Source of the DNA: Candidatus Woesearchaeota archaeon
Lineage (GTDB): Archaea > Nanobdellota > Nanobdellia > Woesearchaeales > GW2011-AR15
NCBI GenBank assembly: GCA_014729915.1
Contig: WJJD01000058.1
Coordinates: forward strand, 18,293 to 82,292
DNA: 64,000 nucleotides
Reading direction: 5' to 3'
Made by a program: the position numbers and the translations under genes
The notes under the pieces: generated by a model
Databases searched by the model: none
The model's input: the letters and a program-made list of their open reading frames with translations, nothing else
What the model was told of the DNA's origin: nothing
Part shown: positions 1-64,000 of the stretch, in pieces
Numbering within the stretch: the stretch's first letter is position 1
Layout: every line of letters starts with the position of its first letter

Positions 1-1
1 C

Positions 2-3000
2 ATAGGGGATACTGCAGGAATAGTTGGTAATTCCACAAACTTTGACGGTTCAGGGGAATGGATTGAGGATTCAGATGCTGAAAATTATTTGAACTCTACA
101 TCCAATATTTCATTTAGTGTATGGATAAATTCCGACTCAATAGCCAATGACCGCCCTATTTTCATAACTCAGGAATCAGGGTTTAATGATTCAAGTGACT
201 CTTGGTCTTTAATCAGATTTGATCAGTACGGATGGTCAGGCAGTGGGGAAGAAGTCATTAAAATAGCTTTAAGATCAAGCTCAGGAACTACAGCTGCTGA
301 AACAACTTCTAATGCAACCGGTACGGTCTGGATGCATCTTTCACTTGTCTGGAATTCAGGAGAAGCACCTGTCTTGTACAGGAATGGTTCTGTTATGCCT
401 TGGAGTGCTGCCCCCGGTCCTTTAGCAGGAAATTTTGAGGCTGATACTTTGGCAATCGGCAGAGGAAATAAAGATGAGTGGTGGGACGGTTTGATAGATG
501 AATTCAGGATCTCAAATGTTTCAAGAAGTGCAGCCTGGCTCAATGCATCCTATCTTAATCAGTTTGACCCGTCCGGTTTTTACAATGTTAAAACAAGTGA
601 GGATCCTGAAACACCGGAAATTTCAGATACCAAATGCTATGAGTCGGATTCAGATTGGATAGACTGCGATACAATAGGATTTGAAAACCAAATAGAAAAA
701 ATAAGAACAACCTGCGACTCTGTCCAGGGCGGAGAAGTAAAAAATGTTACATTTGTCTTTAAAAACATTGAAGATAATAAAATATATTTTAATGTTACAA
801 CCGCAGATAACAGCACAGGATACTGGGAATACAATATTTCTGATATTACAATATATGATTCAGGAAGGTTCAATCTTAAAACTATATGCAGGCAGAATCC
901 CGAATCAGAAGAAGAGATAAACTGGACAATACCTTTTGGAACCTTATCCTCTGAATTAATAAGCCCGGATAAAAATATCAATGTTACAAAGTACAGGTTT
1001 TTTAATTTCACATCAAAAATAACATGCACCGGAGGGGAATGCGGATATATCAACGCAAGCCTTGATCCCATTGACTGGTGGAACCAGTCATGGTCAAAAA
1101 GAAAAGAGATCAATATCACAGGAATTTCATCATCAGGTTTAGAAGAATTTCCGGTTTACTTAAACATCACAGATGAAACTGAGATGCAGCCCGATTATGA
1201 AGACCTGAGGTTTTTCAATGGATCCTGCTCTGTAAATTCCGGGGGGCTGAATTATGAAATTGAAGATTATGATGCAGATCATGCTGATGTATGGGTAAAA
1301 GTATCTAATTTAACATCAGGAATAAATACATTGTGCATGTACTATGGTAACTTTGGTGCAGCTTCCGGAGAAAATATCTCAGGAGTATGGGACAACGGAT
1401 TTATCATGGTGCACCATTTCCAGGAAACTATCAATGATGATGTCGAGGGCCACATTGATTCTTCTCCATATTCAAATGACGGAACACCAAAGAATCTTCA
1501 GGATGCCGGAGACGGGACAACTGATACAGAAGGAAAGATTGATGGTGCTGATAAATTCGGAAATGATGATGATTATATCAATGTAGATGATCATGCAAGC
1601 CTTGAGCCAAATTATATTACAATCTCAGCATGGGTCTTTCCTGAATCCATATCATCTGAATCCTGTACTGAAGGCCAGCATAACCGTGGAGATATGATAT
1701 TGGATAAATCAGGAGGTTCAGACGATTCTATAGAATTCGGACTGTGTGATGATGACGGCATATATTTCTACATTGACACAGGATCTGATTATACAGCATC
1801 AAACCAGACATATGGATTTTCAACAGATGCGTGGTATTATGTTTCTGCAGTCTATGACGGATCAGACATGTTTGTCTATGTGAATGATGAGCTGATAAGG
1901 ACAAAACCAGCTTCAGGAAACATAATTACAAATGCAAATGATGTTCATTTAGGAGGAAGAACTGACCAGAGCAAGTATTTTGACGGTTGGATAGATGATA
2001 TGCAGGTATCAGGTGTCGGAAGAACACAGGACTGGATTAACCAGAGCTATCAGCTAATGCAAAACCAGGAAGCATTTGTAAATTTCGGAACCGGTGAAAA
2101 AATAACAAAAGATCTTGTCTCAATGACACCGAGAGACACACCGTTTTACACAACAACAAATAACTCCATGAATTATGAATCAAATCCATGCCTTGCAAAC
2201 ATGACTTCAGGAAATGCCTGCAATACGACCTGGCAGGTAAATGCAACCGGAGATTCAGATTCGGTCTGGGAGTTTTTTACTTTATATGAATCAACAAATT
2301 ATTCAGAAAATGTAACTGAAAATAAAACCTCAAAAATAAACATCACAATATTAAACAATGCTGCACCTTTAGTTAAATCAATATCTATCCTGCCGGCAGA
2401 CCCAAGGTTTTCTGATAATTTAACATGCATATATAATATTACTGATACGGGTTATTTTGATGATCTTTCAGCAAATATCTCCTGGTATAAGAATGAAGCA
2501 TTAGAATATTCAGAAATCATTTCAGTTGAAAATGCTGTCCGGGCTTCCCGGGAATTATACTCAGGAAATACTTCAGCTGGTGAAGTGTGGTACTGTGCAG
2601 TAACTCCAAAAGATTTTGAACTCACAGGAACCCGGGAAAATTCAACAAAAAAGACAATACTTGCATCTTCTCCCCCGTCAATAAGTAAAATACAATGCAG
2701 GGAAACAGAGACATGGAAATCATGTGATGAGATAAGTTTTAATAATAATCTTACTGCAGTAAGGGTGAATTGTACAGATACTGATAATAATGTTGCAAAT
2801 GCAAGTTTTAATCTTTCTAATATTGATGATTCAAAAATACTTGTAAACGGAACATCGGCTGATAATTCAACTGGTTATTTTATGCTTGACAATGCTGATA
2901 TTATAATTTCAGATTCAGGAGCATTTAATATTACTGTTGTATGCTATGATGAATCCGGAGTCTCAAATTCAAATTACACTCAATGGGAAATTCCCTTCGG

Positions 3001-6000
3001 AGTCTTTTCAGCTGAATTGGTAAGTCCGGTCAAAAATATCAATGTCACAAGACATAGGTTTTTTAATTTCACATCAAAAATAACATGTATTGGAGGAGAA
3101 TGCGGAAATGTCAATGCAACACTTGATCCTTCCGACTGGTGGAATTCATCCTGGACATACAGAAAAGAAATTAACATAACAGGAATTTCAGGGACGCAGC
3201 TTCAGGAATATCCTGTTTTTCTAAACCTATCCTATGACTCAGAGATGCTTTCAAACTACAGTGATCTTAGATTTATAAACGGATCATGCGGATCCTCATC
3301 AGATCTTTTAAATTATGAAATTGAAAACTACACTAATTCAAATGCATTGGTCTGGATTAAGCTTCCATCCTTAGATTACGGAAAAAACCAGATATGCATG
3401 TACTTTTCAAATCCTGATGCAGCGTCAGGAGAAAATATCTCTGGTGTGTGGGACAATGAATTTATCCTGATTCATCATTTCCGGGAAGTTGTTGATGACG
3501 ATGTCGAGGGCCATATTGATTCTTCTCCATACACAAATGACGGGACACCAAAAAACATGCAGGATGCCGGAGACGGGACAACTGGTACAGAAGGAAAGAT
3601 TGATGGTGCTGATAAATTCGGAAATGATGATGATTATATCAATGTAGATGATCATGCAAGCCTTGAGCCAAACCACATAACAATTTCAGCATGGATATAT
3701 CCTGAATCAATATCACCTGAAGCATGTGCGGAATCAAATCACAATTACGGGGATATGATATTAGATAAGTCAGGAGCTTCAGATGATTCTATTGAGTTCG
3801 GGTTGTGCGATGATGACGGAATATATTTTTACATAGACACAGGATCTGATTATACCGCATCAAACCAAAGCTATGGATTTTCAGCAAATACATGGTATTA
3901 TGTTTCTGCTGTCTATGACGGATCAGATATTTTTGTCTATGTCAACGATGAATTGATAAGGACAAAACCTGCTTCGGGAAACATAATTACAAATGCAAAT
4001 GATATACATTTAGGAGGTCGTCCTGATCAGAGCAAGTATTTTGACGGCTGGATAGATGAGATGCAGGTATCAGGTACAGGAAGAAGCTTCGGATGGATAA
4101 ACCAGAGCTACCAGCTTGTAGTTAATCAGGATAGTTTACTTAGCTTTTCAGACAGGGAAAAGCAGCCGAAAGGAGTAATTTCTATGATTTCTGGAGACAC
4201 CCCCTTTTACACAACAACAAATAACTCTATTAACTATGAATCAAATCCCTGCCTGGAAAATATGTCCTCAGGTGAATCATGCAATACTACATGGAATGTC
4301 AACACAACAGGAGATACAGGAGAGGTCTGGGCATTTTTTGCAATATATACTTCAACAGATTATCCGTCTAATATTACTGATACAGAGACAACCCGGATAA
4401 ATCTGACAATAATTGATAATTCTGCTCCGGGAGTTGTTTCAGTAAGTTTATCCCCGGCAGCTCCTTTGGACAACCAGGATTTAAACTGCACAATTAATAT
4501 AACTGATCCAGGGTATTTTGATAAATTGAGTGCAAACATAACATGGTATAAAAACAATGTTTCAAATTATTCAACAATAATTTCAGTCGAAAACGGTGTA
4601 AAAAAAACATCTGCTCTGTATTCGGAAAACACTTCTGAAGATGACACCTGGTACTGTGGAGTGATCCCTTATGATCAGGATCTTTACGGCACACAATCAA
4701 ATTCAAGCATCGCAACAATAATCTCCTCAATAGGGTCACTGAATTCAACATTGATTCTTCCTGTGCCGAATCAGACAACTGAAAAAAATATATATACAAC
4801 ATTTACAATAAATTCCTTAGTCGCATGTGAAGGAACCACTGGCCAGACCTGCGGTGATGTGAATGCAACTGCCCGCTATTCAGGAGGAGATTGGTGGAAC
4901 TCTTCATTTTCATACAGGTGCAACATAACAATCATAGAAGATGACGGATATGCAAGAATTAATGAGCCTGTTGTAATAAATGGTTCTGGTTTAAGCAGCC
5001 AGTGTCCGGACATATTAAGTGCCAAAGAGAATTCATTAAGATTGATAGATGACAGCTCATCCATTGTAAAACTGCAGGTTGACGACTGGCACAACATAAC
5101 AACAATCAGAGATCCTGATGATACTCTTGATTCAGATGATGAAATAATCTTTTTAATAAATCTGAGTGCAGGACAAAGCAGACAATATTACCTTTATTAT
5201 GATGATACAGTTAATGTGTCTGGGATTTATTCCAATGATACAGAACTGCAGACAACAGCAACTACAAGGACAATAATTGCAAAAGACTGGAACGGGACAT
5301 ATGACCGGGATGACGGCGGAAGCTCGGCAAGGAGCGGATTTTCCGATTTCTGGATTTATGATACTGAATATGGTCATAATAGTTATGCAATGATAATGCC
5401 AAGAATAGGTTCGTTAGATGGTGTTGATGAAATATTTACAGATGAAAACCATGGTCCTGTCAGGTATTATTTAAGAGTAAAACAGCCTGCATCAGATTCA
5501 GAAACAGATTATTTCTTTTACAAAGACAGGATTTATGTTCATTCAAGCTATGCAGACCAGGCATTTGTCAATTATATGAATGATGCAGCAGGAACAGTAG
5601 GAGACTCGTCAGCTGCAAGCGACTACGGCTACAGCAGTGATTATACAATACATTGCTATTCATCAGACTGTTCAGTTACTTTGTCAAATGAAGCAGGAGG
5701 ATATGATGACCTCCAATTAGATGCAGCAGATGACGAACATTCTATGTGGGTTACATTCAACCAATCCAAAAGAGCAGACCACAACAATATAATCAATAAT
5801 CCGGTTACAAAAGAATTTTCAGTTCAGGAAAATTATTCGGGAATGTCTCCGATAAGCACAAATTCCGGAGCTACACCCTTTTTTTCATTATCTTCTCAGC
5901 CCAGGTTATGCGGGAATATGTATAAGGGAGATACCTGTCATATAAACTGGACAATCAATGCAACTGGTGAAATTGGCTCATCCTGGAACATAGATGTGAT

Positions 6001-9000
6001 CTTTGAATCTTCATCAGCATCAGTGGAATCATCAGAAACAGAAGATGTACAGATTGACCTGATAAACAATACTCCACCAGTGATATCAGATTCAGCAAGT
6101 TCTCCTTCGATATTCGGCTACGGATACAGTACAAACATCACAGCTGAAATTACAGATGAAGAGAATCTTACAGATAATGTCTGGATAATAATAGATATGC
6201 CTGACCAGGCATCAATAACCCAGAATATGCAGAATAATACACTAACAAATTATTCATATTATTTTTCAGACACATGGAGGTATGGTTCATACAATTACAC
6301 AATCTATGCAAACGATACACACGGAGCAGAATCATCCTCTTCAGGGCAATTTCTGGTAAGTGTGACAGGAGAGATGGATGTCTCTACAAAAAATAATTCC
6401 TATGGTCCTGATGAGGTTGTGAAATTAGAAGGAGAGGGTGTTAGAGATGACTGGTGGAACACATCTTTTTCCTACAGAAAGCAGCTTACAATAACAAATA
6501 ATGATGCTTCAACTCTCCCTGAAAATTATATGATCAATCTATCTATAAATACTTCAAAACTGATCTTAGAAAACAAACTTCAGATAGATTGTGATGATTT
6601 GAGAATAGTCTGGAAGAACAGTTCTGACTCAAGTTATCATGAAGTTGATAGAATAAATGAAACACCTTGCAATACCTCGCAAACAAAGATTACCTTTTCA
6701 ACAAAATCAACAATATCTGCGGCATCAGATGACAGGAATTACTGGATTTACTACGGCAATTCAACAATTTCAGAAGGTCCTCAAAACAAGTCAATAATCT
6801 ATCCTTTGTGGGATGATTTTAATAAACCTGATGGAGATACACCCGGCTGGACAGTTGTAACAGGAACATGGCAGATTTCAGGCAATGAGCTTCAGGGAAC
6901 TAATCCTTCAGGAAGCAATAATGCCGGAGCAGTATCAGGAGATACTTCCTGGACAGATTATAACTTTACAGTCAAGATGAATTCATCAGCAGGAAGTACA
7001 AGAGCACCGGGTCCGATAGTCAGATACCAGGACAGCAATAATTACTGGTGGATGGAATGTTATGGAGGAGATATAATATTCAGACCGAAAATAGGGGGGG
7101 CTGATCAAGACTGGATAGATTCATTTAGTGTTTTTGCCGGTTTTCCTGTCCAGGGAACAGAATATGAATTGAGTATGGTAGTTTCAGATCAGCACATTGA
7201 CATGTGGGTTGACGGAACAAAGTATGTTGATTATGATGTAGGTTCTTCTTATCAGATCTCAGCAGGTTCTGTTGGTTTTACTCAACATTCAGGAACAGGA
7301 GAAACAGTCACGTTTGATGATGCACTTGTCCGGAAATACACCTCTTCAAAACCTTCTTATCAATTAGATGATGAGCAGTCTCTGGTAGCGCTAAAATCAT
7401 ATGTCAGAAATAAGAATACAAATTCATATGATTTTAAGGCATATTTACTGATGAGAATACAAAGATACTCAGGAGGATCATGGATAAATGTAGATACGCC
7501 GGTTGTAAATGATATTATCCCTCCGGTAAACCAGAGGACATTTTCCACAGGAAATGTTCTTTATTTGAACACAACCTGGGTGGACAAAGGTTCATGGGAT
7601 ACTGAAACAAACCAAAACGGGACATACCGTGTGTTGGCAAGGTTGACTGATCCCACCGGATCTATTATCCTTAAAAAAGATGCAGATGAGAATTTTGAGG
7701 CAACCTCAGAATTTACAATTGGCTCTCCGGATTTGAGAATAACTGATCTTACTCATGAAAATCTTTATGATCATGCAATTAATGAATATGAAGTCACTGA
7801 TACTATCGACTGGATAAATGTCTCGATAATCAACCTGAACAAGACCGCAATTAATGCAACTATCTCTTTAAGTCTTAAAGATTTCAATGATGATATAACA
7901 GATTGGGGTCCAAACACGATAAAGAGCTGCGGGGATTTAACTTATAATGAACAATGCACAAAAAAGTTTGACAACTCTTCTTCAGGTTACCAGATTCCCG
8001 AAACCGCATCTTCAGGGACATATAATTTTTCCTGGTCAATCTCTCTGGATTCAGAAGTCGGAAATTCCTATATCAATGAATCTTTAAAAGTAAAGATCCA
8101 TAATCTGCAGAATAATTTTTCTGCAGAATTATCTCCATCAAGCATTTACAAGAACCAGTCCTCTTTATACAATCTTAGCATATATACTCCCTGGTCAGAA
8201 AACTTGACAGAAGTCTATGTAAAGATCAATTGCCCTGCTCTTTCAGGTATGGTATGCAAATGTCAGGGAGGTCCTGATAATTATTGTTATTTCAGTTCAA
8301 TATTAGATGAAACTTTCAGGGATATGAGTTTCAATATAACAACTAATGCATCAACACCTATAGGACAATACAATATAAATGTGACAATCAACTATACAAA
8401 TCCCGGAAATGAGATAAGGGAGTGGACAGACCAGCAAAATAAGGAATTAAAAATATCACAACCGGGAATTTTAGATACTTTTATAACAAACACAGATTCA
8501 TCAGTAAACAGAAATACCCTATTTGAGTTGACAGGATACACAAATAATACAGATAATTCTGAGGGAGATGATGTAAATCTGACATGGACTCTGCCTGCAT
8601 CATGGACTAATTATTCAGGAGGATTTACAGGATACAATTCTAGTCTGGGAACTCTTGACAGATTTTGGTATAATCTGACTGCAAACATAACATTGAATGC
8701 AGAACAGGGAATAAAAATAATTTATCTTACATCAAACTCTTCAAACAAGCCGGGAAGCACAGATTCATACTCTGTAACAGTTTATCTTAAGCCTAAACTT
8801 GTGAACCTGGTTTCAGATGACTATGATCCTGGCCAGGGCGACTCAATTCAGCTGCAGGCAACATTAGAGTATGACAACGGAACAGTAATGCAGGGTCAAA
8901 CAGTCTCTTTTTATGATACAACACAGAACTACTCAATAGGTTCAGATTCAACAGATTCATCAGGAATAGCAGCTGTTAATTATAATATTGCTGATGATGC

Positions 9001-12000
9001 AGCAGTAAAAACCCACACAATAAATATATCTTATTCTGGTGATGCAGGCAATTATATCAGAAAAAATTCATCATTATTAAACATTACAGTGCATCAGATA
9101 ACAAATATCTCAGAAGTCTCAGCCTCTCCGCAGAAAACAGGTTACGGTATGCAGATAAACCTCTCAGCAAAAATAATAGACGGCGACGGCATAACATCTG
9201 CAAAAGTGAATATAACATATCCGAACAGCTCTGTTGTTTCGTATAATCTTTCATCTTTCGGTACCTCATATTCAAAAATATTTAACAAAACCTGGAATCC
9301 AGGCAAACATTATTATAAAATACAGACATCTGACTCGACCGGAGAAAATTCACAAAGTGCACTATATAATTTTACTATCAGCACCAACGCATCATTGAGA
9401 GTTGAGACAAAAAAATACAATTATTCACAAAAAGAGCATGTAAATCTAAGTTTGACACCGGAGTTCTGGTGGAGTACAGATTATTCACACAGAAAACAGA
9501 TAAATGTGACAAACAATGATGCACAGGTTCTTAAAAAAGGATATACCATGAATATCAGTCTTGACACCGCATCATTAATATCAGCGGATAAGATGGAGGC
9601 TGATTGTGCAGATCTGAGAATAACCTGGTATAATTCAACAGGAGCTGTGGAAATGGAACTGGACAGGATTATTGACAGTTCCTGCAATAGAGCAGACACA
9701 GAATTAACTTTTATGATACAGGAGAATATTTCAGCATCATTTTCTGATACCAATTATTATTTATACTACGGGAATTCAGGTACAGATAACCCTCCTGAAA
9801 ATAAAACCAGGGTTTACATATTCTATGATGAATTCAATTACACTGCAGGCACTCTTCCCGGATGGACCGTAGTTTCAGGAACCTGGCAGACACATCAGCA
9901 GAAATTAAGAGGGCAGAGCCCCTCAGGACAGAATAATATGGGAGCAAAAAACGGTGATTCCACATGGACAGACTACAGGATGGAAACTAGGATGAATTCT
10001 GCAGGAGGAAGTACAAGAGCACCCGGACCAATAATCCGGGCCCAGGATAATGATAATTACTGGTGGTTCGAGCAGTACAACGGACAGATTGTATTCAGGC
10101 CCAAAATAGGAGGAGCAGACCAGGGATGGGAAGCTTCATTTAGTGTCTTCGGAGGTTATCCTGTCCAGGGAACATGGTACAATCTTACATTAGAGGTCAT
10201 AGATCAGCATGTTGATATTTTTGTAGATGGAACTCAATATGTTGATTATGATATTCCTGTCGCTGACCAGGTTACAAACGGAGAGATAGGGTTTACACAG
10301 CATACAGGAACAAATGAAGATGTCCGGTTTGATGATGTCAAAGTTACATTGCTGATGTCAGCAGGTCCTTCTGCAGATATCCGTGGAGAAGAATCATTGT
10401 CATCTGTTGTATTAAACAATGGCTCAGCTGATTTTAAAGCATATTTATTCATGAAGATCCAGTATAATAACTCCGGAGTATGGGAAAACAAACAGACTGT
10501 TGTAGATGATTTATCAACCTCAACAATAAGAAGAATTAATTCATCAGATTACCTTGGCTTGACATCCATCTGGCAGGACAATGGAGCATGGTATACAGAT
10601 CTGGAGGAGAACGGCATCTACAGGGTTTATTCAGAAATTAGAGATATTAGCGGAAACGTGCTTGCAGATGATTCAGGAAATTATCTTAATGATTCTGAGA
10701 TATTTGAGATACTTCCTCCTTCAATCAACATTGATCTTGATTCAATTACAATATATGATGTGACAGATGCAGCAGATACTCATACTGACACAATAACATT
10801 AGTTGATTCAGGCTTGAACAAGACATTTGAACTTTTTACAAATAAATCCTACAGAGTGGAAATAAAGGTTGATGTATTACAGGACAGTGCGGATTATATA
10901 ATAAATGAGTCAAATATCACTCATAATAATCTGAATGGAGACTGGAATATTACTGCCGGTGACATCTGGTATGCGGATTTTGAAAAGACATACTCAGGCG
11001 GAACTTTTTCCCGGCAGAATGTGTCCTGGAATTCTTCATCAGGAGGAAGCGTATCTGAATTTAATAGTGTCACATTCTATTATGTAGTTAATACAACTAC
11101 TGATACTTCAGGAAATTATCCTGTTTTATTCAGGATAAAAAACCCGAACTACCAGGAGCAGGACAGCTCAGTATATTATGTGATTGAATCAGAAGAGAGT
11201 CCTCCCGGTCTTTACAATGACGAATATAATCTTGTCCCCTCAATAGTTTTCAGGAATGAAACTCTGAAGATAAGTGCAAGGTGGAATGAAGAAATAAGGC
11301 AGGCAAGAGCAGAATATAATTCAACCTCAGCAGATCTTGGAAATTACACAATTGCTCTTCCGGAACCAAATCCGTACAATTGGACAAACCACTCTATTAC
11401 GACAAACATATCATGGATTTTAGGTGTTCATTCAGCAAGGATATATGCACAGGATTTAAATTATAACTGGAATAAAACTTTAGATTATAAGACTTTTGAG
11501 GTCCGGGGATATTCTTCAGTATCAAGTATCACTCTTGATCCGCAGATTATTGATATAGATGAAAATACATCAATCCTTTGCAGGGTCATTTCAGATAATC
11601 TTTCAGGAATAGAAAATTATAATGTATCGTTTTATAACGGTTCAGGCCTTATTGGAACTAATCTGACTAACCAGACAGGATGGGCAGTCTTCACTTATCA
11701 GGACAAGACAGCAGGAACAGAAACCTTTTCCTGCAATATTTCTGATGATCCTGAAAAATATTACAATGTATCAACAGACAGCAGGAAATCTGATCTGACA
11801 ACACATGAATTTGAATATCCCTGGTATGATAATGTTAACCAGAGCTCTCCTATAGTTCACAAGACCGGTTTAATTAATTTGTGGGCAATGTGGTATGATA
11901 ACCTTGAACTAGATAAGGCATGGCTTTCAACAAATGAGACAGGCAGCTACCAGAATAATACTCTTGCGGATTCGATTTTTTTTGCAGGAAATGAATCCCG

Positions 12001-15000
12001 GTCAAATTTCACTGCGGAAATTCCTGAAGATGCAAATCCGGGAGCTGTGGGATGGAGAATTTATGCTAATGACACTTCTGATAATGTGAACCAGACTTCT
12101 GTTTACGGGTTTGAAATCTGGGGCTATGCAAAGGTATCTTCAATAACTCTTGATCCGGAAAGCATGTTTGTCGGAAACACAACGAACATAACATGCAGGG
12201 TGATTGATGCAAATTCCACAAGTTCCATAGAAAACTATAATGTTAGTTTTTACAATTCTACAGGACATATCGGCTCAGCATTGACAGATGCATCAGGATA
12301 TGCTAAAATAAATTATACAGACAGCTCATCAGGCCTTGAGACAATTATCTGCAATATAACTGACTGGGACATTGGTTATTATAACATCTCTTTACAAAAT
12401 TCTCAACAAGAAGAGCTAAACACCCTTCCGGAAGGATACGACATTTATCCTCCGGGAATAATTGAATATGATCTGACTAAGGATTCAATAACAAGAGGAA
12501 AAAATATAACAATATATGCTCAATGGACTGAAGAAATCAACAGATCAAAAGTAAAATACAACAGTACTTCTTCGGAAATATTTACATATAACTTAACCCC
12601 GCCGTTTCCTGAAAACCGGACAAATTATACAATCACAACAAACAACACATGGTATGCCGGCCGGCATTCTGCAAAGCTTACTGCGTATGATCAGAACAAC
12701 AACAGGAACAATACATTAAGCTACCTGGATTTCAATGTTACAGGATGGAGCAAAGTCTACTGGCATTTGCCAACAGAAATAGTTGCAGGAGACACAATTT
12801 CCCTTGTCTGTAATGTGAGTGACAAGCACCTTGATACACCTATAAGTAACTATCTTGTTTATTTTTACAATGAAACATTTGATTATCTGGGATACAATTA
12901 CACAAATGAGTCAGGTCTTGCAGCACTAAATGTCAGTATTGGAGGAAAGACAGGTTCAGAAACATATTATTGTGAGATATCAGATTCATTAGATATATTC
13001 TACAAAGTGAATTCATCATTCAATGATGATCTGGCTTCGCAATTATTGACATTTAACCAGCAGAGTCCTCAAATCTCTCTTCACTACCCGCAAAATAACT
13101 ATAACTCAACTACAGACTTTATCAATTTCAACTTTACTGCAACTGATGATCTTGATGAAATTATGGAGTGTGATCTGATAGTTGACTCTGTTACAGAAAA
13201 ATCTGGTTTTAATGCAACAAACAATACAATAACAAATGTAAATGCAACTTTGACAGACGGATACCACAACTGGAACATTTCATGTTCGGATGACAATGGT
13301 CTAGAAGACACCAGTTCAACAAGGACATTAAAAATAGATACCACAGGGCCGGAAATCGAAATCAAATCTCCTGATAATAATTACTGGCATACAGAAAATA
13401 TTACGATATTATTTAATGCAACAGATCTCACTTTAGTCAATAATTGTTCTTTAATAATAAACAATGAGATAAACCGGACAAAAAATAGTTCAGTATTGAA
13501 TAATCCTAATAATTTTACACTAAACAACAACAATCAGGGAATCTATGATTATAAGATAAATTGCTCAGACATATATGGGTTTACAGATGCAAGTTCCCGA
13601 AAAACATTCTATATAGATACAACAAAACCTTCTATTGAACTCTTCAGCCCGGTAAAAAATTCAACACAATATTCTGTTGTAATAACATTCGGGTTAAGGT
13701 CAACAGATAATCTTGCAGACCTGATGATGTGTGATATAACTTCAGATGGTGTTGAAATAGTTCAGGACATCAAGGTCTACAACAATACATTCACGACATC
13801 TGAATATGATTACGGGTATGAGGGAGTCGGAAAGCATTACTGGAATGTTACCTGTACTGACAATGCCTCAAACATCAATACAAGCTGGACCTGGGATTTT
13901 AATATTTCAGTCATACCTAACATAAGTCTTGATTCTCCTGCAAATGACACATGGAGCAAGCATAATCTTACATTCACATACACACCCAAAGATGTCAATG
14001 GATTTGAGAACTGTTCTATATATATTGATGATATTTTAAATGATACTGATGAATCAATTGTCAATTATTACGAGAACAGCTTTTATATTGAAAACGTTTC
14101 TGAAGGAAAACACAACTGGACTGTAAAATGCTTTAATAATAATTTGGTCCTTCTTGCCGCAAACCAGACAAATACATTTACTATTGACAGGACAGATCCC
14201 TCAATCAGACTGCTTGCGCCTGAACCGGGATCCTTAAAAAACATAAGTTCAGTCGAATTTAATTTTACTGTGCTTGATAACCTGGATTCATTGCTGGTGT
14301 GCAACCTTACAATAAACTCTTCTGTTGAATCCGTTGATTTCAATGTATCTAACAATTCCATAACAAACCAGACAGTTATTGACTTAAAAGACGGAGTATT
14401 TGACTGGAACATCACATGTATTGACAATGCAGGAAACACAAATACAAGCCTGACCGGAAACTTTAATATTTCTGTTGACCCCAATGTCACATTAAATCAG
14501 CCTGAAAACAATTTCATTACAAAATTAAGAAATATCTCTTTTAATTATACACCTGAGGATTTGACAGGTATTGAGAACTGCAGCATATATATCAATGAAG
14601 AACTCAATGATACAGAAGATAATATCAAAAACAACCGGATAAACCGGTTTAATATAACGGATTTTAAACAGGGAAAATACAACTGGACTGTAAAATGCTA
14701 TGATTCATCCCGGTACCGCAACTCCTATAAGGCTCCCTTAAGATACTTTTCAATAAATGACTCAATACCTCCTGAAATTGAGAACACGCAGTGCTATAAA
14801 ACAGGGTCAGGCTGGGTGGACTGTGATTCTCTTGCATTCAATGAGGTGATTGAGAGTGTTCACACCAAATGCTATTCAAATGTTTCCGGAATTGTTGATA
14901 ATGTGACTTTCTCATTAAAAAACATTGATGACAACAAAGTTTACTACAACCAGACATTAACATCAAAAGCCGGTGAATACTGGGAATACAACCATACAGA

Positions 15001-18000
15001 CATCCGGATCCTTGACTCAGGAGAATTTAATCTTCACATAATCTGCAGGGAAAATCCAGTTACAGAAGAAGACACCAACTGGACAATCTCTTTTGGAACA
15101 TTGTCATCAGAACTGATAAGCCCAACAATAGATATCAATGTCTCAAGAAACAGGTTTTTTAATTTTACATCAAAAATAACCTGTTCAGGAGGTGAATGCG
15201 GATATGTAAAAGCAGGTCTTGATCCTGTGAACTGGTGGAACACTTCCTGGGAAAGAAGAAAACAGATAAACATTACAAATATCGGATCATCTGTACTTTC
15301 AGATTTCCCTGCATACCTTAATATATCAAAAGAATCTGGCATGAGAAATGATTTTTATGATCTTCGATTCTTCAACGGATCATGCGGTTTTGAGACAGAA
15401 GAATTAGCATACGAGATAGAATTCAATGGATCTCTTCAGGCTGATATCTGGTTGAAAATCCCCTCTTTAAATCCGGGGAAAAATACTCTCTGCATGTATT
15501 ACTCAAATTCACAAGCGCAAAATGCAGAAAACATTTCAGGGGTATGGGATGATGATTATGTGATGGTCCTTCACTTGGATGAGACAACAGGTGTACATTA
15601 TGACTCCACATCATATAATTACAATGGTTCTGGTTCAGTGAACAGCCAGGATGCAGAAGGCTATATTGACGGTGCAGATGAATTTGACGGAACAAGCAGC
15701 TATATCACAGCAGGAGATATTGATGAATTTTCTGACCAGATAACTCTAGAAGCATGGATAAAACCGGACGGAACACAATCCAGCTGGGCAAAAATAATAT
15801 CAAAAAGAAATTCGGCAAATAATCATTATGTATATACTTTGCAATATGACAGCGCACAGCATCTGACATTCCAGCTCAATGATGCTGCTTTAGCTGCCAC
15901 AACAACATCTACATATTCGTCTCAGTCCTGGGTATATGCAGCAGGATCATATAATGGAGCAGATATGGATCTTTATGTTGACGGAGTCTCGGCAGCATCT
16001 GATTCCGGAGCAACAGTGGTGCCTGCTTCAGATTATCCTACATCCTTAGGAGCCAGGTACAGATCAGGAGCAGACCAGTATTTCGGAGGAACAATAGATG
16101 AGGCAAGAATATCAAAAAAAGGAAGAAGCCGGATATGGATAAACCAGACCTATCAGATGATGGCAAATCCTCAAAATATTGTAGAATACAGTTCTGGAGA
16201 AATAAACAAGGGCCTGATATCAACTAATGAAGGAGATACTCCGTTTTATACAATTGATGACAATCCAATGAACTCAACCTATCTTGCATGCCTGGCAAAC
16301 ATGACAGCTGGTGAGTCCTGCAACACAACATGGAGTGTTAATGCAACCGGTACTGCAGATTCAGTCTGGGAATTTTTTGCAACATATGAATCAATGAACT
16401 ATTCAGATAATGTGTCTGAAAATATAACAACAACTGTAAATATTAATATAATTGACAACCAGGCACCGGTTGTTGAATCGATCTCATTATCTGCACAAAA
16501 TCCCGGAGAGACAAGGGATCTCAACTGCACATTTATCGTGACTGATTCAAGCTCATTTGATATTTTGACTGCAAATGTCTCCTGGTATAAGGACGATGAA
16601 TTGTCATATTCAAAAATCATTGATGTCTCAAACGGAGTTTTAAAAAATCATATTCTTGATTCAGCAAACACAACAGCAGGAGAGGTCTGGCACTGCGGAG
16701 TAACTCCATATGATCAGTATTTATATGGAAATTCCCAAAACTCATCAAAAATTACAATACAGCTGTCAGAGCCCCCGGTTATCAGCGGGATCCAGTGCAA
16801 AGAGAACGGAGAATCATGGGCAGGCTGTTCAGAGATACAGTTCAATGACAATTTGACTCATATAAGAGCAGATTGTTTTGATCCTGACGGAGAGGTAATA
16901 AATGTAACATTTACTTTGAAAAATCTTGATGATAACTACACATATTTTTCAGGAACAACACAAGATAATTCCTCTGGTTATTTTGTATTTAATAACACGG
17001 ATATCAGGATAACGGACTCCGGTGATTTCAGGCTGACTGCAGTTTGCAGAGATGATTTTGATGTCAATGACACAGAGCAGACAGAATGGCTTGTGCCCTG
17101 GGGAACATTATCATCAACTTTACTTGATCCGACTGGTAATATCAATGTGACAAAAAACAAATTTTTTAATTTTTCATCCCGGATAAGTTGTTCAGGAGGT
17201 GAGTGCGGACATGTCAATGTCAGTCTGGACCCTGTAAAAACCTGGTGGAACTCTTCCTGGGAGTATCGGAAAGAGATTAATATCACAAGTCTTGGCTCTC
17301 TTGAGAAATTTCCGGCATATCTGAATATCTCAAAAGAATCAGAGATGAGGGATGATTACTATGACTTAAGATTTTTTAACGGCTCGTGCGGTGCAGACAC
17401 AGAAGAATTAGCATATGAGATAGAATTCAATGGAACTTTTAATGCTGATGCTTGGGTAAAGATACCTGCTTTATCAGCAGGAACAAACACAATCTGCATG
17501 TATTACGGAAATTCAGATGCAGAGAATGGTGAGGATATTGCCGGAGTATGGGATGATGATTATGTGATGGTCCTTCACCTTGATGAATCAGCAGGCATGC
17601 ATTATGACTCTTCTTCATATGGCTATAACGGTACACCTGATTCAATTTCTGATCAGGATGCAGCAGGTTATATTGACGGTGCAGATGAATTTGACGGAAC
17701 AAGCAGCTATATCACAGCAGGAGATATTGATGAGTTTTCTGATAAGATAACATTAGAAGCTTGGATAAAACCGGACGGATCCCAGGAAGATTATGCAAAA
17801 ATCATAACAAAAAGATCAGACAGCAACCACTATTTATATACTCTTCAGTACGATGATTCCCAGCACCTGATTTTCCAGGTCAACGATAATACAATAGGAG
17901 TTGAATCAGCAGCTACGTATTCAGCATCCTCATGGAGCCATGTTCTGGGTACTTATGATGGGTCTGACATGAATCTTTATATAGACGGAGTGCCTGAAAC

Positions 18001-21000
18001 ACCAGCTTCAGGATCAACTACAATTCCCGGTTCATCATATCCCGCAGGAATAGGAGCAAGATATCTCTCTTCTGCCAGCCATTTTTTCGGAGGAATCATA
18101 GATGAGGCAAGAATATCAAAAAAAGCACGATCACAGGTATGGGCAAACCAGACCTACCGGATGATGGCAGACCAGGATTCTTTTGTGACGGAGGGCAGAT
18201 CTGAAAAAGGAAAATCCCTTGTCTCAACAATACATGGTGACACCCCGTTTTATACCACTGATGCAAATCCTGTTTTTCCTGAAGATGAAAACTGCCTTGA
18301 AAATATGATTAGTGGTGTTTCCTGCAATATCTCCTGGGAGATAAATGCAACAGGAAATTACTGGACAACCTGGGAATTTTTTGTTGAATCCATGGCTATG
18401 AATTATTCAGACAATATATCAACATCAATAAGCAGCAAAATTAACATAACAATAACACCAAATCAGGCTCCGTCTCTGTCCTCAGTGAGCATTTCTCCTG
18501 AGTATCCTGTGCATACAGACAACCTTACATGCAGATTTACAATAACTGATCCGAATTATTTTGATTCCTTATCTGCAAACATAACCTGGTACAATAATAG
18601 TATTCCGGCTTACTCACAGACAGTTGATGCTTTAAACGGGATTGTTGCAAATGCAACTCTCAATTCAATAAACACTACTGCAGGAGAAAAATGGCACTGC
18701 GGGGTAATACCCTATGACGGGAATCTCTACGGAGATGAATTAAATTCATCAAACATCACAATACTTTCAGAAAGGCCTCCTGAAATAAACAAAATCGAGT
18801 GCTACAGGAATAACACGGACTGGATTGACTGCAGTGCATTGGAATTCAATGATGTCTTTTCAGGAGTCCGTGCAAATTGTACAAGTGATCAGAACTCAAT
18901 ATCCAATGTCACTTTTAATTTTACAAACATCCCTGATTCACAAAAATATTTTGAGAATAAAACAGCAACAAATACTGGAGATTGGTGGTATTTTTATAAA
19001 AATATAACAATGAACAATTCAGGTGAATACAATATCTATTCAGTATGCAGGGACAACTCAACAAACACAACAGATGTCGATGAGCTTACAAACTGGACTA
19101 TACCGTGGGGAACACTCTCAGCTAGCTTAATAGAACCGGATGCTGATACAAACAAGCAGGTTGATTCGTTTTTCAACTTTACTTCGGAGATAACATGTCT
19201 GAATGGTGAGTGCGGAAATGTTGAAGCACAGCTTGATCCTTCTGTAAGCTGGTGGAATTATTCCTGGGATAAGAGAAAAGAGATTAATATAACTTCAGTT
19301 GCCTCAGCTGAACTTGCAAACTTTCCGGTTTATCTTAATATAACAAAAGAATCAGATATGCAGAATGATTATGAAGATTTAAGGTTCTTCAACAGTACAT
19401 GCAATGATCATCAGTCAACAGAGCTGAATTTTGAGATAGAGAAATATGATTCATCTAACGCAGATATCTGGTTAAGCCTTCCGATATTAAAACCTGGAAC
19501 AAACACAATATGCATGTATTATGATAATGCTGCTGCTTTGTCAGGAGAAAATATCTCCGGAGTATGGGATGATGATTATGTTCTTGTGCTGCATTTAGAT
19601 GAATCCTCAGGAACCCATTATGATTCAACCAGCTATGGATACAATGGAAGTCCGTCGGTCCTTGATCAGAATGCAGCAGGTTATATTGATGGTGCAGATG
19701 AATTTGACGGGACAAGCAGCTATATAACAGCAGGAGATATTGATGAATTTTCTGATGAAATAACATTAGAAGCATGGATAAAACCGGACGGATCACAGGA
19801 TGACTGGTCAAAAATCATAACAAAAAGAAATTCAGGAGATTCAGATTATGTATATACACTGCAGTATGACAATGCCCAGCAGTTGATGTTTCAGTTAAAT
19901 GATGCAGCGATATCTTCAACTACAACAACAACTTATTCTTCTTCAGTATGGTCATATATAGCCGGCTCATACAATGGTTCAGACATGGATCTTTATGTTG
20001 ACGGGATTTCCAGGGGATCAGATTCAGGATCAACTACAATTCCCGGTTCAACGTACCTGACAGGAATCGGAGCAAGGTATATTTCATCAGCAAGCCATTT
20101 TTTCGGAGGCACAATTGATGAGGTCAGGATATCTAAGATAGGAAGGACAATGGACTGGATCAATCAGACTTATCAGCAGGTTGCTGATTACGAAAATATA
20201 ATAACAGTCGGAGACCAGGAAACCAGGCAGAAAGGTACGGTTTCAACAATTGAAGGAGACACTCCATTCTATACAACAGATGAGAATCCTCTGAACTATT
20301 CTCATAAATCTTGTCTTGAGAATCTTATTGCAGGAAGAGTCTGTAATGTTACCTGGAAGGTAAATGCAACAGGGCCCGTAGGCTCAGTTCATGAGTTTTT
20401 TGTGATATACAACATGACAACCAACCGGCCTTATGTATCAGATACAGAAACAACCCATATCTACATAACGATAAGTGATTCAGCAGACATCCCTCCTGCA
20501 GTCTCCTTATTAAGGCCTGAGAATAATCACCTTACAAATCATCCTGATGTAGTATTTAACTGTTCAGCATCTGACAATACCGGACTTTTTAATATAACAT
20601 TATACAGCAATTTCGGAGGTTCTTTTGAAGAGAATGGTACAAACAGCATAACAGGTACAGAAAATTCAACTACATTCTCAAGAACACTTAATCAGGGGAC
20701 ATATATATGGAACTGCCTTGGTTTTGATATTGACGGGAATTCTGACTGGGGAAATTCAAATTATACATTTACAATAGATACAACTTCCCCTTCAATTTCT
20801 TTGTCAGGACCTGGTGATGGAGATTCTTTTAACAATAACAATATTGAGTTCAATTTTACAGTTATGGATAACCTTGACACAACTATGGTCTGCAACATAA
20901 CAGTAAACAACACAGTTGAGGATGAGAATTTTAATGCCGGCAACAATTCATTAATAACAAGGACAATCACAGAATTCGGATCAGGAACCCACTTCTGGAA

Positions 21001-24000
21001 TATAACCTGTGTTGATGATGCAGGAAATATTAATACAAGCGATACAAGAAATTTCACGATATCAGATCTTCCTCCAGAAGTCTTTTTATTGACTGAAGAT
21101 GATGTTTACCAGAGTTCAGATTCAATCTCTCTTGCATATAACGCAACTGACAACAATAATGTCACAGAATCAATGCTTTACATAAACGGGATTTTGAATG
21201 ATACAACTGATGATCCAATAGATAATATTGAACAGACATTTAATTTAACTAATTTAGCAGAGGGAATCTATAACTGGACAGTAAATGTCTCAGACATAAA
21301 TAATCTTACAGATATGGCATCAGAAAGATGGTTTACAGTTGATTACACAAAACCTTCAATAAACCTTACAGGACCAGAAAACGGTTCTTTGCTTAACATG
21401 AGCACAGTTTCTTTTAATTATACAGTCTTTGACAATCTTGATTCAGGATTGATCTGCAATATCACGATAAACAATACAGTAAGGGATTTAAATTACGCTG
21501 CTGCAAATAATACTCAGATCTTTAGAGATATAACATTGATTGACGGGGTCCATTACTGGAACGTAACCTGTGCGGATAATGCAGGAAACACAAATACAAG
21601 CATAACAGGAACTGTCCGGATAAGCTCTTCTCCGACAGTTGTTCTTGATTCTCCGGAACAAAATTACTCACAGAATACTCAAGACATGACCTTTTATTAC
21701 ACACCGACAGACAACACTAATTTTACAAGCTGTGATCTTTTAATAAATGATAAAGTCAACAAGACAAATTCAAGCATAACAAATGGTGCACAGAACCAAT
21801 TTTTTGTGCTAGGATTTTCTGAAGGAACATACAACTGGACTGTAAACTGTACAGATACAATAGGTCTTTTTTCTGCTGCATCTCCTAAAAGAGATTTTAC
21901 TATTGATTTGAAAAAACCATCTATAATACTCCACCATCCGCTTTTGAACAAGACATTTTATTCAAGAGATGTGATGTTTAATTATACTGTGGTTGATGAT
22001 TTTTCCGACACACTTAGCTGCAACCTTACAATAGACAGAGAAGTGAATCTTACAGGTATATCATCAATAAACAATACACCTGTCAACAGGACAATAACAA
22101 TTACAGACGATGGTCTCCATTGGTGGAACATAACATGTATTGATGATGCAGGAAACTCAAATACAAGCATTACAAGAAACTTCACAACCTTAAATCCTCC
22201 TGAAATAACTCTTGTTTCTCCTGAAGATAATACAATCCTTACAAACGGCACAGATATTGAATTTGAATACAGCCTGTCAGATTTGGATGGTATAGATAAC
22301 TCAAGCATTTTTATCAACGGAAAAAGAAACAAGACTGATTACAGTCCGAGCACGGAAATAAATAATTATTTTTATCTTAATTTTTCAGAACAGGGAATCT
22401 ATACATGGAATATCGAAGCATTTGATTTAGAGGGACTTGGAGCCAATGCAACACCAAGAACACTCACAATCGATTATTCTCCTCCTGTTGTTACCATAAA
22501 CTCTCCTAAGGAAGGGGATAATCTGTCATGGAACAATGCAACATTTAATTTTACAGTCACTGACAATCTTGATTCACAGCTTTTTTGCAACATAACAATA
22601 AATGATACAACAGAATATGAAAATATAACTGTCTCAAACAACAGCGATGTAATAAGATACAGGATTGTCAGGGATGGAAATTATAATTGGTCAGTAACAT
22701 GCATTGATCATGCAAACAACACAAACGAGTATAAATTGATAAATTTCTCAGTGTCTGCTCCCCCGGATATCACATTAAACTACCCTGTAGATAACTACAG
22801 GACTGGACAGGTAAATCTCACATTCAATTATACACCCGGAGATGCAATCGGATTAGAGAATTGTACATTAATTATCAACGGAGAAGATAATAAGACAGAT
22901 GAAGAAATAGACAAGAACATATACAACTATTTTGATGTGGATGAGTTTCCCGAGGGAGAATACAACTGGACAGTAAGGTGCTATGATAAGACTCCTGAAT
23001 TCAATGAATATACTGCTGCAGCTGAAAACTTTACAATTGATCTTACAGGACCTTCTATAAATATTCACAGTCCTTTAGAGAGTGATTCTATCAACACAAA
23101 CGATGTTTTCTTTAACTGGACACCAATTGATAATTACGGAATAGATTTAATATGCAATCTGACACTAGACGGAGAAGTGAATATTTCAGGAATTACAACT
23201 CAAAGCAGTTCTTTGACAAACAGGACAATTTATGATCTTGATTTCGGAGCACATAACTGGAGTGTGGCCTGCAGGGATGACCTTAATAATAAAAACACAA
23301 CAGAAACTTACAATTTTACAATAAACAATGCTGATCTTACATTAAATTCTTCACATATAACCTTTAATAATTCTGCACCTGAAGAAAATGAGAATATCAC
23401 AATCTATGCAAAAATATTTAATACAGGAGGATCAGATGCAGAAAACTTTACGGTCCAGTTCTTCCGGGGAAACTACACCTTAGGAAATCAGATAAACGAA
23501 AACAGGACATTAAGTCTTCTGATTGGTGAAAATAAGACTGTCAATACTACCTGGTCTGCAGGTGTACCAAATCCATATTATATTTTTGTTGTTGTTGATC
23601 CGCCCATAGCTTCAGAAGGAATCATTGCAGAGCTCAATGAATCCAACAATGTTGCTTTTAATACAGTTTATGTCGGAAGCTATAACACACTTTACGGAAA
23701 TATTTCAGGAGTTCTTAATATAAAGCAGAACCTTACAAACAGGACAGTATTTGAATGGTCGTTATTAAATTTTACAGGAAGCAACATATATGCGGTTGAT
23801 TATGACAGCAATATTGACTGGACAGATCTTCATGCTGTAAGCAGAAATACAACTCTGGATTATATTCAGGATGATTTTTTTGAGATAGATACCGCTCTTC
23901 AGATGGAAAACAACACAGACTCTTTAAACCAAAGCTACACTGCAAATTCACAGCCCAAATTAACCAGAAACTTTACAGTCTATTCCTCTTCGATTTCATA

Positions 24001-24238
24001 TGTTCCGGTCATAAATTCAACAAACAACTCAAATTTTATGACAGGAATTTTGTGGGACAAATCTGACGGAAACAATGAATTCAATGCAACCCAGGATCTT
24101 GTATTCATAACAGAAGTAAAGGAAAATTACTCCGGATATTTCGGATACTATGATTTTGAGTTTAAGGTTCCAAGCAACCTGAAATTATACAAACAGCCTG
24201 ATACAACAAAGGTAGCATTATATACAGAACTAAAATGA
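2..24238 (+). CDS. Giant secreted multidomain surface/adhesin-like protein. It is 5'-partial: the frame is open from nt 2, so the product is longer than 8,049 aa. Modules: DUF2341-like, LamG/ConA-like lectin domains, Big/Ig-like repeats, CARDB, and a conserved C-terminal tail.
   Basis: The ORF track gives 89..24238. Frame 2 has no stop back to nt 2 and reads IGDTAGIVGNSTNFDGSGEW, which resembles the internal LamG repeats, so the gene is truncated by the window. There are 8 copies of the 'DWWN[QST]SW.[YK]RK.INIT ... DLRF' motif at about nt 1075, 3134, 4891, 6448, 9464, 15230, 17241 and 19248. LamG-like segments have the form 'GYIDGADEFDGTSSYITAGDIDEFSD ... LEAWIKPDG ... GGTIDEARISK ... WINQTYQ'. 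A CARDB-like segment at about 23330-23690 reads 'NITIYAKIFNTGGSDAENFTVQFF ... IFVVVDP ... ELNESNNV'. N-x-S/T sequons are extremely frequent. Confidence 0.85.
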   Translation: MGDTAGIVGNSTNFDGSGEWIEDSDAENYLNSTSNISFSVWINSDSIANDRPIFITQESGFNDSSDSWSLIRFDQYGWSGSGEEVIKIALRSSSGTTAAETTSNATGTVWMHLSLVWNSGEAPVLYRNGSVMPWSAAPGPLAGNFEADTLAIGRGNKDEWWDGLIDEFRISNVSRSAAWLNASYLNQFDPSGFYNVKTSEDPETPEISDTKCYESDSDWIDCDTIGFENQIEKIRTTCDSVQGGEVKNVTFVFKNIEDNKIYFNVTTADNSTGYWEYNISDITIYDSGRFNLKTICRQNPESEEEINWTIPFGTLSSELISPDKNINVTKYRFFNFTSKITCTGGECGYINASLDPIDWWNQSWSKRKEINITGISSSGLEEFPVYLNITDETEMQPDYEDLRFFNGSCSVNSGGLNYEIEDYDADHADVWVKVSNLTSGINTLCMYYGNFGAASGENISGVWDNGFIMVHHFQETINDDVEGHIDSSPYSNDGTPKNLQDAGDGTTDTEGKIDGADKFGNDDDYINVDDHASLEPNYITISAWVFPESISSESCTEGQHNRGDMILDKSGGSDDSIEFGLCDDDGIYFYIDTGSDYTASNQTYGFSTDAWYYVSAVYDGSDMFVYVNDELIRTKPASGNIITNANDVHLGGRTDQSKYFDGWIDDMQVSGVGRTQDWINQSYQLMQNQEAFVNFGTGEKITKDLVSMTPRDTPFYTTTNNSMNYESNPCLANMTSGNACNTTWQVNATGDSDSVWEFFTLYESTNYSENVTENKTSKINITILNNAAPLVKSISILPADPRFSDNLTCIYNITDTGYFDDLSANISWYKNEALEYSEIISVENAVRASRELYSGNTSAGEVWYCAVTPKDFELTGTRENSTKKTILASSPPSISKIQCRETETWKSCDEISFNNNLTAVRVNCTDTDNNVANASFNLSNIDDSKILVNGTSADNSTGYFMLDNADIIISDSGAFNITVVCYDESGVSNSNYTQWEIPFGVFSAELVSPVKNINVTRHRFFNFTSKITCIGGECGNVNATLDPSDWWNSSWTYRKEINITGISGTQLQEYPVFLNLSYDSEMLSNYSDLRFINGSCGSSSDLLNYEIENYTNSNALVWIKLPSLDYGKNQICMYFSNPDAASGENISGVWDNEFILIHHFREVVDDDVEGHIDSSPYTNDGTPKNMQDAGDGTTGTEGKIDGADKFGNDDDYINVDDHASLEPNHITISAWIYPESISPEACAESNHNYGDMILDKSGASDDSIEFGLCDDDGIYFYIDTGSDYTASNQSYGFSANTWYYVSAVYDGSDIFVYVNDELIRTKPASGNIITNANDIHLGGRPDQSKYFDGWIDEMQVSGTGRSFGWINQSYQLVVNQDSLLSFSDREKQPKGVISMISGDTPFYTTTNNSINYESNPCLENMSSGESCNTTWNVNTTGDTGEVWAFFAIYTSTDYPSNITDTETTRINLTIIDNSAPGVVSVSLSPAAPLDNQDLNCTINITDPGYFDKLSANITWYKNNVSNYSTIISVENGVKKTSALYSENTSEDDTWYCGVIPYDQDLYGTQSNSSIATIISSIGSLNSTLILPVPNQTTEKNIYTTFTINSLVACEGTTGQTCGDVNATARYSGGDWWNSSFSYRCNITIIEDDGYARINEPVVINGSGLSSQCPDILSAKENSLRLIDDSSSIVKLQVDDWHNITTIRDPDDTLDSDDEIIFLINLSAGQSRQYYLYYDDTVNVSGIYSNDTELQTTATTRTIIAKDWNGTYDRDDGGSSARSGFSDFWIYDTEYGHNSYAMIMPRIGSLDGVDEIFTDENHGPVRYYLRVKQPASDSETDYFFYKDRIYVHSSYADQAFVNYMNDAAGTVGDSSAASDYGYSSDYTIHCYSSDCSVTLSNEAGGYDDLQLDAADDEHSMWVTFNQSKRADHNNIINNPVTKEFSVQENYSGMSPISTNSGATPFFSLSSQPRLCGNMYKGDTCHINWTINATGEIGSSWNIDVIFESSSASVESSETEDVQIDLINNTPPVISDSASSPSIFGYGYSTNITAEITDEENLTDNVWIIIDMPDQASITQNMQNNTLTNYSYYFSDTWRYGSYNYTIYANDTHGAESSSSGQFLVSVTGEMDVSTKNNSYGPDEVVKLEGEGVRDDWWNTSFSYRKQLTITNNDASTLPENYMINLSINTSKLILENKLQIDCDDLRIVWKNSSDSSYHEVDRINETPCNTSQTKITFSTKSTISAASDDRNYWIYYGNSTISEGPQNKSIIYPLWDDFNKPDGDTPGWTVVTGTWQISGNELQGTNPSGSNNAGAVSGDTSWTDYNFTVKMNSSAGSTRAPGPIVRYQDSNNYWWMECYGGDIIFRPKIGGADQDWIDSFSVFAGFPVQGTEYELSMVVSDQHIDMWVDGTKYVDYDVGSSYQISAGSVGFTQHSGTGETVTFDDALVRKYTSSKPSYQLDDEQSLVALKSYVRNKNTNSYDFKAYLLMRIQRYSGGSWINVDTPVVNDIIPPVNQRTFSTGNVLYLNTTWVDKGSWDTETNQNGTYRVLARLTDPTGSIILKKDADENFEATSEFTIGSPDLRITDLTHENLYDHAINEYEVTDTIDWINVSIINLNKTAINATISLSLKDFNDDITDWGPNTIKSCGDLTYNEQCTKKFDNSSSGYQIPETASSGTYNFSWSISLDSEVGNSYINESLKVKIHNLQNNFSAELSPSSIYKNQSSLYNLSIYTPWSENLTEVYVKINCPALSGMVCKCQGGPDNYCYFSSILDETFRDMSFNITTNASTPIGQYNINVTINYTNPGNEIREWTDQQNKELKISQPGILDTFITNTDSSVNRNTLFELTGYTNNTDNSEGDDVNLTWTLPASWTNYSGGFTGYNSSLGTLDRFWYNLTANITLNAEQGIKIIYLTSNSSNKPGSTDSYSVTVYLKPKLVNLVSDDYDPGQGDSIQLQATLEYDNGTVMQGQTVSFYDTTQNYSIGSDSTDSSGIAAVNYNIADDAAVKTHTINISYSGDAGNYIRKNSSLLNITVHQITNISEVSASPQKTGYGMQINLSAKIIDGDGITSAKVNITYPNSSVVSYNLSSFGTSYSKIFNKTWNPGKHYYKIQTSDSTGENSQSALYNFTISTNASLRVETKKYNYSQKEHVNLSLTPEFWWSTDYSHRKQINVTNNDAQVLKKGYTMNISLDTASLISADKMEADCADLRITWYNSTGAVEMELDRIIDSSCNRADTELTFMIQENISASFSDTNYYLYYGNSGTDNPPENKTRVYIFYDEFNYTAGTLPGWTVVSGTWQTHQQKLRGQSPSGQNNMGAKNGDSTWTDYRMETRMNSAGGSTRAPGPIIRAQDNDNYWWFEQYNGQIVFRPKIGGADQGWEASFSVFGGYPVQGTWYNLTLEVIDQHVDIFVDGTQYVDYDIPVADQVTNGEIGFTQHTGTNEDVRFDDVKVTLLMSAGPSADIRGEESLSSVVLNNGSADFKAYLFMKIQYNNSGVWENKQTVVDDLSTSTIRRINSSDYLGLTSIWQDNGAWYTDLEENGIYRVYSEIRDISGNVLADDSGNYLNDSEIFEILPPSINIDLDSITIYDVTDAADTHTDTITLVDSGLNKTFELFTNKSYRVEIKVDVLQDSADYIINESNITHNNLNGDWNITAGDIWYADFEKTYSGGTFSRQNVSWNSSSGGSVSEFNSVTFYYVVNTTTDTSGNYPVLFRIKNPNYQEQDSSVYYVIESEESPPGLYNDEYNLVPSIVFRNETLKISARWNEEIRQARAEYNSTSADLGNYTIALPEPNPYNWTNHSITTNISWILGVHSARIYAQDLNYNWNKTLDYKTFEVRGYSSVSSITLDPQIIDIDENTSILCRVISDNLSGIENYNVSFYNGSGLIGTNLTNQTGWAVFTYQDKTAGTETFSCNISDDPEKYYNVSTDSRKSDLTTHEFEYPWYDNVNQSSPIVHKTGLINLWAMWYDNLELDKAWLSTNETGSYQNNTLADSIFFAGNESRSNFTAEIPEDANPGAVGWRIYANDTSDNVNQTSVYGFEIWGYAKVSSITLDPESMFVGNTTNITCRVIDANSTSSIENYNVSFYNSTGHIGSALTDASGYAKINYTDSSSGLETIICNITDWDIGYYNISLQNSQQEELNTLPEGYDIYPPGIIEYDLTKDSITRGKNITIYAQWTEEINRSKVKYNSTSSEIFTYNLTPPFPENRTNYTITTNNTWYAGRHSAKLTAYDQNNNRNNTLSYLDFNVTGWSKVYWHLPTEIVAGDTISLVCNVSDKHLDTPISNYLVYFYNETFDYLGYNYTNESGLAALNVSIGGKTGSETYYCEISDSLDIFYKVNSSFNDDLASQLLTFNQQSPQISLHYPQNNYNSTTDFINFNFTATDDLDEIMECDLIVDSVTEKSGFNATNNTITNVNATLTDGYHNWNISCSDDNGLEDTSSTRTLKIDTTGPEIEIKSPDNNYWHTENITILFNATDLTLVNNCSLIINNEINRTKNSSVLNNPNNFTLNNNNQGIYDYKINCSDIYGFTDASSRKTFYIDTTKPSIELFSPVKNSTQYSVVITFGLRSTDNLADLMMCDITSDGVEIVQDIKVYNNTFTTSEYDYGYEGVGKHYWNVTCTDNASNINTSWTWDFNISVIPNISLDSPANDTWSKHNLTFTYTPKDVNGFENCSIYIDDILNDTDESIVNYYENSFYIENVSEGKHNWTVKCFNNNLVLLAANQTNTFTIDRTDPSIRLLAPEPGSLKNISSVEFNFTVLDNLDSLLVCNLTINSSVESVDFNVSNNSITNQTVIDLKDGVFDWNITCIDNAGNTNTSLTGNFNISVDPNVTLNQPENNFITKLRNISFNYTPEDLTGIENCSIYINEELNDTEDNIKNNRINRFNITDFKQGKYNWTVKCYDSSRYRNSYKAPLRYFSINDSIPPEIENTQCYKTGSGWVDCDSLAFNEVIESVHTKCYSNVSGIVDNVTFSLKNIDDNKVYYNQTLTSKAGEYWEYNHTDIRILDSGEFNLHIICRENPVTEEDTNWTISFGTLSSELISPTIDINVSRNRFFNFTSKITCSGGECGYVKAGLDPVNWWNTSWERRKQINITNIGSSVLSDFPAYLNISKESGMRNDFYDLRFFNGSCGFETEELAYEIEFNGSLQADIWLKIPSLNPGKNTLCMYYSNSQAQNAENISGVWDDDYVMVLHLDETTGVHYDSTSYNYNGSGSVNSQDAEGYIDGADEFDGTSSYITAGDIDEFSDQITLEAWIKPDGTQSSWAKIISKRNSANNHYVYTLQYDSAQHLTFQLNDAALAATTTSTYSSQSWVYAAGSYNGADMDLYVDGVSAASDSGATVVPASDYPTSLGARYRSGADQYFGGTIDEARISKKGRSRIWINQTYQMMANPQNIVEYSSGEINKGLISTNEGDTPFYTIDDNPMNSTYLACLANMTAGESCNTTWSVNATGTADSVWEFFATYESMNYSDNVSENITTTVNINIIDNQAPVVESISLSAQNPGETRDLNCTFIVTDSSSFDILTANVSWYKDDELSYSKIIDVSNGVLKNHILDSANTTAGEVWHCGVTPYDQYLYGNSQNSSKITIQLSEPPVISGIQCKENGESWAGCSEIQFNDNLTHIRADCFDPDGEVINVTFTLKNLDDNYTYFSGTTQDNSSGYFVFNNTDIRITDSGDFRLTAVCRDDFDVNDTEQTEWLVPWGTLSSTLLDPTGNINVTKNKFFNFSSRISCSGGECGHVNVSLDPVKTWWNSSWEYRKEINITSLGSLEKFPAYLNISKESEMRDDYYDLRFFNGSCGADTEELAYEIEFNGTFNADAWVKIPALSAGTNTICMYYGNSDAENGEDIAGVWDDDYVMVLHLDESAGMHYDSSSYGYNGTPDSISDQDAAGYIDGADEFDGTSSYITAGDIDEFSDKITLEAWIKPDGSQEDYAKIITKRSDSNHYLYTLQYDDSQHLIFQVNDNTIGVESAATYSASSWSHVLGTYDGSDMNLYIDGVPETPASGSTTIPGSSYPAGIGARYLSSASHFFGGIIDEARISKKARSQVWANQTYRMMADQDSFVTEGRSEKGKSLVSTIHGDTPFYTTDANPVFPEDENCLENMISGVSCNISWEINATGNYWTTWEFFVESMAMNYSDNISTSISSKINITITPNQAPSLSSVSISPEYPVHTDNLTCRFTITDPNYFDSLSANITWYNNSIPAYSQTVDALNGIVANATLNSINTTAGEKWHCGVIPYDGNLYGDELNSSNITILSERPPEINKIECYRNNTDWIDCSALEFNDVFSGVRANCTSDQNSISNVTFNFTNIPDSQKYFENKTATNTGDWWYFYKNITMNNSGEYNIYSVCRDNSTNTTDVDELTNWTIPWGTLSASLIEPDADTNKQVDSFFNFTSEITCLNGECGNVEAQLDPSVSWWNYSWDKRKEINITSVASAELANFPVYLNITKESDMQNDYEDLRFFNSTCNDHQSTELNFEIEKYDSSNADIWLSLPILKPGTNTICMYYDNAAALSGENISGVWDDDYVLVLHLDESSGTHYDSTSYGYNGSPSVLDQNAAGYIDGADEFDGTSSYITAGDIDEFSDEITLEAWIKPDGSQDDWSKIITKRNSGDSDYVYTLQYDNAQQLMFQLNDAAISSTTTTTYSSSVWSYIAGSYNGSDMDLYVDGISRGSDSGSTTIPGSTYLTGIGARYISSASHFFGGTIDEVRISKIGRTMDWINQTYQQVADYENIITVGDQETRQKGTVSTIEGDTPFYTTDENPLNYSHKSCLENLIAGRVCNVTWKVNATGPVGSVHEFFVIYNMTTNRPYVSDTETTHIYITISDSADIPPAVSLLRPENNHLTNHPDVVFNCSASDNTGLFNITLYSNFGGSFEENGTNSITGTENSTTFSRTLNQGTYIWNCLGFDIDGNSDWGNSNYTFTIDTTSPSISLSGPGDGDSFNNNNIEFNFTVMDNLDTTMVCNITVNNTVEDENFNAGNNSLITRTITEFGSGTHFWNITCVDDAGNINTSDTRNFTISDLPPEVFLLTEDDVYQSSDSISLAYNATDNNNVTESMLYINGILNDTTDDPIDNIEQTFNLTNLAEGIYNWTVNVSDINNLTDMASERWFTVDYTKPSINLTGPENGSLLNMSTVSFNYTVFDNLDSGLICNITINNTVRDLNYAAANNTQIFRDITLIDGVHYWNVTCADNAGNTNTSITGTVRISSSPTVVLDSPEQNYSQNTQDMTFYYTPTDNTNFTSCDLLINDKVNKTNSSITNGAQNQFFVLGFSEGTYNWTVNCTDTIGLFSAASPKRDFTIDLKKPSIILHHPLLNKTFYSRDVMFNYTVVDDFSDTLSCNLTIDREVNLTGISSINNTPVNRTITITDDGLHWWNITCIDDAGNSNTSITRNFTTLNPPEITLVSPEDNTILTNGTDIEFEYSLSDLDGIDNSSIFINGKRNKTDYSPSTEINNYFYLNFSEQGIYTWNIEAFDLEGLGANATPRTLTIDYSPPVVTINSPKEGDNLSWNNATFNFTVTDNLDSQLFCNITINDTTEYENITVSNNSDVIRYRIVRDGNYNWSVTCIDHANNTNEYKLINFSVSAPPDITLNYPVDNYRTGQVNLTFNYTPGDAIGLENCTLIINGEDNKTDEEIDKNIYNYFDVDEFPEGEYNWTVRCYDKTPEFNEYTAAAENFTIDLTGPSINIHSPLESDSINTNDVFFNWTPIDNYGIDLICNLTLDGEVNISGITTQSSSLTNRTIYDLDFGAHNWSVACRDDLNNKNTTETYNFTINNADLTLNSSHITFNNSAPEENENITIYAKIFNTGGSDAENFTVQFFRGNYTLGNQINENRTLSLLIGENKTVNTTWSAGVPNPYYIFVVVDPPIASEGIIAELNESNNVAFNTVYVGSYNTLYGNISGVLNIKQNLTNRTVFEWSLLNFTGSNIYAVDYDSNIDWTDLHAVSRNTTLDYIQDDFFEIDTALQMENNTDSLNQSYTANSQPKLTRNFTVYSSSISYVPVINSTNNSNFMTGILWDKSDGNNEFNATQDLVFITEVKENYSGYFGYYDFEFKVPSNLKLYKQPDTTKVALYTELK
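650..4700 (+). repeat. Two tandem ~2-kb intragenic modules (Ig-like x2, DUF2341-like, LamG, Ig-like x2) that are about 90% identical at nucleotide level in their cores
   Basis: Compare nt ~1380-1700 with ~3430-3750: 'gtcgagggccacattgattcttctccatat...' versus 'gtcgagggccatattgattcttctccatac...'. Protein motifs repeat in the same order: KCYESDSDWIDCD/QCRETETWKSCDE, FGTLSSELISP/FGVFSAELVSP, WWNQSW/WWNSSW. Confidence 0.65.
13050..23330 (+). repeat. About 30 tandem ~90-100-aa Ig-like beta-sandwich repeats of two alternating types, within the giant gene
   Basis: Alternating units: type A ends '...DG.H.WN[IV]TC.DNAGN.NTS....F.IS', and type B reads '...P..N.....N.T..Y.P.D..G.ENCS.YI......T........F....F.EG.YNWTVKCYD' followed by 'T.D.T.PSI'. 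Confidence 0.55.
14770..20500 (+). repeat. Three tandem ~2-kb intragenic modules of the same architecture (copies 3-5), with LamG cores of about 95% nucleotide identity
   Basis: The segment 'ggctatattgacggtgcagatgaatttgacggaacaagcagctatatcacagcaggagatattgatga' recurs at about 15661, 17668 and 19681. The protein motif GYIDGADEFDGTSSYITAGDIDEFSD occurs three times. Confidence 0.65.
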
Positions 24239-24348
24239 TTTCATACAAAAAATGTGCAGAAGATAATTTTCTGAATTTTTCAGGAAGTCTAAACTTATCT
24301 TCTGCACCATTCCATCAGGGAAAAATTCAGAAAACAAGCATTTTTTGT

Positions 24349-26493
24349 ATGAAAAAGAAATACAGAAAATTCATCAGGCTCATCTTTTTTTTATTTTTAT
24401 TTTCAGTAATTATCAGATCAGCTCTATCAGACTGCACAGCAAACAACACTCCGCAGCTTAATCTTCCTGAAAACTTTAATCTTTATGAGGGAAAGCGCTT
24501 CTACTATGAAATAGATGTCAATTATTCATTTGGACACGACCTTTTATTTTCGTATAATCCGGTCAAATCTTCTTTTGAAAATTTTGAAATAAAAAACACA
24601 ACAGGGATAATTGATTTTATACCCCAAAAAAATGATGCAGGCCTTCAGAGAATAATAATTTTTGTGATAAATGAAAAAGAATGTTATGACACACAGCTCC
24701 TAAAATTTAAGATATTTGACAGCCCCGGGATAATATACCATTATCCTGAAGAAGAATATGTCATAATAAAGGAAGGAGAAAAAGAACGATTCTATGTGAA
24801 TGCCTCAACAGAAATCCTTGAAGATAACAAGTATTATTACAGGTGGCTCCTTAACCAGAACATCAGATCAATTGAAAATGAATTCATATATTCACCTGGT
24901 TTTTCTGATTCAGGAACATACAATTTAACTGTCATAGTTACAGATAAAAATCGACTGGAAACGAGTCACACCTGGAAAATAAGAGTAGAAAATGTTAACA
25001 GGAATCCGGTACATCTGAGAGATACCGGAGATATCTATGTTTCAGCAAATAGTAATTTTGAACTTTTTAATCTGAATGATTATTTTACTGATTATGACAA
25101 TGATACACTTGGCTTTGATTACTGGTTTATCAAAAACAGGACGAAAACAAAGGAATCTGAAAATTTTGATGTGAACATATCTGATTCAGGAGATGTTTCT
25201 GTAAAATCACTTACAAACAGCACAATTACAGAAAAATTAGAATTCAGGGCCGGTGACTCGTCAGGAGAATATGCATCAGGAACCACTTTTAACATAAGTT
25301 CAGTCAGCAAACAGAGTGCTGAAGATTTTTTCAGTACCGGGAACTGCACACCAGATATCAATTGCGGGGACTGGTCAGAATGCTTTTCAACTGGATTAAG
25401 AATAAGAAAATGCATTGATAATAACAACTGCACAAAACAGGACAAGGAACTCATTGAAACAGAGAAATGCGATTATTCCGCGGATTGCTTTGACGGTATC
25501 AGAAACCAGAAAGAAGAAGGGATTGACTGTGGAGGCCCGTGTCTTCCCTGTCCAAGCTGTTCAGACGGCCTGAAAAACCAGAATGAAGAAAAAACTGACT
25601 GCGGAGGTCCATGTGAAACTTGTCCTGACTGCTTTGATTTTATTAAAAACCAGGATGAGACAGATGTTGACTGCGGAGGCTCATGCAGGCCATGCAGGAC
25701 AGGAGAAGCATGCATAAAAGACAATGACTGCATAAGCCTGAACTGCAAAGAAAAAAAATGCATGAATGCTATCTGCAGTGACAGTATAAAAAACCAGGGA
25801 GAAGAGGATATTGACTGCGGAGGTCCATGTCCGGCCTGTGCAAACTGCACTGACAGCATAAAAAACCAGGAAGAAGAAGGGATTGACTGCGGTGGTCCCT
25901 GTGAGTCGTGTGCAACATGCAGTGACAACATTAAAAATCAGGGTGAGTTTTTAGAGGACTGCGGAGGTCCATGTAAAAACTGCTTTGCAGTATTTTTTGA
26001 AAAGGGATTTGAGAAGATTCCCCTGCCTGTTATCTTTGTATTTACGATAATAATAATAGTTGTCATACTCGGAAAGTTCTATGTCGAAAATGATGTTGAT
26101 CTATTGTTGACTTTGAGCAGATTTACTAAATTTATCATAAAAATCCCTGATCAAAAACTAGAAAAGGCAACAGATGAGACCATAGAAAAATTAAGAACCC
26201 TAAAACAGGAATTTCATGGATATAAGACGGATGAGGAGCTTGCAGAAAAATATAATGAGATAATCAACAATTATTTTCAGGATATTCTGGATATTGAAGA
26301 TGTCTTTACAATAGGAGTTCTTGAAAAGACTCTTAAAAAAAAGATAAAAAATATTTTTGCAAGAAGACTGCTTTTCCTGGTATATGAAAACTCATCAGTA
26401 TCATTAGAAGGAAACTTTTTTTTCAAATTAGAACTGGAGCACAATATCCAGGAAATACAGAATCTTCTAAGAAAGATAAAGCAGGCCTTATAA
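24349..26493 (+). CDS. Single-pass membrane protein with a signal peptide, an extracellular domain containing about 8 tandem Cys-rich ~24-aa repeats, one TM helix and a coiled-coil cytoplasmic tail. The ORF track starts it at 24235; I prefer the internal ATG at 24349.
   Basis: 'MKKKYRKFIRLIFFLFLFSVIIRSALS' is a classic n/h/c signal peptide beginning at the in-frame Met at 24349. The 24235 start overlaps the giant gene's stop. Repeats: 'CFDGIRNQKEEGIDCGGPCLPC', 'CSDGLKNQNEEKTDCGGPCETC', 'CFDFIKNQDETDVDCGGSCRPC' and similar. The TM helix is 'IPLPVIFVFTIIIIVVILG'. Confidence 0.7.
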   Translation: MKKKYRKFIRLIFFLFLFSVIIRSALSDCTANNTPQLNLPENFNLYEGKRFYYEIDVNYSFGHDLLFSYNPVKSSFENFEIKNTTGIIDFIPQKNDAGLQRIIIFVINEKECYDTQLLKFKIFDSPGIIYHYPEEEYVIIKEGEKERFYVNASTEILEDNKYYYRWLLNQNIRSIENEFIYSPGFSDSGTYNLTVIVTDKNRLETSHTWKIRVENVNRNPVHLRDTGDIYVSANSNFELFNLNDYFTDYDNDTLGFDYWFIKNRTKTKESENFDVNISDSGDVSVKSLTNSTITEKLEFRAGDSSGEYASGTTFNISSVSKQSAEDFFSTGNCTPDINCGDWSECFSTGLRIRKCIDNNNCTKQDKELIETEKCDYSADCFDGIRNQKEEGIDCGGPCLPCPSCSDGLKNQNEEKTDCGGPCETCPDCFDFIKNQDETDVDCGGSCRPCRTGEACIKDNDCISLNCKEKKCMNAICSDSIKNQGEEDIDCGGPCPACANCTDSIKNQEEEGIDCGGPCESCATCSDNIKNQGEFLEDCGGPCKNCFAVFFEKGFEKIPLPVIFVFTIIIIVVILGKFYVENDVDLLLTLSRFTKFIIKIPDQKLEKATDETIEKLRTLKQEFHGYKTDEELAEKYNEIINNYFQDILDIEDVFTIGVLEKTLKKKIKNIFARRLLFLVYENSSVSLEGNFFFKLELEHNIQEIQNLLRKIKQAL
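25480..25990 (+). repeat. Tandem Cys-rich repeat array, consensus about C-x-D-x-I-K-N-Q-x-E-E-x-I-D-C-G-G-P-C-x-x-C
   Basis: About 8 successive copies are read directly from the translation. The antisense ORF 25473..25931 carries the periodic 'GPPQSI' mirror image of this repeat. Confidence 0.7.
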
Positions 26494-26497
26494 TAAA

Positions 26498-29400
26498 ATG
26501 GATATGAAAATATTAAAAAACATAGTTTGTGTCATTCTTATTATTTTATCAGCCGGCACTGTAATTTCTCAGATATCTTCGGATAGTGATATTATACAGC
26601 TGGAAAAACAAAAATTCAACCGTTTAGAAAAAATACAGATTACCGTAAAAAACCATTCAGAAAAAAGATTAGTGATTTTATCAGAAAACAATTTTTATTC
26701 AATAACAGATCTTAAAAAAACAAATACTTTTCTTCCAACAAACCCAGGAGATTATCAGATAAGGCTCCTGGATAAAAATCAGGAAATACTCTTTCAGAAA
26801 AAGTTTCAGGTATCAGGCAGAAAATCCGCTCATGAATCTTTCGGAACAATAAAAATCATAAATAAGGATAACAAAGAGATATTTTCTGACTATAGGTTTA
26901 TATCAAAAAACAAAATAATTTCCGAAAATGAATTAATTTCTCCCGGGAATTATGATATTGAGATAGAACCTGAGAATATTGATATTAAAAAAATTAAATT
27001 TAATAAATTTAATTTTACAGGCCGGTTTTATATAAAGCTTGACAAAATCAACATTAAAAAGATCAGCAATAAAAAAATTGTTAAAGCATTTGCGATTGAT
27101 TCAAACAACCTGAAATTTGAAGAAACAGAGATTACTGCACAAGCAAAGGGAACAGAACTCTGGAAATGCAGTGATTTTGATTTTTCAGGAGAGCTATGCA
27201 GCAGCAAATGGAAGAAAATAAAAAATATAATTCCGGGAAATGAATATTTTATAACTGTATATGACAAAACAGCAGGATTTGCTGAAACAGGTGTTGCAAC
27301 AGTTAACACTGAAAAACCAATTTATCATCCTGATGAGATTGTTAACATATATATGGTTGTACTTGATAATTCTGGATTCCTGGTGACAAATGCTCATTTG
27401 AATCTTGAGATTACCTCTCCAAAAAATCAAAAGTATAATCTGAAAACACCCGGGGATATTAAAGAGATTAAAAAAGGAATATATCGGGCTGAATTTTCTC
27501 AAATTTCTGTTCCGGGAAATTATATAATGAAAGTTATTGCAAAAGCAGAAAATACTGACAGCGATCTTATAAGTTATTTTACTGTAAGGGATTCTTATGA
27601 GTTTGATATCCTGAGAAATAATCCTTTGACAATTGATCCCTGGAAAGGTCCCTTTTTTTCATCAATTAGCATAAGAACATATGTTGATGCATCTTATTTT
27701 TCTTTCACAGAAATACTGCCCTCATCATTTACAATACATGATTCCGGAACCGGACTTGTCACAAATCATCCAGACCATAAAGAAATCACATGGACTGGCC
27801 TTGAAAATGATTCAGAAGTCTATTATACTGCAAATTCTCCTCTTAAGACACCTGAACTCTATGAGATAGGGCCTTCAAGAATCAATTACGATGATAAGAT
27901 ATTTACTGAAGCAAGACCATGGTATCTTGCTGTTGATCCTGTATTAAATATCAATGCATCCGGCTGCAGTAAACATTCAAATGCAAGCTCTTCAAATACA
28001 TTTGATGATGCCTGTTCTGATCCATATAATCTGAGCCTTGAAGATGGGAATTACCAGATTGCGGATGCACAGCAGGATGATTACTGCGGTATTGAGGCAG
28101 TCTATAATCAGGATCTTGAGGATTGTGCAAAAATCAACAGGGTCGATGTCTGCATAGACTGGTGGTTTACAGGGACAGTCCTGGAATGCCTTGGAGTGAA
28201 TTTTACAGGAACCGGGACATCAGGAACATGGTATACAAGCCAGCTGAGCAGCTGTCCTGAAGCTAACGGGGATATGATATGCTCTGATGAGACATCTTAT
28301 TTTGACTGGAACTGCAATTCATTTACAGGTGATAATGCAGCAATAAGAGCCCAGTTGAGAAGCCAGACAGACTCTTCCCACTGCATCTATGATGCAGTTT
28401 ATTTTAATATCAATTATTCTGCATATCCGAATATAACCGGCAATATAACAAACAACGGGCCTGTAATACAAAGACACAATATCACTTTTACCGGAAATTG
28501 CACTGATCTTGATCCCGGTGATAATTTCCGGCTCATCGTATGCAACTCTTCAACTTCTGAATGCAATGCAACAACAGCAGGAAATGATCTTATATGTAAA
28601 GGAGAATTTACAGATTCAAATTCCCCCAATTGCACGTACACTGCAGGATATGATGATATTGGTTTACATACAGGCGATATAGGTACCTGCTGTGATGCTG
28701 AGGGAAACTGCAATCCTGTTCTTCATGATGTTGAGGACTGGCAAATCTTATCAGGAACCCCGGATCTTACAACAGAAACACAATTTATTCATTTTTCAGA
28801 TGAATCTCCGTCTGAATCAGAAAACATAACAATAAATTCAACAATAAAAAATATCGGAAACGGGACAGTCTATAACATAACAATACAATTCTGGGATGAG
28901 CATCCTGACAGCAACGGGCTAAAAATTAACGGAAACAGGACAATAGATAAGATAATGGATAAAAAAAATAAGACAATAAATATAACATATAAATTCACAA
29001 GCCCGGGCCCTCATGAAATCTATGTATTAATTGATCCTGGAGAAGATATACATGAATCAAACGAAACAAATAATGAGATATATAAAGTTATCAATGTACC
29101 TTCCTGGCATATTTATTTTGGAAATTTATCCTCGCTGATTGTGCTCGGAGATGCAGAAAATAAGACAAAGATAACCTGGAATTCTGAAAATCCTTCGATA
29201 ATCTATATTGTTGAATCCGGAACTGATATAAACTGGGATAACCTGCAGGCACTTACAAGAAACACAACTGATGAATATGAGTTCAATGATTTTGAAGAAT
29301 TTGATGATATGCTAAACATGACATATTTTTCAGATTCTGTAAATAATACATTTACAATAAATTTCCAGCCCAAAAAAACAGTTTCTTTTGAAATTTATGA

Positions 29401-29650
29401 CAGGACAATAAATAATGTACCGATAATCAATTCAACAAATTCGTCAACCTTTGTTACAGGAGTTTTGTGGGATACAAATGACGGAAACACCCATTACAAC
29501 GGGACACAGGACATTGTATTTTTCACAAATTCAACAGAAAAAAAACAGGGAAAATACGGGACATATGATTATGAATTATCTGTACCCGCTCTTCTCAGAG
29601 AATACAAGCTAGGTTCTGATAAATTGACAATGTATGTTGAAATAAAGTAA
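26498..29650 (+). CDS. Secreted 1,050-aa surface protein with a signal peptide, a Cys-rich central region, a CARDB domain, and the same ~180-aa C-terminal tail as the giant protein
   Basis: N-terminus 'MDMKILKNIVCVILIILSAGTVISQ'. CARDB-like 'ENITINSTIKNIGNGTVYNITIQFWDEHP ... HEIYVLIDPGEDIHESNETNNE'. The tail '...VPIINSTNSSTFVTGVLWDTNDGNTHYNGTQDIVFFTN ... GTYDYELSVPALLREYKLGSDKLTMYVEIK' aligns with the giant's '...VPVINSTNNSNFMTGILWDKSDGNNEFNATQDLVFITE ... YDFEFKVPSNLKLYKQPDTTKVALYTELK'. Confidence 0.8.
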   Translation: MDMKILKNIVCVILIILSAGTVISQISSDSDIIQLEKQKFNRLEKIQITVKNHSEKRLVILSENNFYSITDLKKTNTFLPTNPGDYQIRLLDKNQEILFQKKFQVSGRKSAHESFGTIKIINKDNKEIFSDYRFISKNKIISENELISPGNYDIEIEPENIDIKKIKFNKFNFTGRFYIKLDKINIKKISNKKIVKAFAIDSNNLKFEETEITAQAKGTELWKCSDFDFSGELCSSKWKKIKNIIPGNEYFITVYDKTAGFAETGVATVNTEKPIYHPDEIVNIYMVVLDNSGFLVTNAHLNLEITSPKNQKYNLKTPGDIKEIKKGIYRAEFSQISVPGNYIMKVIAKAENTDSDLISYFTVRDSYEFDILRNNPLTIDPWKGPFFSSISIRTYVDASYFSFTEILPSSFTIHDSGTGLVTNHPDHKEITWTGLENDSEVYYTANSPLKTPELYEIGPSRINYDDKIFTEARPWYLAVDPVLNINASGCSKHSNASSSNTFDDACSDPYNLSLEDGNYQIADAQQDDYCGIEAVYNQDLEDCAKINRVDVCIDWWFTGTVLECLGVNFTGTGTSGTWYTSQLSSCPEANGDMICSDETSYFDWNCNSFTGDNAAIRAQLRSQTDSSHCIYDAVYFNINYSAYPNITGNITNNGPVIQRHNITFTGNCTDLDPGDNFRLIVCNSSTSECNATTAGNDLICKGEFTDSNSPNCTYTAGYDDIGLHTGDIGTCCDAEGNCNPVLHDVEDWQILSGTPDLTTETQFIHFSDESPSESENITINSTIKNIGNGTVYNITIQFWDEHPDSNGLKINGNRTIDKIMDKKNKTINITYKFTSPGPHEIYVLIDPGEDIHESNETNNEIYKVINVPSWHIYFGNLSSLIVLGDAENKTKITWNSENPSIIYIVESGTDINWDNLQALTRNTTDEYEFNDFEEFDDMLNMTYFSDSVNNTFTINFQPKKTVSFEIYDRTINNVPIINSTNSSTFVTGVLWDTNDGNTHYNGTQDIVFFTNSTEKKQGKYGTYDYELSVPALLREYKLGSDKLTMYVEIK

Positions 29651-29716
29651 GTTATCAAATTTTTCTTAAGCAAGATTTGATTATGAGATAATGTATATCA
29701 GACAAGAACACATATG

Positions 29717-29736
29717 AATTTCTGCTTGCAGAAATT
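29717..29736. terminator. Perfect 9-bp inverted repeat AATTTCTGC-TT-GCAGAAATT between convergent genes, followed by an AT/T-rich stretch. It is a candidate bidirectional terminator hairpin.
   Basis: Read directly at 29717..29736. It lies between the 3' ends of 26498..29650 (+) and 29743..30303 (-). Confidence 0.3.
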
Positions 29737-29742
29737 TATAAT

Positions 29743-30303
29743 TTACCATTTGATTCCGAAGTTCATGACTGGAAGATTTGAAAGATAAGGATTCACATTT
29801 TTTGCTTTTTTTAAGTTTTTAAAAAATCCGTTTGAATCATTCACTCCTACAAAAAATATCTCATCCATCTTTGTTTCAAGAATCAGCATATTCTCATAAA
29901 GCGCGCTTGCGATAAAAAGATTTCCGGAAAGTTCATTTTTGATCCTTTTCCATCTCATATAGCTCTTTGGGCTCCATGAGTTAAGCATGTTGATCCTTTT
30001 CAGCTGGTGCCAGCCAAACGCAAGATATTCTTCTCCTGTTTCAGGATTCCATTTCAGAACAATTCCGTTTTCAGTAAAATAGAGCCATTTCTCATATTCA
30101 TAATAAAGATTCAGTCCGATAAAAAGAAAAATAATTCCATTGATAACATAAAAGAGAGCAATAAACAATTTCACTTCTTCAAAACTTTTAAAAGCCAGAG
30201 GGATAAGCGGGGTTAGCATAAGAAGAAACAAGGTAGAGATTATAACAAAAAGATTAAACAAAGACATCTGCTTATCTTTCCACAGGATACTGTTGTCACC
30301 CAT
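29743..30303 (-). CDS. Hypothetical membrane protein with two N-terminal TM helices
   Basis: 186-aa ORF. Hydrophobic segments are 'LFNLFVIISTLFLLMLTPLIPLAF' and 'LFIALFYVINGIIFLFIGL'. Confidence 0.5.
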   Translation of the reverse strand: MGDNSILWKDKQMSLFNLFVIISTLFLLMLTPLIPLAFKSFEEVKLFIALFYVINGIIFLFIGLNLYYEYEKWLYFTENGIVLKWNPETGEEYLAFGWHQLKRINMLNSWSPKSYMRWKRIKNELSGNLFIASALYENMLILETKMDEIFFVGVNDSNGFFKNLKKAKNVNPYLSNLPVMNFGIKW

Positions 30304-30491
30304 TGTTGTTAGAAATTTAGAATATTGGGGTTTATAAAATTTTCTTTCATGGATGATGCAGTGTGTTATCTCGTAATTATTTCGCCTTGTTTATCATATC
30401 TTAAATACGTAGAATTTGTTTAATTCTATAATTAAAGAATTTTTCTATAAAAAAATATATATACATGCTCTTATAATTATATTATATTGGG

Positions 30492-31433
30492 GTGAAAATG
30501 GGATTTTTAAAAAATATCTGTCTGGACTTGAGTTTCCTTGATATCAGAAGACTCTTGAAAAAAAATAAAGAGTCTGAGGAAAAAACTGAAAATCAACAAA
30601 TAAAAGAACAGGTTTCTCAATCTGATGAACCAAGACAGCCTCCCCGACTACCAAGATCTCTATTTGACAGAAAATCAAATCAGGTTGCACCTCCTGAGAA
30701 AGCACCCTCTACTCTTCCCGAGATATCTTATGATTTTTTCAAGAAACAAGGAAAAAAGAAAAACAAACAATCTCTTAAATCAAAACCAATCCAAAAACAA
30801 ATAACAGAGGAAAAACCATTTGAAAAAATCCCTGTATCAGAGAATACATTTTTCAATAATCTTGTTTCAGATCTTAAAAAAGATTCTCTGGAATACAGGG
30901 ATACAAAAAATGTTATTGTTGATGATCTGTTTTCTTCAATGAAGGAATTTTGGCAAAACAAAAAATATGATAGAGGCAATAAACAAAAATTAAATTTTAT
31001 CAAAAAAGAAGTAGTTGACAGGATGCAGGAGCTTCATGAGCTTGAGGTCGAGTGGCAGAAATCCAAGATCACTCATGAAACTCTGGGAGATAACCTACAT
31101 AAAAAAGAATTGGAAATTGAATCAAAAATAAGAGAACTTAAAAAGATCTTTCAAAAACACCATGCTCATATGGAGGTTAAACAGGAACTTTTTTTTAATG
31201 TAAAAAACGGCATGACAATAAAATCACTTTCAGAACTTAACGACAAGCTCCCTGAAATACCTGATGAAGTATTTTTTTTTCATGTTAATGAAAACAAAAA
31301 TGATTTCTCTACATGGATAAATGATGTTTTTGGTCTCAAAAACCTGGCAAAAGACCTTTCTGGAGCAAAATCAAGAAATGAATTTTCAGAAATTCTTGAA
31401 AAACATGTTTCAGATGAGGATTTTTCCATTTAA
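30492..31433 (+). CDS. Soluble, charged coiled-coil protein ending in the conserved ~70-aa 'HVNE-KNDFS-W' C-terminal domain
   Basis: The C-terminus 'FFNVKNGMTIKSLSELNDKLPEIPDEVFFFHVNENKNDFSTWINDVFGLKNLAKDL' aligns with the C-termini of the products of 45052..47544 and 51965..54850. No TM helix is present. A TATA-like 'ctataaaaaaatatatatac' lies at about 30445-30464. Confidence 0.7.
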   Translation: MKMGFLKNICLDLSFLDIRRLLKKNKESEEKTENQQIKEQVSQSDEPRQPPRLPRSLFDRKSNQVAPPEKAPSTLPEISYDFFKKQGKKKNKQSLKSKPIQKQITEEKPFEKIPVSENTFFNNLVSDLKKDSLEYRDTKNVIVDDLFSSMKEFWQNKKYDRGNKQKLNFIKKEVVDRMQELHELEVEWQKSKITHETLGDNLHKKELEIESKIRELKKIFQKHHAHMEVKQELFFNVKNGMTIKSLSELNDKLPEIPDEVFFFHVNENKNDFSTWINDVFGLKNLAKDLSGAKSRNEFSEILEKHVSDEDFSI

Positions 31434-31585
31434 TAAAAACAATCAATTGATTTTTAAAAATATTTTAAATAATCAAATTTATTTTATTTTTGTTAAATAA
31501 ACTCATTTTGAATTAATTTTCGATTTTTAAAACCAAATAATTCTTATGAAATTTGTGATAAAAGAAAAAATTTAAATATAACTTG

Positions 31586-31672
31586 GTATACAATAATGTA
31601 TACTAAAATAAAAAAAGCAATATCTAGTATACAGAAATAATAAATAGATATTTTTGTATATTAAAATACACT
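31586..31672. promoter_or_regulatory. Cluster of GTATAC-centred inverted repeats in the leader of the 31710-35997 gene string. It is a candidate operator/promoter region.
   Basis: Three sites: GTATACA-ATAA-TGTATAC at 31586..31603, TAGTATACAG at 31625-31634, and TGTAT-ATTAAA-ATACA at 31656-31671. Confidence 0.25.
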
Positions 31673-31709
31673 TTAGCAAGCAGAAAAACATTAAGCAAGC
31701 AAGAGAACA

Positions 31710-31910
31710 ATGGTAACCTTAACAGAGTTTAAAAAGGAGTGGGTAAAACTTGTTTTTAATGAGACCCCGACTAAAGTAGTTGTTAAGCAGGGATACCTCT
31801 ATGATGATGGAGAATTCTATAAAGTGATCGGAGACAGATCAGAAACGCTTGTGCGCAAAGATAAAGTGATCAGTATAACTAAAAAATCTTTTAAAGGTGA
31901 TACAAAATGA
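31710..31910 (+). CDS. Small hypothetical protein (66 aa), translationally coupled to the next gene through an ATGA overlap
   Basis: ORF 'MVTLTEFKKEWVKLVFNETPTKVVVKQGYLYDDGEFYKV...'. Its stop overlaps the start codon of 31907. Confidence 0.4.
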   Translation: MVTLTEFKKEWVKLVFNETPTKVVVKQGYLYDDGEFYKVIGDRSETLVRKDKVISITKKSFKGDTK

Positions 31911-32734
31911 TAAAAAAAGATAGATCAGGAATTAGAAAAATTTTAGCTGTATTTTCAGCATTCATCATACTATCAATATTTGCTTATGCAGCATCAGATG
32001 ATGAGCCAATGCCACTAGAATCTCTCAATGCAACTGAAAACGAAAGGATAAATGTATCTCAGATACCACTTAAATCACATGATGCAGAAGCTGGTAATTT
32101 AACAAAATTGGTCCTATTCGGTAGATCTCAGACAAAGCACTGGCAGGGTTATTACGGAGACATCACAGGTACAATAACATTGGATGATGCTCAGAACTGG
32201 ACATTATATGACTGGGACAATCCTGAGCCCAAAGGAGAGATATATGCAGTAGCAAACACTTCAGGTACAACACCCTCCTGGAGTACAGTCGAATGCTTTA
32301 ATTATACTCAGGAAACAGCAGGAGCAGCATGGGCAAACGGAAACACTACACTTGACAGGTGGGAGACATATTACAACATGACGTGGAATGACGTTGACGG
32401 GATCAATGAGACATTCAATGTGACAACTCATCTTGGATTTTCAGTCGGCTCATATACAATAGATGCTGATTCTTGCCCTGCAACATATACGTATGTAAGT
32501 GATGCATATCAGCAGGACAAATTCAGTGAAATATTGCTCCAGACTGATGAAGCCCAGCTGGTCTTTGCAACAATCATTGAAAACGATGATGAAGCAAATA
32601 ATACAGACCCTACAGGTTTTGATGATGTAGCGCATGACTTCCAGATGCTTGTAGCTGAAGACGGAACGAGTCTTAGTGCAGGTGAGATCAATGAGGATCC
32701 CACAACTTATTATTTTTACATAGATATAGAGTAA
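31907..32734 (+). CDS. Secreted ~250-aa protein, paralog family P1, with a signal peptide and a C-terminus of ...TYYFYIDIE
   Basis: Signal peptide 'MIKKDRSGIRKILAVFSAFIILSIFAYA'. The shared core 'HWQGYYGDITGTITLDDAQNWTLYDWDNPEPKGEIYAV ... STVECFNYT' aligns with the products of 32802 and 36006c. It has many N-x-S/T sequons. Confidence 0.75.
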   Translation: MIKKDRSGIRKILAVFSAFIILSIFAYAASDDEPMPLESLNATENERINVSQIPLKSHDAEAGNLTKLVLFGRSQTKHWQGYYGDITGTITLDDAQNWTLYDWDNPEPKGEIYAVANTSGTTPSWSTVECFNYTQETAGAAWANGNTTLDRWETYYNMTWNDVDGINETFNVTTHLGFSVGSYTIDADSCPATYTYVSDAYQQDKFSEILLQTDEAQLVFATIIENDDEANNTDPTGFDDVAHDFQMLVAEDGTSLSAGEINEDPTTYYFYIDIE

Positions 32735-32801
32735 AAGAAAAAGATTTTTTCTTTTTTTCTATGTAAAAAAGACAGTAAAGCTATAACAGAGATCAACCAA
32801 A

Positions 32802-33560
32802 ATGGAAAAAAAAATAAAACATCGGGATTTTCAGGCAATTCTTCTTGTTTTATTTTTATTGATAATTTATTTTTCAATTGTTATTGCAGCTGAACCTGAA
32901 GGAGGCACAATTGATTTTAAATCAAATTCAACAAAAAATATTACTCCTCCAAGTTCAAGAAATGACACAAAGGGAACAATTACAACTATTGTTATGACAG
33001 CCACACAACAAAACACAAAATGGAAAGCATATGTCGGAAATGTGACAGGAACTCTTGTCTTGAGAGATGCGGCAGATTACAGTATTTATGAATGGACATC
33101 AATCGGAGATCCGACAGGAGAAGTATATATAACAAGGAATGATTCAATAGAATGGTCAAATATCAAGTGTGCAAATTCAACAATTATTGACAGTGAGCAG
33201 GTCTTTTTAAATCATTCACCTACATCCCGGGATAATATCAACAATACTTTTTCAAATCAGGCCCATGATTCATTCTGGGTTGGTGACGTTACCGAAATTC
33301 AAAACAGCACCTGTTGGGGTACAGCAACCTGGATAAATGATTCTTCCCAGACAATTAATGAAGATTCACTGTTCCAGGAGATATTATTGTATGACAATAC
33401 AAATCTTATATATACAACCATAATAGAACAGAATCTCCAGGGATACAGAAATGATTCCGCAACAACTTATGATTTCCAGGCAATACTTCCTGATAATGCA
33501 TTACCCGGAAGCACCGGACAGGTAACATATTATTTTTATGTTGAGATCGAGTCAGGATAA
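32802..33560 (+). CDS. Secreted ~250-aa protein, paralog family P1, ending ...TYYFYVEIESG
   Basis: Signal peptide 'MEKKIKHRDFQAILLVLFLLIIYFSIVIAAEP'. Core 'KWKAYVGNVTGTLVLRDAADYSIYEWTSIGDPTGEVYITRNDSIEWSNIKCANSTII ... NLIYTTIIEQN'. Confidence 0.75.
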   Translation: MEKKIKHRDFQAILLVLFLLIIYFSIVIAAEPEGGTIDFKSNSTKNITPPSSRNDTKGTITTIVMTATQQNTKWKAYVGNVTGTLVLRDAADYSIYEWTSIGDPTGEVYITRNDSIEWSNIKCANSTIIDSEQVFLNHSPTSRDNINNTFSNQAHDSFWVGDVTEIQNSTCWGTATWINDSSQTINEDSLFQEILLYDNTNLIYTTIIEQNLQGYRNDSATTYDFQAILPDNALPGSTGQVTYYFYVEIESG

Positions 33561-33561
33561 A

Positions 33562-34506
33562 ATGAAAAAAAATAAATTCAATAAAAAAACTTTAATGCTT
33601 ACGATAGGTCTGCTTATCTGCTTTATCTTTTTATTCTCCTGGCTTTCCTTATTAAAGATTCCAAAAGCAACAAGTTATCTAGGGGCTGATATAAACCAGA
33701 CACTAAATACAACTGTAAATATTACAAATGCACAGCCAGAAGTAAGAACCGTTGCAATGGATTCTCCTATTGATCTTGAGGCATACGGAAACAGAACAGT
33801 GTACTGCAATACAACTGTTTTTGACTGGGATAATGACACCCTTACTGTAAATGCCAGCTTTTACATTGAGGGCCTTACAGATCCATTTTCCTCTGTAGAC
33901 AATAACAATAAGTATGATAATGTAACCTGCACCAGAACAAGTCCGCAGGACAGGGAAATGAATTATACCTGTACAGTTGACATGACTTATTACACTGACA
34001 ACTCTTCGCAATGGAGATGCAATGTAACAGCAAAGGATGATGATAATGCAACTCACACCAATGTTTCGGATTATGCAGTAATAAATCCCCTGACAGCAAT
34101 CTATGTTCCCGGAGTCCTTGATTTCGGGGAGCTTGCAGTAAACGATATATCTGATGATAAATTGGCAAATATAACAAATGCAGGGAATAGGAATATCAGC
34201 ATTTATGTTGAGGGATGGGGTGCAGAAAAAGGAGACGGGCTTGCTATGAACTGTTCTTATGGTTCAATTGATTCAAGCTATGAAAGATATAATCATACAC
34301 AGTCCGGATTGAGCTGGGAAACTGAATTAAAGGAAGTTACAAATGAATCTGTAAGGATTGATGGTTTTACAGTATTTCACAGGTTTGATGATTCTTCTTC
34401 CTCTGGGTCAACAAATTCAACCTACTGGAAATTAAAGATTCCGGCTTTTGCAGGTGGTATTTGCAATGGAAAAATATTATTCACTGCAGAGGATGACGGA
34501 ACCTGA
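33562..34506 (+). CDS. Secreted/anchored ~315-aa protein, paralog family P2, with a 'LLKIP' motif after the N-terminal hydrophobic segment and a C-terminus of ...GGICNGKILFTAEDDGT. I start it at 33562 rather than the track's 33538.
   Basis: The ATG at 33562 immediately follows the upstream stop at 33558-33560 and yields 'MKKNKFNKKTLMLTIGLLICFIFLFSWLSLLKIP'. The protein aligns over its full length with the product of 54872..55780 and with the C-terminal ~300 aa of the product of 56694..60077: 'NQTLNTTVNITNA.PEV', 'PLTAIY[VI]P', 'NITNAGN', 'YWKL[KE]IP'. Confidence 0.7.
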   Translation: MKKNKFNKKTLMLTIGLLICFIFLFSWLSLLKIPKATSYLGADINQTLNTTVNITNAQPEVRTVAMDSPIDLEAYGNRTVYCNTTVFDWDNDTLTVNASFYIEGLTDPFSSVDNNNKYDNVTCTRTSPQDREMNYTCTVDMTYYTDNSSQWRCNVTAKDDDNATHTNVSDYAVINPLTAIYVPGVLDFGELAVNDISDDKLANITNAGNRNISIYVEGWGAEKGDGLAMNCSYGSIDSSYERYNHTQSGLSWETELKEVTNESVRIDGFTVFHRFDDSSSSGSTNSTYWKLKIPAFAGGICNGKILFTAEDDGT

Positions 34507-34515
34507 TTTTTTGAA

Positions 34516-35997
34516 ATGAGAAAATTAATTCATAATTCTGTTTATTTTATTTTTATAATAATTTCGATTTTTATCCCTGTTCTGGATCTTTTTAATATCC
34601 TTCCTGGAGATATAAGTCTCTTATCTAAAATATTGAATTGGATTCTTATAGGAATATTGGTATATCATTTAAGTTTTATAAAAGTTCTTTTTGGAAAAAA
34701 ACAGTATAAAAAAATAAAAGATTTAAAAATAAAATATTATATTCTGGACATAGCAGTCCTCCTGAGTTTCTATATGTTTAATATTTCTGATATAATTTCT
34801 TTTGTCTTAAACCATAAAAAAGAGTTTTTCTATTTTTCCAGGTTTGCCGGAATTATCTCAGGAAATTATATTTTTATTGAGATGTTTTTTTTTAATATTG
34901 CTGCAATTTTCCTGATTTGTGTTTCACTGGTTCTTGGTTTTAGGGTGAAATTCGGAAAGGATTCATTGATGTCTCTTCTTCATGAGGATATTTTGCCAGG
35001 GGGATTTGATAAGAGATTGTTTAGAAGCCTTTCAGTTCTTTTTGTATTGTCAGGAATCTATATAACCTATTTCAGCCTTGTTTTAGAATGGTTCTCTCTT
35101 GTTCTTGATCTTCCTTTTACTCTTGCCGGAATTTTTTTAATAATTTATACATTCAAGAACAAGCATAAGATAAAAGAAAACCAGATAGTTGAAAAATTGA
35201 CTTTTTTTTCAGAATTTTTTGAAGAAAACCTATTGGTTTTTTTTCATAAAAAAGAAAAAATAATGTTTACTTTTTCAGGTCTTTTAGTTCTTCATCTTTT
35301 CACAGATATATTTAATTTTTTACTGCCCTTTCTTACAGGAACCAGGTATAACCTATATTCCGCAATTCTCCAGAAAAACTTCTGGGTAGGAGATTTTATT
35401 ATTAAAGATTTGTCCCTTACAAATATTTTATCTATATTCTGGATTTATTTTCTAATTCTTTTTTTTTTTATCTGTCTTCTGCTTTTCCCAATATATCTTT
35501 GGTACATCTCACTGAATAAAGAAAAACTGAAAATTTCAAGATGGGCTGTTTCACTTTTCTTTTCTTCATTAGTAGTTATCTTAATAAAATCAAACATATA
35601 TTTTGATAGTCTTGGAACAAAGCTCGGACTGACAGGTGTTTATTTTTATTTTTCAAACAAGGCATCATTTCTTCTGGGACACAATTATCTCTCAATACTC
35701 ACATTAACAATCTTTGTTATGATATTTACAATGATAAGGTATCATACTTTAAAAAAAATTATTGAAATTATTGTAATCATAGCAATATTAATAGTTTTTA
35801 GTGAATATACATTGAAATTTTTCAAAAGCATCTTATTTTTTTATTTTGAATCAATTAACACATTAATTAACAATAATATGTTTTTCATACTTGTTTTCAT
35901 AATAATATTTTTTTTATGCTCAGTCATCTTTTATCTTGGTTCATATTTTGTTTTTATAAGCCAGACCATATCAACAATTAAGAGATCATATTTTTAG
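34516..35997 (+). CDS. Polytopic integral membrane protein with about 12 TM helices and unknown function, embedded in the secreted-protein operon
   Basis: 493 aa with more than 10 hydrophobic 18-25-aa segments. No catalytic motif was recognised. Its start lies 10 nt after the preceding gene. Confidence 0.65.
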   Translation: MRKLIHNSVYFIFIIISIFIPVLDLFNILPGDISLLSKILNWILIGILVYHLSFIKVLFGKKQYKKIKDLKIKYYILDIAVLLSFYMFNISDIISFVLNHKKEFFYFSRFAGIISGNYIFIEMFFFNIAAIFLICVSLVLGFRVKFGKDSLMSLLHEDILPGGFDKRLFRSLSVLFVLSGIYITYFSLVLEWFSLVLDLPFTLAGIFLIIYTFKNKHKIKENQIVEKLTFFSEFFEENLLVFFHKKEKIMFTFSGLLVLHLFTDIFNFLLPFLTGTRYNLYSAILQKNFWVGDFIIKDLSLTNILSIFWIYFLILFFFICLLLFPIYLWYISLNKEKLKISRWAVSLFFSSLVVILIKSNIYFDSLGTKLGLTGVYFYFSNKASFLLGHNYLSILTLTIFVMIFTMIRYHTLKKIIEIIVIIAILIVFSEYTLKFFKSILFFYFESINTLINNNMFFILVFIIIFFLCSVIFYLGSYFVFISQTISTIKRSYF

Positions 35998-36005
35998 AAA
36001 AATAA

Positions 36006-36731
36006 TCACGCAAGCTCAATCCAGAAAAAATAAGGAGTAGACTGCTCTCCGGGAAGATCCTTTTCAGGTACAATCATCTGGAAATCATAGTTTTTGAAAT
36101 TAAAACCCTGCTCTTCATCATGCAGAAGAGTTGTATATATAAGGTTAGTTTTATCAGTCAAAAGCACTTCCTGGAACAATGCATCTTCTGTTACTGTCTG
36201 CTGAGTATTGTTGACCCAGGTAGCAGTAGATCTGCATGTGCTGTTTTCAATATAAGTTGTGCCAACATAAAATTCCTTGTGTATTTCATATTCAAACGTG
36301 TTGTTTATGCTGTCTTCATTAGAGAAAGTATGATTCATTGCAGTCTCCTCACCAGAGATTATTGTGTGATTTGCACATTCTATGCTGTTCCAGTCCACAG
36401 AATCATTTCTTGAAGCATAGACCTCTCCTGTGACAGTTGTCAATGACCAGTCATAGATAGTATAGTTATCTGCATCATCAAGAGTGAATTTTCCTGAAAT
36501 ATTACCTACATATGCTTTCCATCTGGGATTTTGGGTCTCGCCATAAAGTATGAGGGTTGTAAACGTCCCGCCCGAAGTATTTACAAATGATGCAGGTTCA
36601 GAGTCTTTAGTCTCTGAATTGCTGTACGGAATCATGGCACCTGTAGGCTCAATTGCATAAGAGATTCTGAATAAGATTGCAAAAAAGACCAGGATAAATC
36701 CTAATATCCGGATTAATCTCTTATTTTTCAT
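36006..36731 (-). CDS. Secreted ~240-aa protein, paralog family P1, ending ...PYFFWIELA
   Basis: Signal peptide 'MKNKRLIRILGFILVFFAILFRISYA'. Core 'RWKAYVGNISGKFTLDDADNYTIYDWSLTTVTGEVYASRNDSVDWNSIECANHTII ... NLIYTTLLHDE'. Confidence 0.75.
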   Translation of the reverse strand: MKNKRLIRILGFILVFFAILFRISYAIEPTGAMIPYSNSETKDSEPASFVNTSGGTFTTLILYGETQNPRWKAYVGNISGKFTLDDADNYTIYDWSLTTVTGEVYASRNDSVDWNSIECANHTIISGEETAMNHTFSNEDSINNTFEYEIHKEFYVGTTYIENSTCRSTATWVNNTQQTVTEDALFQEVLLTDKTNLIYTTLLHDEEQGFNFKNYDFQMIVPEKDLPGEQSTPYFFWIELA

Positions 36732-37242
36732 TTTTGTTCAGAGCTCTTTTGTATGTTGTCCAGATTGTCTGGTAATGTTTGCAGAGAAGATCTGCGATTT
36801 TATTGTAGGAGAGGGTCTTTTTTTCTTTAAGAAACAGAACAATATTTTCCAGCACACTGTAATTTCTTCTCTTAAAAATATCCAGGGGTATAGATATTTC
36901 AGAATCTTTAATTACAAGTTTTTTCAGGAATTTTTTTTTAGAATTAGAATAAGTGCTCCATATTGTCCTGTCATCCCTGTTAAGTTCCTGTGCTATCTCA
37001 TGGTAGCTCATATCTTTGTTCTCTTTTAGAAATTTTACTATTATCTCAAGAGAACTGAGGTTAGGGGTCTTAAAAACAGAGATTGGTACAGAAAGGGATT
37101 CTTTTTTTATGATCCCGAGAACCTCGTCTGTAGAGAGCTGATACTTATCTTTAAAATAAGCATCCACAACTTCTAATGCTTCTACAATCTTGTCATTTTT
37201 CAGTTTTTCTTTCAGAAAAACCCCTCTCCCTTGATGCATCAA
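36721..37242 (-). CDS. Putative transcriptional regulator with two tandem helix-turn-helix units
   Basis: Internal duplication 'SSLEIIVKFLKENKDMSYHEIAQELNRDDRTIWSTYSNSKKKF' and 'SVLENIVLFLKEKKTLSYNKIADLLCKHYQTIWTTYKRALNK', which resembles a sigma-70 region-4/LuxR-type HTH. It overlaps the downstream P1 gene by 11 nt. Confidence 0.45.
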   Translation of the reverse strand: MMHQGRGVFLKEKLKNDKIVEALEVVDAYFKDKYQLSTDEVLGIIKKESLSVPISVFKTPNLSSLEIIVKFLKENKDMSYHEIAQELNRDDRTIWSTYSNSKKKFLKKLVIKDSEISIPLDIFKRRNYSVLENIVLFLKEKKTLSYNKIADLLCKHYQTIWTTYKRALNKNEK

Positions 37243-37410
37243 TACTTAATAAGTAAGAACAAGTATATAAATTTTATTATATAATAAGTATAATTTACTT
37301 AAAAATTAATAATAAATACTTATTATGTAAGAAAAAAATATGTTTTTTTTAGTAGATAGTATGGGAGCTGATAAAATGAAAATGCCATTAGTTACTTAGT
37401 CTATACTGTA

Positions 37411-37517
37411 CACTCTTCTTCTACACCGCACATGCTCCGCACACCACACCAGCCATACTTCCTGACCACACCCCCGGCCACAACGTTACATACTCTGACT
37501 GACTCCAAACACACGAG
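37411..37517. other. Strongly strand-asymmetric CA-rich, G-depleted tract of ~107 nt in the divergent intergenic region
   Basis: 'cactcttcttctacaccgcacatgctccgcacaccacaccagccatacttcctgaccacacccccggccacaacg...' is about 42% C and about 11% G in a ~33% GC genome. The complementary strand carries G-runs (GGCCGGGGGTGTGG ... GGTGTGGTGTGCGG). Confidence 0.4.
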
Positions 37518-37553
37518 CAGAATAGAAAATTTTTTTCAAAAATTTTCTATACA

Positions 37554-37568
37554 AAAAGTATATATTTG
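37554..37568 (+). promoter_or_regulatory. TATA-box-like element about 25-35 nt upstream of the 37591 start codon, consistent with an archaeal leaderless promoter
   Basis: 'AAAGTATATATTTGA' at 37554..37568, with the ATG at 37591. Confidence 0.3.
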
Positions 37569-37590
37569 AGATGTTTCTCAATTGTAATAG

Positions 37591-39276
37591 ATGAAAAAAA
37601 AAGGTATTGAATCTGTGGAGCAGTGGATGTGGATTATTGCGGGCCTTGCAATAGCAACCCTAATTATTATTGGAGGGTACAGCATTATTTCTCAGTTAGT
37701 TGCAGACAAACAACTTAAAGAAACAATGGATACTTTCAATAATTTAAAAAACAGGATACAGGATCTGTGTTATAGAAATAAAAAATCACAGGAAATTCAC
37801 TACATGAAGATCAGCGACATTGTAAAAGAGATCTCTGTAAGAAACAGCACAACCATGAGGACAGGCAACGGAACAATGCTTTGTATTGAAATTGAAGACA
37901 AGAACCGGGAATGCCAGCAATTAAAAAACTGCGTATATGATCTTGTTCCTATAAGATTCCAAAAACAGCAAAACATATTTTCAACAATCCAGAAAGCGCT
38001 TGGCAGCTCAAGATCTGCAAAAATTGCTGTATTGATAACAAAAGGGACATTTGATAAGGTTTTTGTTACCTGGACAGAAGTGTTTTCAGAAGACCAGATC
38101 GGATCCGAAGTGAACAAAGAGATTTTCTCTAAAACAAAGCAATATGTAATTTCATATGAATACCACAAATTAATCAATGATATAAAAGAGATAATACAGG
38201 AAGTTTCAGAAATTAAGACAAGTTCAGTGAATAAAAACCTCGATTTTCCTACAGAAGTTGAAAAAATGTATTTTTTTAACCTTTCTGAAGAACTTAAAGA
38301 GCTTGACTATAAGGAAAATCTTAATCTTCATGAAAAAATAAAATCATATGATGAATCCAATTTATTTTTTATACAGGAAAGGGGAGCACTTAAATCCTAC
38401 CGGATTGAAGGATTGGATCTGCAGGAGCCGAATTATCTGTGCGTCAAAAATATCGACGGGAGGATGAGGCTTAATTTTGAGAGCACGGGAAATGGAGTAA
38501 ATATATTAACCCGGGATTCAGACTCAGACTGCACTTATCCTGTGATTGCAAGAGAAGTTGCAACTTATCTTGAAAAAGAGTCCTCAGAAGAATTTGAACA
38601 GGAGATGGAGTCATTAAAAGAATCAATAGAAAATGATTTTCCCGAAGTTTCAATTGATTATGAGCTGGATTATGATCCTGTTGAAGATAAGACCAAAGCA
38701 AGTATCAAATTCTCATCCTCACTGGATGCTGAGAATTTCAGATTAATTCATTTTATCCCGAAGTGTATGCTTCAGCTGGCTGATGAATTGTCTTTTAGTT
38801 ATGAAGGAAAGCAGCCGGAGGAGATAGAGATATTGAGGGAGGATCCATTGATAATGTGGCACTTTAATGAAATTGATCTTGAAAAAACTTCTATAAATTA
38901 TGAAAAGAGCGGCAAGGTGGATGAATTCTGCGAGGAACTTCTCACTAATTTTTTAGTATCTGTTAGGAGAAGGGATGGCTTTTTCGGAAAGCATAAAAAA
39001 CCAGGCATTTACAAATTCGATGATTCAGATTTTGATGAGGAAAAAAATTATGAAGATTTATATCCTGATGATTTGGACAATGATGGATTTCCGGATGAAT
39101 GGGAGGATATGTATGGGTATAACAAAAGGAATAAGAATGATCCCGGAGAATCTTCTGATCATGATAGTGACGGCGCAGATTCAAGAGCAGAATACAATCA
39201 TAACATGGATCCGAAAAATCCCGATACTGACGGAGATGGTATACTGGATGGAGCAGAGATTCAGGAAGAAGAATAG
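37591..39276 (+). CDS. Type IV pilin-like (class III signal peptide) protein of 561 aa with C-terminal thrombospondin type-3-like Ca-binding repeats
   Basis: N-terminus 'MKKKGIESVEQWMWIIAGLAIATLIIIGGY': basic residues, then Gly, then Glu at +5, then a 20-aa hydrophobic stretch. C-terminal D-x-D-x-D-G motifs: 'DDLDNDGFPDEWED ... DHDSDGADSRAEYNHNMDPKNPDTDGDGILDGAEIQ'. Confidence 0.5.
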   Translation: MKKKGIESVEQWMWIIAGLAIATLIIIGGYSIISQLVADKQLKETMDTFNNLKNRIQDLCYRNKKSQEIHYMKISDIVKEISVRNSTTMRTGNGTMLCIEIEDKNRECQQLKNCVYDLVPIRFQKQQNIFSTIQKALGSSRSAKIAVLITKGTFDKVFVTWTEVFSEDQIGSEVNKEIFSKTKQYVISYEYHKLINDIKEIIQEVSEIKTSSVNKNLDFPTEVEKMYFFNLSEELKELDYKENLNLHEKIKSYDESNLFFIQERGALKSYRIEGLDLQEPNYLCVKNIDGRMRLNFESTGNGVNILTRDSDSDCTYPVIAREVATYLEKESSEEFEQEMESLKESIENDFPEVSIDYELDYDPVEDKTKASIKFSSSLDAENFRLIHFIPKCMLQLADELSFSYEGKQPEEIEILREDPLIMWHFNEIDLEKTSINYEKSGKVDEFCEELLTNFLVSVRRRDGFFGKHKKPGIYKFDDSDFDEEKNYEDLYPDDLDNDGFPDEWEDMYGYNKRNKNDPGESSDHDSDGADSRAEYNHNMDPKNPDTDGDGILDGAEIQEEE

Positions 39277-39336
39277 GAATGCAGGCAAAAAAATTATAAA
39301 GGAGAATACCATTAATCTTAAAAAAAGGGGAAATAA

Positions 39337-39840
39337 ATGATATATGACAGGAATCAGTTTGTTTTTAATATTGTCCTTTCTCTATTGCTGATTATCATGA
39401 TACTTGTATGCGGATTTTTTGGATACAAATTCATACAAATCAAAAACCAGATGGAAGATATCAATACCAATCTTGAAGAGATTGAAAAAAACCAGCATTA
39501 TACAAATTATATACAGGCAAGTCATCAGGACATAAGATTTCAGTTGTCTCCTGAAGGATTTTTTATATATGGAGCTGATGATTACGGGACTTTGCAGGGA
39601 CCATCAATGCAGCCGTCCATCTTTGACAGCCATACTCTCATCCAGGTAAAATATACTGATCAGAATCTCTCAGAAGGCCAGATTGTAAGATACTATGACT
39701 CTGAAAGGACTCCTGTAATCCACAGGATAAGGGGAGTATACAATAACACAGTGAAAGTCCAGGGAGACAACCTGGACCAGGATGAGATTATTGAAAAGAA
39801 CCAGATAACTCATCTCATTCTCGGAGTACTTTTTACATAA
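39337..39840 (+). CDS. Signal peptidase I, S26 family, archaeal/eukaryal Sec11-type (Ser/His)
   Basis: N-terminal TM anchor 'FVFNIVLSLLLIIMILVCGFFGY'. Box B is 'GPSMQP' (Ser nucleophile). Box C-like is 'GQIVRY'. Box D is 'VIHRI' (His general base). Box E is 'GDNLDQDE'. Confidence 0.7.
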   Translation: MIYDRNQFVFNIVLSLLLIIMILVCGFFGYKFIQIKNQMEDINTNLEEIEKNQHYTNYIQASHQDIRFQLSPEGFFIYGADDYGTLQGPSMQPSIFDSHTLIQVKYTDQNLSEGQIVRYYDSERTPVIHRIRGVYNNTVKVQGDNLDQDEIIEKNQITHLILGVLFT

Positions 39841-39841
39841 A

Positions 39842-40135
39842 ATGGATCTTAATGAGCTTGATGTCTGGTATGAAAACCATAAAAAGCGGTTAGAAGAAGA
39901 ATACAGAAAAAAACTAAGGAACCATAAAAATAAAAAAAAAGCAAAACAGGAATTTTCTGAAAAAATTAAAAAACTTCATAAGAAATACATTAAAAAAAGC
40001 GAGAAGATAATAAAGGCCAGCCAGAGAAAAAAGGGATTAAAAAGAAAGTTTCTTAAAAAGACAAAAGGGATAAGGCAAAAAATTAACAGTATCAAAGAAA
40101 GGTGTGTGAAGGAACCTGAACAGGAGACAGAATAA
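39842..40135 (+). CDS. Highly basic Lys-rich coiled-coil hypothetical protein (97 aa)
   Basis: '...KKRLEEEYRKKLRNHKNKKKAKQEFSEKIKKLHKKYIKKSEKIIKASQRKKGLKRKF...'. Its start lies 2 nt after the signal peptidase stop. Confidence 0.4.
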   Translation: MDLNELDVWYENHKKRLEEEYRKKLRNHKNKKKAKQEFSEKIKKLHKKYIKKSEKIIKASQRKKGLKRKFLKKTKGIRQKINSIKERCVKEPEQETE

Positions 40136-40172
40136 TAAATTTTTTAAACAACTAAATAAATATTCAATTTTA

Positions 40173-40487
40173 ATGAGAAACGCCTCATATAAAAAAAAGA
40201 TAAAGAAAAAAATATACCTTCAGAATATTCTTATTCTGATTTGTGTTGTCCTTCTGGGATACTTGGTTTATGCTAAGTTCAGGCCTGAGATTGTAAAAGT
40301 TCCTGTAAAAGATGACTGCGGGCCTATAGGAAACACGATTTCACACCTGATTTCTGACAATGAAGACTGTGTGAATGCCTGCTCTTCTGCATGCAAATCA
40401 TTTGGCCACGTATATTATAAGAGCAAATTTATCTATAATAATGAAGTAAGATGCAACAATTGCACTTGTCAATGTAAAAAAATTTAA
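40173..40487 (+). CDS. Small membrane-anchored Cys-rich protein (104 aa)
   Basis: TM 'IYLQNILILICVVLLGYLVYA', then a region of 10 cysteines '...DCGPIGN ... EDCVNACSSACKSFGH ... RCNNCTCQCKKI'. Confidence 0.4.
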   Translation: MRNASYKKKIKKKIYLQNILILICVVLLGYLVYAKFRPEIVKVPVKDDCGPIGNTISHLISDNEDCVNACSSACKSFGHVYYKSKFIYNNEVRCNNCTCQCKKI

Positions 40488-40501
40488 ATAAGTCTGAATA
40501 A

Positions 40502-42307
40502 TTGAGAAATAATAAAGTGAGGGGAAACTGTTTGAATTTAAAAAAATTAATAATAATTCTATTTATTTTTATTGCAATACCTTTTGTTTCAGGACTTGAA
40601 CCGGAGCAGATAATTTCAAACTCAGCTGACTGGCAGGATGTATATTCCACAATGCTTTATTCTGAATTGACAGGAAAATCATCCTATTTTTTAGTAAGTT
40701 CCAGGCATTCAACACTATTGATAGGTCAGTTGTCAAAATCACAAAAAAATACCTGGGTGATTAGTTCTGAAAAAAATCCTTATGTAGTAAGCTATAAACC
40801 TGTACTTGAATCAAAGGGATTTGCTGTTGAGGAATTTGAGTACTCAAATGTCAATCTTGAGATGGCCCGGAAGATAGAAAATATAACGAACTTCATAGTT
40901 CTGGATGATTCATACGGATATAATGCAATATCAGTAGCTCCTTATGCTGTTCTTACTGATTCTTATGTCTTGTTTGCCGACAGAAAAAATATCAACCTCA
41001 TCTCAAATTTCTTAAACACCCGGCAGGTAGAGAGTCTGCTTATTTACGGCCAGGTGGACAGGGAAGTTAAGGAAAGGTTGAGTGTTTTTTCTCCGGAGAC
41101 AATTAACAACGGAGACAGGTTTTTAGACAACCAGGCAATAGTTGATAAATACCAGGAAAAACACATTGAAGTCTATGGGGAGCCAAAAACCCAGGTCATC
41201 TTGACAAACGGGGAATTCATTGAGCAGGAAATTTTATCAGGAGTGGAGCCGGTTGTCTTTATCGGAAGAGCAAATGTGCCGGATCAGGTCCGTGAATATA
41301 TAAAAAACAGCGATATTGAGATAGGAATACTGATTGGAAATGAGCTTATCGGCTCAGCAACATTTATCAGAAGGCAGCTCGGAATAAGTGTTTTTGTAAA
41401 ATTTGCACAGAGTGCAAGAACACCTTCAGGCCCTATTTCTGCAGTTGAGGATCTTGACAGGTTTTATCTTCCAAGATACATTCTAAGCCTTGATTTATAC
41501 AGGGTGAGATACAACAAGATGAATAACCAGGTTTATGTTACATACCAGAATAATGTTGCCTTATCATCATACCTAAAGGGTACCATTACATTAAGATATG
41601 AAGGAGAAACTCAGACTGTTGGGGATAGTGAACCTGTTTTTATTGACAAGAACGAATATAAGACAATTGTGTATGACATTGATCCTGTAAGCGCAGAACA
41701 GATCCGGGCAGAAGTCTTTACTATTTATGGCGAAAGCAGGAAATCATTAGAGTATACATTAAGAGAGACAGTTGATGTTGAGACAGTAAATATCCTTGAT
41801 AATTCTGAAATAGAGATTGTAAATGTAAGGTATGACAGGAGAAAAGGAGAGTTTCTCATTGATATAAAAAACACAGGAAATGTTGATGTGTTTGTTGATC
41901 TGGAGTTAGTTGATATTCTGATAAATGATGAACTCAGGACATTTGGTCCTGAAGAAGTTTCTTTCATAGAAAAAGGAGAGGTTGAGACAATCATGGTGGA
42001 AGTTGAGATGGCTGAAGAGGATTTTGAGAACAACCCCAAAGTAAGGCTTACAGCTTATTACGGAGAAAGGGAAAGAAACCTTGTAAATGTGATTTCAGGC
42101 GAATATGATTATTCATTTACTGGTTTTGGTTATCTTACTGGCCGGCTCATAAAGGATATCGGCGGATCAGCAGTCACATTCGGTCCGATAATCATAATTC
42201 TTCTTCTTTTGATATTGATTATAGGCATGAAAAAGAAATGTCCCGACTGCAATGAAATCAACTCATTAAGAAGCAAAAAATGCAAAAGATGCGGCAGAGA
42301 GATCTGA
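40502..42307 (+). CDS. Secreted 601-aa protein with a signal peptide, a C-terminal TM helix and a short cytoplasmic 4-Cys zinc ribbon
   Basis: '...LIIILFIFIAIPFVSG' signal peptide. Three internal ~100-aa repeats. C-terminus 'GPIIIILLLLILIIGMKKKCPDCNEINSLRSKKCKRCGREI'. Confidence 0.6.
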   Translation: MRNNKVRGNCLNLKKLIIILFIFIAIPFVSGLEPEQIISNSADWQDVYSTMLYSELTGKSSYFLVSSRHSTLLIGQLSKSQKNTWVISSEKNPYVVSYKPVLESKGFAVEEFEYSNVNLEMARKIENITNFIVLDDSYGYNAISVAPYAVLTDSYVLFADRKNINLISNFLNTRQVESLLIYGQVDREVKERLSVFSPETINNGDRFLDNQAIVDKYQEKHIEVYGEPKTQVILTNGEFIEQEILSGVEPVVFIGRANVPDQVREYIKNSDIEIGILIGNELIGSATFIRRQLGISVFVKFAQSARTPSGPISAVEDLDRFYLPRYILSLDLYRVRYNKMNNQVYVTYQNNVALSSYLKGTITLRYEGETQTVGDSEPVFIDKNEYKTIVYDIDPVSAEQIRAEVFTIYGESRKSLEYTLRETVDVETVNILDNSEIEIVNVRYDRRKGEFLIDIKNTGNVDVFVDLELVDILINDELRTFGPEEVSFIEKGEVETIMVEVEMAEEDFENNPKVRLTAYYGERERNLVNVISGEYDYSFTGFGYLTGRLIKDIGGSAVTFGPIIIILLLLILIIGMKKKCPDCNEINSLRSKKCKRCGREI

Positions 42308-42375
42308 ATAAATAAGGTATAAACAACCTTTCATATTTAAGGAAGCAGATACAAAGATTGGTTTTATTTTACCTC

Positions 42376-43012
42376 AAAATTTGCTTAAGCAAATTTTGAT
42401 AAGGGTTTAAAGCCCCGAGCTTTAGGTCGTTTTGTTCTTTGAAAAAATTTAAATTGCGGCTTCGCCGCAGTATGTACTGCGGACGAAGTTGCGCAATTAC
42501 TAAAGACCATTAAACTAGTGTTAACTTTCTTCCGCGGAGGCGAAAATTGATAAATACATAGTTGAGTCGGTTAAGCCACAAAGTTGGAACAAATTTTTGG
42601 CATTTGGAATGGTGTCCAAAATATAAATATAAAATGATGAGGAAGTATGGAAATAAAAATCTTGTAAAAGCAGCAATAAGAAAATTTGCCAAAAAACATG
42701 AGATTAAAATAAACTATATTGCTGTTTTACCAGAACATGTTCATCTATTGTGTACATTGCCAAGAGGAAAGACAGATTCTTGGGCATTTCATAAACTTAA
42801 AGGAGGTTCAGCTTACCTAATTTTCAAGAATAAAGAAAAATTTCGTCTGCGATATCCGCAAGGGCATTTTCGGTCCCCCGGGGGTGTGTGCAGTTACAGG
42901 TGGAAACAATGATCTAACTGATATAATTGTTTATATTAAAAAGTCAAGAAAAACGTCATGGTGTTTTGTAAAATTAAACACTCCACGTAAAGCCCTGCCA
43001 TTTATGGCAGGG
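42376..43012 (+). mobile_element. Degenerate IS200/IS605-family element: a 22-bp perfect palindrome, an imperfect subterminal hairpin, a tnpA-like ORF, and a perfect 8-bp-stem hairpin at the right side
   Basis: AAAATTTGCTTAAGCAAATTTT at 42376..42397. The imperfect IR 'TTGCGGCTTCGCCGCAGTATGTACTGCGGACGAAGTTGCGCAA' at about 42454-42496. The hairpin CCCTGCCA-TTTA-TGGCAGGG at 42993..43012. No tnpB is present. Confidence 0.4.
42562..42912 (+). CDS. tnpA: IS200/IS605-family TnpA-like HUH (Y1) transposase, probably C-terminally truncated or inactive
   Basis: 'WHLEWCPKYKYK' matches the 'H.V..PKYRRK' strand. 'LPEHVHLLCTLP' is the HUH motif (compare 'MPDHVHLLVSIP'). 'KLKGGSAYLI ... GHFRSPGG' matches 'LKG.SSR.L ... 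GHLWSPSYF'. The ORF ends soon after, before the usual C-terminal Tyr helix. Confidence 0.5.
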   Translation: MSRLSHKVGTNFWHLEWCPKYKYKMMRKYGNKNLVKAAIRKFAKKHEIKINYIAVLPEHVHLLCTLPRGKTDSWAFHKLKGGSAYLIFKNKEKFRLRYPQGHFRSPGGVCSYRWKQ

Positions 43013-43465
43013 AGTAAGTCACTAAGTGGACTGATGAATACTATTATTTTTTTAGCATAAAAGAGTTTCCGAAGATAAATCTTGCCAATCCTGAGGCGAG
43101 GCTGTACATAATTAAGGCTTCAAAATACCGGCTCAATTGCTGTCCTGACGGATACCGGCTTGATCAGGTGATTTGTCCAAACCCTAATTTCTGGAAAGAA
43201 ATTAACTCAGAGATAAAAAAGGATTTTACGGAAGCAGCACTTATCGGGGAAGCCCGGATGAAAGGAATAAAAATTTGTGAACTTAAAACAATCAATCATA
43301 ATAATACAAAGCCGTTATTCAAAATTTGATAACAGGTTTTTTCTTCCCTCTTTTTAAGACGATCATGATATGGACCGTATCTTATTTTTATGTAATGGAA
43401 AAAAAAGTTAAAAATCAGGGATATGTCCCCGGGATTTCGAATATGAAACAAAGAAAAAAATTTTT

Positions 43466-43960
43466 TCAGCAGTCTTCAATCTGAGTGATATCTGCTGAAT
43501 ATGCCCTATCTATACAGTTATAAGTTGTACCATCTGCTGATCTTATCATCGGAATTATCTGGACCTGCCTTACTCCATTAAGGCCTGCGGTACTGTAAGT
43601 GAAGTTGAAGATGTCACTCTGTCCTGAAGTCAAAGCATATCCTGTACTTGAGTTTGTGTAAATATCATCATTTCCGATGACCTGGAAAAACATATCTACA
43701 ATATTTCTTGATCCTCTGTTAATCAATGTTGTTTTTATAGTATTTGTGTCCTTGCACACATCATAAACATCATTGATAACCATAGGTTTTAATACAACTT
43801 CTGTTCCGCATTCGAGTTTTACAGTCTCTCCTCCGATTTTGTCTACGCTCTCTTCTGTCATCCCCCGAAGGAATACTGAGATGAAAGCACCTACTGAAAC
43901 AACAACTAATACAAGAATAATTGCTCCTAAAAAAGTTGAGACACCTCTTTTATCATTCAT
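43466..43960 (-). CDS. Archaeal type IV pilin-like protein with a class III signal peptide
   Basis: 'MNDKRGVSTFLGAIILVLVVVSVGAFISVF': a short basic n-region, a K-R-G cleavage motif, then a 20+-residue hydrophobic segment typical of archaeal pilins/archaellins. Total length 164 aa. Confidence 0.6.
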   Translation of the reverse strand: MNDKRGVSTFLGAIILVLVVVSVGAFISVFLRGMTEESVDKIGGETVKLECGTEVVLKPMVINDVYDVCKDTNTIKTTLINRGSRNIVDMFFQVIGNDDIYTNSSTGYALTSGQSDIFNFTYSTAGLNGVRQVQIIPMIRSADGTTYNCIDRAYSADITQIEDC

Positions 43961-44092
43961 GTTATCACCTTATAATCTAAAATATTTCATTTTAAGTATT
44001 TAAATATTTCTGATTTATTTTTCAAAAATGAAATATATATTTCTAAAATAAATAATATTTTTTAAAAAAGAAAATATTTATATAAGAAGACT

Positions 44093-44362
44093 TTGTTAAT
44101 ATACTGCATGGAAAATTTTTTTAAGGGATTGATTGATAAAAAAACATTAAGGATTCTAAATCTGCTTTTTGAACACGGAGATGACCTTTGGCACATAAAA
44201 AAGATTTCAATAGAGTCAGAAGTGCCCTTATCAACCACCTTTAGAATAATAAAAAAATTTTTGAGATTAAATATTGTTGAAAAAAGTCTTGTCGGGAAAT
44301 TAAAAATATATAAGCTGGCAAAAAACAAAAAAACAGACTATTTAAAAAGAGTTTTAAAATGA
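44093..44362 (+). CDS. Small winged-helix DNA-binding transcriptional regulator of the ArsR/TrmB type
   Basis: 'KKTLRILNLLFEHGDDLWHIKKISIESEVPLSTTFRIIKKFLRLNIVEK' has the helix/turn/recognition-helix/wing pattern. An alternative start is at Met6 (44108). Confidence 0.45.
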   Translation: MLIYCMENFFKGLIDKKTLRILNLLFEHGDDLWHIKKISIESEVPLSTTFRIIKKFLRLNIVEKSLVGKLKIYKLAKNKKTDYLKRVLK

Positions 44363-45048
44363 AAAAAATAATCTTAGTCTTTTCAGTAATTACTTTTTTA
44401 TTATTATTTATCTTTTCTTCCCTTTTGTTTTTTGATGAATTGAAACTAATTAATAACAGGATAACCGGCGCAGCTGAGCTGGATACTGCTGTAATCATAA
44501 TAAATGTGAGTTCTGCTGTATGCTCCTCTAATTTTTCACAAGGTTATAATCTTGTATCAATACCCTGTGTTCCAAAACCTGCACCAGTTTCAGAAGTTTT
44601 AGAATCAGTTGAAGAAAACATTGTATCTATCCATCATTATGTGCCTTCCTCCGCAGATCCCTGGAAAACATATAATCCGGAGCTTCCTTCCTGGGCAGTG
44701 CAGGATTTAACTGAAATTGACAGGAAAAAATCATACTGGCTCAACCTGGATTCAAACGTGACATTTCAGTTGAATTCAAGCACAGCTTCTCCAAATTATA
44801 TTTATACAAAACAGGGGTGGAACATGATAGGCTATCCCACATTGACCCCTGTAGAAATTGGTGAGGCATTGGTTTCAATCAATCAGAGCTATGATATCCT
44901 ATATTCATACAACACTTTAAACAATTCCTGGGAGGAATATACCTGGAACAGCAGCAAATCTTCAGAACAAAATATTATCAATATGACTCCATATACAGGA
45001 TATTGGATCAAAATGCTTAGAAATGAGACACTGCTCATAGACTGGTAA
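44359..45048 (+). CDS. Hypothetical secreted/anchored protein (229 aa)
   Basis: N-terminal hydrophobic segment 'KIILVFSVITFLLLFIFSSLLFF'. ATGA overlap with the upstream gene. Confidence 0.5.
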   Translation: MKKIILVFSVITFLLLFIFSSLLFFDELKLINNRITGAAELDTAVIIINVSSAVCSSNFSQGYNLVSIPCVPKPAPVSEVLESVEENIVSIHHYVPSSADPWKTYNPELPSWAVQDLTEIDRKKSYWLNLDSNVTFQLNSSTASPNYIYTKQGWNMIGYPTLTPVEIGEALVSINQSYDILYSYNTLNNSWEEYTWNSSKSSEQNIINMTPYTGYWIKMLRNETLLIDW

Positions 45049-45051
45049 AAA

Positions 45052-47544
45052 ATGAAAAAATACATCTTAATATTAATTGCAATCATATTTTTGCAGATGA
45101 ATGTTTCAGCACAAATTCCGGCATACAGGGACCTTCCATTTCTTTCAACAGAATTTTACGGTACTGCAACAGTTTATGATCTTAACAGTACAGCCTTTGA
45201 AGCCGGCACAAGAATAGATGCCTATGCATATGAAACATTATGCGGTACATTTTATATAGAAAATGAAGGCTATTACGGATCATTGACCTGCAGAGCAGAC
45301 GATAATAACACTAATGAGACAGAGGGTGCACTACAGGGCCAGAATATAATATTCAGGATAGATAATCAGACAACTCTTAGCTCAGGAGATACAGTCTGGT
45401 ACCAGGGGGAATTCCAGAGGGTTGATCTTGCATTGGCTCCCGGTTGCCCGAACGGGTGGTGTGAAATAGGAGAGAGCTGCGTTAATTGTCCGGAGGACTG
45501 CGGGGTATGCCCCCCTCCGGGAGCAGGCCAAGGAGGAGAAGGAGGAGACGGGGAAGGAGGTGATTCAGGAGATTCAGATAACAGTGATGAAGAGGATGGA
45601 GGTGCCGGCGAGGATGAAGGAGATTCTGCAGCAGGTGCCGGTTCAGGTGATATCAGTTTCAGAGAAGGAAGAGATACAATGCAGAATCTTTCCATGGAAT
45701 TATGCAAAGAAGACTGGTTCTGCACTGCCTGGATTCCTGACCCCTGCCCTATTTCAGGAGAGCAGACAAGAAACTGCACAGATATCAACAATTGCAATAC
45801 AACTTTTACAAAACCAGAAGAAAAACAGAACTGCACATATGAAGGGACATGTTTTGATTATATATTAAACCAGGATGAGACAGATATTGACTGCGGGGGA
45901 AAAATTTGTGAGGGATGTGAGAATGATAAAAGATGCAAAAAAGACAGAGACTGCGTTTCGGGATTCTGCAATCCTTTTGAAGAGGTCTGCAGAACCCCTG
46001 TCTGTGATGACGGTATAAAAAACCAGGGGGAGCAGGAAATTGACTGCGGGGGTCCCTGTCCACCATGTCATCCTGAAGAGATGCCGATTCTTGAACAACC
46101 CGGAAGAATCATCCGATTTGTCGTGGCAGGATGCGGACCGTTCCCCTGGGGCATATTGATGATATCTTCAGTTGGCATATTATTATGTTATGTTCTTGGT
46201 AAAGTCTATATAAAAAGATATCAAAATAAAAGGAAATTTACCAGGCTGGATAGACTTGATAAGCTGAATAAAAAATACAGGATGGAGCGTTATCTAAACT
46301 TGTTTATTATAAATGGGATACTTGTTATGTTGTCTATTTGTTTATACTTATATTATTTCTGCGAGATCGTGGTATGGATATTTATCATGGTGATGCTTAT
46401 AATTCCTTTAATTACAGGCTTTACAATAAAGCTGCTTGTCTATGATGAAAAACGAAAACAGGAAAGATTCAGGAGACTGATAATATCGCATGAAGAAGAG
46501 TTAAGTAAAATTATCAGGTTAAAGAATACCCAGATAAATGAAATTGAAAAAGATATAATAAACAGATTAGAAAAAATAATTTTTTCAGGTTCGTTAAAAC
46601 CTGCGATGAGAGATCATCTGTCAAGGCTCCTCAAACTTATCAAAACCCACAATAAGATGGATATTTCAGATCCTGATCTTGAAAAAAATATGATAGACAA
46701 AATTGATGAGATAAAAGACAAAAATAACTCCAAAAACAAAATACTCTCACAGGCAATGGATTCTCTTAATCTGTTGAAAAAAATTTTTAATGATAAGGCC
46801 GGTCAGGAAAAGGAATTGGGAAAAGACGAGAAAATTGAAAAAAACATTGAAGAGGGAAGCCAAAATAAAGAAAATAAAGAAATGGATAATCTAAAAAAAA
46901 ACAAAACACATAATTCGGACTATTTTGATGATATTGACGAAAAAGCAGATAAACAGATACTAAAACTCGAAAAAAAACAGATGGAAAAGCAGCTAGAGCG
47001 GGAAGTGGAAAAAAGGCATACAAAAGAACTTCAAACAAAGAAAAAATATGATTATTCAAAAAAAGCAGAAAATCCATTTAAGATAATAAACACACGAATA
47101 GCAAATACAATAAATGAGCTGATAACAGACATAAAAAACATGAACGAATCAGATTATTATTTTCACAATAATGAGCTCAGGAATGACTTTTCAGAATGGA
47201 TAAGCGGAGAATTCGGGTATGGTGCACTGGCTGAAAAAATTAATCATATCAAGGCAAGACAGGATCTTCTTAAAATTCTGGAATCTTCTGGAAAGTATGT
47301 AAAAGACAAAAAAACTGGCAAAAAACTATTCAGGCTCAATAGCGGTAAAACAATAGAGACTATAGATGAATTAAAAAATGAGTTAGGGAAAATGGATGAT
47401 CAGGAATTTTATTTGTATGTGAATGAATTAAGAAATGAATTTTATTATTGGATTAAAAATAAATTGGAAAAAGATAAACTTGCTGAAAAACTAAGATATG
47501 TGAAAACAAAGAAGGAAATGATTGAAATCTTAAAAACATACTAA
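45052..47544 (+). CDS. Membrane protein with a signal peptide, a Gly/Asp/Glu-rich acidic low-complexity region, Cys-rich 'IDCGGPC' repeats, TM helices, and a Lys/Glu coiled-coil cytoplasmic tail carrying two copies of the 'HVNE-KNDFS-W'-type domain
   Basis: Signal peptide 'MKKYILILIAIIFLQMNVSA'. Acidic region 'PPPGAGQGGEGGDGEGGDSGDSDNSDEEDGGAGEDEGDSAAGAGSGD'. Cys-rich 'CFDYILNQDETDIDCGGKICEGC ... CDDGIKNQGEQEIDCGGPCPPC' and 'C.DW.C ... NNC' resembling the 24349 protein. TM segments at 'GILMISSVGILLCYVLG' and 'GILVMLSICLYLYYFCEIVVWIFIMVMLIIPLITGF'. Tail copies 'YYFHNNELRNDFSEWISGEFGYGALAEKINHIKARQDLLKIL' and 'FYLYVNELRNEFYYWIKNKLEKDKLAEKLRYVKTKKEMIEIL'. Confidence 0.75.
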   Translation: MKKYILILIAIIFLQMNVSAQIPAYRDLPFLSTEFYGTATVYDLNSTAFEAGTRIDAYAYETLCGTFYIENEGYYGSLTCRADDNNTNETEGALQGQNIIFRIDNQTTLSSGDTVWYQGEFQRVDLALAPGCPNGWCEIGESCVNCPEDCGVCPPPGAGQGGEGGDGEGGDSGDSDNSDEEDGGAGEDEGDSAAGAGSGDISFREGRDTMQNLSMELCKEDWFCTAWIPDPCPISGEQTRNCTDINNCNTTFTKPEEKQNCTYEGTCFDYILNQDETDIDCGGKICEGCENDKRCKKDRDCVSGFCNPFEEVCRTPVCDDGIKNQGEQEIDCGGPCPPCHPEEMPILEQPGRIIRFVVAGCGPFPWGILMISSVGILLCYVLGKVYIKRYQNKRKFTRLDRLDKLNKKYRMERYLNLFIINGILVMLSICLYLYYFCEIVVWIFIMVMLIIPLITGFTIKLLVYDEKRKQERFRRLIISHEEELSKIIRLKNTQINEIEKDIINRLEKIIFSGSLKPAMRDHLSRLLKLIKTHNKMDISDPDLEKNMIDKIDEIKDKNNSKNKILSQAMDSLNLLKKIFNDKAGQEKELGKDEKIEKNIEEGSQNKENKEMDNLKKNKTHNSDYFDDIDEKADKQILKLEKKQMEKQLEREVEKRHTKELQTKKKYDYSKKAENPFKIINTRIANTINELITDIKNMNESDYYFHNNELRNDFSEWISGEFGYGALAEKINHIKARQDLLKILESSGKYVKDKKTGKKLFRLNSGKTIETIDELKNELGKMDDQEFYLYVNELRNEFYYWIKNKLEKDKLAEKLRYVKTKKEMIEILKTY

Positions 47545-47828
47545 AATCTAATAAAACTGAATGCAGCCTTCTGACCCAGGTATAAGATAACAAGGGTTGT
47601 CACAATACCATTTTCAATACTTAATGTAATTGATAAAGCATAAAGACCGCATAATATATCTAAAATGCTTGCAGGATCTTTTGAGAGTATTGTAAACACA
47701 ACACCCTTAAATAAAAGATAAGATCCTATTAAAAAAAAATATATTTCCCTGATTAAAAAAAAATTAGAGAAAACAAGAACAAGAGCACAGAGCGCATCAA
47801 GAATTCCAAGCATCTTTATAAGGATCAT
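47541..47828 (-). CDS. Small hypothetical membrane protein with 3 predicted TM helices
   Basis: 95 aa, almost entirely hydrophobic segments. Confidence 0.4.
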   Translation of the reverse strand: MILIKMLGILDALCALVLVFSNFFLIREIYFFLIGSYLLFKGVVFTILSKDPASILDILCGLYALSITLSIENGIVTTLVILYLGQKAAFSFIRF

Positions 47829-47868
47829 ACCAAAAAGAAAAAATATAAGATATTAAAAAACTTCTTTT

Positions 47869-48102
47869 TTACATATGTTCAACAGCTTCTTTGATAAAGG
47901 GAATGACTGCCTCAGCTTCTTCTTTTGTCATCCTGCCGAGTTTCGCATATCTGAATTCATCCTCATTAACAATATTCTGTCTGCTTATCTGTAATTTTGG
48001 CGTCCCCTCATTGTATGAGAAAACACTGACGATGATTTTTGTATCTGCAAATTCTTTTTCATCTGAAAATAACTCTTTATCTAAACTTTTGTCAAATGCC
48101 AT
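47869..48102 (-). CDS. Small acidic protein, possibly a PC4-like ssDNA-binding fold
   Basis: 'TKIIVSVFSYNEGTPKLQISRQNIVNEDEFRYAKLGRMTKEEAEAVIPFIKEAVE' follows the PC4 pattern (strand, K-rich loop, strand, 'GisLt.eqw..L...lp.I.eA' helix). This is a weak call. Confidence 0.3.
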   Translation of the reverse strand: MAFDKSLDKELFSDEKEFADTKIIVSVFSYNEGTPKLQISRQNIVNEDEFRYAKLGRMTKEEAEAVIPFIKEAVEHM

Positions 48103-48234
48103 AAAATTTCACCTCGAAATATTAATTTTTTAAAAAAAAGAGGTTTTTTAAAAACTTTGGGTAATGGATTAATCAAAAATCCATAAGTCAGGTATTTCCT
48201 ATTAACGGGAACAAAGGATTGCCTTTTTCAAACA

Positions 48235-48250
48235 ATATAAATATATATAT
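48235..48250 (+). promoter_or_regulatory. TATA-box-like element about 20-35 nt upstream of the 48270 start codon
   Basis: 'ATATAAATATATATAT' at 48235..48250. Confidence 0.3.
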
Positions 48251-48269
48251 CCTCTATATTACTTGAAAT

Positions 48270-49253
48270 ATGAAACTCGCATTTGCGACCGGTCCTTATG
48301 CCCAGTCAGAGGATTCTTTATACATCTTTCTAAAAGAAGCTTTAAGCCGAAACCACAAGGTTTATCTCTTTATTTTGGATGATATTTATACAAAAGACAA
48401 TCATATTTTTGCTGACCTGATGCTGCTTTCGAAAAAAAGATTCGGCATAGACAATAATCAAAGATATAAATTTGATAAAAAAGTTCCCATGCAGCTGGGG
48501 TCAATGAACGCAGTTTTTTTAAAAAGAGATCCGCCTGTTCCTGCAGATAAACTTGAAATGATAAAAGATCTCGGCAAAAAAGTTTTTGTTGTAAATGATC
48601 CCGCAGGCATAATAAAATATAAAAGCAAGTCTTCTCTTGAAAGATTTTCAGAATTCATGCCTGAGACCTTCTTTTCAAAAGATGTCTCATTTCTTAAACA
48701 AAAAATCAATGAATTAAAAGATTGTGTACTAAAACAGGACTTCAGCTATGGTGGTCTTGGTATCCATCGTATATATGAGAAGAACAATCAATATTTTCAT
48801 AATCATCTGAAGATAAAAAATCAAAAAATACAGCTGACTCCTTTTCTTAAAAAACTGACATTAGACGGGACAAAAAAATTGACACTTGTCCGTTTCCTCA
48901 AAAATATAGACCAGGGAGATAAACGGATAATAATTCTTGACGGAAAAATTCTTGGTGCTATACTAAGAAAACCCTCAAAGGACTCATGGATATGTAATAT
49001 CACTTCAGGAGGGGTTGCGGGAAAAACAACAATTACAGAGGATGAACAAGAAATGATTAAAAAAATATCTCCTGTCCTTACGCAGGACGGAATACATATT
49101 GCAGGATTTGACACTCTGGTGGATGACAGCGGTAAAAGAGTATTATCAGAAATAAACACAACCAATGTTGGAGCGTTTCATATCCTGAACAAAACTTATA
49201 ATTTAAAACTAGAAAAGAAAATTATTGATTGGTTAGAACACGAATCTTTTTAA
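48270..49253 (+). CDS. Glutathione synthetase-like ATP-grasp ligase (GshB/RimK family)
   Basis: Alignable to E. coli GshB: 'FLKRDPPVPADKLEMIKDL' versus 'LMRKDPPFDTEF'. 'DGDKRIIILDGKILGAILRKPSKDSWICNITSGGVAGKTTITEDEQEMIKKISPVLTQDGIHIAGFDTLVDDSGKRVLSEINTTNVGAF' versus '[82 protein letters not shown]'. Confidence 0.7.
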   Translation: MKLAFATGPYAQSEDSLYIFLKEALSRNHKVYLFILDDIYTKDNHIFADLMLLSKKRFGIDNNQRYKFDKKVPMQLGSMNAVFLKRDPPVPADKLEMIKDLGKKVFVVNDPAGIIKYKSKSSLERFSEFMPETFFSKDVSFLKQKINELKDCVLKQDFSYGGLGIHRIYEKNNQYFHNHLKIKNQKIQLTPFLKKLTLDGTKKLTLVRFLKNIDQGDKRIIILDGKILGAILRKPSKDSWICNITSGGVAGKTTITEDEQEMIKKISPVLTQDGIHIAGFDTLVDDSGKRVLSEINTTNVGAFHILNKTYNLKLEKKIIDWLEHESF

Positions 49254-49461
49254 ATCTTATATTTTTCATTCTTTAACCCTCATTAAATAGAATACATTAA
49301 AATGAAGAGAAAAAAGAATGAAAAGTCAGTTCTGCTGCCTCGGATGGATTGTCTAAAAAATAATAATGAGAATATTATATATTCCTCCATAGATATATTT
49401 ATATATCAGTATAGTTTTTTATATACTAATATAAAGTAATGTAAATCAAAAGGTAAAGAAA

Positions 49462-50211
49462 ATGTGCAGAATGGTTATCGGGATCGGAAATATAGACACA
49501 AAAAAATTAATTGATGATTTCAGGTATATTGCTCAGGGAAAAAATGAGCTGCATGAAAAAAATCCATATTACGGAAAACTAATGCATGATCATGGCTGGG
49601 GTCTTGCCTACCTGAACAAAAAAAATAAATGGGTCATATATAAGTCAGTCAACCCGATATATGAGGATAAAAACCTAAAGGAATTTACAGATATCGACAC
49701 ACAGGCCTTGATAATACATGCAAGAAAAGCGACTGCGGGAAACAAGACTATACCTAATACTCAGCCTCTGTTTTTCAAAAATCAGGATCAGGAATTTTTA
49801 TTCGCCCATAACGGAACAATCAACGATCAGTTTGATATTAAAACTAAATATCTTGAATATGGAGATTCAGACACAGTAATGTGGTTCAATAAGATTCTTC
49901 TGGATGTCAACAAGGAAAATGAAGTCAGGATTGAAAAACATTTGTATTCATTAAAAAACTTCACTTCAGCAAATTTCTTTTTTGTAACTCCTGAAAAAAT
50001 CTTTGTAGGGCAGTATTACAGAAAGGATCCAAAATATCATACAATGAAATTATTTAAGGAAAATTACGGATTAATAATATCTTCAGAAATACTTCCACAT
50101 CTTAAAAGTAAAAACTGGAGTGAGATTCCCAACAGGAGCATTTTTGAGATTGATTATAAAAAAAAAAGGGCAATGGTTAAAAAACGGATTTCTCAGACAT
50201 CTTCCGTGTGA
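49462..50211 (+). CDS. Class II (Ntn-type) glutamine amidotransferase-like protein, YafJ/EgtC-like
   Basis: It starts 'MCR...', with Cys2 as the Ntn nucleophile as in YafJ/EgtC. 'HDHGWGLAY' matches the 'DGWGIA' core. The length of about 250 aa is typical. Confidence 0.6.
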   Translation: MCRMVIGIGNIDTKKLIDDFRYIAQGKNELHEKNPYYGKLMHDHGWGLAYLNKKNKWVIYKSVNPIYEDKNLKEFTDIDTQALIIHARKATAGNKTIPNTQPLFFKNQDQEFLFAHNGTINDQFDIKTKYLEYGDSDTVMWFNKILLDVNKENEVRIEKHLYSLKNFTSANFFFVTPEKIFVGQYYRKDPKYHTMKLFKENYGLIISSEILPHLKSKNWSEIPNRSIFEIDYKKKRAMVKKRISQTSSV

Positions 50212-51520
50212 TCAAGAGATTCTTGAATAGTTTATCAGAAAGTTTTATAGATAATTCCTCAGCTGTTTCCTGTGTAATTCTTTTATAATTAGTATATCCC
50301 TGTTTTTTCTTGACATAATCAAGAATCTCATCAGAGGTTGTTTTTCTTTTTTCAAGTATCTCCTTAAATTCCTGTAAAATTAATTTGTTATTATCAATTA
50401 CGTTCTTATCAAGAAAATCAACAAGGGATCCGCAATACTCTCTTATCTTCATGCTGTCAAGACCTTTAACTGCGGATTTTTTCTGGAGAACATTCCTGAG
50501 ATAATCTGCCTGGGGAACATAGAGCTTATCTGATTCTAATTTGAATGGATTTTTATTCCCGATTTTATCAGGAATTATCTTTATTTTGTTTTTATTAATA
50601 TATCTTATGAAATTTTTCAATATCCCGCACAACCCTGCAACCTTTTTAACGGAATTCATATCACATCCCCTGCTTTCGATTGTGCCGTGAGCAGTAACTT
50701 TTACAGGTTTCCATGAAGAATCAAGGATTGAAGTTCCGTATTTTGTGAATTTATTAAAAGAAACATCATGCTCATTTAACAATTTTTTCCATTCCGTACT
50801 TCTTTTCCGGATAGAATTTTTAAGTTCATTAAATTCCAGAGAATACTTATTTAATGTCCCGAAATCAGGTTGCCTTGCATAAAGCGAGTTCTCATATTCG
50901 AAAAACTCCTCTCCCCTGTATGCAATTATCCTGGAATCCTTGCCGAGATAGTTCCCCTGATAATACGGGGATGACTGCATAAAAGTTGTTATTGCTGGAT
51001 CAAGTGCAATAAAAAGATTATTTACATTAAGGACTTTATGCTTATCCCTCTCTTTTATATCAGGGTAGAAGAATTTTATATTCCTGTTAAATGTTCTTCT
51101 TGGAAGCGAATAATGATAGTGAAAACCGATGCATCTTCCGGCTGTCTTCCAGTTCTCTTTTCCAAGAATTTTTTCTTTTGCATAGTACCTGGGTTCTTCC
51201 CTCATTTCAGGGGAATTTTTTCCGGGATATGAGCCGTAGTAAAACAGGCTTAAGTCCTGTTTATCAATATCATATATCAGATTTTCAAAATCATCAAAAA
51301 AATTGCTGAATACGTGTCTTGAGGAAAGATGCGGGAATGTTGCAATCTCTAACATATTTTTTCCGCATTCTTTCTTTAATTCAGTGTTTGTCAGATTTTT
51401 TTTAAATTCTTCAAGAACTGAATCTGCTTTATTAACAATCCTGCCTTCATTATCAATAAGAAAGAATTCAAGTTCGATCCCGAATGTCCTATGGCTCGGT
51501 GGATAACTGATAGGAGTCAT
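50177..51520 (-). CDS. GCS2/YbdK-family carboxylate-amine ligase (glutamate-cysteine ligase-like amidoligase)
   Basis: N-terminal 'RTFGIELEFFLIDNEGRIV' matches YbdK/GCS2 'FTLGIEEELQLVD'. 447 aa. Convergent with, and overlapping, the 3' end of the amidotransferase gene. Confidence 0.65.
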   Translation of the reverse strand: MTPISYPPSHRTFGIELEFFLIDNEGRIVNKADSVLEEFKKNLTNTELKKECGKNMLEIATFPHLSSRHVFSNFFDDFENLIYDIDKQDLSLFYYGSYPGKNSPEMREEPRYYAKEKILGKENWKTAGRCIGFHYHYSLPRRTFNRNIKFFYPDIKERDKHKVLNVNNLFIALDPAITTFMQSSPYYQGNYLGKDSRIIAYRGEEFFEYENSLYARQPDFGTLNKYSLEFNELKNSIRKRSTEWKKLLNEHDVSFNKFTKYGTSILDSSWKPVKVTAHGTIESRGCDMNSVKKVAGLCGILKNFIRYINKNKIKIIPDKIGNKNPFKLESDKLYVPQADYLRNVLQKKSAVKGLDSMKIREYCGSLVDFLDKNVIDNNKLILQEFKEILEKRKTTSDEILDYVKKKQGYTNYKRITQETAEELSIKLSDKLFKNLLITRKMSEKSVF

Positions 51521-51803
51521 GTATCTCTGAAACTTCAGGATTGTTATAAATGTTTGCTCATATTGTGCAAACCCGGTGAATCTCTGATTCTAACGTGTCT
51601 TTGACCATTCACATACTCACCTCTTTCCCTTTTTTATTAAATTATTAAAATATCTTCCCGACAAATATCATAAAAATAATAAATATAAATTTATTTATAA
51701 AATATTAAAAATATAGTAAAGTATAAATATAAGATATATTATAAATATAACATAGTAGCCATTTTTGTATATTATTTATAATTTTTGATTAACGGAAAAA
51801 TAA

Positions 51804-51968
51804 ATGAGCAAGGTAAAACGGGTAAACATCGAGTTAAAAGAAGACACCCATATGAAGGCAAAGGTAATTGCTGTTCTAAAGGATATAACCCTCAATGAAT
51901 TTTTTGAATCAGCTATTGAGAAATATATAGATGAAAACAAGGGTGTCTTAGAAAAGATAAAAGAATGA
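51804..51968 (+). CDS. Small (54 aa) ribbon-helix-helix/CopG-like protein, translationally coupled (ATGA) to the downstream surface protein gene. It is not in the ORF track because it is under 60 aa.
   Basis: 'MSKVKRVNIELKEDTHMKAKVIAVLKDITLNEFFESAIEKYIDENKGVLEKIKE' has a strand-helix-helix pattern. Its stop at 51966-51968 overlaps the ATG at 51965. Confidence 0.4.
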   Translation: MSKVKRVNIELKEDTHMKAKVIAVLKDITLNEFFESAIEKYIDENKGVLEKIKE

Positions 51969-54850
51969 GGAAAAATTTTTTTTTAACCGGAATTGTAATG
52001 TTTTTTCTTATTCCTGTTGCTCACTCTCTCGGATCAATTTCAACCTCAGACCTGACTCCTCGAAATGTTGATCTATGCGGAGAAAATTCCCAATATGTGA
52101 CAATCTCAGCACAGGAAATCTTAAACCTAGAAAATGAGACATTGACATCAGTAAAAGCATCTCTTTACCTGAATGAAGATGCAGGATTGAGTTATGTAAC
52201 TCCGCAGACAGTTGAACTCGGAGATATTTATGCAGACAATTACAGTTCAGTTTCTCCTTCATGGGTTTTGCAGTGTCTCTCACCAAACCAGGGAATATAC
52301 ACTGCATTCATCAACTATACATCAGCAAACAGCTATTTTGCAAGCTCAATTGATCAGGCAAACACAGTGATAACAGTATACGCACAGGATGATATAAACG
52401 GAAACATAACAATAATAGAAAAAGACTCTGAACCTAAACAACCAAGCACGGATATAATCTCAGATAATACACCAACGGTTGTTGCCAGTACAGACAGGGA
52501 TTCAATATGCAGGGGAGCAGTTGATGCTGATAAATCATATGATATCATGGATTTTGTTTTCTATGGTACAGAAAGAGATCATAATTACACTTTTACAAAT
52601 ATTATCTCAGAAGGAAAACATACAATCTATGTAAAATGCAAAGATCTTTTTGGAAAAGTGATGGAAAATTCCATGGAAATATCCTTCCAAGTTGATTCGT
52701 CAGATCCTGAAATTATTATTGAGAGCCCGTTGACAATCTCAAAAGATTATATTAATTTTCATATAACAGTAAGTGAAGAATCAGAATGCAGGTATTCCTT
52801 TTCAGAAGAATCATTTAATAGTAAGATAGGGTTTGATAACCGGGAAAAAATCTCATTTTCAAGTTTGTTAGAGGATCTTAAAAAAGGGGAAAACCCTATC
52901 TATGTTGAGTGCAGGGACATTGTCGGAAATACTGGTAAAAAAAATATAATTGTCTCGGTAGAAAGACCTCCTAGCTGTGAAATAATATTAAGTGATGAAT
53001 CTCCTGTAAAACAGGGAATATTGGAAGTAAAGCTGATTCCCTCAAAAAAATTAAGAGAAATACCTGACTTAAGCTATAGTTATACAGACACTGAAAAATT
53101 CACAAGAGAAATCTCTCTGACAGAGCACTCAGGATATTATAAGGGATTTTTGATAATAGACAACTACGAGACACCGAAAATCGGGGTTTTTGAGTTTTCA
53201 GGATATGATCTCTCGGGAAATAAAGGAACAGAAATAACAAACGGAGCAGATTTTATTGTTGACACTATAAAACCCGGAGGGATTGAAAGCATAAATTCAG
53301 GTACAGATCCTGAAAATAATATTGTATTGAAATGGTTTTATGAAGGAGAAGGAACCCAGAATTTCAATATTTACAGGTCAACAACTCCCGGAGTTACTTA
53401 TATTGATTATTATGATAAGGCAAATATCCAGGAATATACTGATGAGAATCTTAAGTCAGGCACAGAATATTATTACAGGGTTTGTGCAGTTGACAAAGCA
53501 GGAAACATAGGAGAATTATCCAAAGAAGTTTCAGCAGTAGCCCAAACAGGTTTGTCAGATGAAAAAATTCATCAGGAAGATCCGCCAAGACTATCTACAT
53601 TACAGGAATTTAATAAAACACTTAGAGAAATAGAAAGCCTGAAGATAGATATTGACTGGGCAGAGGCAAATCTTGCAGAACAAAAATCACAGGAACCTGC
53701 AGTAACAGATCTTGGCTTATATAAGAATGTAATGGGTTCACAGGAAAAAATAAAACAACTGAAAAATAAATTTGAAAAAACAAATCCATTATCAAATTCA
53801 GATCAAGAACTAAAAGAACTGATTGCAAATACAGAAAAACAGCTTGAAAACCTAAGAAAACAGACACCAGCAAAACTTGAGATAATTAAAAAAACAGAAT
53901 ATATGCAGCCTGTAGCAAAATCAGATATTGATCAGGCAGTAAGGGAAGTTACAAAGGGTCTTAATTTTACAGAAAAACAACTCAAAGAGTATAGAGAAAA
54001 AAATTATGATATACGGGAGAAGATCAGGATCTCTTCACTTGTAAAGACATTATCCATAGAATATCTTGATGAATCCGGGGATTACAGAGTATGGGTTAAT
54101 AAAAATGTCCATTATGAAGATCCTGAACCAGTTTCGGACATAAAACTAGTTGAGATAATTCCAAAGACACTCGCAGGAAACCTCGGTACAGTAAATGTCA
54201 GGACAGCTGATCATGTAATAATAAATGAGGATCCGGTCATTGCCTGGAATATTGATGAGCTGAGCTATGAGAAATTCAATATAAAATATATTGTAATAAC
54301 TCAGGACACATCTGAATCAGCAAAAAACACAAAGACAATCGGCCTATTAAAATTTGATGACATGTTAATGCAATCACCCAGTTTAATCACAGGTTTTTCA
54401 ACTACACTCACAAGGATATCACCATTCAACATCATCCAGACAATAGGAGTCTTTATAGGAATAATGCTTGTAATCAGCCTGTTTATGTATTATCTTGCAG
54501 CAATCAAAGAGATAGATATAGGAGGCAGATACCTGGACAGGATAAAAAATTTCAGAAAAGAACAAAGACAGCAAATAAAACCTGTCTCAATGAGAAATTA
54601 TTCTTTATTGACATCACCTGAACAATATTTCTATCTTGCAAACGGAGATGTCATAAGAAGCTTAGGAGAGTTTTTTAATATGCTTGAAGAGATGGGTGAT
54701 TCAATATTTTATACTCATGTAAATGAACACAAAAATGATTTTTCAAATTGGCTAAGATCAGTATTTAGATTAGATGATGTAGCAGAAAAGATTCAATACA
54801 GCAAATCAAAAAAAGAGATGATAAAGATCTTAGAACAGTACAAAAGATAA
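51965..54850 (+). CDS. Type I membrane surface protein of 961 aa: a signal peptide, Ig-like domains and a fibronectin type III domain, an extracellular coiled-coil, one TM helix, and the cytoplasmic 'HVNE-KNDFS-W' C-terminal domain
   Basis: Signal peptide 'MRKNFFLTGIVMFFLIPVAHS'. FN3 'NIVLKWFYEGEGTQNFNIYRSTTPGVTYIDYYD ... SGTEYYYRVCAVDKAGNIGELS'. TM 'IIQTIGVFIGIMLVISLFMYYLAAI'. C-terminus 'YFYLANGDVIRSLGEFFNMLEEMGDSIFYTHVNEHKNDFSNWLRSVFRLDDVAEKIQYSKSKKEMIKILEQYKR'. Confidence 0.8.
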   Translation: MRKNFFLTGIVMFFLIPVAHSLGSISTSDLTPRNVDLCGENSQYVTISAQEILNLENETLTSVKASLYLNEDAGLSYVTPQTVELGDIYADNYSSVSPSWVLQCLSPNQGIYTAFINYTSANSYFASSIDQANTVITVYAQDDINGNITIIEKDSEPKQPSTDIISDNTPTVVASTDRDSICRGAVDADKSYDIMDFVFYGTERDHNYTFTNIISEGKHTIYVKCKDLFGKVMENSMEISFQVDSSDPEIIIESPLTISKDYINFHITVSEESECRYSFSEESFNSKIGFDNREKISFSSLLEDLKKGENPIYVECRDIVGNTGKKNIIVSVERPPSCEIILSDESPVKQGILEVKLIPSKKLREIPDLSYSYTDTEKFTREISLTEHSGYYKGFLIIDNYETPKIGVFEFSGYDLSGNKGTEITNGADFIVDTIKPGGIESINSGTDPENNIVLKWFYEGEGTQNFNIYRSTTPGVTYIDYYDKANIQEYTDENLKSGTEYYYRVCAVDKAGNIGELSKEVSAVAQTGLSDEKIHQEDPPRLSTLQEFNKTLREIESLKIDIDWAEANLAEQKSQEPAVTDLGLYKNVMGSQEKIKQLKNKFEKTNPLSNSDQELKELIANTEKQLENLRKQTPAKLEIIKKTEYMQPVAKSDIDQAVREVTKGLNFTEKQLKEYREKNYDIREKIRISSLVKTLSIEYLDESGDYRVWVNKNVHYEDPEPVSDIKLVEIIPKTLAGNLGTVNVRTADHVIINEDPVIAWNIDELSYEKFNIKYIVITQDTSESAKNTKTIGLLKFDDMLMQSPSLITGFSTTLTRISPFNIIQTIGVFIGIMLVISLFMYYLAAIKEIDIGGRYLDRIKNFRKEQRQQIKPVSMRNYSLLTSPEQYFYLANGDVIRSLGEFFNMLEEMGDSIFYTHVNEHKNDFSNWLRSVFRLDDVAEKIQYSKSKKEMIKILEQYKR

Positions 54851-54871
54851 AATGATAAAGGAGGGGTATAG

Positions 54872-55780
54872 ATGAAAAAAGAAAAAATAGGAACATATAG
54901 GGGGTTGGTTTTTTTATTTTGTTTATTTGTTATGTGGATATATTTGCTGAAAATTCCGGTAATTTCAGCGCAGGCAGATGGAAACCAGACATTGAACACA
55001 ACAGTGAATATAACAAATGCAGCACCTGAAGTAAAAGACATAAGATGTCCCGCAGCAGTTGATCTTGAGGCATATGGAAATAAGACAGTCCAGTGCAATG
55101 TGACAGTATTTGATTACGACAACAACACAAACATAGTCAATGCTACATTTTATTTTAATACTGTAGCAGCAGAAGATCCGGACAATAAGCTCAACCACTA
55201 TACAAACAGTTCATGTGTGAATGAATCACCTCAGGATAACGAGATGAACTTTTCATGCACGTTTGATCTGATTTATTTTGCAAATAACGGTTCCTGGTAT
55301 TCAAATGCAACCGCTTATGATGACCAGGATGCTTCAGGAAATAACATCTCTGATTCCATTAACGTAAACCCATTGACAGCCATTTACATACCGACTGATA
55401 CAGTTCTTGATTTCGGAGAGCTCGAGACAGGACAGACTTCGGGAGATAAAGAAGCAAACATCACAAACGCAGGAAACATCCAGATCAACATAAGTGTTCA
55501 GGGATGGGCAAATACTAAGGGAGATGATCTTGCGATGGATTGTGAATATGGAACTATTGACAGGACATATGAAAAATATGCAGTTACGTCAGGAGAATTA
55601 TTTTCAGCAATGACGGAGCTTCCATTAAATGACGAGATGATTGCAGGCTTGTTTATTGAAAGGCAGACAGCAGACGGATCATTAAAAACAAATACAACTT
55701 ATTGGAAACTGGAGATTCCGCCGAGTGCCGGCGGGATATGCGAGGGAAAACTGTTGTTTACAGCAAGTGCAAAAGAATAG
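54872..55780 (+). CDS. Secreted/anchored ~300-aa protein, paralog family P2, ending ...GGICEGKLLFTASAKE
   Basis: '...WIYLLKIPVISAQADGNQTLNTTVNITNAAPEV ... PLTAIYIPTDTVLDFGELE ... NITNAGNIQINISVQGW ... DDLAMDCEYGTID ... TYWKLEIPPSAGGICEGKLLFTA' is collinear with the product of 33562..34506. Confidence 0.7.
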   Translation: MKKEKIGTYRGLVFLFCLFVMWIYLLKIPVISAQADGNQTLNTTVNITNAAPEVKDIRCPAAVDLEAYGNKTVQCNVTVFDYDNNTNIVNATFYFNTVAAEDPDNKLNHYTNSSCVNESPQDNEMNFSCTFDLIYFANNGSWYSNATAYDDQDASGNNISDSINVNPLTAIYIPTDTVLDFGELETGQTSGDKEANITNAGNIQINISVQGWANTKGDDLAMDCEYGTIDRTYEKYAVTSGELFSAMTELPLNDEMIAGLFIERQTADGSLKTNTTYWKLEIPPSAGGICEGKLLFTASAKE

Positions 55781-55866
55781 GAATAATATTGTGAAATAAC
55801 TGGATAAGGTTCATACTTTATCCTCCCTCCTTTATTTTTTTTATCTTATTCTGTAGTAAAATATAC

Positions 55867-56061
55867 TCAGGCAACTTCAATATATATCTTTTTGCTGCTT
55901 CCCAATTTCCTGTTCTGTTCTGTGTTGCAGCCGCCGTCATAATTAGGATAGAGCTCAGCATCAAAATAACAGATATTGAAATGGAACAGATAAGTGCCTG
56001 ATCGTGCCTCTTCGGGTATAGAAAATGTTATCGGAAAAATTTTTCTGTTTTTTTCAAACAT
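55867..56061 (-). CDS. 64-aa ORF whose C-terminus (...RKLGSSKKIYIEVA) matches the conserved C-terminal tail end of the giant and 1,050-aa proteins. It is in frame with the upstream ORF 56101..56562 across a single TAA.
   Basis: 'SGTYLFHFNICY ... RKLGSSKKIYIEVA' versus 'YGTYDYELSVPA ... YKLGSDKLTMYVEIK'. The reverse-complement reads ...EYNIK-TAA-IKNWAEPNDLTFQ-MFEK... in one frame. Confidence 0.4.
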   Translation of the reverse strand: MFEKNRKIFPITFSIPEEARSGTYLFHFNICYFDAELYPNYDGGCNTEQNRKLGSSKKIYIEVA

Positions 56062-56100
56062 CTGGAAAGTCAGGTCATTGGGTTCAGCCCAGTTCTTAAT

Positions 56101-56562
56101 TTACTTAATATTATACTCGGTCCTTCCTGAATCCAATTTAACAGATCCGAAATTAAGAGCAACATGAAATGATTTTGCCTTTCCGATTATATTATCAAAA
56201 CCAGCTGCAATAGTCTTTGAATCTCCTTTGCTAATTCTAATGATGCTGTCTGATACACCGACAACAAAATCTCTGTCAAGATATTCATTTAAAACATCAA
56301 TTTTCTTTTCATTAATTTCAATATTATCATTTTTAAGAACCTTTTCCGGTTCATTGATTTCATCCGCTTCTTTATTTTCAACAGCATCCATAAAATTATT
56401 ACCCTGTTCAATGATTACATCATTATTTTCCATTGAAATTGCGAGAAGAAGTACAAGAATCATTAGAAAAGTTCCAAAGAAACCAAGGACAGCTGTAAAC
56501 AATGTTTCATCATATTTTTCATTTATCCTGGATTTTTTCTTTTTTTCTTTTTTTTTTGCCAT
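56101..56562 (-). CDS. Membrane-anchored hypothetical protein (153 aa) with an N-terminal Lys-rich region and one TM helix. It may be the N-terminal part of a gene interrupted by an in-frame TAA (see 55867..56061).
   Basis: 'MAKKKEKKKKSRINEKYDETLFTAVLGFFGTFLMILVLLLAISM...'. Same frame as the downstream ORF. Confidence 0.5.
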   Translation of the reverse strand: MAKKKEKKKKSRINEKYDETLFTAVLGFFGTFLMILVLLLAISMENNDVIIEQGNNFMDAVENKEADEINEPEKVLKNDNIEINEKKIDVLNEYLDRDFVVGVSDSIIRISKGDSKTIAAGFDNIIGKAKSFHVALNFGSVKLDSGRTEYNIK

Positions 56563-56693
56563 GCGACCACCAATAAGTATTATAAAATCAAAGATTAAAA
56601 ATTTTTTGAAAATCTAACAAAAAGGTTTAAATAGAAAAAATCTTTTATCAATCTTCGGGGGAATAAAAAATTCATATTATAAAAAGAGGTATT

Positions 56694-59600
56694 TTGCTGA
56701 ACAAAAGCTCTGTTCTTAAGAGATCGAAATTTTCACTTATTCTCCTTGTTTTAATAGTATTAATGTTATTTTCGGGATCAGTAAAATCAACCTCAGTCAA
56801 CACAAATATTAAAGAAAATAATCAGTTTAACATAAACGCTATCTCTACAGGGAAAACTTATTTTTTATTTGAAAAAGAAAATTATATTTTAAAAATATGG
56901 GCAAACGGAACAAGGAGATGGTATCCCGGAAAAGATCCTGGATCATATATTGAGTTCGGTACTCCTGAAACTAGGTTTGAGAATGGAGAATGGAGAAAAA
57001 TATCCCTAAAACATCCTGTTAAAAAACCCGGATCCATTGAGTGGAATCTTACAGATTATAAGATACGGTATGACATTTTAAGAAATAAAATAAAATTTAA
57101 CATTCGAATAAAAAATAATAATACAGGAAATATTTTGAGATGGAAAATCAATTCCCGAAATCTTTTAATCATAGAAAATGATAATTTTTGGAACCTTTTC
57201 AGCAAATCAGACAGCAGAAACGCCGGGAAAATAACTCATCCTTTTATCTGGAGGGATAAATCAGGCGAACTTGAAAATTATCGGTATCTTAAACTGAAAA
57301 AAATAGGGAATCATGCATATATGAATTTTGATTTGCAGGGATTACAATACCCTGTTGATATTGATCCTACTTTTGAGACCCAGCCTGCCCCTTCAGACGG
57401 GAAAGATACCTATCTTTCAAGTGATAATGCAGATACAAATTACGGCTCAAATGAATTTGATTATGCAATAGGCAGAGAAGGAGCAACCAATGTGATGCGT
57501 GCATTGATAGAATTTAATTTATCCAATATTTCGTCCGGTTATACATGCAGTAATGCAACTTTATCTTTGTATTGCAATTATCTTGATGCAAATGCATATA
57601 ATTCACTGGTTGGAGTTTATGAATTAAGGAGCGGGAGATCTACCTGGGTTGAGGGAGAGGCAACATGGAATGATTATGCAAGCGGATCATCCTGGACAAC
57701 AGGTGGTGCTGATTCGACAACAGAGGACCGGCTTGCTGCGAGTATAGCAACATTCAATGCTCCCGCCTCAAGCGGTAACTGGATAAATATTTCCTTAAAT
57801 ACCACAGAGGTTGAGGACTGGTTCGGAGACTCAAATGAGAATTACGGATTAATCATTATTATGGATGATGAAACAACAGGCTGGACAAAAGTTACATTCA
57901 GGTCATCTGATTATACCTCAGATACCTCCCTGCGCCCGAAACTGGTTGTTGATTATTCAGAATCCACGGGTAATTCCGTCCCTGTAATTAACCAGGTACA
58001 ATGTGAAATCAATTCCAGTTCAAATTGGCATGCATGTAGTGATGCTTCTGTCTGGGATTCTGAAATACTGCAGGTCAGAGTCAACTGCACAGATACAGAC
58101 AGCCAAATATTAAATGTAACCTACAACCTTTCAAACGTTGCTGATTCAGATACGAAATTCAGTTCTCTTAACGCGACCTCTTCTTCAGGAGACTGGTGGT
58201 ATTTTGATAATTCTGATTACCTTGTACAGGATTCGGGATTATTTAATCTTGATATTGTGTGCAATGACGGCACAGGTTCAGCACAGGAAACTATTGAGTG
58301 GATAACCCCCTGGGGAATCCTGAATACTTCATGGAGAGAACCGGTGGACAGTACAAATGTTTCAAAAAACAGGTTTACAACATTTAGCTCTCTTACAGAA
58401 TGTTTTCTGGGAGAATGCGGTGACGTGAATATCACTCTTGATCCTATTGTCGAAAAGCAGCCGGATGCTGCTGAAGGAAAGGATACGCAGTTGTCAGGCA
58501 GCAATGCTGATACAAATTATGGTTCAGCTGAATTTAGTTATTCAATCGGAGTGAATGGTGCTTCAGATATTTTAAGGGCACTCATAGAATTCAATCTTTC
58601 TGAAATACCTTCTGGATCTACATGTAATCAGGCAACACTTTCCTTATACAGCAATTATCTTGATGCAAATGCATATAATGATCCCGGCAAAATTTATGAA
58701 TTAAGAAGCGGGAGATCTGCCTGGGTTGAGGGAGAGGCAACATGGAATGATTATGCAAGCGGATCATCCTGGACAACAGGTGGTGCTGATTCGGTAACAG
58801 AGGACCGGCTTGTTGCGAGTATAGCAACATTCAATGCTCCCGCCTCAAGCGGTAACTGGGTAAATATTTCCTTAAATACCACAGATGTTGAGGACTGGTT
58901 CGGGGACTCAAATGAGAATTACGGATTAATCATTATTATGGATGATGAAACAACAGGCTGGACAAAGGTCTCTTTCAGGCCTTCAGATTATGCCGCAGAT
59001 GTTTCTTTAAGACCAAAAATTACTATTAATTATACTGAAGCAGCAGATTCAGGGATACAGGATAAAGGGTTTGCAATCAATACTACTCCGGGAGCTGTGC
59101 CTTTCTGGACATCTTCCTCAAATCCTCAACAATGTGTTAATTTAAAACCAGGTGATGCATGCCAGAAAAGCTGGGATGTGAATGCCACGGGAAAGATTGG
59201 AGATACATATAGGTTTTATGTGATCTCTGATCCGACAACATATTCAGCAAATATTGATACAAATGAGTCAGACAGGATAAACATAACAATTGAGTCAGAG
59301 CCTGAGCAAAATTCTGTACCTTGGGTATCAAGTTTGGATATTGAAAATCCTGTAAACCTTTTGGCAGCATCAAACAAGACAGTATACTGTCAGGGAACAA
59401 TCAATGATGCTGACGGGCATTCAGATATCACAGGAGTTAATGCTACTTTATTTAATTCTGGCCCGGGATTAACAGAATCAAGTCCTGACAACAGGAGTTC
59501 TCATTATACAAATACTTCATGCAGCCTGTTTAATCAGGCAGGCAACTCTCTTGATTTTAATTGTACTTTTGATCTTTCTTATTTTGCAGTAAACGGAACA

Positions 59601-60077
59601 TGGCAATGCAATGTCACTGTAATTGATTCAGAAAATGCAAAAAATTCTTCAAAACAGGCTGCAACTATAAACGAGCTTCTGGCAATCTCGATTGATCCAG
59701 ATGTTGTTGATTACGGCGATATGAATATTAATGAGGAATCAGATGATTTTTATGTAAATTTTACAAATTACGGGAATGTGATTCTTGATCTAGAGATGTT
59801 CGGATATGCAGACGCAGAAGAAGATAATCTTTCTATGGATTGTGATACTGGCTCAATTTCAAATTATTATCAGAGATATGCATTAACAGAGCTTAATCTG
59901 TGGCAGGACATGTCTGCTTTATACGGAAAAACAAATCCTGTAAATCTTGATTTTAATCTTTCAGCCGGAAACCAGGAGCAGGAATCTGTTGATTCACTCT
60001 ATTGGAAATTAAAGATTCCCTATAATACAAAAGGCACCTGCAGCGGAAAGATAGTATTCACAGCAGTGAGCGGGTGA
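56694..60077 (+). CDS. Secreted 1,127-aa mosaic surface protein: a signal peptide; two tandem ~360-aa domains possibly related to the DNRLRE/CBM96 type ('W.E..ATWN'); Ig-like modules shared with the giant protein; and a C-terminal P2-family module ending ...GKIVFTAVSG
   Basis: Signal peptide 'MLNKSSVLKRSKFSLILLVLIVLMLFSGSVKS'. The duplicated block 'GKDT.LS..NADTNYGS.EF.Y.IG..GA...MRALIEFNLS ... ATLSLY.NYLDANAYN ... YELRSGRS.WVEGEATWNDYASGSSWTTGGADS.TEDRL.ASIATFNAPASSGNW.NISLNTT.VEDWFGDSNENYGLIIIMDDETTGWTKV.FR.SDY' occurs twice. 'CEINSSSNWHACSD ... WITPWGILNTSW ... ECFLGECGDVNITLDP' resembles giant-protein modules. The C-terminal 300 aa are collinear with the P2 proteins. Confidence 0.8.
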   Translation: MLNKSSVLKRSKFSLILLVLIVLMLFSGSVKSTSVNTNIKENNQFNINAISTGKTYFLFEKENYILKIWANGTRRWYPGKDPGSYIEFGTPETRFENGEWRKISLKHPVKKPGSIEWNLTDYKIRYDILRNKIKFNIRIKNNNTGNILRWKINSRNLLIIENDNFWNLFSKSDSRNAGKITHPFIWRDKSGELENYRYLKLKKIGNHAYMNFDLQGLQYPVDIDPTFETQPAPSDGKDTYLSSDNADTNYGSNEFDYAIGREGATNVMRALIEFNLSNISSGYTCSNATLSLYCNYLDANAYNSLVGVYELRSGRSTWVEGEATWNDYASGSSWTTGGADSTTEDRLAASIATFNAPASSGNWINISLNTTEVEDWFGDSNENYGLIIIMDDETTGWTKVTFRSSDYTSDTSLRPKLVVDYSESTGNSVPVINQVQCEINSSSNWHACSDASVWDSEILQVRVNCTDTDSQILNVTYNLSNVADSDTKFSSLNATSSSGDWWYFDNSDYLVQDSGLFNLDIVCNDGTGSAQETIEWITPWGILNTSWREPVDSTNVSKNRFTTFSSLTECFLGECGDVNITLDPIVEKQPDAAEGKDTQLSGSNADTNYGSAEFSYSIGVNGASDILRALIEFNLSEIPSGSTCNQATLSLYSNYLDANAYNDPGKIYELRSGRSAWVEGEATWNDYASGSSWTTGGADSVTEDRLVASIATFNAPASSGNWVNISLNTTDVEDWFGDSNENYGLIIIMDDETTGWTKVSFRPSDYAADVSLRPKITINYTEAADSGIQDKGFAINTTPGAVPFWTSSSNPQQCVNLKPGDACQKSWDVNATGKIGDTYRFYVISDPTTYSANIDTNESDRINITIESEPEQNSVPWVSSLDIENPVNLLAASNKTVYCQGTINDADGHSDITGVNATLFNSGPGLTESSPDNRSSHYTNTSCSLFNQAGNSLDFNCTFDLSYFAVNGTWQCNVTVIDSENAKNSSKQAATINELLAISIDPDVVDYGDMNINEESDDFYVNFTNYGNVILDLEMFGYADAEEDNLSMDCDTGSISNYYQRYALTELNLWQDMSALYGKTNPVNLDFNLSAGNQEQESVDSLYWKLKIPYNTKGTCSGKIVFTAVSG
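57361..59040 (+). repeat. Tandem intragenic duplication (2 x ~1.08 kb) with a ~270-nt core that is about 97% identical at nucleotide level
   Basis: nt ~57615-57890 versus ~58692-58967 (offset 1077): 'ggagcgggagatctacctgggttgagggagaggcaacatggaatgattatgcaagcggatcatcctggacaacaggtggtgctgattcg...' is nearly identical in both copies. The flanks have diverged. Confidence 0.75.
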
Positions 60078-60201
60078 AAAATGATATTTGTGAAATTATG
60101 AACTTATGGATTCCATTATAGGAATCATTTATACAGAAATCTTATATATGTTTTTTTGTTAATGAGCTATATTGCCTTAGGGGCAAGGGAGGTAGTTAGA
60201 A

Positions 60202-60747
60202 ATGGCAAACACATATACTGATGAAGTAATAGGGCTGTTTGAGGACCCGGACAATGCAGAAGATGCTATAAATGAGCTTCGGGACAGGGGATATGCTCCT
60301 GAAGAGATCTCTGTTGTGGGTACAGAGACTGAGCTTGAGGAATATACAAAAGAAGGCTCTGGAGTAAGCGTATCAGAAGGCACAGGAATGGGTGCTGCTT
60401 CAGGAGCAGTGCTTGGCGGTATCGCGGGTCTTCTTGCAGGAGTAGGGGCTATAGCAGTTCCGCCGGCAGGGGCATTACTATTTGCAGGACCCCTGGCAGT
60501 GGCGCTCGGCCTTACAGGAGCAGCAGCAACAACAACATCCGGAGCAGCTTCAGGAGCGCTTGCAGGAGGAATTGTAGGAGGTCTTGTAAGTCTTGGATTT
60601 CCTGAAGAAAAAGCAAAATTTTATGAAGAGAAGATTGGAGAAGGCTCTGTCATGGTCTCTGTTCCGATATATCTGGAAGAAGAGCAGGTAGCAAGAGAAA
60701 TCCTTGAGGACAACGGAGCAGATGATGTATGGGAGTATACAGAATAA
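60202..60747 (+). CDS. General stress protein 17M (YflT)-like protein with a central Gly/Ala-rich membrane-associated segment
   Basis: N-terminal 'VIGLFEDPDNAEDAINELRDRGYAPEEISVVG' matches the GSP17M/YflT N-domain pattern. It is followed by 'GMGAASGAVLGGIAGLLAGVGAIAVPPAGALLFAGPLAVALGLTGAAA' (glycine-zipper-like). This gene is GC-richer than the surface-protein genes. Confidence 0.55.
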   Translation: MANTYTDEVIGLFEDPDNAEDAINELRDRGYAPEEISVVGTETELEEYTKEGSGVSVSEGTGMGAASGAVLGGIAGLLAGVGAIAVPPAGALLFAGPLAVALGLTGAAATTTSGAASGALAGGIVGGLVSLGFPEEKAKFYEEKIGEGSVMVSVPIYLEEEQVAREILEDNGADDVWEYTE

Positions 60748-60785
60748 GGATTGGATAACACTTACCCAATTGGTATTTAGCGGAG

Positions 60786-60971
60786 GTGAAAAAAATGTTG
60801 CTTAAATGGGCACTTGTATTCTTTGTTGTCGCAGTCATTGCTGCAGTCTTCGGATTCGGAGGGATAGCAGGCGCAGCCGCAAGCATAGCGCAATTACTGT
60901 TCGGAATTTTTGTTGTGTTATTTCTGGTTGCGTTAGTTGCCGGATTGATTGCAGGCGAAACACTGTTCTAA
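60786..60971 (+). CDS. UPF0391/DUF1328-family small membrane protein (YtjA-like)
   Basis: 'MLLKWALVFFVVAVIAAVFGFGGIAGAAASIAQLLFGIFVVLFLVALV' matches the canonical 'LRWAL.FL.IAL.AA.LGFGGIAG.AA.IAKILF.IFLVLF' pattern. Confidence 0.75.
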   Translation: MKKMLLKWALVFFVVAVIAAVFGFGGIAGAAASIAQLLFGIFVVLFLVALVAGLIAGETLF

Positions 60972-61026
60972 GACCCGGAATAATTTTTTTTTCTGTTTTT
61001 TTAAAATGATCAAGGAGGTGTTTATT

Positions 61027-61221
61027 ATGCCGTATGGCAATAAAAAAGAGCTTCCGGCCAGTGTAAAAGAGAACCTGCCGGAACATGCTCAGGAAATTTA
61101 CAAAGAGGCTTTCAACAGCGCCTGGGACCAATATGAGGATCCTGAGGAAAGGAGGGGAGATTCTTCAAGAGAAGAGGCTGCGCATAAGGTAGCATGGGGC
61201 GCAGTGAAGAATGAATATTAA
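61027..61221 (+). CDS. ChaB-family protein (cation transport regulator-like). I start it at 61027 rather than the track's 60949.
   Basis: 'MPYGNKKELPASVKENLPEHAQEIYKEAFNSAWDQYE ... EEAAHKVAWGAVKNEY' matches the ChaB pattern 'LP..v+..LP..AQ.Iy..AFN.A ... e.aAh.vAW.AVK'. The Shine-Dalgarno sequence AAGGAGGTG lies 7 nt upstream of the 61027 ATG. Confidence 0.6.
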   Translation: MPYGNKKELPASVKENLPEHAQEIYKEAFNSAWDQYEDPEERRGDSSREEAAHKVAWGAVKNEY

Positions 61222-61472
61222 AAAGAAGACGGGGAATGGGTAAAGAAGTAGGTTCAGTTTCAGGGTTTTTCTCTTGTCAGGAATCATTAATTTTTATATT
61301 TTTGTTTAGTATATGTAACGCGATAATTTATAGGATGAAATTCATGAGGAAAACCAATCACTATTCTCATTCTAACCAAGTTAATGAGTTACTGTAAAAA
61401 GTTTTTACCTTTTAATTATAACAAACCTTTATATAACATGAAGTTAATAAATTCTCTTGAAGAGGTGCAGTT

Positions 61473-63944
61473 ATGAAAAAACTTAAGCAAATTAATAAAA
61501 AATCACAATCAAGAGAAGATCATTTAAAAGAACTAAAAAGATCAAAGCCTTTCATTTTGTGGTTTGACCAGCTGGGAATTGAAGATGTTCCTGCTGTCGG
61601 CGGAAAAAACGCATCACTTGGAGAGATGTACAGAAATTTAACACCAAGAGGTGTCAGGATACCAAACGGTTTTGCAGTAACAGCATATGCTTATTTTTAC
61701 CTTATTGAAAAAGCAGGAATTAAGGAACAGATAAAGCAGATCCTTCATGATCTTGACACGGGCAATATGAAAAATCTTTCTGAAAGGGGTCATAAAGTTA
61801 GAAAATTAATAAGGGAGACACAGATCCCTCCTGAATTAAGAAATCAGATTATAACACAATACAATAATCTATGCAATGCTTACAATGCAGAGAATGTTGA
61901 TGTTGCTGTTCGAAGTTCAGCCACAGCTGAAGATCTTCCTGATGCAAGCTTTGCAGGCCAGCAGGAGACCTATCTTAATATAAGAGGCCATGAACAGCTT
62001 ATTGATGCCTGCAAAAAATGTTTTGCTTCCTTATTTACTAACCGTGCAATATCATACAGGGAAGACAAAGGATTTGACCATTTTTCAATCGGGCTGAGCA
62101 TCGGAGTCCAGAAGATGGTGAGAAGCGACAAGGGAAGCTCCGGGGTAATGTTTTCTATTGATACGGAATCAGGTTTCAGGAATGCCGCATTTATTACAGC
62201 AGCATACGGCCTTGGAGAAAATGTAGTCCAGGGAGCAGTCAACCCTGATGAATATTATGTTTTTAAGCCAACCTTAAAACAGGGATACAGCCCGATTCTA
62301 AGCAAAAAACTCGGAAGCAAAGAAAAAAAGATGATCTATTGCAGTGAAGGAAACAAAGTTACAAAAAATGTGCCTGTTGAAATAACACACAGGAAACAGT
62401 TTGCATTAAATGATGATGAGATACTGGAACTGGCAAGCTGGGCATCAATTATTGAGGATCATTACAGTTCAAAAGCAGGGCATTATAAGCCAATGGACAT
62501 GGAATGGGCAAAAGACGGTATAACAGGAGATCTTTTTATTGTCCAGGCAAGGCCTGAAACAGTACACTCACAGGATGATAAGACAGTGCTTAAGAAATAC
62601 CATATGAAAGAAAAGGGCGAAGTTCTTATTTCCGGAAATTCAGTGGGTGAAAAAATCGGCCAGGGAAAAGCCCATATAATAAAAGATGTTCATCAGATTG
62701 ATCAGTTCAAGAAAGGAGAAGTCCTGATTACAGAGATGACTGATCCTGACTGGGAGCCTATCATGAAGATAGCCTCAGCTATTGTTACAAACAGGGGAGG
62801 AAGGACATGCCATGCTGCAATCATCTCAAGGGAATTAGGGATACCCTGCATTGTCGGCACAATCAAAGGAACAGAAGAGATCCCAAATAAAGAAGATATA
62901 ACAGTTGACTGCTCTCAGGGAAGCAAAGGATATATCTACAATGGAAAGCTTGATTATGAAGTTGAAAAGCATGATTTAAAGAACCTTAAAAAGCCAAAGA
63001 CAAAAATCATGATGAACCTTGGAAATCCTGACCAGGCATTTGAGCTCAGCTTTTTGCCTGTTGAGGGAGTTGGTCTTGCAAGAGAAGAATTCATAATTAA
63101 TTCTTATATTAAGATTCATCCCCTGGCTTTATTGAAGTTTGACAATGTAAAGGATAAGAAAGCAAGGAAAAAAATAAATGAGCTCACCTATGCATACGAT
63201 AATAAGGCGGATTATTACATAGACAAGCTAGCACAGGGAGTTGCGACAATTGCAGCAGCATTTTATCCTAAAGATGTGATTGTAAGGCTTAGTGATTTTA
63301 AGAGCAATGAGTATGCAAACCTTATCGGAGGAAAAAGCTTTGAGCCGGATGAAGACAATCCCATGATAGGATGGAGAGGAGCATCAAGATATTATTCAGA
63401 AAAATACAGGGAAGCCTTTTCTTTGGAATGCAGAGCGTTGAAAAAAGTAAGGGATGAGATGGGGCTTACCAATGTGATCCTGATGGTTCCGTTCTGCAGG
63501 ACAATAAAAGAGGGGGAGAATGTATTGAGGATTATGGGAGAGAACGGACTAAAGAGAGGAGTAAACGGCCTTAAGGTATATGCGATGTGCGAGATCCCGT
63601 CTAATGTTATTCTTGCAGAAGAGTTCCTGGATATCTTTGACGGCTTTTCCATTGGGACAAATGACCTTACCCAGCTCACACTCGGTCTGGACAGGGATTC
63701 AGAGCTTGTCGCAAGTGTCTATGATGAAAGAAACGATGCGGTAAAGAATCTGGTCAAAAAAGTTATTGATGTCGCAAACAGCAAAGGCAAGTATATAGGA
63801 ATCTGCGGACAGGCACCTTCTGATTATCCGGAATTTGCCACATTTTTGGTTGAGTGCGGAATACATTCCATGTCATTGAATCCGGATACAGTGATTAAGA
63901 CCATAGTTCTTGTGAATGAAAAGGAAAAAGAAATAGGAAAGTAA
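61473..63944 (+). CDS. ppsA: Phosphoenolpyruvate synthase (pyruvate, water dikinase)
   Basis: 823 aa. N-terminal ATP-grasp region 'FILWFDQLGIEDVPAVGGKNASLGEMY'. Phosphohistidine domain 'TNRGGRTCHAAIISRELGIPCIVGT'. C-terminal PEP-utilizer domain 'GFSIGTNDLTQLTLGLDRDS'. The RBS GAGGTG is upstream. Confidence 0.92.
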   Translation: MKKLKQINKKSQSREDHLKELKRSKPFILWFDQLGIEDVPAVGGKNASLGEMYRNLTPRGVRIPNGFAVTAYAYFYLIEKAGIKEQIKQILHDLDTGNMKNLSERGHKVRKLIRETQIPPELRNQIITQYNNLCNAYNAENVDVAVRSSATAEDLPDASFAGQQETYLNIRGHEQLIDACKKCFASLFTNRAISYREDKGFDHFSIGLSIGVQKMVRSDKGSSGVMFSIDTESGFRNAAFITAAYGLGENVVQGAVNPDEYYVFKPTLKQGYSPILSKKLGSKEKKMIYCSEGNKVTKNVPVEITHRKQFALNDDEILELASWASIIEDHYSSKAGHYKPMDMEWAKDGITGDLFIVQARPETVHSQDDKTVLKKYHMKEKGEVLISGNSVGEKIGQGKAHIIKDVHQIDQFKKGEVLITEMTDPDWEPIMKIASAIVTNRGGRTCHAAIISRELGIPCIVGTIKGTEEIPNKEDITVDCSQGSKGYIYNGKLDYEVEKHDLKNLKKPKTKIMMNLGNPDQAFELSFLPVEGVGLAREEFIINSYIKIHPLALLKFDNVKDKKARKKINELTYAYDNKADYYIDKLAQGVATIAAAFYPKDVIVRLSDFKSNEYANLIGGKSFEPDEDNPMIGWRGASRYYSEKYREAFSLECRALKKVRDEMGLTNVILMVPFCRTIKEGENVLRIMGENGLKRGVNGLKVYAMCEIPSNVILAEEFLDIFDGFSIGTNDLTQLTLGLDRDSELVASVYDERNDAVKNLVKKVIDVANSKGKYIGICGQAPSDYPEFATFLVECGIHSMSLNPDTVIKTIVLVNEKEKEIGK

Positions 63945-63977
63945 ATTCAGACTAATTTACTCAGCTCCCTGGGGCGG

Positions 63978-64000
63978 TTAGGTATTTTATTTTATTTTTT
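63978..64000 (+). terminator. Oligo-T tract downstream of ppsA, a candidate archaeal intrinsic terminator
   Basis: 'ttaggtattttattttatttttt' begins about 30 nt after the ppsA stop. Confidence 0.25.

Follow-up and report, generated by a model that had tools for sequence, protein, structure and literature searches.

Gene content and layout of the locus

The stretch of DNA analyzed here, 64 kb of a Candidatus Woesearchaeota (DPANN) contig and referred to as the window, encodes a 561-aa protein followed on the same strand by a 167-aa signal peptidase; their coordinates and those of the associated features are compiled in Table 1. The two open reading frames are those given in the first-pass annotation, and the gap between them is exactly 60 nt, as it had stated. 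From the start codon to the tail, the 561-aa protein is built of a pilin-like module (N-module), a middle module and a tail of the thrombospondin type 3 (TSP3) type.

A word-index homologue search with this protein returned only the self-match, and the homologues described below came from exhaustive phmmer, which retrieved 3,205 proteins at E ≤ 1e-3. The phmmer search gave separate families for aa 1–165, aa ~183–557 and aa ~490–558. The GC content of the gene is 0.356 and equals that of the neighbouring genes, so that its composition shows no sign of a recent transfer. Neither tRNA nor Rfam elements were matched across the window, and a C-rich tract upstream of the gene was rejected as a structured RNA (z = +0.8). 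We also discarded the notion, raised by a MAFFT placement, that the beginning of the middle module is a duplicate of the N-module, for which hhalign gave a probability of 0.5%.

Table 1. Features of the 561-aa protein gene and of its surroundings (window coordinates)
Feature	Position	Strand	Evidence
561-aa modular pilin-like protein gene, GF327_03675	37591..39276	+	ORF; three-module homology pattern
Predicted class III leader peptide MKKKG, aa 1–5	37591..37605	+	K at −2, G at −1; homologue conservation
Pilin-like N-module, aa 1–165	37591..38085	+	homologues, alignment, AlphaFold
Middle module, aa ~183–470	38137..39000	+	homologue matches, alignment
TSP3-type acidic repeat tail, aa 478–558	39022..39264	+	motifs, shuffle test, TSP3_bac, phmmer
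167-aa divergent ER/archaeal-type S26 signal peptidase I, GF327_03680	39337..39840	+	invariant boxes, PDB matches
241-aa Sec-signal secreted beta-sandwich protein	36006..36731	-	kept partner in peptidase loci
173-aa double-HTH regulator	36721..37242	-	Pfam HTH_23, Sigma70_r4_2, HTH_38
Downstream trio: 97-aa coiled-coil, 104-aa Cys-rich TM and 601-aa proteins	39842..42307	+	synteny
Two 241-family paralogues (275 aa, 252 aa) with Sec-type signal peptides	31907..33560	+	phmmer

The pilin-like N-module

In class III signals a charged residue stands at −2 and G, A or S at −1, and a hydrophobic H-domain is present (PMC4371748). The 561-aa protein begins M-K-K-K-G/I-E-S-V-E, with K4 at −2 and G5 at −1, and a cut after Gly5 would place Glu10 at +5. 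A hydrophobic stretch of 22 residues follows at aa 12–33 (WMWIIAGLAIATLIIIGGYSII), and the mean Kyte-Doolittle hydropathy over 15 residues within it is 2.66. The same pattern is found among the homologues: position −2 is K or R and position −1 is G or A in all 12 leader-bearing members, Glu at +5 is invariant across the whole family, and the family signature reads [KR][GA]/[IVM]-E-S-V-E-x-W-M-W, where the slash marks the predicted cleavage. An acidic residue at +5 is typical of bacterial pilins and of the EppA-type archaeal subset, and archaea do not require it. The family alignment further contains four invariant cysteines in the N-module (C60, C98, C108 and C114).

The AlphaFold model of the N-module shows a hydrophobic and then amphipathic helix of 53 residues (aa 9–61) followed by beta strands, with mean pLDDT values of 10-residue blocks mostly between 74 and 93, and between 56 and 65 over aa 121–140. 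The pilin fold search with the model was weakly supportive and gave no significant pilin match, and the whole model of the 561-aa protein, of which about 40% has a pLDDT below 50, returned noise in Foldseek. No pilin or class III model of Pfam matched aa 1–60 even at E ≤ 10; the NCBIfam pilin and archaellin N-terminal models did not match the protein, nor did the N-module family profile match any PDB sequence. The type IV pilin-like N-terminus proposed in the first-pass annotation is nevertheless supported by the conservation at −2, −1 and +5, by the family members that begin at the predicted +1 residue, by the operons of class III signal proteins in which the relatives lie and by the helix and beta-sheet predicted for the module.

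N-module homologues in other DPANN loci

The N-module was found in 14 other DPANN loci. Six proteins (P0194, P0211, P0226, P0242, P0245 and P0275) have matches confined to aa 1–165 of the 561-aa protein, and the usual form among the loci is a stand-alone N-module protein of 159–181 aa. In P0194, P0242, P0275 and at locus L013 the module is fused to other C-terminal regions. Its occurrence on several C-terminal regions points to a carrier role, parallel to that in the bacterial modular pilins; as is characteristic of modular type IV pilins (PMC8179133), the N-module is present alone or with other partners, and a linker joins it to a module that is not specific to pili.

In most loci the N-module gene closes a run of up to nine co-directional genes, and in 12 of the 14 loci a gene for a pilin-like protein of ~150 aa lies directly upstream of it. 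Nearly all proteins of these operons have [KR][GAS]-plus-hydrophobic N-termini, and there are 6–9 pilin-like genes per operon. We also observed an HExxH motif in one of the alternative C-terminal regions fused to the N-module, and a GDSL lipase/acylhydrolase domain on another class-III-like protein of the operons. A pilus-type ATPase was seen in 1 of the 14 loci (L016), where a T2SSE/FlaI-type ATPase is encoded (NCBIfam E = 8e-36; Pfam T2SSE, 45.5 bits); it matches the bindosome ATPase BasE at E = 9.5e-17, and FlaI and TadA match it much better. A membrane protein with nine TM segments is encoded near the N-module gene in 7 of the 14 loci. It was not accepted as a FlaJ/PilC-type platform, as the likeness is one of architecture only (T2SSF matched one of seven members, at E = 0.12), and its family has no match among PDB sequences. 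None of the pilus machinery (ATPase, platform protein, prepilin peptidase) was found in the window itself.

Five loci contain leaderless N-module genes, in which Met stands exactly at +1 and in-frame stops occur 2–10 codons upstream. These starts mark the predicted mature N-terminus independently. They show that some members of the family can do without the leader, which would also agree with no processing at all. We note these leaderless genes as an oddity that lends itself to testing.

Two other readings of the N-module have to be weighed against this material. The N-terminus could be a plain uncleaved signal anchor, and the 561-aa protein a type II membrane protein that shows its middle domain and TSP3 tail on the cell surface with no filament involved. 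Such a protein would agree with the lack of matches to pilin HMMs and of significant pilin fold matches, with the lack of pilus machinery in the window and with the leaderless relatives, according to which processing is not universally required. But a plain anchor does not need the strict conservation of K/R at −2, G/A at −1 and Glu at +5; moreover, the relatives lie in class-III-like operons, once together with a FlaI/TadA ATPase, and the continuous helix of 53 residues, if modelled correctly, would far exceed a membrane span. We regard a simple anchor as unlikely. The second reading retains the class III signal outside a long pilus, with the N-module tethering its cargo to a short pseudopilus or to a bindosome-like assembly. 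Sulfolobus sugar-binding proteins, for example, have class III signals and belong to the bindosome, a surface assembly. The joining of the N-module to several different C-terminal regions, the lipase domain in the same operons and the BasE match of the ATPase at L016 could all be accommodated in this way; on the other hand, that ATPase is much closer to FlaI and TadA than to BasE, and 6–9 pilin-like genes per operon are more typical of filaments with multiple minor pilins (PMC4858521), and we judge such an assembly to be quite improbable here.

Middle module and acidic tail

The middle module has homologues in P0132, P0136, P0138, P0140, P0161, P0229 and P0135, as identified by phmmer, and their alignment contains four invariant cysteines (C284, C314, C392 and C447). 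No Pfam family is common to the members of this family, and the module is poorly modelled by AlphaFold, with pLDDT values of 30–60. A metagenome scan for middle-module loci yielded two loci with uninformative contexts.

The tail is modelled with pLDDT values of 74–94 and contains three D-x-D-x-[DN]-G motifs, DLDNDG at aa 494, DHDSDG at aa 523 and DTDGDG at aa 545, in addition to a degenerate motif, DSDFD, at aa 478. Three or more such motifs did not occur in any of 20,000 shuffles of the 561-aa protein. The TSP3_bac model scores 21.8–22.1 bits on this protein, which is under the Pfam gathering threshold of 25, while P0136 (31.2 bits) and P0138 (35 bits) pass the threshold over their own TSP3 tails, the very region that HMMER aligns to the tail of the 561-aa protein. 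Most of the 3,205 phmmer proteins match aa ~490–558 only, often in many tandem stretches; the tail is common to thousands of non-pilin proteins. Taken together, the motif positions, the shuffle test, the phmmer hits and the homologues above the threshold establish the Asp motifs as TSP3 repeats, in line with the first reading of the sequence. We expect Ca2+ binding by the tail, together with a stiffening or adhesion-mediating role.

The neighbouring signal peptidase and its gene cluster

The 167-aa protein has an N-terminal TM segment at aa 11–32 and a conserved linker of ~55 residues between this segment and the catalytic Ser. Its boxes G88-P-S90-M-Q-P93, H129-R130 and G143-D-N145 are invariant in 6/6 family members. 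The best six PDB matches to the family profile are all signal peptidases, including SEC11C, SpsB and SEC11A; human SEC11C is the top match (E = 0.0025), with SM-P, HR and GDN aligned and S90-M-Q-P93 placed on its SMEP box. In ER/archaeal-type signal peptidases I, the His of H-R replaces the bacterial catalytic Lys. The curated models were matched below their cutoffs, namely Peptidase_S26 with 19.3 bits (cutoff 22.9), sigpep_I_arch with 22.4 bits (51.85) and SipW with 21.3 bits (190), and five of the six family members match S26 weakly. The clade is narrow, with six clusters and a more distant homologue at L006. The invariant boxes and the PDB matches led by SEC11C agree with the initial assignment of this neighbour as a Sec11-type signal peptidase I with Ser/His boxes and identify it as an S26 peptidase of the ER/archaeal type.

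The genes kept around the peptidase are others than the 561-aa gene. A gene of the 241-aa family is present in every peptidase locus, and in L002 and L003 it is co-directional with the peptidase gene and directly precedes it, with no intervening gene. The HTH regulator is paired with a 241-family gene in all loci that extend far enough upstream (L001, L004–L006, L021 and L022). Downstream, the order of the peptidase, 97-aa and 104-aa genes is conserved among L001, L002, L003 and L006; the gene for the 601-aa protein, which has a C-terminal TM segment and a zinc ribbon, is present in L001 and L006, and L002 and L003 end before its position. The HTH regulator, the 241-aa family, the peptidase and the three downstream genes form a conserved Woesearchaeal surface-protein cluster. 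It is distinct from the pilin and merits a separate study.

The 241-aa secreted family comprises at least 960 clusters and is unannotated. The two paralogues in the window match the 241-aa protein at E = 4.8e-29 (275 aa) and E = 3.4e-69 (252 aa). The 241-aa protein has an A-x-A-type site (SYA/IEPTG, the slash being the predicted cut), and the predicted sites of the 275-aa and 252-aa paralogues are AYA/AS and VIA/AE, respectively. To judge from its site, the 241-aa protein is a likely candidate for a signal peptidase I substrate. The S26 peptidase most likely acts on the proteins of its own cluster, from which it would cleave the A-x-A-type signal peptides.

The slot of the 561-aa gene is filled differently elsewhere. 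It holds two unrelated genes in L001 and an unrelated 829-aa protein in L006, which we rejected as a homologue since BLASTP shares only an acidic patch of 23 residues; the N-module gene of the genome of L001 lies on another contig (L011). The idea that the peptidase matures the pilin-like protein, which would make the two genes a functional pair, can draw on the common strand, the short gap and the lack of a terminator-like site between the genes. But the 561-aa protein contains no A-x-A-type site past its hydrophobic region, the pairing is kept in none of the four other peptidase loci (0/4), and an S26 peptidase was never seen next to the N-module genes at the other loci. Moreover, class III signals are cleaved by aspartic A24 peptidases on the N-terminal side of the hydrophobic region (PMC4858521), which argues against maturation by an S26 enzyme. 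We consider such a pair extremely improbable. The adjacency is incidental, and the 561-aa gene occupies a variable slot of the peptidase cluster; synteny thus backs the first-pass annotation in not taking the adjacency as a sign that the peptidase cuts the pilin, since the partners of the peptidase are constant and the slot differs or is absent elsewhere.

Proposed role of the 561-aa protein

We propose that the 561-aa protein is probably a modular type IV pilin-like protein, a minor or tip adhesin that is processed by an A24 peptidase and not by its neighbour. The Sec pathway would insert it into the membrane with the N-terminus inward, and a prepilin peptidase of the A24 family would trim MKKKG, so that the mature chain would start with Ile1 and carry Glu5 on the long helix. 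Through this helix the N-module would be built into a type IV filament, most probably as a minor subunit at the tip, from which the presumably disulfide-bonded middle domain and the short TSP3 tail would be displayed outward. The first suggestion for this gene, a large Ca-binding minor pilin or adhesin tip, is supported and refined here into a three-module pilin-adhesin; its Ca2+ binding we infer.

Woesearchaeota, like other DPANN archaea, have reduced genomes and no cultured members, and they are presumed to be host-attached. The 561-aa protein and its kin are candidate attachment proteins of DPANN, and the signature [KR][GA]/[IVM]ESVExWMW can be used for finding more of them. A bolder proposal, which we consider less likely than not, is a DPANN-specific type IV filament in which the last-encoded N-module would be the universal carrier of interchangeable cargo for host contact, such as the adhesin-like module with its TSP3 tail and the other C-terminal regions. 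Part of the family would then have lost the leader and with it the processing by a prepilin peptidase, and the platform would be the 9-TM protein, without detectable T2SSF ancestry.

Comparison with known systems

The 167-aa peptidase shares the TM anchor and the S-M-x-P, H-R and G-D-N boxes with Sec11, archaeal signal peptidase I and SipW (MEROPS S26), but it is very divergent from the ER/archaeal type, with 19–23 bits under every curated cutoff. Its gene, as sipW, clusters with genes of secreted proteins; unlike in the SipW-TasA fibre operon, the 241-aa secreted partner has no TasA/AbpA-like jelly-roll fold. The tail resembles PF18884 (thrombospondin type 3) in its loops of D-x-D-x-D-G-x-x-D-x-x-E, with the variants P-D-x-W-E and D-T-D-G-D-G-x-x-D-G-x-E. 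It differs in having only 3–4 repeats, which form the very end of a pilin-like protein, and in a score just under the threshold.

The N-module shares with the Epd pilins of Methanococcus (EppA-type, DUF361-like; PMC4371748) a short basic K-G leader, Glu at +5 and an H-domain, and in both cases an operon holds several pilin-like genes. However, the Epd sites are KGQ- and EppA requires Gln (PMC4371748), whereas the N-module has Ile, Val or Met at +1. The N-module also lacks an HMM match and has a four-Cys head, and the 561-aa protein is much larger through its fusions.

The bacterial modular type IV pilins, which include PilB and PilC of Streptococcus sanguinis as well as CofB, GspK and ComZ (PMC8179133), are the closest parallel in layout. 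Like them, the 561-aa protein starts with a small pilin-like module that has a predicted class III signal and is modelled with a long alpha-1; it has C-terminal modules grafted via a linker and a predicted minor or tip place with an adhesion role; the same carrier is likewise found with different cargo. In contrast to them, its host is archaeal (DPANN), its pilin module falls outside the curated models, and some relatives of the module have no leader peptide; the two grafted modules, a four-Cys domain and TSP3, are not among the most frequent ones reported for bacteria (PMC8179133). The N-module represents a pilin-type carrier family which the curated models miss and which spans Woesearchaeota and Nanoarchaeota, and with it the concept of modular pilins, set up for bacteria, is extended to archaea.

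Modular organization of the 561-aa protein

The two adjoining ORFs, which lie 60 nt apart and run in one direction, are 100% matches to proteins of a Candidatus Woesearchaeota archaeon, GF327_03675 and GF327_03680. A word-index search returned no match to the 561-aa protein beyond itself. phmmer, run exhaustively against 1.8 billion representatives, retrieved 3,205 proteins at E<=1e-3, which fall into three groups. Most cover aa ~490-558 only, often as 10-40 stretches in tandem inside a giant protein, and this group is the TSP3 repeat. Matches over aa ~183-557 were obtained for P0132, P0136, P0138, P0140, P0161, P0229 and P0135, and over aa 1-165 only for P0194, P0211, P0226, P0242, P0245 and P0275; of the latter, three of six are stand-alone proteins of 162-176 aa and three have unrelated C-terminal regions. 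The 561-aa protein is a fusion of three modules, here called the N-module, the middle module (aa ~183-470) and the TSP3 tail. The N-module is also joined to other Cys-rich C-terminal regions (P0242, P0194, P0275 and an L013 protein), for which Pfam gave no match; that of P0242 contains an HExxH motif (HELGHQL).

The middle module has four invariant Cys, the conserved motifs P-x-Y-x-C, D-C, I-P-K-C and D-P-x-x-M-W-x-F, no consistent Pfam match and no detectable relationship to the N-module. Within its own family it directly follows a class-III-like N-terminus (KKGQ, KRGE, KRGL), so that it recurs as a passenger of pilin-like anchors. Its C-terminal sub-domain (I-P-K ... D-P-L-I-M-W-H-F) also ends a long coiled-coil protein and may be an independent mobile domain.

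Positions of the features discussed (L numbers, loci of homologues elsewhere)
Feature	Position	Strand	Remark
561-aa ORF	window 37591-39276	+	hypothetical GF327_03675
167-aa ORF	window 39337-39840	+	hypothetical GF327_03680
8,049-aa ORF	window 89-24238		surface protein
Divergent intergenic region	window 37243-37590
C-rich tract	window 37400-37520		41% C, unstructured
29-nt palindrome	window 37522-37550		immediately before 561-aa gene
IS200-like Y1 transposase	window 42562-42912		Pfam E=1.6e-12
164-aa pilin-like protein	window 43466-43960	-
Glutathione synthetase-like group	window 48270-51520
Leaderless N-module ORFs (starts)	L012:2841, L014:8190, L015:10001, L016:10001, L017:10001		MESVEVWMW
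Also listed with leaderless ORFs	L018:868, L019:1330
N-module with Cys-rich region	L008:10001-11749, L013:96-1868		first is P0242
Middle-module sub-domain	L024:208-1590
~720-aa protein	L011:6832-8994, L014:1745-3910, L015:17093-19228, L016:1616-3886, L017:7066-9198, L018:1376-3523, L020:482-2734		~nine TM segments
~560-650-aa coiled-coil protein	L007:8153-9406, L008:13106-14869, L009:10503-12293, L010:10649-12301, L014:8691-10652, L015:10478-12157, L016:10477-12201, L018:3924-5762
872-aa GDSL protein	L008:594-3209
~190-aa triplets	L016:13183-14916, L019:5880-7657		five TM segments each
Slot between 241-aa gene and peptidase	window		561-aa gene; HTH-241 pair inverted
Same slot	L002, L003		empty; peptidase directly after 241-aa gene
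Same slot	L001	-	two unrelated genes
Same slot	L006		829-aa surface protein, unrelated

N-module and TSP3 tail

A class III signal is described as having G/A/S in position -1, a charged residue in position -2 and an H-domain of hydrophobic residues, and an acidic +5 is confined to a subset of archaeal pilins (PMC4371748). In the 561-aa protein MKKKG is followed by IESVE, which places Glu at +5, and a 22-residue hydrophobic stretch is present, so that it agrees with the class III pattern throughout, acidic +5 included. The same pattern is seen in 12/12 leader-bearing members examined, which have K/R and then G or A. The pilin-like N-terminus described in the first-pass annotation is present and conserved in its family, whose alignment has invariant E7, S8, E10, W12, M13, A17, G18 and Y30 together with four invariant Cys (C60, C98, C108 and C114).

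A genome scan found 14 further N-module loci, whose hosts are Woesearchaeota, Nanoarchaeota or mislabelled DPANN MAGs. Five of these loci have an ORF whose Met sits right where the residue after K-[GA] stands in the others (M-E-S-V-E-V-W-M-W), with an in-frame stop 2-10 codons upstream, no alternative start and no basic leader. Because these ORFs start at +1, the predicted cleavage site coincides with a natural N-terminus, and they lend independent support to the start point of the mature protein, cleavage itself being predicted. They also show that part of the family needs no processing. That the 561-aa protein is itself an unprocessed signal anchor seems unlikely, with leaderless relatives in favour of this reading and the conserved class III signal against it. 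The leaderless proteins would have to insert N-in with an acidic N-terminus.

AlphaFold, run with a 14-row alignment, gave a mean pLDDT of 61 for the 561-aa protein. Confidence was good over most of the N-module, where means of 10-residue blocks over aa 11-160 were 56-93, mostly 74-93. The modelled N-module has a continuous helix (9-61), strands 67-74, 78-84, 96-101, 107-110 and 115-118, a short helix and strands 143-151 and 156-164, a predicted layout like that of pilins, in which a long helix lies on a sheet. The middle module reached pLDDT 30-60, which is low in part owing to a MAFFT misplacement of its first ~95 residues.

The last 85 residues contain three D-x-D-x-[DN]-G motifs and one degenerate copy; 0/20,000 shuffles attained three. 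Their pattern, D-x-D-x-D-G-F-P-D-x-W-E ... D-x-D-x-D-G ... E-Y and then D-P-x-x-x-D-T-D-G-D-G-x-x-D-G-x-E, is the classic bacterial TSP3 pattern, and the motifs, the shuffles and the matches at aa ~490-558 bear out the earlier TSP3 assignment. The protein scores slightly below the Pfam TSP3 threshold; P0136 and P0138 exceed it over their own tails, which HMMER aligned with this one. The tail too is modelled with confidence (pLDDT 74-94), and Ca2+ binding would be expected from established TSP3 behaviour.

Gene neighbourhoods of the N-module

Of the 14 loci, 12 have a pilin-like gene of ~150 aa immediately upstream of that for the N-module; in most of those the N-module gene closes a series of as many as nine co-directional genes. 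Almost every product of such a series begins with a short, basic leader whose last residues are [KR][GAS], and then has a hydrophobic stretch (KRG-YTVINFVL, KKAQ-TSE, KKG-TVFI, KKA-ELTLQY). In seven loci the pilin-like operon adjoins a ~720-aa protein with ~nine TM segments around two large soluble loops. No T2SSF or PDB sequence similarity was detectable in it, nor any to the FlaJ/PilC platform; its architecture matches a FlaJ/PilC-type platform, and from this we infer its possible identity. A soluble, coiled-coil-rich protein of ~560-650 aa, with no Pfam or NCBIfam match, follows the N-module gene convergently on the opposite strand in nine loci. L016 encodes a 768-aa secretion ATPase (FlaI, E=8e-36, and also TadA; Pfam T2SSE, 45.5 bits vs cutoff 24.9).

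In other archaea, loci for type IV filaments that hold several minor pilins have been described (PMC4858521), and the N-module operons look like such loci. A bindosome- or pseudopilus-type tether instead of a long pilus is, given this setting, a rather doubtful reading of the 561-aa protein.

The first gene of the L008 operon encodes a protein of 872 aa whose N-terminus is class-III-like (MQKRG/ETVLNFVL) and whose C-terminal domain is a GDSL lipase/acylhydrolase (Pfam E=1.3e-14), a possible candidate for a filament-displayed hydrolase. In L016 and L019, triplets of paralogous ~190-aa proteins with no family match lie a few kb from pilin-like genes.

The signal peptidase and its neighbours

The gene 60 nt downstream had been called a signal peptidase I, and we found the same. 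Its small family comprises six clusters at 50-100% identity and a more distant L006 homologue found by profile search; the family has an N-terminal TM and invariant S90-M-Q-P, H129-R and G143-D-N. The six best PDB matches of the family profile are signal peptidases, human SEC11C first with the three boxes aligned, and all scores against curated S26 models are under threshold. We accept the 167-aa protein, on sequence grounds, as a divergent ER/archaeal-type (Ser/His) S26 peptidase. Signal peptidase active sites normally lie near the membrane surface; here an unusually long, conserved linker of ~55 residues (aa 33-85) separates the membrane anchor from the catalytic Ser.

The 97-aa and 104-aa genes follow the peptidase in this order in 4/4 other peptidase loci, and the 601-aa gene is found in L001 and L006, the two loci reaching far enough. 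Upstream lie an HTH regulator and a member of the Sec-secreted 241-aa family. The slot between the latter and the peptidase varies in content while the peptidase keeps its partners, so the adjacency to the 561-aa gene is incidental. No N-module locus has an S26 neighbour, and in the genome containing both L001 and L011 the N-module gene is on another contig, beside the nine-TM protein. The earlier view that the two genes are not a pilin-processing pair thus stands, and functional coupling between them is highly improbable.

Members of the 241-aa family, which numbers at least 960 clusters and is represented three times in the window, carry A-x-A-type sites with a conserved P-x-G behind them and are the obvious candidates for substrates of the peptidase. 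Since the HTH-241 pair also occurs with no peptidase nearby (L004/L005, L021, L022), the peptidase is an optional member of the island.

The window, taken as a whole, is consistent with a DPANN archaeon; it has a GC content of ~0.29-0.40, many secreted proteins with abundant N-glycosylation sequons, and no tRNA or Rfam matches. Its 8,049-aa ORF, with no signal peptide at the listed start, carries LamG, DUF2341, CARDB and several Ig-like domains; DUF2341 is tied to PilY-like tip adhesins at archaeal type IV pilus loci (PMC4858521). A second pilin-like gene, unrelated to the 561-aa gene, encodes a 164-aa protein with the N-terminus KRG/VSTFLGAIILVLVVV, which reaches 19.4 bits with the N-terminal model for archaellins and type IV pilins, whose cutoff is 20. 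The AT-rich part of the divergent intergenic region, which also holds the C-rich tract, resembles the sequence that precedes HTH genes in L006 and L021. The transposase lies downstream of the peptidase cluster. The grouped genes resembling glutathione synthetase ATP-grasp, class II glutamine amidotransferase and glutamate-cysteine ligase family 2 represent a small-molecule pathway unexpected in a reduced DPANN genome.

Interpretation and comparison with known systems

The best-supported reading, which we consider probable, makes the 561-aa protein a minor or tip pilin of modular build. Its leader would be taken off behind Gly5 by an A24 prepilin peptidase, its alpha-1 helix would enter a type IV filament, and the middle module and the predicted Ca-binding tail would be displayed for adhesion. 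New here are the occurrence in DPANN archaea, a family of carrier pilins that curated models fail to see, the three-module combination, carrier relatives without a leader, and an associated operon with a platform candidate of unrecognisable ancestry. Modular pilins, TSP3 repeats and ER-type signal peptidases are already known, and the pilin reading of the 561-aa protein runs parallel to the modular pilins of bacteria (PMC8179133).

Follow-up and report, generated by a model that had tools for sequence, protein, structure and literature searches.

A GCS2-fold ligase paired with a class-II amidohydrolase beside a GshB-fold ATP-grasp gene in a Woesearchaeota genome: a possible make-and-break module for a glutamate-derived amide

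Pairs of enzymes in which a ligase attaches a gamma-glutamyl group that a hydrolase later removes are known from ergothioneine synthesis (EgtA-EgtC) and polyamine catabolism (PuuA-PuuD). The GS/GCS fold is also that of PafA and Dop (PMC2588565), and gamma-glutamyl peptides have been linked to osmoadaptation in E. coli (McLaggan et al. 1990, as listed in PMC3462692). In Thermoproteus tenax, the msc-gt-tpsp genes form an osmotic-stress operon, which its authors view as making a solute during stress and letting it out when a downshock follows (PMC3634074).

Here, we analyzed a window (the whole stretch of DNA under study, 64 kb) from a Candidatus Woesearchaeota metagenome-assembled genome, in which three adjacent genes encode proteins (GF327_03740, GF327_03745, and GF327_03750) that are all annotated as hypothetical. 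The three open reading frames are intact at exactly the coordinates given in the preliminary description, and the third gene is, as had been noticed there, convergent with the second. Their 3' ends overlap by 35 bp, a segment that corresponds to the nonconserved C-terminal tail of the second protein. The features of the locus are as follows.

48235 to 48249, plus strand: ATATAAATATATATA, putative TATA-like run, 21 to 35 nt upstream of the ATP-grasp ATG (sequence read directly)
48270 to 49253, plus strand: GshB-fold ATP-grasp ligase of a non-GshB subfamily, 327 aa (ORF; Pfam GSH-S_N and GSH-S_ATP)
49254 to 49461, plus strand: AT-rich spacer of 208 bp with TATA-like runs, 5' of the GATase_4 gene (sequence read directly)
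49462 to 50211, plus strand: stand-alone class-II (Ntn) amidohydrolase, GATase_4, 249 aa, nucleophile Cys2 (ORF; Pfam)
50177 to 50211, no strand assigned: convergent 3' overlap of the GATase_4 and GCS2-like genes, 35 bp (coordinates)
50177 to 51520, minus strand: GCS2/YbdK-fold carboxylate-amine ligase of a distinct DPANN/CPR family, 447 aa (ORF; Pfam GCS2)
51544 to 51550, minus strand: TTTATAA, putative TATA-box-like element, 24 to 30 nt upstream of the ligase ATG (sequence read directly)

The TTTATAA element is a putative archaeal promoter that would give a leaderless transcript, and the AT-rich spacer suggests that the GATase_4 and ATP-grasp genes are transcribed separately. All other genes around the trio in the window code for surface or hypothetical proteins.

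The families named in the preliminary description were confirmed, with an agreement of domains and folds far beyond chance: all three proteins pass the Pfam gathering thresholds, and the folds were corroborated independently. The catalytic residues are conserved in each of the three families, and the locus is, as predicted from these residues, composed of two ATP-dependent amide-bond ligases that are catalytically intact, with one amide hydrolase between them. What found no support was the functional part of that description, namely, glutathione, gamma-glutamylcysteine, or ergothioneine metabolism, as the equivalog cutoffs for GshB, YbdK, and EgtC were all missed.

The GCS2-like ligase, which includes the motif FGIELEFFLID, matches Pfam GCS2 (PF04107) with 26.4 bits (gathering threshold of 21), although the alignment covers only its N-terminal third (residues 13 to 140). 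Its kinship with YbdK, as opposed to an unrelated glutamine synthetase clade, is borne out by the comparison of the family profile with YbdK 1R8G (E value of 4.7e-11) and by the AF2 model (pLDDT of 93.9), for which Foldseek retrieved YbdK 1R8G (TMt of 0.77, E value of 2e-14) and plant GCL 2GWC (0.64). PafA and Dop appeared only as distant fold matches (TM of 0.3 to 0.4). The fold is common to YbdK (1R8G, 1TT4) and the plant/cyanobacterial-type GCL (2GWC), and the N-terminal E-x-E strand, a second acidic pair, H-x-H, and the T-x-E-x-R-x-x-D strand align with YbdK and are conserved, but identity to YbdK and GCL is 11 to 14% and the ligase has about 90 additional residues, mostly helical. Residues E16, E18, E51, E58, H134, H136, E282, and R284 are invariant in 70 family sequences, and all of these except H136 were aligned with YbdK motifs; N168, D174-P175, QSSP at 182 to 185, K194, R197, R202, and W270 are invariants of the family's own. 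The protein scored below all YbdK/GshA NCBIfam cutoffs (TIGR02050, NF010039-44), the best value being 40.2 versus 176.4 bits and the others 24 to 31 versus 332 to 437. Judging from these comparisons, the ligase belongs to a separate, unnamed family with 184 representatives in DPANN archaea and CPR bacteria, some of which (in Paceibacteria) are fused to a membrane sensor-like domain.

The ATP-grasp protein scored 89 bits for GSH-S_ATP and 43 bits for GSH-S_N (above the gathering thresholds), and its AF2 model (pLDDT of 94.8) gave E. coli GshB (1GSA) as the best Foldseek match (TM of 0.85/0.89). Both consist of two domains, GSH-S_N and GSH-S_ATP, and superpose with an RMSD of 2.6 Å, but they share only 22% sequence identity. 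Residues K155, R219, R233, D281, E294, and N296 (window numbering) are invariant in the family and align with K160, R210, R225, D273, E281, and N283 of E. coli GshB; thus, equivalents of the ATP, Mg, and phosphate ligands of GshB are invariant. RimK, MptN, and LysX are the next-best relatives, and both profile scores and structure (TM of 0.85 versus 0.66 to 0.69 for RimK/LysX) place the protein closer to GshB, in keeping with the original assignment. However, it falls below the NCBIfam GshB cutoffs (164.9 versus 272 and 152.8 versus 299.05 bits; TIGR01380 / NF003573). In the same scan, true GshB controls linked to rsmE scored 393 to 404 bits and kept the E-x-R-G-N loop, whereas the window protein, its DPANN relatives, and the non-GshB paralogues that we call group A scored 128 to 165 bits. 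Where the flexible loop of E. coli GshB reads E-T-R-G-N, the window protein has S-W-I-C-N and has lost GshB R233, an arginine reportedly important for catalysis (Tanaka et al. 1992). This arginine is retained in 29 of 29 rsmE-linked GshB proteins in the alignment, whereas W-[ILV]-C-N replaces the loop in the window protein, its three relatives, and all 31 group-A proteins aligned. Neither GshB R241 nor the synteny with rsmE, a GshB trait verified for rsmE-gshB in E. coli, is conserved. On this sequence evidence, the protein groups with the non-GshB paralogue family. Its GSH-S_N domain carries a KRDPP motif and, with GshB as the closest structure, a glutathione-like tripeptide would be a possible product.

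The third member, the amidohydrolase, reached 54 bits for Pfam GATase_4 (PF13230; gathering threshold of 23), and its best NCBIfam match is EgtC, although at 50 bits it stays below the equivalog cutoff of TIGR03442 (218.65). Pfam and NCBIfam thus agree with a GATase_4/EgtC-like protein rather than an asparagine synthase, and the PDB sequence matches were 1TE5 and EgtC 4ZFJ-L. The reading frame begins with MCRM, which puts the cysteine at position 2, and this N terminus is found in the family wherever that end is called. The Cys1 nucleophile, Arg, Asn-Gly oxyanion hole, and Asp of class-II Ntn hydrolases are all present, and H42, G45, G47, H86, R88, H116, N117, G118, and D137 are invariant in the family. 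As in EgtC (4ZFJ) and the YafJ-type protein (1TE5), there are an N-terminal Cys, H-x-R, an H-N-G oxyanion motif, and Asp, and no synthase domain is attached; unlike EgtC, the protein belongs to a small clade of archaea with roughly 30 clusters. No EgtB, EgtD, or EgtE was found by domain search among the scanned ORFs of the window.

The preliminary description had also pointed to neighborhoods that combine the three folds, but the trio was not conserved in a comparison of 79 species loci of the ligase. The ATP-grasp gene adjoins the ligase in none of them, and of the trio only the ligase/GATase_4 pair recurs, in 4/79 loci and one metagenome contig, all from close relatives. The convergent arrangement of this pair is present in L001/L012, L013, L018, and L022 (overlapping by 4 to 112 bp as called genes or ORFs) and in L096 (4 bp). 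One of four unrelated amidohydrolases was located within 6 kb of the ligase in 38/79 loci, often as the immediate codirectional neighbor. FGase was the most frequent (17 loci, 14 as immediate neighbor, with 9 of those codirectional and gaps of -23 to +13 bp), and the other partners were Amidohydro_2 (13 loci), GATase_4 and an M29 peptidase (4 each), and p137 (12), a protein of about 137 aa that accompanies Amidohydro_2 in DPANN. The hydrolase types are mutually exclusive, no locus of the 79 having two. The partner hydrolases are members of broad families. The evolutionarily conserved unit is the ligase plus an amidohydrolase, not the trio.

Close relatives of the ATP-grasp protein number three among 5.8 billion protein clusters, compared with about 90 of the ligase among the matches listed, and the ligase must therefore work without the ATP-grasp in nearly all genomes. 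These close relatives adjoin the Amidohydro_2 and p137 families, which flank the ligase in other genomes, and more distant ones adjoin AstE/AspA hydrolases; the subfamily pairs with hydrolases of either the AstE/AspA or the Amidohydro_2 type. Bacterial operons of related ATP-grasps contain an Orn/Arg-type decarboxylase (an amine producer) and an acidic protein of about 117 aa. What ties the ATP-grasp to the ligase is their single adjacency in the window and, indirectly, two short metagenome contigs.

Another group of genes recurs around the ligase. Mechanosensitive channel (MscS, MscS-TM), trehalose synthase (TreT), or NhaP-type Na+/H+ exchanger genes are present at 27/79 loci, and in the closest relative on a long contig, the MscS gene precedes the ligase gene codirectionally, with a gap of 5 bp. 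These osmotic genes occupy 13 of 148 immediate-neighbor slots (binomial P values from 1e-12 to 1e-5 for backgrounds of 0.5 to 2%) and 41 of 872 neighbor ORFs versus 1 of 498 in control loci, which are bacterial and from other taxa than the ligase loci (odds ratio of 24.5, P = 2e-7). The ligase family is thus strongly enriched beside MscS channels, TreT, and the Na+/H+ exchanger, although, with no support values on the neighbor-joining tree, it is uncertain how many of these associations are independent. None of the MscS, TreT, NhaP, FGase, or Amidohydro_2 genes was found within the 64-kb window, so the osmotic link derives from the homologous loci of other genomes.

This analysis established the genes and their folds, the catalytic residues, the limits of the families, and the neighborhood statistics; the substrates, order of steps, and physiological role we infer. 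The explanation that we favor, tentatively, is a make-and-break module, driven by ATP, whose product is a small amide or peptide derived from glutamate and serves osmotic homeostasis, a role proposed because of the recurrent operon-like linkage of the ligase gene with MscS, TreT, and the Na+/H+ exchanger. The carboxylate that the GCS2-like enzyme phosphorylates would probably be the gamma-carboxylate of glutamate, and its coupling to an amine by this enzyme would yield a small amide or dipeptide derived from glutamate. The GshB-fold ATP-grasp of this genome may then add one residue at the free alpha-carboxylate of the product, and the Cys1 Ntn hydrolase would recleave the gamma-glutamyl amide bond. 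The product would form a pool of solute or counter-ion in the cytoplasm, raised and broken down in osmotic adaptation, rather than canonical glutathione acting as a redox buffer. The separate AT-rich upstream regions of all three genes and the 208-bp spacer, which make cotranscription uncertain, count against this explanation, as does the lack of the osmotic genes in the window. A wider reading, which we regard as rather doubtful, is that of an unrecognized DPANN/CPR osmolyte system in which the GCS2-fold ligase condenses glutamate-type solutes and an interchangeable amidohydrolase splits the product, with the GshB-fold ATP-grasp assisting in some genomes and MscS release valves, trehalose synthase, and Na+/H+ exchange coencoded. 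If true, it would allow the cell to adjust the number of osmotically active particles quickly at unchanged charge.

Canonical thiol synthesis would have the GCS2-like enzyme act as GshA (making gamma-Glu-Cys), the ATP-grasp as GshB (adding glycine), and the GATase_4 protein as a Dug3- or EgtC-like turnover hydrolase. The matches of the ligase to YbdK and plant GCL and the two GshB domains of the ATP-grasp, closest to 1GSA, agree with this, as do thioredoxin-fold or DsbD/AhpC genes near the ligase homologue in two loci. GshA-family matches have been noted in DPANN, and no archaeal GshB was known (PMC7278568), which we counted in its favor. It is nevertheless unlikely, given the wide margins by which the equivalog cutoffs were missed while true GshB controls passed, the missing loop arginine, the scarcity of ATP-grasp relatives next to those of the ligase, and the lack of any recurrent thiol-redox family among the neighbors of the 79 loci.

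Transient gamma-glutamylation, in which the ligase puts glutamate on an amine to protect or activate it and the hydrolase strips it after another step, would help a symbiont with a reduced genome in scavenging or biosynthesis. This is exactly the logic of a ligase/hydrolase pairing, and both the EgtC match of the GATase_4 protein and the decarboxylase in the bacterial operons fit it. However, an oxidase, a methyltransferase, EgtB, and EgtD were neither recurrent beside the ligase nor present in the window, and the MscS/TreT/NhaP enrichment is left unexplained, making it quite unlikely. It seems similarly improbable that the ATP-grasp gene is an unrelated neighbor, possibly horizontally acquired and belonging to another pathway, with only the GATase_4/GCS2 pair functional, or not even that. 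Its absence beside the ligase in all 79 loci, its few relatives anywhere, its own upstream region and the spacer behind it, and the occurrence of distant GATase_4 relatives without the ligase speak for such independence, but the Amidohydro_2 and p137 families flank both enzymes, and a chance row of three amide-bond enzymes is unlikely because every surrounding gene encodes a surface or hypothetical protein. Peptide tagging or trimming of proteins (RimK-, PafA/Dop-, or LysW-like, the ligases adding, at a carboxylate or amine of the protein, glutamate or a peptide that the hydrolase removes) is very improbable: despite the RimK, MptN, and LysX kinship, the fold shared with PafA/Dop, and small conserved partners elsewhere (p137 in DPANN, the acidic protein in bacterial operons), no small carrier- or tag-like ORF adjoins the trio in the window, the ATP-grasp is far nearer to GshB, a small-molecule ligase, and the PafA/Dop matches are distant.

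The make-and-break module that we favor has two partial precedents. With EgtA-EgtC and PuuA-PuuD, the ligase/GATase_4 pair has in common a GS/GCS-fold ligase and a glutaminase-type hydrolase, but here no intervening pathway enzymes are linked to the ligase, and FGase, Amidohydro_2, or M29 enzymes can take the place of its hydrolase. With the T. tenax msc-gt-tpsp operon, the ligase loci share the placement of a solute-synthesis gene beside a mechanosensitive-channel gene, through the recurrent MscS and TreT; there, however, the solute is trehalose and the enzyme another one, whereas the chemistry of the ligase is predicted amide-bond formation in a window without MscS or TreT.

Three open reading frames were found exactly where the preliminary description had put them, the last two convergent and overlapping (by 35 bp), and the database annotates all three products as hypothetical. 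The window belongs to a Candidatus Woesearchaeota MAG, recognised through searches for homologues; looking up the exact ligase sequence gave no match.

Genes of the trio in the window
48270-49253, + strand: GshB-fold ATP-grasp (product GF327_03740), ORF of 327 aa; Pfam GSH-S_N plus GSH-S_ATP above gathering thresholds
49462-50211, + strand: GATase_4 amidohydrolase (product GF327_03745), ORF of 249 aa with N-terminus MCRM; Pfam GATase_4 (and GATase_6) above gathering thresholds
50177-51520, - strand: GCS2-like ligase (product GF327_03750), ORF of 447 aa with FGIELEFFLID; Pfam GCS2 above gathering threshold

The ATP-grasp and GATase_4 genes are separated by a 208-bp spacer, each of the three genes has its own AT-rich, TATA-like region upstream, and the GATase_4 gene is placed between the two ligase genes. 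Scans of the window for tRNAs and Rfam families found none, and a sigma-70 promoter/terminator scan, in which a bacterial model was applied to an archaeal host, gave 17 sites versus 20.7 expected. Elsewhere in the window, a giant ORF (89-24238, + strand; 8049 aa, TTG start, possibly extending past the 5' end) with Laminin_G_3, DUF2341 and Big domains in its first 4000 residues is followed by proteins of 752 aa (24235-26493) and 1050 aa (26498-29650; CARDB, MG2); together (89-29650) they make up a series of very large surface proteins, as is typical of DPANN. Three otherwise different proteins (30492-31433, 45052-47544 and 51965-54850), two of them large (830 and 961 aa), have in common a DUF5752 C-terminal domain with a repeated ending of the 'NELRNDFSEWI...KILE' type. 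The start of the 961-aa gene is overlapped by 4 bp by a 54-aa ORF (51804-51968, + strand; MSKVKRVNIELKEDTHMKAKVIAVLKDITLNEF...), ribbon-helix-helix-like in appearance, and a 54-aa gene occupies the matching position in the syntenic locus L096. Further downstream are a YflT (general-stress) domain protein (60202-60747) and a PEP synthase/PPDK-type enzyme (61473-63944); a PPDK-type gene also adjoins the ligase in a Magasanikbacteria locus (L005), which may be a coincidence.

The proposed folds (GshB-like, class II amidotransferase and YbdK/GCS2) were confirmed by the Pfam matches and, for the ATP-grasp and the ligase, by AF2 models with their structural matches. The ATP-grasp model (pLDDT 94.8) best matches 1GSA, the glutathione synthetase of E. 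coli (TM 0.85/0.89, RMSD 2.6 A), with RimK, LysX and ArgX far behind (TM about 0.66-0.69), so that scores and structure together rule out a RimK or LysX placement. For the ligase model (pLDDT 93.9) the nearest structures were YbdK (TMt 0.77) and plant glutamate-cysteine ligase (0.64), at 11-14% identity, and a profile of 22 family sequences matched YbdK 1R8G (E 4.7e-11). Neither an unrelated glutamine synthetase clade for the ligase nor asparagine synthase for the amidotransferase emerged, and no catalytic residues were lost. In the ligase, E16, E18, E51, E58, H134, H136, E282 and R284 are invariant across 70 homologues; the ATP-grasp keeps the counterparts of GshB K160, R210, R225, D273, E281 and N283, and the GATase_4 protein keeps Cys2, R88, N117-G118 and D137. 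The catalytic residues are intact in all three. In the GATase_4-family alignment (P0213, P0216, P0220-P0226 and others), many database entries begin 'MI[IV]A...', that is, at Met4, without the 'MCR' that bears the catalytic Cys; the gene start was apparently miscalled in them, so that the nucleophile is hidden.

The description of the trio as glutathione-type enzymes held for the folds but not for orthology to GshB, YbdK/GshA or EgtC, as scores on the NCBIfam equivalog models were far below the cutoffs: 165 versus 272 and 153 versus 299 for the ATP-grasp on GshB, 40 versus 176 (YbdK) and 24-29 versus 332-437 (GshA) for the ligase, and 50 versus 219 for the GATase_4 protein on EgtC. As a control, a metagenome scan with the ATP-grasp family alignment retrieved 80 loci, divided between two bacterial groups. 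The order in group B, PrmA > RsmE > (RDD) > ATP-grasp, is the rsmE-gshB synteny of E. coli (verified in that genome); its proteins score 393-404 bits on the GshB models, and the loop motif of E. coli, E-x-R-G-N with R233 in it, is present in 29 of 29. Group A has the order unknown 479-aa protein > ATP-grasp > AstE/AspA-type deacylase, often with an Orn/Arg-type (arginine-decarboxylase-like PLP) decarboxylase and a very acidic protein of ~117 aa, and its ATP-grasps score 128-143 bits with the loop S-W-[IL]-C-N. The window ATP-grasp, with a WICN loop and 153-165 bits, falls with group A, as do its three close relatives (137-164 bits); it is therefore an enzyme of GshB architecture with a remodelled substrate loop, and none of the tests applied makes it a glutathione synthetase. 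Canonical synthesis of gamma-glutamylcysteine or glutathione by the trio, with which the folds agree, is therefore unlikely, since the equivalog tests fail, the arginine of the loop is missing and the ATP-grasp is rare, 5.8 billion protein clusters containing just three close relatives of full length. An ergothioneine context was likewise rejected, because neither EgtB nor EgtD was found in the window.

Group A (loci L097-L130 and others) is itself an uncharacterised bacterial operon, with Saprospiraceae in some source labels. Its ATP-grasps are annotated as 'glutathione synthase', probably wrongly, and the top NCBIfam match of its deacylase is DoeB. The 479-aa protein has no Pfam, NCBIfam or PDB match; as a candidate GCS2-like or ATP-grasp ligase it was discarded, showing no GCS2 similarity and a weak local match (hhalign probability 12%) to the ATP-grasp nucleotide-binding motif.

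The ligase alignment was run against a single genome for each GTDB species, which yielded 79 distinct loci with 6-kb flanks. Their labels, some of which (TPA) are probably unreliable, are archaeal (Woesearchaeota, Nanoarchaeota, Aenigmatarchaeota, Iainarchaeota, Micrarchaeota, Nanohalarchaeota and Diapherotrites) and bacterial (Magasanikbacteria, Parcubacteria/Paceibacterota and Saccharibacteria); L077 and L085 are the loci of Nanohaloarchaeota. As a neighbourhood the trio is not conserved: an ATP-grasp homologue adjoins the ligase in 0 of the 79 loci and GATase_4 in 4. These four are all among the closest relatives (45-55% identity), and in each the two genes converge and overlap just as they do in the window. 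L096 holds the GATase_4 protein nearest to that of the window (60% identity), in the same pair, followed by syntenic genes of ~970 and ~291 aa, and GATase_4 proteins of more distant relationship are also found apart from the ligase. None of the unannotated neighbours in L005, L007 and L010, tested as possible hidden copies of the trio proteins, turned out to be one. The trio as such is idiosyncratic.

At E <= 1e-30 the ligase family comprises 184 representatives among 1.84 billion, rising to 797 at E <= 1e-3; it is small and sharply set apart from canonical GCS2. Neighbouring ORFs of all 79 loci were clustered, and the clusters were identified with Pfam and NCBIfam. An amidohydrolase partner was present in 38 loci: FGase (PF05013) in 17, as the immediate neighbour in 14 (9 of these on the same strand as the ligase, the gap being -23 to +13 bp); Amidohydro_2 in 13; and GATase_4 and M29 peptidase in 4 each. 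The four types never occur together in one locus and each is found in several clades of the ligase NJ tree, the pattern that non-orthologous replacement of one role would give. In 12 of the 13 Amidohydro_2 loci (L024, L025, L028, L030, L033, L037, L038, L042, L044, L049, L063 and L064) there follows p137, a helical, His-rich protein (e.g., ...HDPHHVHTH...) of ~130-137 aa with no Pfam or NCBIfam match.

The second feature of these neighbourhoods is osmotic homeostasis. MscS, a second MscS-like membrane protein (MscS-TM), a TreT-type trehalose synthase or a Na+/H+ exchanger was found in 27 of the 79 loci, in recurring blocks; the 64-kb window itself has no MscS, TreT or NhaP genes.

Recurring gene blocks at ligase loci
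L029: 'TreT> MscS> MscS> TreT< ligase>'
L024 and L028: 'MscS-TM> ligase> Amidohydro_2> p137>'
L012, of all loci on long contigs the one most closely related to the window: 'MscS> ligase> GATase_4<', with MscS 5 bp upstream

Of the 148 immediate-neighbour slots, 13 hold an osmotic gene (binomial p 1e-12 to 1e-5 if the background is taken as 0.5-2%). Among the 872 neighbour ORFs there are 41 such genes, compared with 1 among 498 at the control loci of the ATP-grasp (odds ratio 24.5, p 2e-7), the exact enrichment factor being soft because the control loci come from other taxa. No thiol-redox family recurs among the neighbours in the 79 loci. A GltD-like protein (glutamate-synthase small-subunit type, Fer4_20 plus Pyr_redox_2) lies near the ligase in L024, L044, L057, L071 and L073, convergent with a 4-bp overlap in two of the five, a further hint of glutamate metabolism. 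Some family members have extra domains. The Parcubacteria/Paceibacterota ligase (P0252; loci L056 and L060, about 5100-7344) is fused to an N-terminal region of ~240 aa with two predicted transmembrane helices and a weak match to the CHASE8 periplasmic sensor (E 1e-3, below cutoff), suggesting a membrane-anchored, signal-regulated form. The relatives P0312, P0317, P0320, P0321 and P0332 (560-590 aa) have a C-terminal extension of ~170-190 aa, the end of which resembles a HAD-IIB (Hydrolase_3) tail in two of four scanned (E 1e-3 to 7e-3, below cutoff). As sub-threshold matches, these fusions are leads rather than evidence.

The tie of the ATP-grasp to this network is indirect. Amidohydro_2 adjoins two of its three close relatives, in L010 ('ATP-grasp> p137< Amidohydro_2<', with p137 at 4028-4426, its one occurrence beside an ATP-grasp) and L011 ('ATP-grasp> Amidohydro_2>'), and by BLAST these partners belong to the families that flank the ligase elsewhere; the ATP-grasp therefore takes the position of the ligase in L024, L025, L028 and L030. 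A more distant relative, P0103, is convergent on an AstE/AspA hydrolase. With such neighbours, the rule of a ligase plus an amidohydrolase holds for both ligase families, and we consider it rather improbable that the ATP-grasp is an unrelated neighbour.

Ligases of the GS/GCS fold join a carboxylate to an amine by way of an acyl phosphate, and in GshB-fold enzymes it is the C-terminal alpha-carboxylate of a small peptide that is activated. Gamma-glutamyl amides are hydrolysed by stand-alone class-II Ntn enzymes with such an active site, and N-acyl-glutamates by FGase-type enzymes. All of the partners would be compatible with an amide or dipeptide derived from glutamate; speculatively, a compound of the gamma-Glu-Glu type would qualify both as a gamma-glutamyl amide and as an N-acyl-glutamate. 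We tentatively propose that the ligase(s) may make such an amide or dipeptide and that the hydrolase may take it apart again, a make-and-break that could serve osmotic or ionic homeostasis. Transient gamma-glutamylation in a biosynthetic or amine-catabolic route would follow the same ligase/hydrolase logic, but the enzymes acting on the intermediate are not linked, and we regard it as doubtful. Tagging of proteins or peptides seems very unlikely.

What is known here is the folds and their chemistry; what is new is an unassigned ligase family of DPANN archaea and CPR bacteria, well conserved and catalytically intact, with a distinctive, testable gene context, whose clear genomic signature is a paired hydrolase together with osmotic-stress genes. 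DPANN archaea and CPR bacteria are known for ultra-small cells and have minimal metabolism, and for most of the conserved proteins specific to their families no role is known. Every source naming a ligase-family member calls it 'hypothetical' or gives a generic GCS2 domain name, our literature search found no paper tying a carboxylate-amine ligase to DPANN or CPR, and neither glutathione nor osmotic functions come up in a comparative genomics paper on Woesearchaeota. Should the product prove to be a novel compatible solute or counter-ion, the way in which these tiny, cell-attached organisms withstand osmotic change would be explained, and osmoadaptation would gain a new enzyme chemistry. Such genes in anaerobic archaea should not be annotated as glutathione synthesis: a review of archaeal thiols lists no archaeal GshB (PMC7278568), and the window ATP-grasp fails the GshB tests. 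GshA-family matches in DPANN are noted in that review. The family-level pattern, unlike the trio itself, is worth experiment. Two precedents support the proposed make-and-break of a glutamate-derived compound in osmotic homeostasis. Gamma-glutamyl peptides reportedly play a role in the osmoadaptation of E. coli (McLaggan et al. 1990, cited in PMC3462692). The other precedent for the osmotic reading is the msc-gt-tpsp stress operon of Thermoproteus tenax (PMC3634074).

Follow-up and report, generated by a model that had tools for sequence, protein, structure and literature searches.

A gene of a Candidatus Woesearchaeota archaeon (a DPANN archaeon) encodes two DNRLRE/CBM96-type modules that share an almost identical tract of DNA set between strongly diverged flanks. 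The inferred mechanism, which very probably accounts for this pattern, is a recent and partial ectopic gene conversion within an old intragenic pair of DNRLRE modules. Synonymous sites are homogenized within the tract and saturated in its flanks, and the transition between the two states is abrupt. All data come from one metagenome-assembled contig, and the window (the whole stretch of DNA analyzed) covers 64 kb. The reading of the locus would change from a recent tandem duplication, as proposed in a first-pass annotation, to old paralogous modules plus one recent conversion tract.

The gene and its modules

The features of the gene are as follows.

56627..56634, + strand: archaeal TATA-box-like TTTAAATA upstream of the gene, a candidate from sequence reading
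56686..56690, + strand: putative Shine-Dalgarno-like GAGGT, likewise from reading, 3 nt 5' of the TTG start at 56694
56694..60077, + strand: ORF of 1,127 aa, TTG start at 56694
56763 (ATG start): NCBI version of the same ORF, MBD3203388.1, 1,104 aa
56694..56789, + strand: signal-peptide-like or membrane-anchor-like N-terminus (MLNKSSVLKRSKFSLILLVLIVLMLFSGSVKS), recognized by eye
56871..57353, + strand: N-terminal domain (aa ~60-220)
57360..57974, + strand: DNRLRE/CBM96 domain, copy 1 (aa 223-427), identified with NF033679, PF06848, PF24517, AF2 and Foldseek
57975..58436, + strand: unrelated spacer module between copies 1 and 2 (aa 428-581, 154 aa)
58437..59051, + strand: DNRLRE/CBM96 domain, copy 2 (aa 582-786), identified with NF033679, PF06848 and PF24517
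59061..59297, + strand: Ig-like module after copy 2 (aa ~790-868), weak Big_5 match
59310..60074, + strand: C-terminal two-domain β-sandwich module (aa ~873-1127)

The TTG start is favored over the ATG used by NCBI because GAGGT lies 3 nt before it. MBD3203388.1 is already named [quoted passage not shown], and both copies are indeed DNRLRE/CBM96-type β-sandwich modules, which confirms the family assignment of NCBI and the one put forward tentatively in the first-pass annotation. Against NF033679 (DNRLRE; cutoff 34 bits), copy 1 scored 88.0 bits (model 1-163 of 164) and copy 2 scored 86.4 bits (1-164 of 164), with 148.1 bits in two stretches for the whole protein. PF06848 (Disaggr_repeat; gathering threshold 33.9 bits) gave 44.3 and 40.0 bits (model 7-179 and 4-179 of 179), and PF24517 (CBM96; cutoff 26) gave 42.0 and 35.0 bits, with coverage restricted to positions 9-102 and 9-95 of the 164 in the model. 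The family profile matched the solved structures 7VBO (E 7.7e-11) and 8WAB (E 5e-10), which were also the top two Foldseek matches, in the order 8WAB and 7VBO, of the AF2 model of copy 1 (pLDDT 82.5; probability 1.0). The exact string DNRLRE is absent from the protein; the nearest strings are EDRLAA and EDRLVA (aa 344-349 and 703-708), a possible counterpart of this motif, which is not a criterion for membership in the HMM family.

The DNRLRE domain was described as a unit of ~200 aa, present once or several times per cell-surface protein (Adindla et al. 2004, PMC2447325). The HMM envelopes (aa 223-427 and 582-786), the signal-like N-terminus and the Ig-like partners agree with that description. 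As in the Methanosarcina surface proteins and disaggregatase (PMC2447325; NF033679; PF06848), the domain measures ~200 aa, and both copies pass both models full-length; unlike the Methanosarcina proteins, the protein belongs to a DPANN archaeon, has other partner modules and lacks the literal DNRLRE motif. The first-pass annotation had described two tandem domains of ~360 aa. The homologous unit is instead ~200 aa long and 359 aa is the period of the repeat, and the copies do not lie head-to-tail but are separated by the unrelated 154-aa module.

The best structural match, 8WAB (E 3e-7, TM 0.60-0.72), is a chondroitin-sulfate-binding CBM from a "DNRLRE domain-containing protein"; its sequence identity to the module described here is only 22%, and it forms part of an enzyme, a chondroitinase. 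The founder of CBM96, 7VBO (TM6-N4 of alginate lyase Dp0100 from Defluviitalea phaphyphila; PMC9971899), is a β-sandwich like the modules described here (TM 0.57-0.64) and has the motifs D-T-Y, T-N-Y-G and W-x-E-x-x-x-T-W-N in common with both copies. The founder module is appended to a polysaccharide lyase, whereas no catalytic domain was detected in the DNRLRE protein. The solved relatives of the modules bind acidic polysaccharides (alginate and chondroitin sulfate), and glycan binding is predicted for both copies. The alginate-binding groove of the founder contains K10, K22, K25, K27, K31, R36 and Y159 (PMC9971899). In both copies, K10, K22, K25, K27 and K31 align with non-basic positions of the S, E, Y, A/I and E/G type, and R36 may correspond to the conserved Arg of R-A-L-I-E-F, the sole candidate match. 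The ligand is probably different from alginate, because most of the alginate-binding lysines are replaced by non-basic residues; the basic groove residues are a specificity feature of the founder and not a criterion of the CBM96 family.

The N-terminal domain recurs in other DPANN proteins, fused to a DNRLRE domain, and aa ~60-430 are covered by single stretches in nine proteins (P0065, P0075, P0084, P0107, P0117, P0132, P0146, P0158 and P0170). In a Pfam scan, neither the N-terminal domain nor the spacer module had a match. Elsewhere, giant proteins of 3,000-7,000 aa contain as many as 10 repeats of the spacer module, which also occurs together with the Ig-like module and DNRLRE in P0044, P0094, P0138 and P0167. 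The C-terminal module is paralogous to the ORFs at 54872-55780 and 33538-34506 (36% identity, E 2e-46); as to its function, the AF2 model reached a pLDDT of only 66, and Foldseek returned generic tandem Ig-like matches at TM 0.2-0.3. Neighbors in the window encode giant LamG/DUF2341, Big_13 and CARDB proteins. Together with the signal-like N-terminus and the Ig-like modules, these neighbors suggest a secreted or cell-surface multidomain protein. Large modular surface proteins of DPANN archaea are thought to mediate host attachment.

The near-identical tract and its borders

The two modules form a direct repeat within ORF 56694-60077, whose copies are exactly 1,077 nt (359 codons) apart and in the same frame. 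The segments of the repeat relevant to the argument are as follows.

57363..57573, + strand: diverged N-terminal part of copy 1 (pS 0.76 and dN 0.29 versus copy 2)
57574..57602, + strand: 29-nt block preceding the tract, a perfect match to 58651-58679, encoding NYLDANAYN
57603..57615, + strand: hyperdivergent patch of 13 nt, 10 of them different (SLVGV versus DPGKI), located in a hairpin loop modeled with low confidence
57616..57889, + strand: homogenized tract, copy 1 side (aa 308-399), delimited by maximum chi-square breakpoints; dS 0.052
58693..58966, + strand: homogenized tract, copy 2 side, partner of 57616..57889 at +1,077

The tract pair differs at 8 of 274 nt (97.1% identity; seven transitions and one transversion) and includes exact shared runs of 74, 62 and 46 nt, whereas the domain flanks (57363-57615 and 57890-57953 against their +1,077 partners) differ at 110 of 317 nt (~65% identity). 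The maximum chi-square was 92.9 at breakpoints 57616/57889, against 21.9 for the highest of 200 permutations. The first-pass annotation had claimed ~97% identity over ~270 nt between diverged flanks, which these counts bear out, and the motif strings that it quoted are present in both copies. It had also called the near-identical stretch central; the tract in fact sits in the C-terminal half of the domain, where it takes in the family motif W-x-E-x-x-A-T-W-N. There are two copies only, with no third in the 64-kb window.

Divergence between the copies was calculated by the Nei-Gojobori method. In the tract, dS was 0.052, dN 0.029 and pS 0.05; in the flanks, pS was saturated at 0.69 (left) and 0.64 (right), and dN was 0.29-0.33. 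At conserved residues, codons were identical at 76/79 positions (96%) in the tract versus 25/58 (43%) in the flanks (Fisher p = 1e-12). When copy-copy divergence was normalized to the outgroup P0035, which carries the nearest domain, values of 0.15 (CI 0.03-0.32) and 0.77 (0.58-0.97) were obtained for tract and flanks; therefore, unequal protein constraint alone cannot account for the contrast. Because the synonymous sites of the flanks are saturated, the domain pair is old and was not recently duplicated. Of the two origins offered in the first-pass annotation, gene conversion is thus favored by the low tract dS, the sharp breakpoints and the outgroup-normalized contrast, and very recent duplication is refuted by flank pS. 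Copies 1 and 2 are each other's nearest relatives in both tract and flanks, and only the depth differs. In a segment-wise nearest-neighbor test with homologs sharing the domain context of copy 1 or copy 2, no topology was discordant and neither copy emerged as donor; outgroup states were mixed at the five amino-acid differences.

The left border is more complex. All nine codons of the 29-nt block are identical (P ~5e-4 at the flank rate, less extreme given codon bias), and the block is possibly a detached piece of the conversion tract, in which case the copied stretch would extend to as much as 316 nt. One simple tract does not explain the 13-nt patch between the block and the tract. The hairpin loop containing this patch has pLDDT <50 at domain residues 84-86 and is indel-rich in the family alignment. 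Further upstream, 57363..57573 is aligned to the part of the CBM96 founder that carries its ligand-groove residues (7VBO K10-R36; profile alignment, PMC9971899 numbering).

GC3 is 0.40 in the tract versus 0.31 in the ORF, a gap within sampling noise for 91 codons; GC-biased conversion and a foreign origin of the tract were rejected on that ground.

For homologs, the whole protein and domain 1 were queried against a word index of 5.8 billion proteins, 1.84 billion representatives were searched exhaustively with phmmer, and genome and metagenome contigs were scanned. No ortholog with the same architecture and no near-identical tract sequence were found in the protein, genome and metagenome collections searched. 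Nothing closer than ~40-55% over a single domain could count as an ortholog, and the nearest domain, that of P0035, has 55-70% protein identity, with only ~70% over the tract. Exact look-ups of the protein, its shorter NCBI version and the neighboring PEP synthase returned no independent assembly on record.

Origin of the mosaic and competing explanations

In the proposed course of events, the two modules in one gene would be old paralogs, and a recent non-reciprocal homologous recombination (intragenic ectopic gene conversion) would have replaced ~274 nt of one module with the corresponding sequence of its partner. The replacement would span the C-terminal half of the fold (the scaffold half, which contains the family motif), and the eight point differences would have arisen in the tract afterward. 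The N-terminal part, which holds the ligand groove in the CBM96 founder, would have been left diverged (dN 0.29), and there may be a selective reason for the binding face escaping homogenization. The process is a known one acting on a known domain family, a clean but ordinary gene conversion; gene conversion also occurs in bacteria.

The mutual closest relationship of the copies in every segment would also be expected had the whole domain been duplicated very recently and its flanks then diverged fast by positive selection, and the tract dN/dS is not low (six nonsynonymous versus three synonymous differences). Positive selection at the protein level, however, cannot lift synonymous divergence 13-fold, from a pS of 0.05 in the tract to 0.64-0.76 in the flanks, which makes this scenario highly improbable. 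Nor was a tandem unit duplicated, because the spacer between the copies (aa 428-581) shows no similarity to the sequence after copy 2 and is unrelated to it. Identity could instead be maintained without recombination by nucleotide-level selection on an RNA structure, a regulatory element or extreme codon bias, as the tract spans the most conserved protein motif of the family and has slightly higher GC3. Within the tract there was no Rfam match at E≤1, and the RNA fold z-score was only -1.5; codon identity falls from 96% to 43% in the equally coding remainder of the domains, and the protein identity of P0035 over the tract points to no exceptional constraint. Such selection is accordingly given very little probability. 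A third DNRLRE gene elsewhere in the genome could have acted as donor and overwritten one or both copies by the same mechanism, given that only 64 kb of the genome is in view and that multi-copy DNRLRE proteins are common. The window and the collections searched yielded neither a further copy nor a near-identical sequence, and an external donor is considered unlikely.

An artifact of assembly or polishing, in which reads of two moderately similar copies were mixed in the metagenome and the identity of the tract was raised, has to be weighed for a sequence known from a single MAG contig with no second assembly on record, and the longest exact runs would be sufficient to tangle a de Bruijn graph. 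Yet both copies are in frame within one uninterrupted ORF, each bordered by diverged flanks of its own, and the eight persisting differences are spread along the tract, so the assembler told the copies apart. The expected outcome of a graph mis-join is loss or duplication of the 1,077 nt, or exchanged variants, and not a rise from 65% to 97% identity with sharp borders. The artifact is, on balance, quite improbable. Diversity-generating retroelements (DGRs) are known in DPANN archaea, and a pair of nearly identical repeats, 100-300 nt long and encoding part of a ligand-binding surface protein in a DPANN host, resembles the template/variable repeat pair of such an element. The mismatches, however, are not adenine-specific (adenine in copy 1 at 4/8 and in copy 2 at 1/8 positions; 7/8 transitions), no reverse transcriptase was found among ORFs of ≥150 aa in the 64-kb window, and each repeat encodes part of one of the homologous domains. 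The DGR reading was rejected, as both defining features, adenine-specific mismatches and a nearby reverse transcriptase, are lacking, and it retains next to no probability.

The mosaic might also be functional. Module recombination would then recur in this lineage, selection would let it homogenize the scaffold half only, and two ligand specificities would be kept through the N-terminal groove and the hairpin loop, with the repeats permitting RadA-mediated in-frame deletion. This extension of the conversion model is doubtful. If it were true, the deletion would yield a 768-aa single-module variant, a simple way for a DPANN episymbiont to vary the size or valency of a protein used in host attachment.

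Proposed repeat recombination in a wider context

Conversion between the two modules matters little beyond annotation, and would neatly illustrate that homologous recombination acts between repeats within a gene of a DPANN archaeon. Given population data, the locus could show how long conversion tracts are and how often repeats mediate deletions in an uncultured archaeon. Yeast FLO adhesins (PMC3512402) and spidroin repeats (PMC3933166) likewise show sharp-bordered patches of near-identity, with homogenized synonymous sites, in older paralogous repeats. Unlike the concerted evolution of those families, the present case, from an uncultured archaeon, is limited to a pair of non-adjacent copies and a single partial tract. 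In P0002, a relative with four copies (locus L001), homogenization was not seen and identity among the repeats is only 60-76%. Mosaic identity with locally lowered pS also marks other intragenic repeats of the 64-kb window, which is consistent with active recombination between repeats in this genome.

A homogenised tract within a pair of DNRLRE domains

Within ORF 56694-60077 (+ strand; 1,127 aa when read from its TTG start), a stretch of sequence recurs in direct orientation exactly 1,077 nt further on. Position-by-position comparison at this offset gave ~23% identity (background) upstream of 57350 and beyond 57980, ~55-77% across 57350-57615 and 57890-57980, and 90-100% across 57616-57889.

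57360-57974 (+): copy 1 of the domain
58437-59051 (+): copy 2 of the domain
57616-57889 and 58693-58966 (+): the homogenised tract in copies 1 and 2

The first-pass annotation had described two ~360-aa domains with ~97% identity over ~270 nt. The identity was exact, as the tract contains 8 differences in 274 nt. The repeat itself is real, but its unit size and arrangement needed correcting: the copies align codon by codon without gaps and their HMM envelopes span aa 223-427 and aa 582-786, giving a homologous unit of ~200 aa, and they are separated by 154 aa (the spacer) with no relation to any sequence downstream of copy 2. No third copy was found in the window by blastn and tblastn.

A two-breakpoint maximum chi-square scan, with 200 permutations of the variable sites as the null, placed the borders at 57616 and 57889 (chi-square 92.9 vs a permutation mean of 8.0 and maximum of 21.9). 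Nei-Gojobori estimates for the tract were pS 0.05 (dS 0.052) and dN 0.029; synonymous sites are at or near saturation in both the left flank (pS 0.69, dN 0.285) and the right flank (pS 0.64, dN 0.33). Residues conserved between the copies (Met and Trp excluded) use the same codon at 76/79 positions in the tract, whereas only 25/58 do so in the flanks (Fisher p = 1e-12). As a yardstick, copy-to-copy divergence was divided by divergence from residues 1801-2005 of P0035, the homologous protein with the nearest outside domain. In the flanks the ratio was 0.77 (bootstrap 95% interval 0.58-0.97), and in the tract it fell to 0.15 (0.03-0.32). With the homologue P0074 as second outgroup, the values were 0.67 vs 0.09. 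Collectively, the breakpoints, pS values, codon identity and outgroup ratios indicate that near-identity reflects the DNA history of the tract and not stronger constraint on the protein. The copies are mutual nearest relatives in tract and flanks alike, so what the phylogeny shows is a contrast of depth with no change in topology.

Judged from the sequence, an ancient duplication with a single internal segment that has been homogenised, synonymous sites included, between sharp borders carries the signature of ectopic gene conversion, which would be a non-reciprocal homologous recombination between paralogous segments within the gene. The 8 later differences (7 transitions, 1 transversion) resemble ordinary point mutation. 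Gene conversion and very recent duplication had both been proposed at the outset; the old paralogous pair, the sharp-bordered tract and its synonymous sites support the former, and the saturated flanks exclude recent duplication of the whole domain. A diversity-generating retroelement template/variable pair was also considered and rejected, as the repeat lacks both defining features: its mismatches are not adenine-specific, and the window's ORFs of at least 150 aa yielded no reverse transcriptase. A functional element keeping the tract identical at the nucleotide level is not supported, given the absence of an Rfam match and a fold z of -1.5. Identity arising as an assembly artefact is unlikely because 8 positions distinguish the copies, their flanks are separate, and the reading frame is unbroken. 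The donor for conversion was possibly a third, unseen copy, which would leave the mechanism unchanged. No close orthologue or second assembly was present in any protein, genome-contig or metagenome-contig collection searched, and a relative with four CBM96 copies is without such homogenisation. Repeats of the giant ORF in the same window have mosaic identity, with pS locally 0.24-0.41 vs 0.6-0.85 in adjacent segments, and this locally reduced pS suggests older events of the conversion type. The tract is a well-resolved case of a familiar process acting on an established domain family; its general interest is low.

Immediately upstream lies a 29-nt perfect block (57574-57602; NYLDANAYN), followed by a 13-nt patch (57603-57615) with 10 differences (SLVGV vs DPGKI). 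The hairpin loop containing this patch has low confidence in the predicted model and is rich in indels across the family. The block could be a detached portion of a patchy conversion tract, or codon bias could have favoured a chance match (P from about 5e-4 to 1e-2).

Domain family and position of the tract on the fold

The tentative DNRLRE/CBM96 assignment proved right. The copies separately scored 88.0 and 86.4 bits against NCBIfam NF033679 (DNRLRE_dom; cutoff 34), covering the whole model, and the whole protein scored 148 bits. Each copy also passed Pfam PF06848 Disaggr_repeat (44.3 and 40.0 bits; cutoff 33.9) and PF24517 CBM96 (42.0 and 35.0 bits; cutoff 26), the latter match being limited to the N-terminal ~100 model positions. 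A family profile derived from both copies plus 15 homologues matched 7VBO, the alginate-binding CBM96 founder (E 7.7e-11), and 8WAB (E 5e-10), whose deposited name is DNRLRE domain-containing protein and whose description is that of a CBM binding chondroitin sulfate. The family assignment is already present in the public NCBI annotation (MBD3203388.1, 'DNRLRE domain-containing protein [Candidatus Woesearchaeota archaeon]').

The tract (aa 308-399) runs from strands Y-E-L-R-S through the family motif W-V-E-G-E-A-T-W-N to G-W-T-K, and in the predicted model covers the scaffold-forming C-terminal half of the sandwich minus its last strands. One loop of this half aligns with the position at which 7VBO has its structural Ca2+ site. 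Mutagenesis of 7VBO implicated K10, K22, K25, K27, K31 and R36 in alginate binding (PMC9971899). These residues, mapped with a chain numbering offset of 16, align with aa ~237-275, in the left flank that is still diverged between the copies. Neither copy conserves most of the binding lysines, which makes alginate an unlikely ligand.

Module architecture and likely role

An exhaustive protein search (6,745 matches at E<=1e-3) showed that the protein is built of modules recurring in other, mostly DPANN, proteins.

aa ~60-430: N-terminal domain plus fused DNRLRE domain; recurs in other proteins
aa ~425-587: spacer; up to 10 copies in proteins of 3,000-7,000 aa
spacer+DNRLRE+Ig: a recurring unit, e.g. 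in P0044, a homologue from a Diapherotrites MAG
C-terminal module, ~255 aa: up to 53% identity in Nanoarchaeota proteins

The N-terminus read from the TTG resembles a signal peptide or membrane anchor; the 1,104-aa model in the NCBI record, which starts at ATG 56763, lacks it. GAGGT (56686-56690) and a TTTAAATA box (56627-56634) lie upstream of TTG 56694, which is the more plausible start. The analysis detected no catalytic domain in this protein, and its neighbours are further large surface-type proteins, including the 8,049-aa ORF with DUF2341 and LamG and others with Big_13, CARDB and DUF5752. From family and context, it is most likely a surface glycan-binding or adhesion protein.

The C-terminal module (~255-300 aa) occurs three times in the window (+ strand), as stand-alone genes at 33538-34506 and 54872-55780 and as the C-terminus of the DNRLRE protein at 59310-60074. 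It ends 'YWKL.IP...G.C.GK..FTA', has conserved Cys, Trp and Tyr, and has numerous DPANN homologues (up to 53% identity). It matched no Pfam family, and its AF2 model showed only generic tandem Ig-like sandwiches.

Other features of the window

The giant ORF (89-24238, +; 8,049 aa) begins very close to the edge of the window and contains ~2 kb modules with DUF2341 and Laminin_G_3 (ConA-like lectin), as well as Big_13, CARDB and Big_7. Its module repeats have offsets of 2061, 2004-2016 and 12096 nt and mosaic identity. Segment 1360-2020 is 82-100% identical per 60-nt window to its +2061 counterpart (pS 0.41; adjoining segments 0.81-0.85), and 17660-17780 vs +2013 has pS 0.24. The spacer end before copy 2 (58351-58450, '...RFTTFSSLTECFLGECGDVNITLDP') is ~60% nt-similar to four giant-ORF sites ('...RFFNFTSKITCTGGECGYINASLDP'; 975-1074, 3036-3135, 15132-15231 and 17139-17238), which looks like a common domain-end or junction element, 'GGECG..N..LDP'.

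ORF 24235-26493, without a Pfam match, carries six tandem 72-nt (24-aa) Cys-rich repeats at 25481-25983 (+; 'C.D..KNQ.E..IDCGG.C..C'); one more copy (80% nt identity) is at 45998-46068 (+) in ORF 45052-47544. Three otherwise different proteins share a DUF5752-like segment near the C-terminus (30492-31433, E 1.7e-5; 45052-47544, E 3.4e-8; 51965-54850, E 1.7e-3; all +), which may be a common module for anchoring or sorting the surface proteins of this genome. Adjoining the surface-protein genes is a cluster (48270-51520) whose biosynthetic content is unexpected for a reduced DPANN genome:

48270-49253: glutathione-synthetase-like ATP-grasp gene
49462-50211: class-II glutamine amidotransferase-like gene
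50177-51520 (minus strand): GCS2 glutamate-cysteine-ligase-like gene

A 122-nt inverted repeat (33297-33418 and 36130-36251; 72% complementary, arms 2.7 kb apart) encloses ORFs 33538-34506 and 34516-35997 and probably represents paralogous coding segments on opposite strands.
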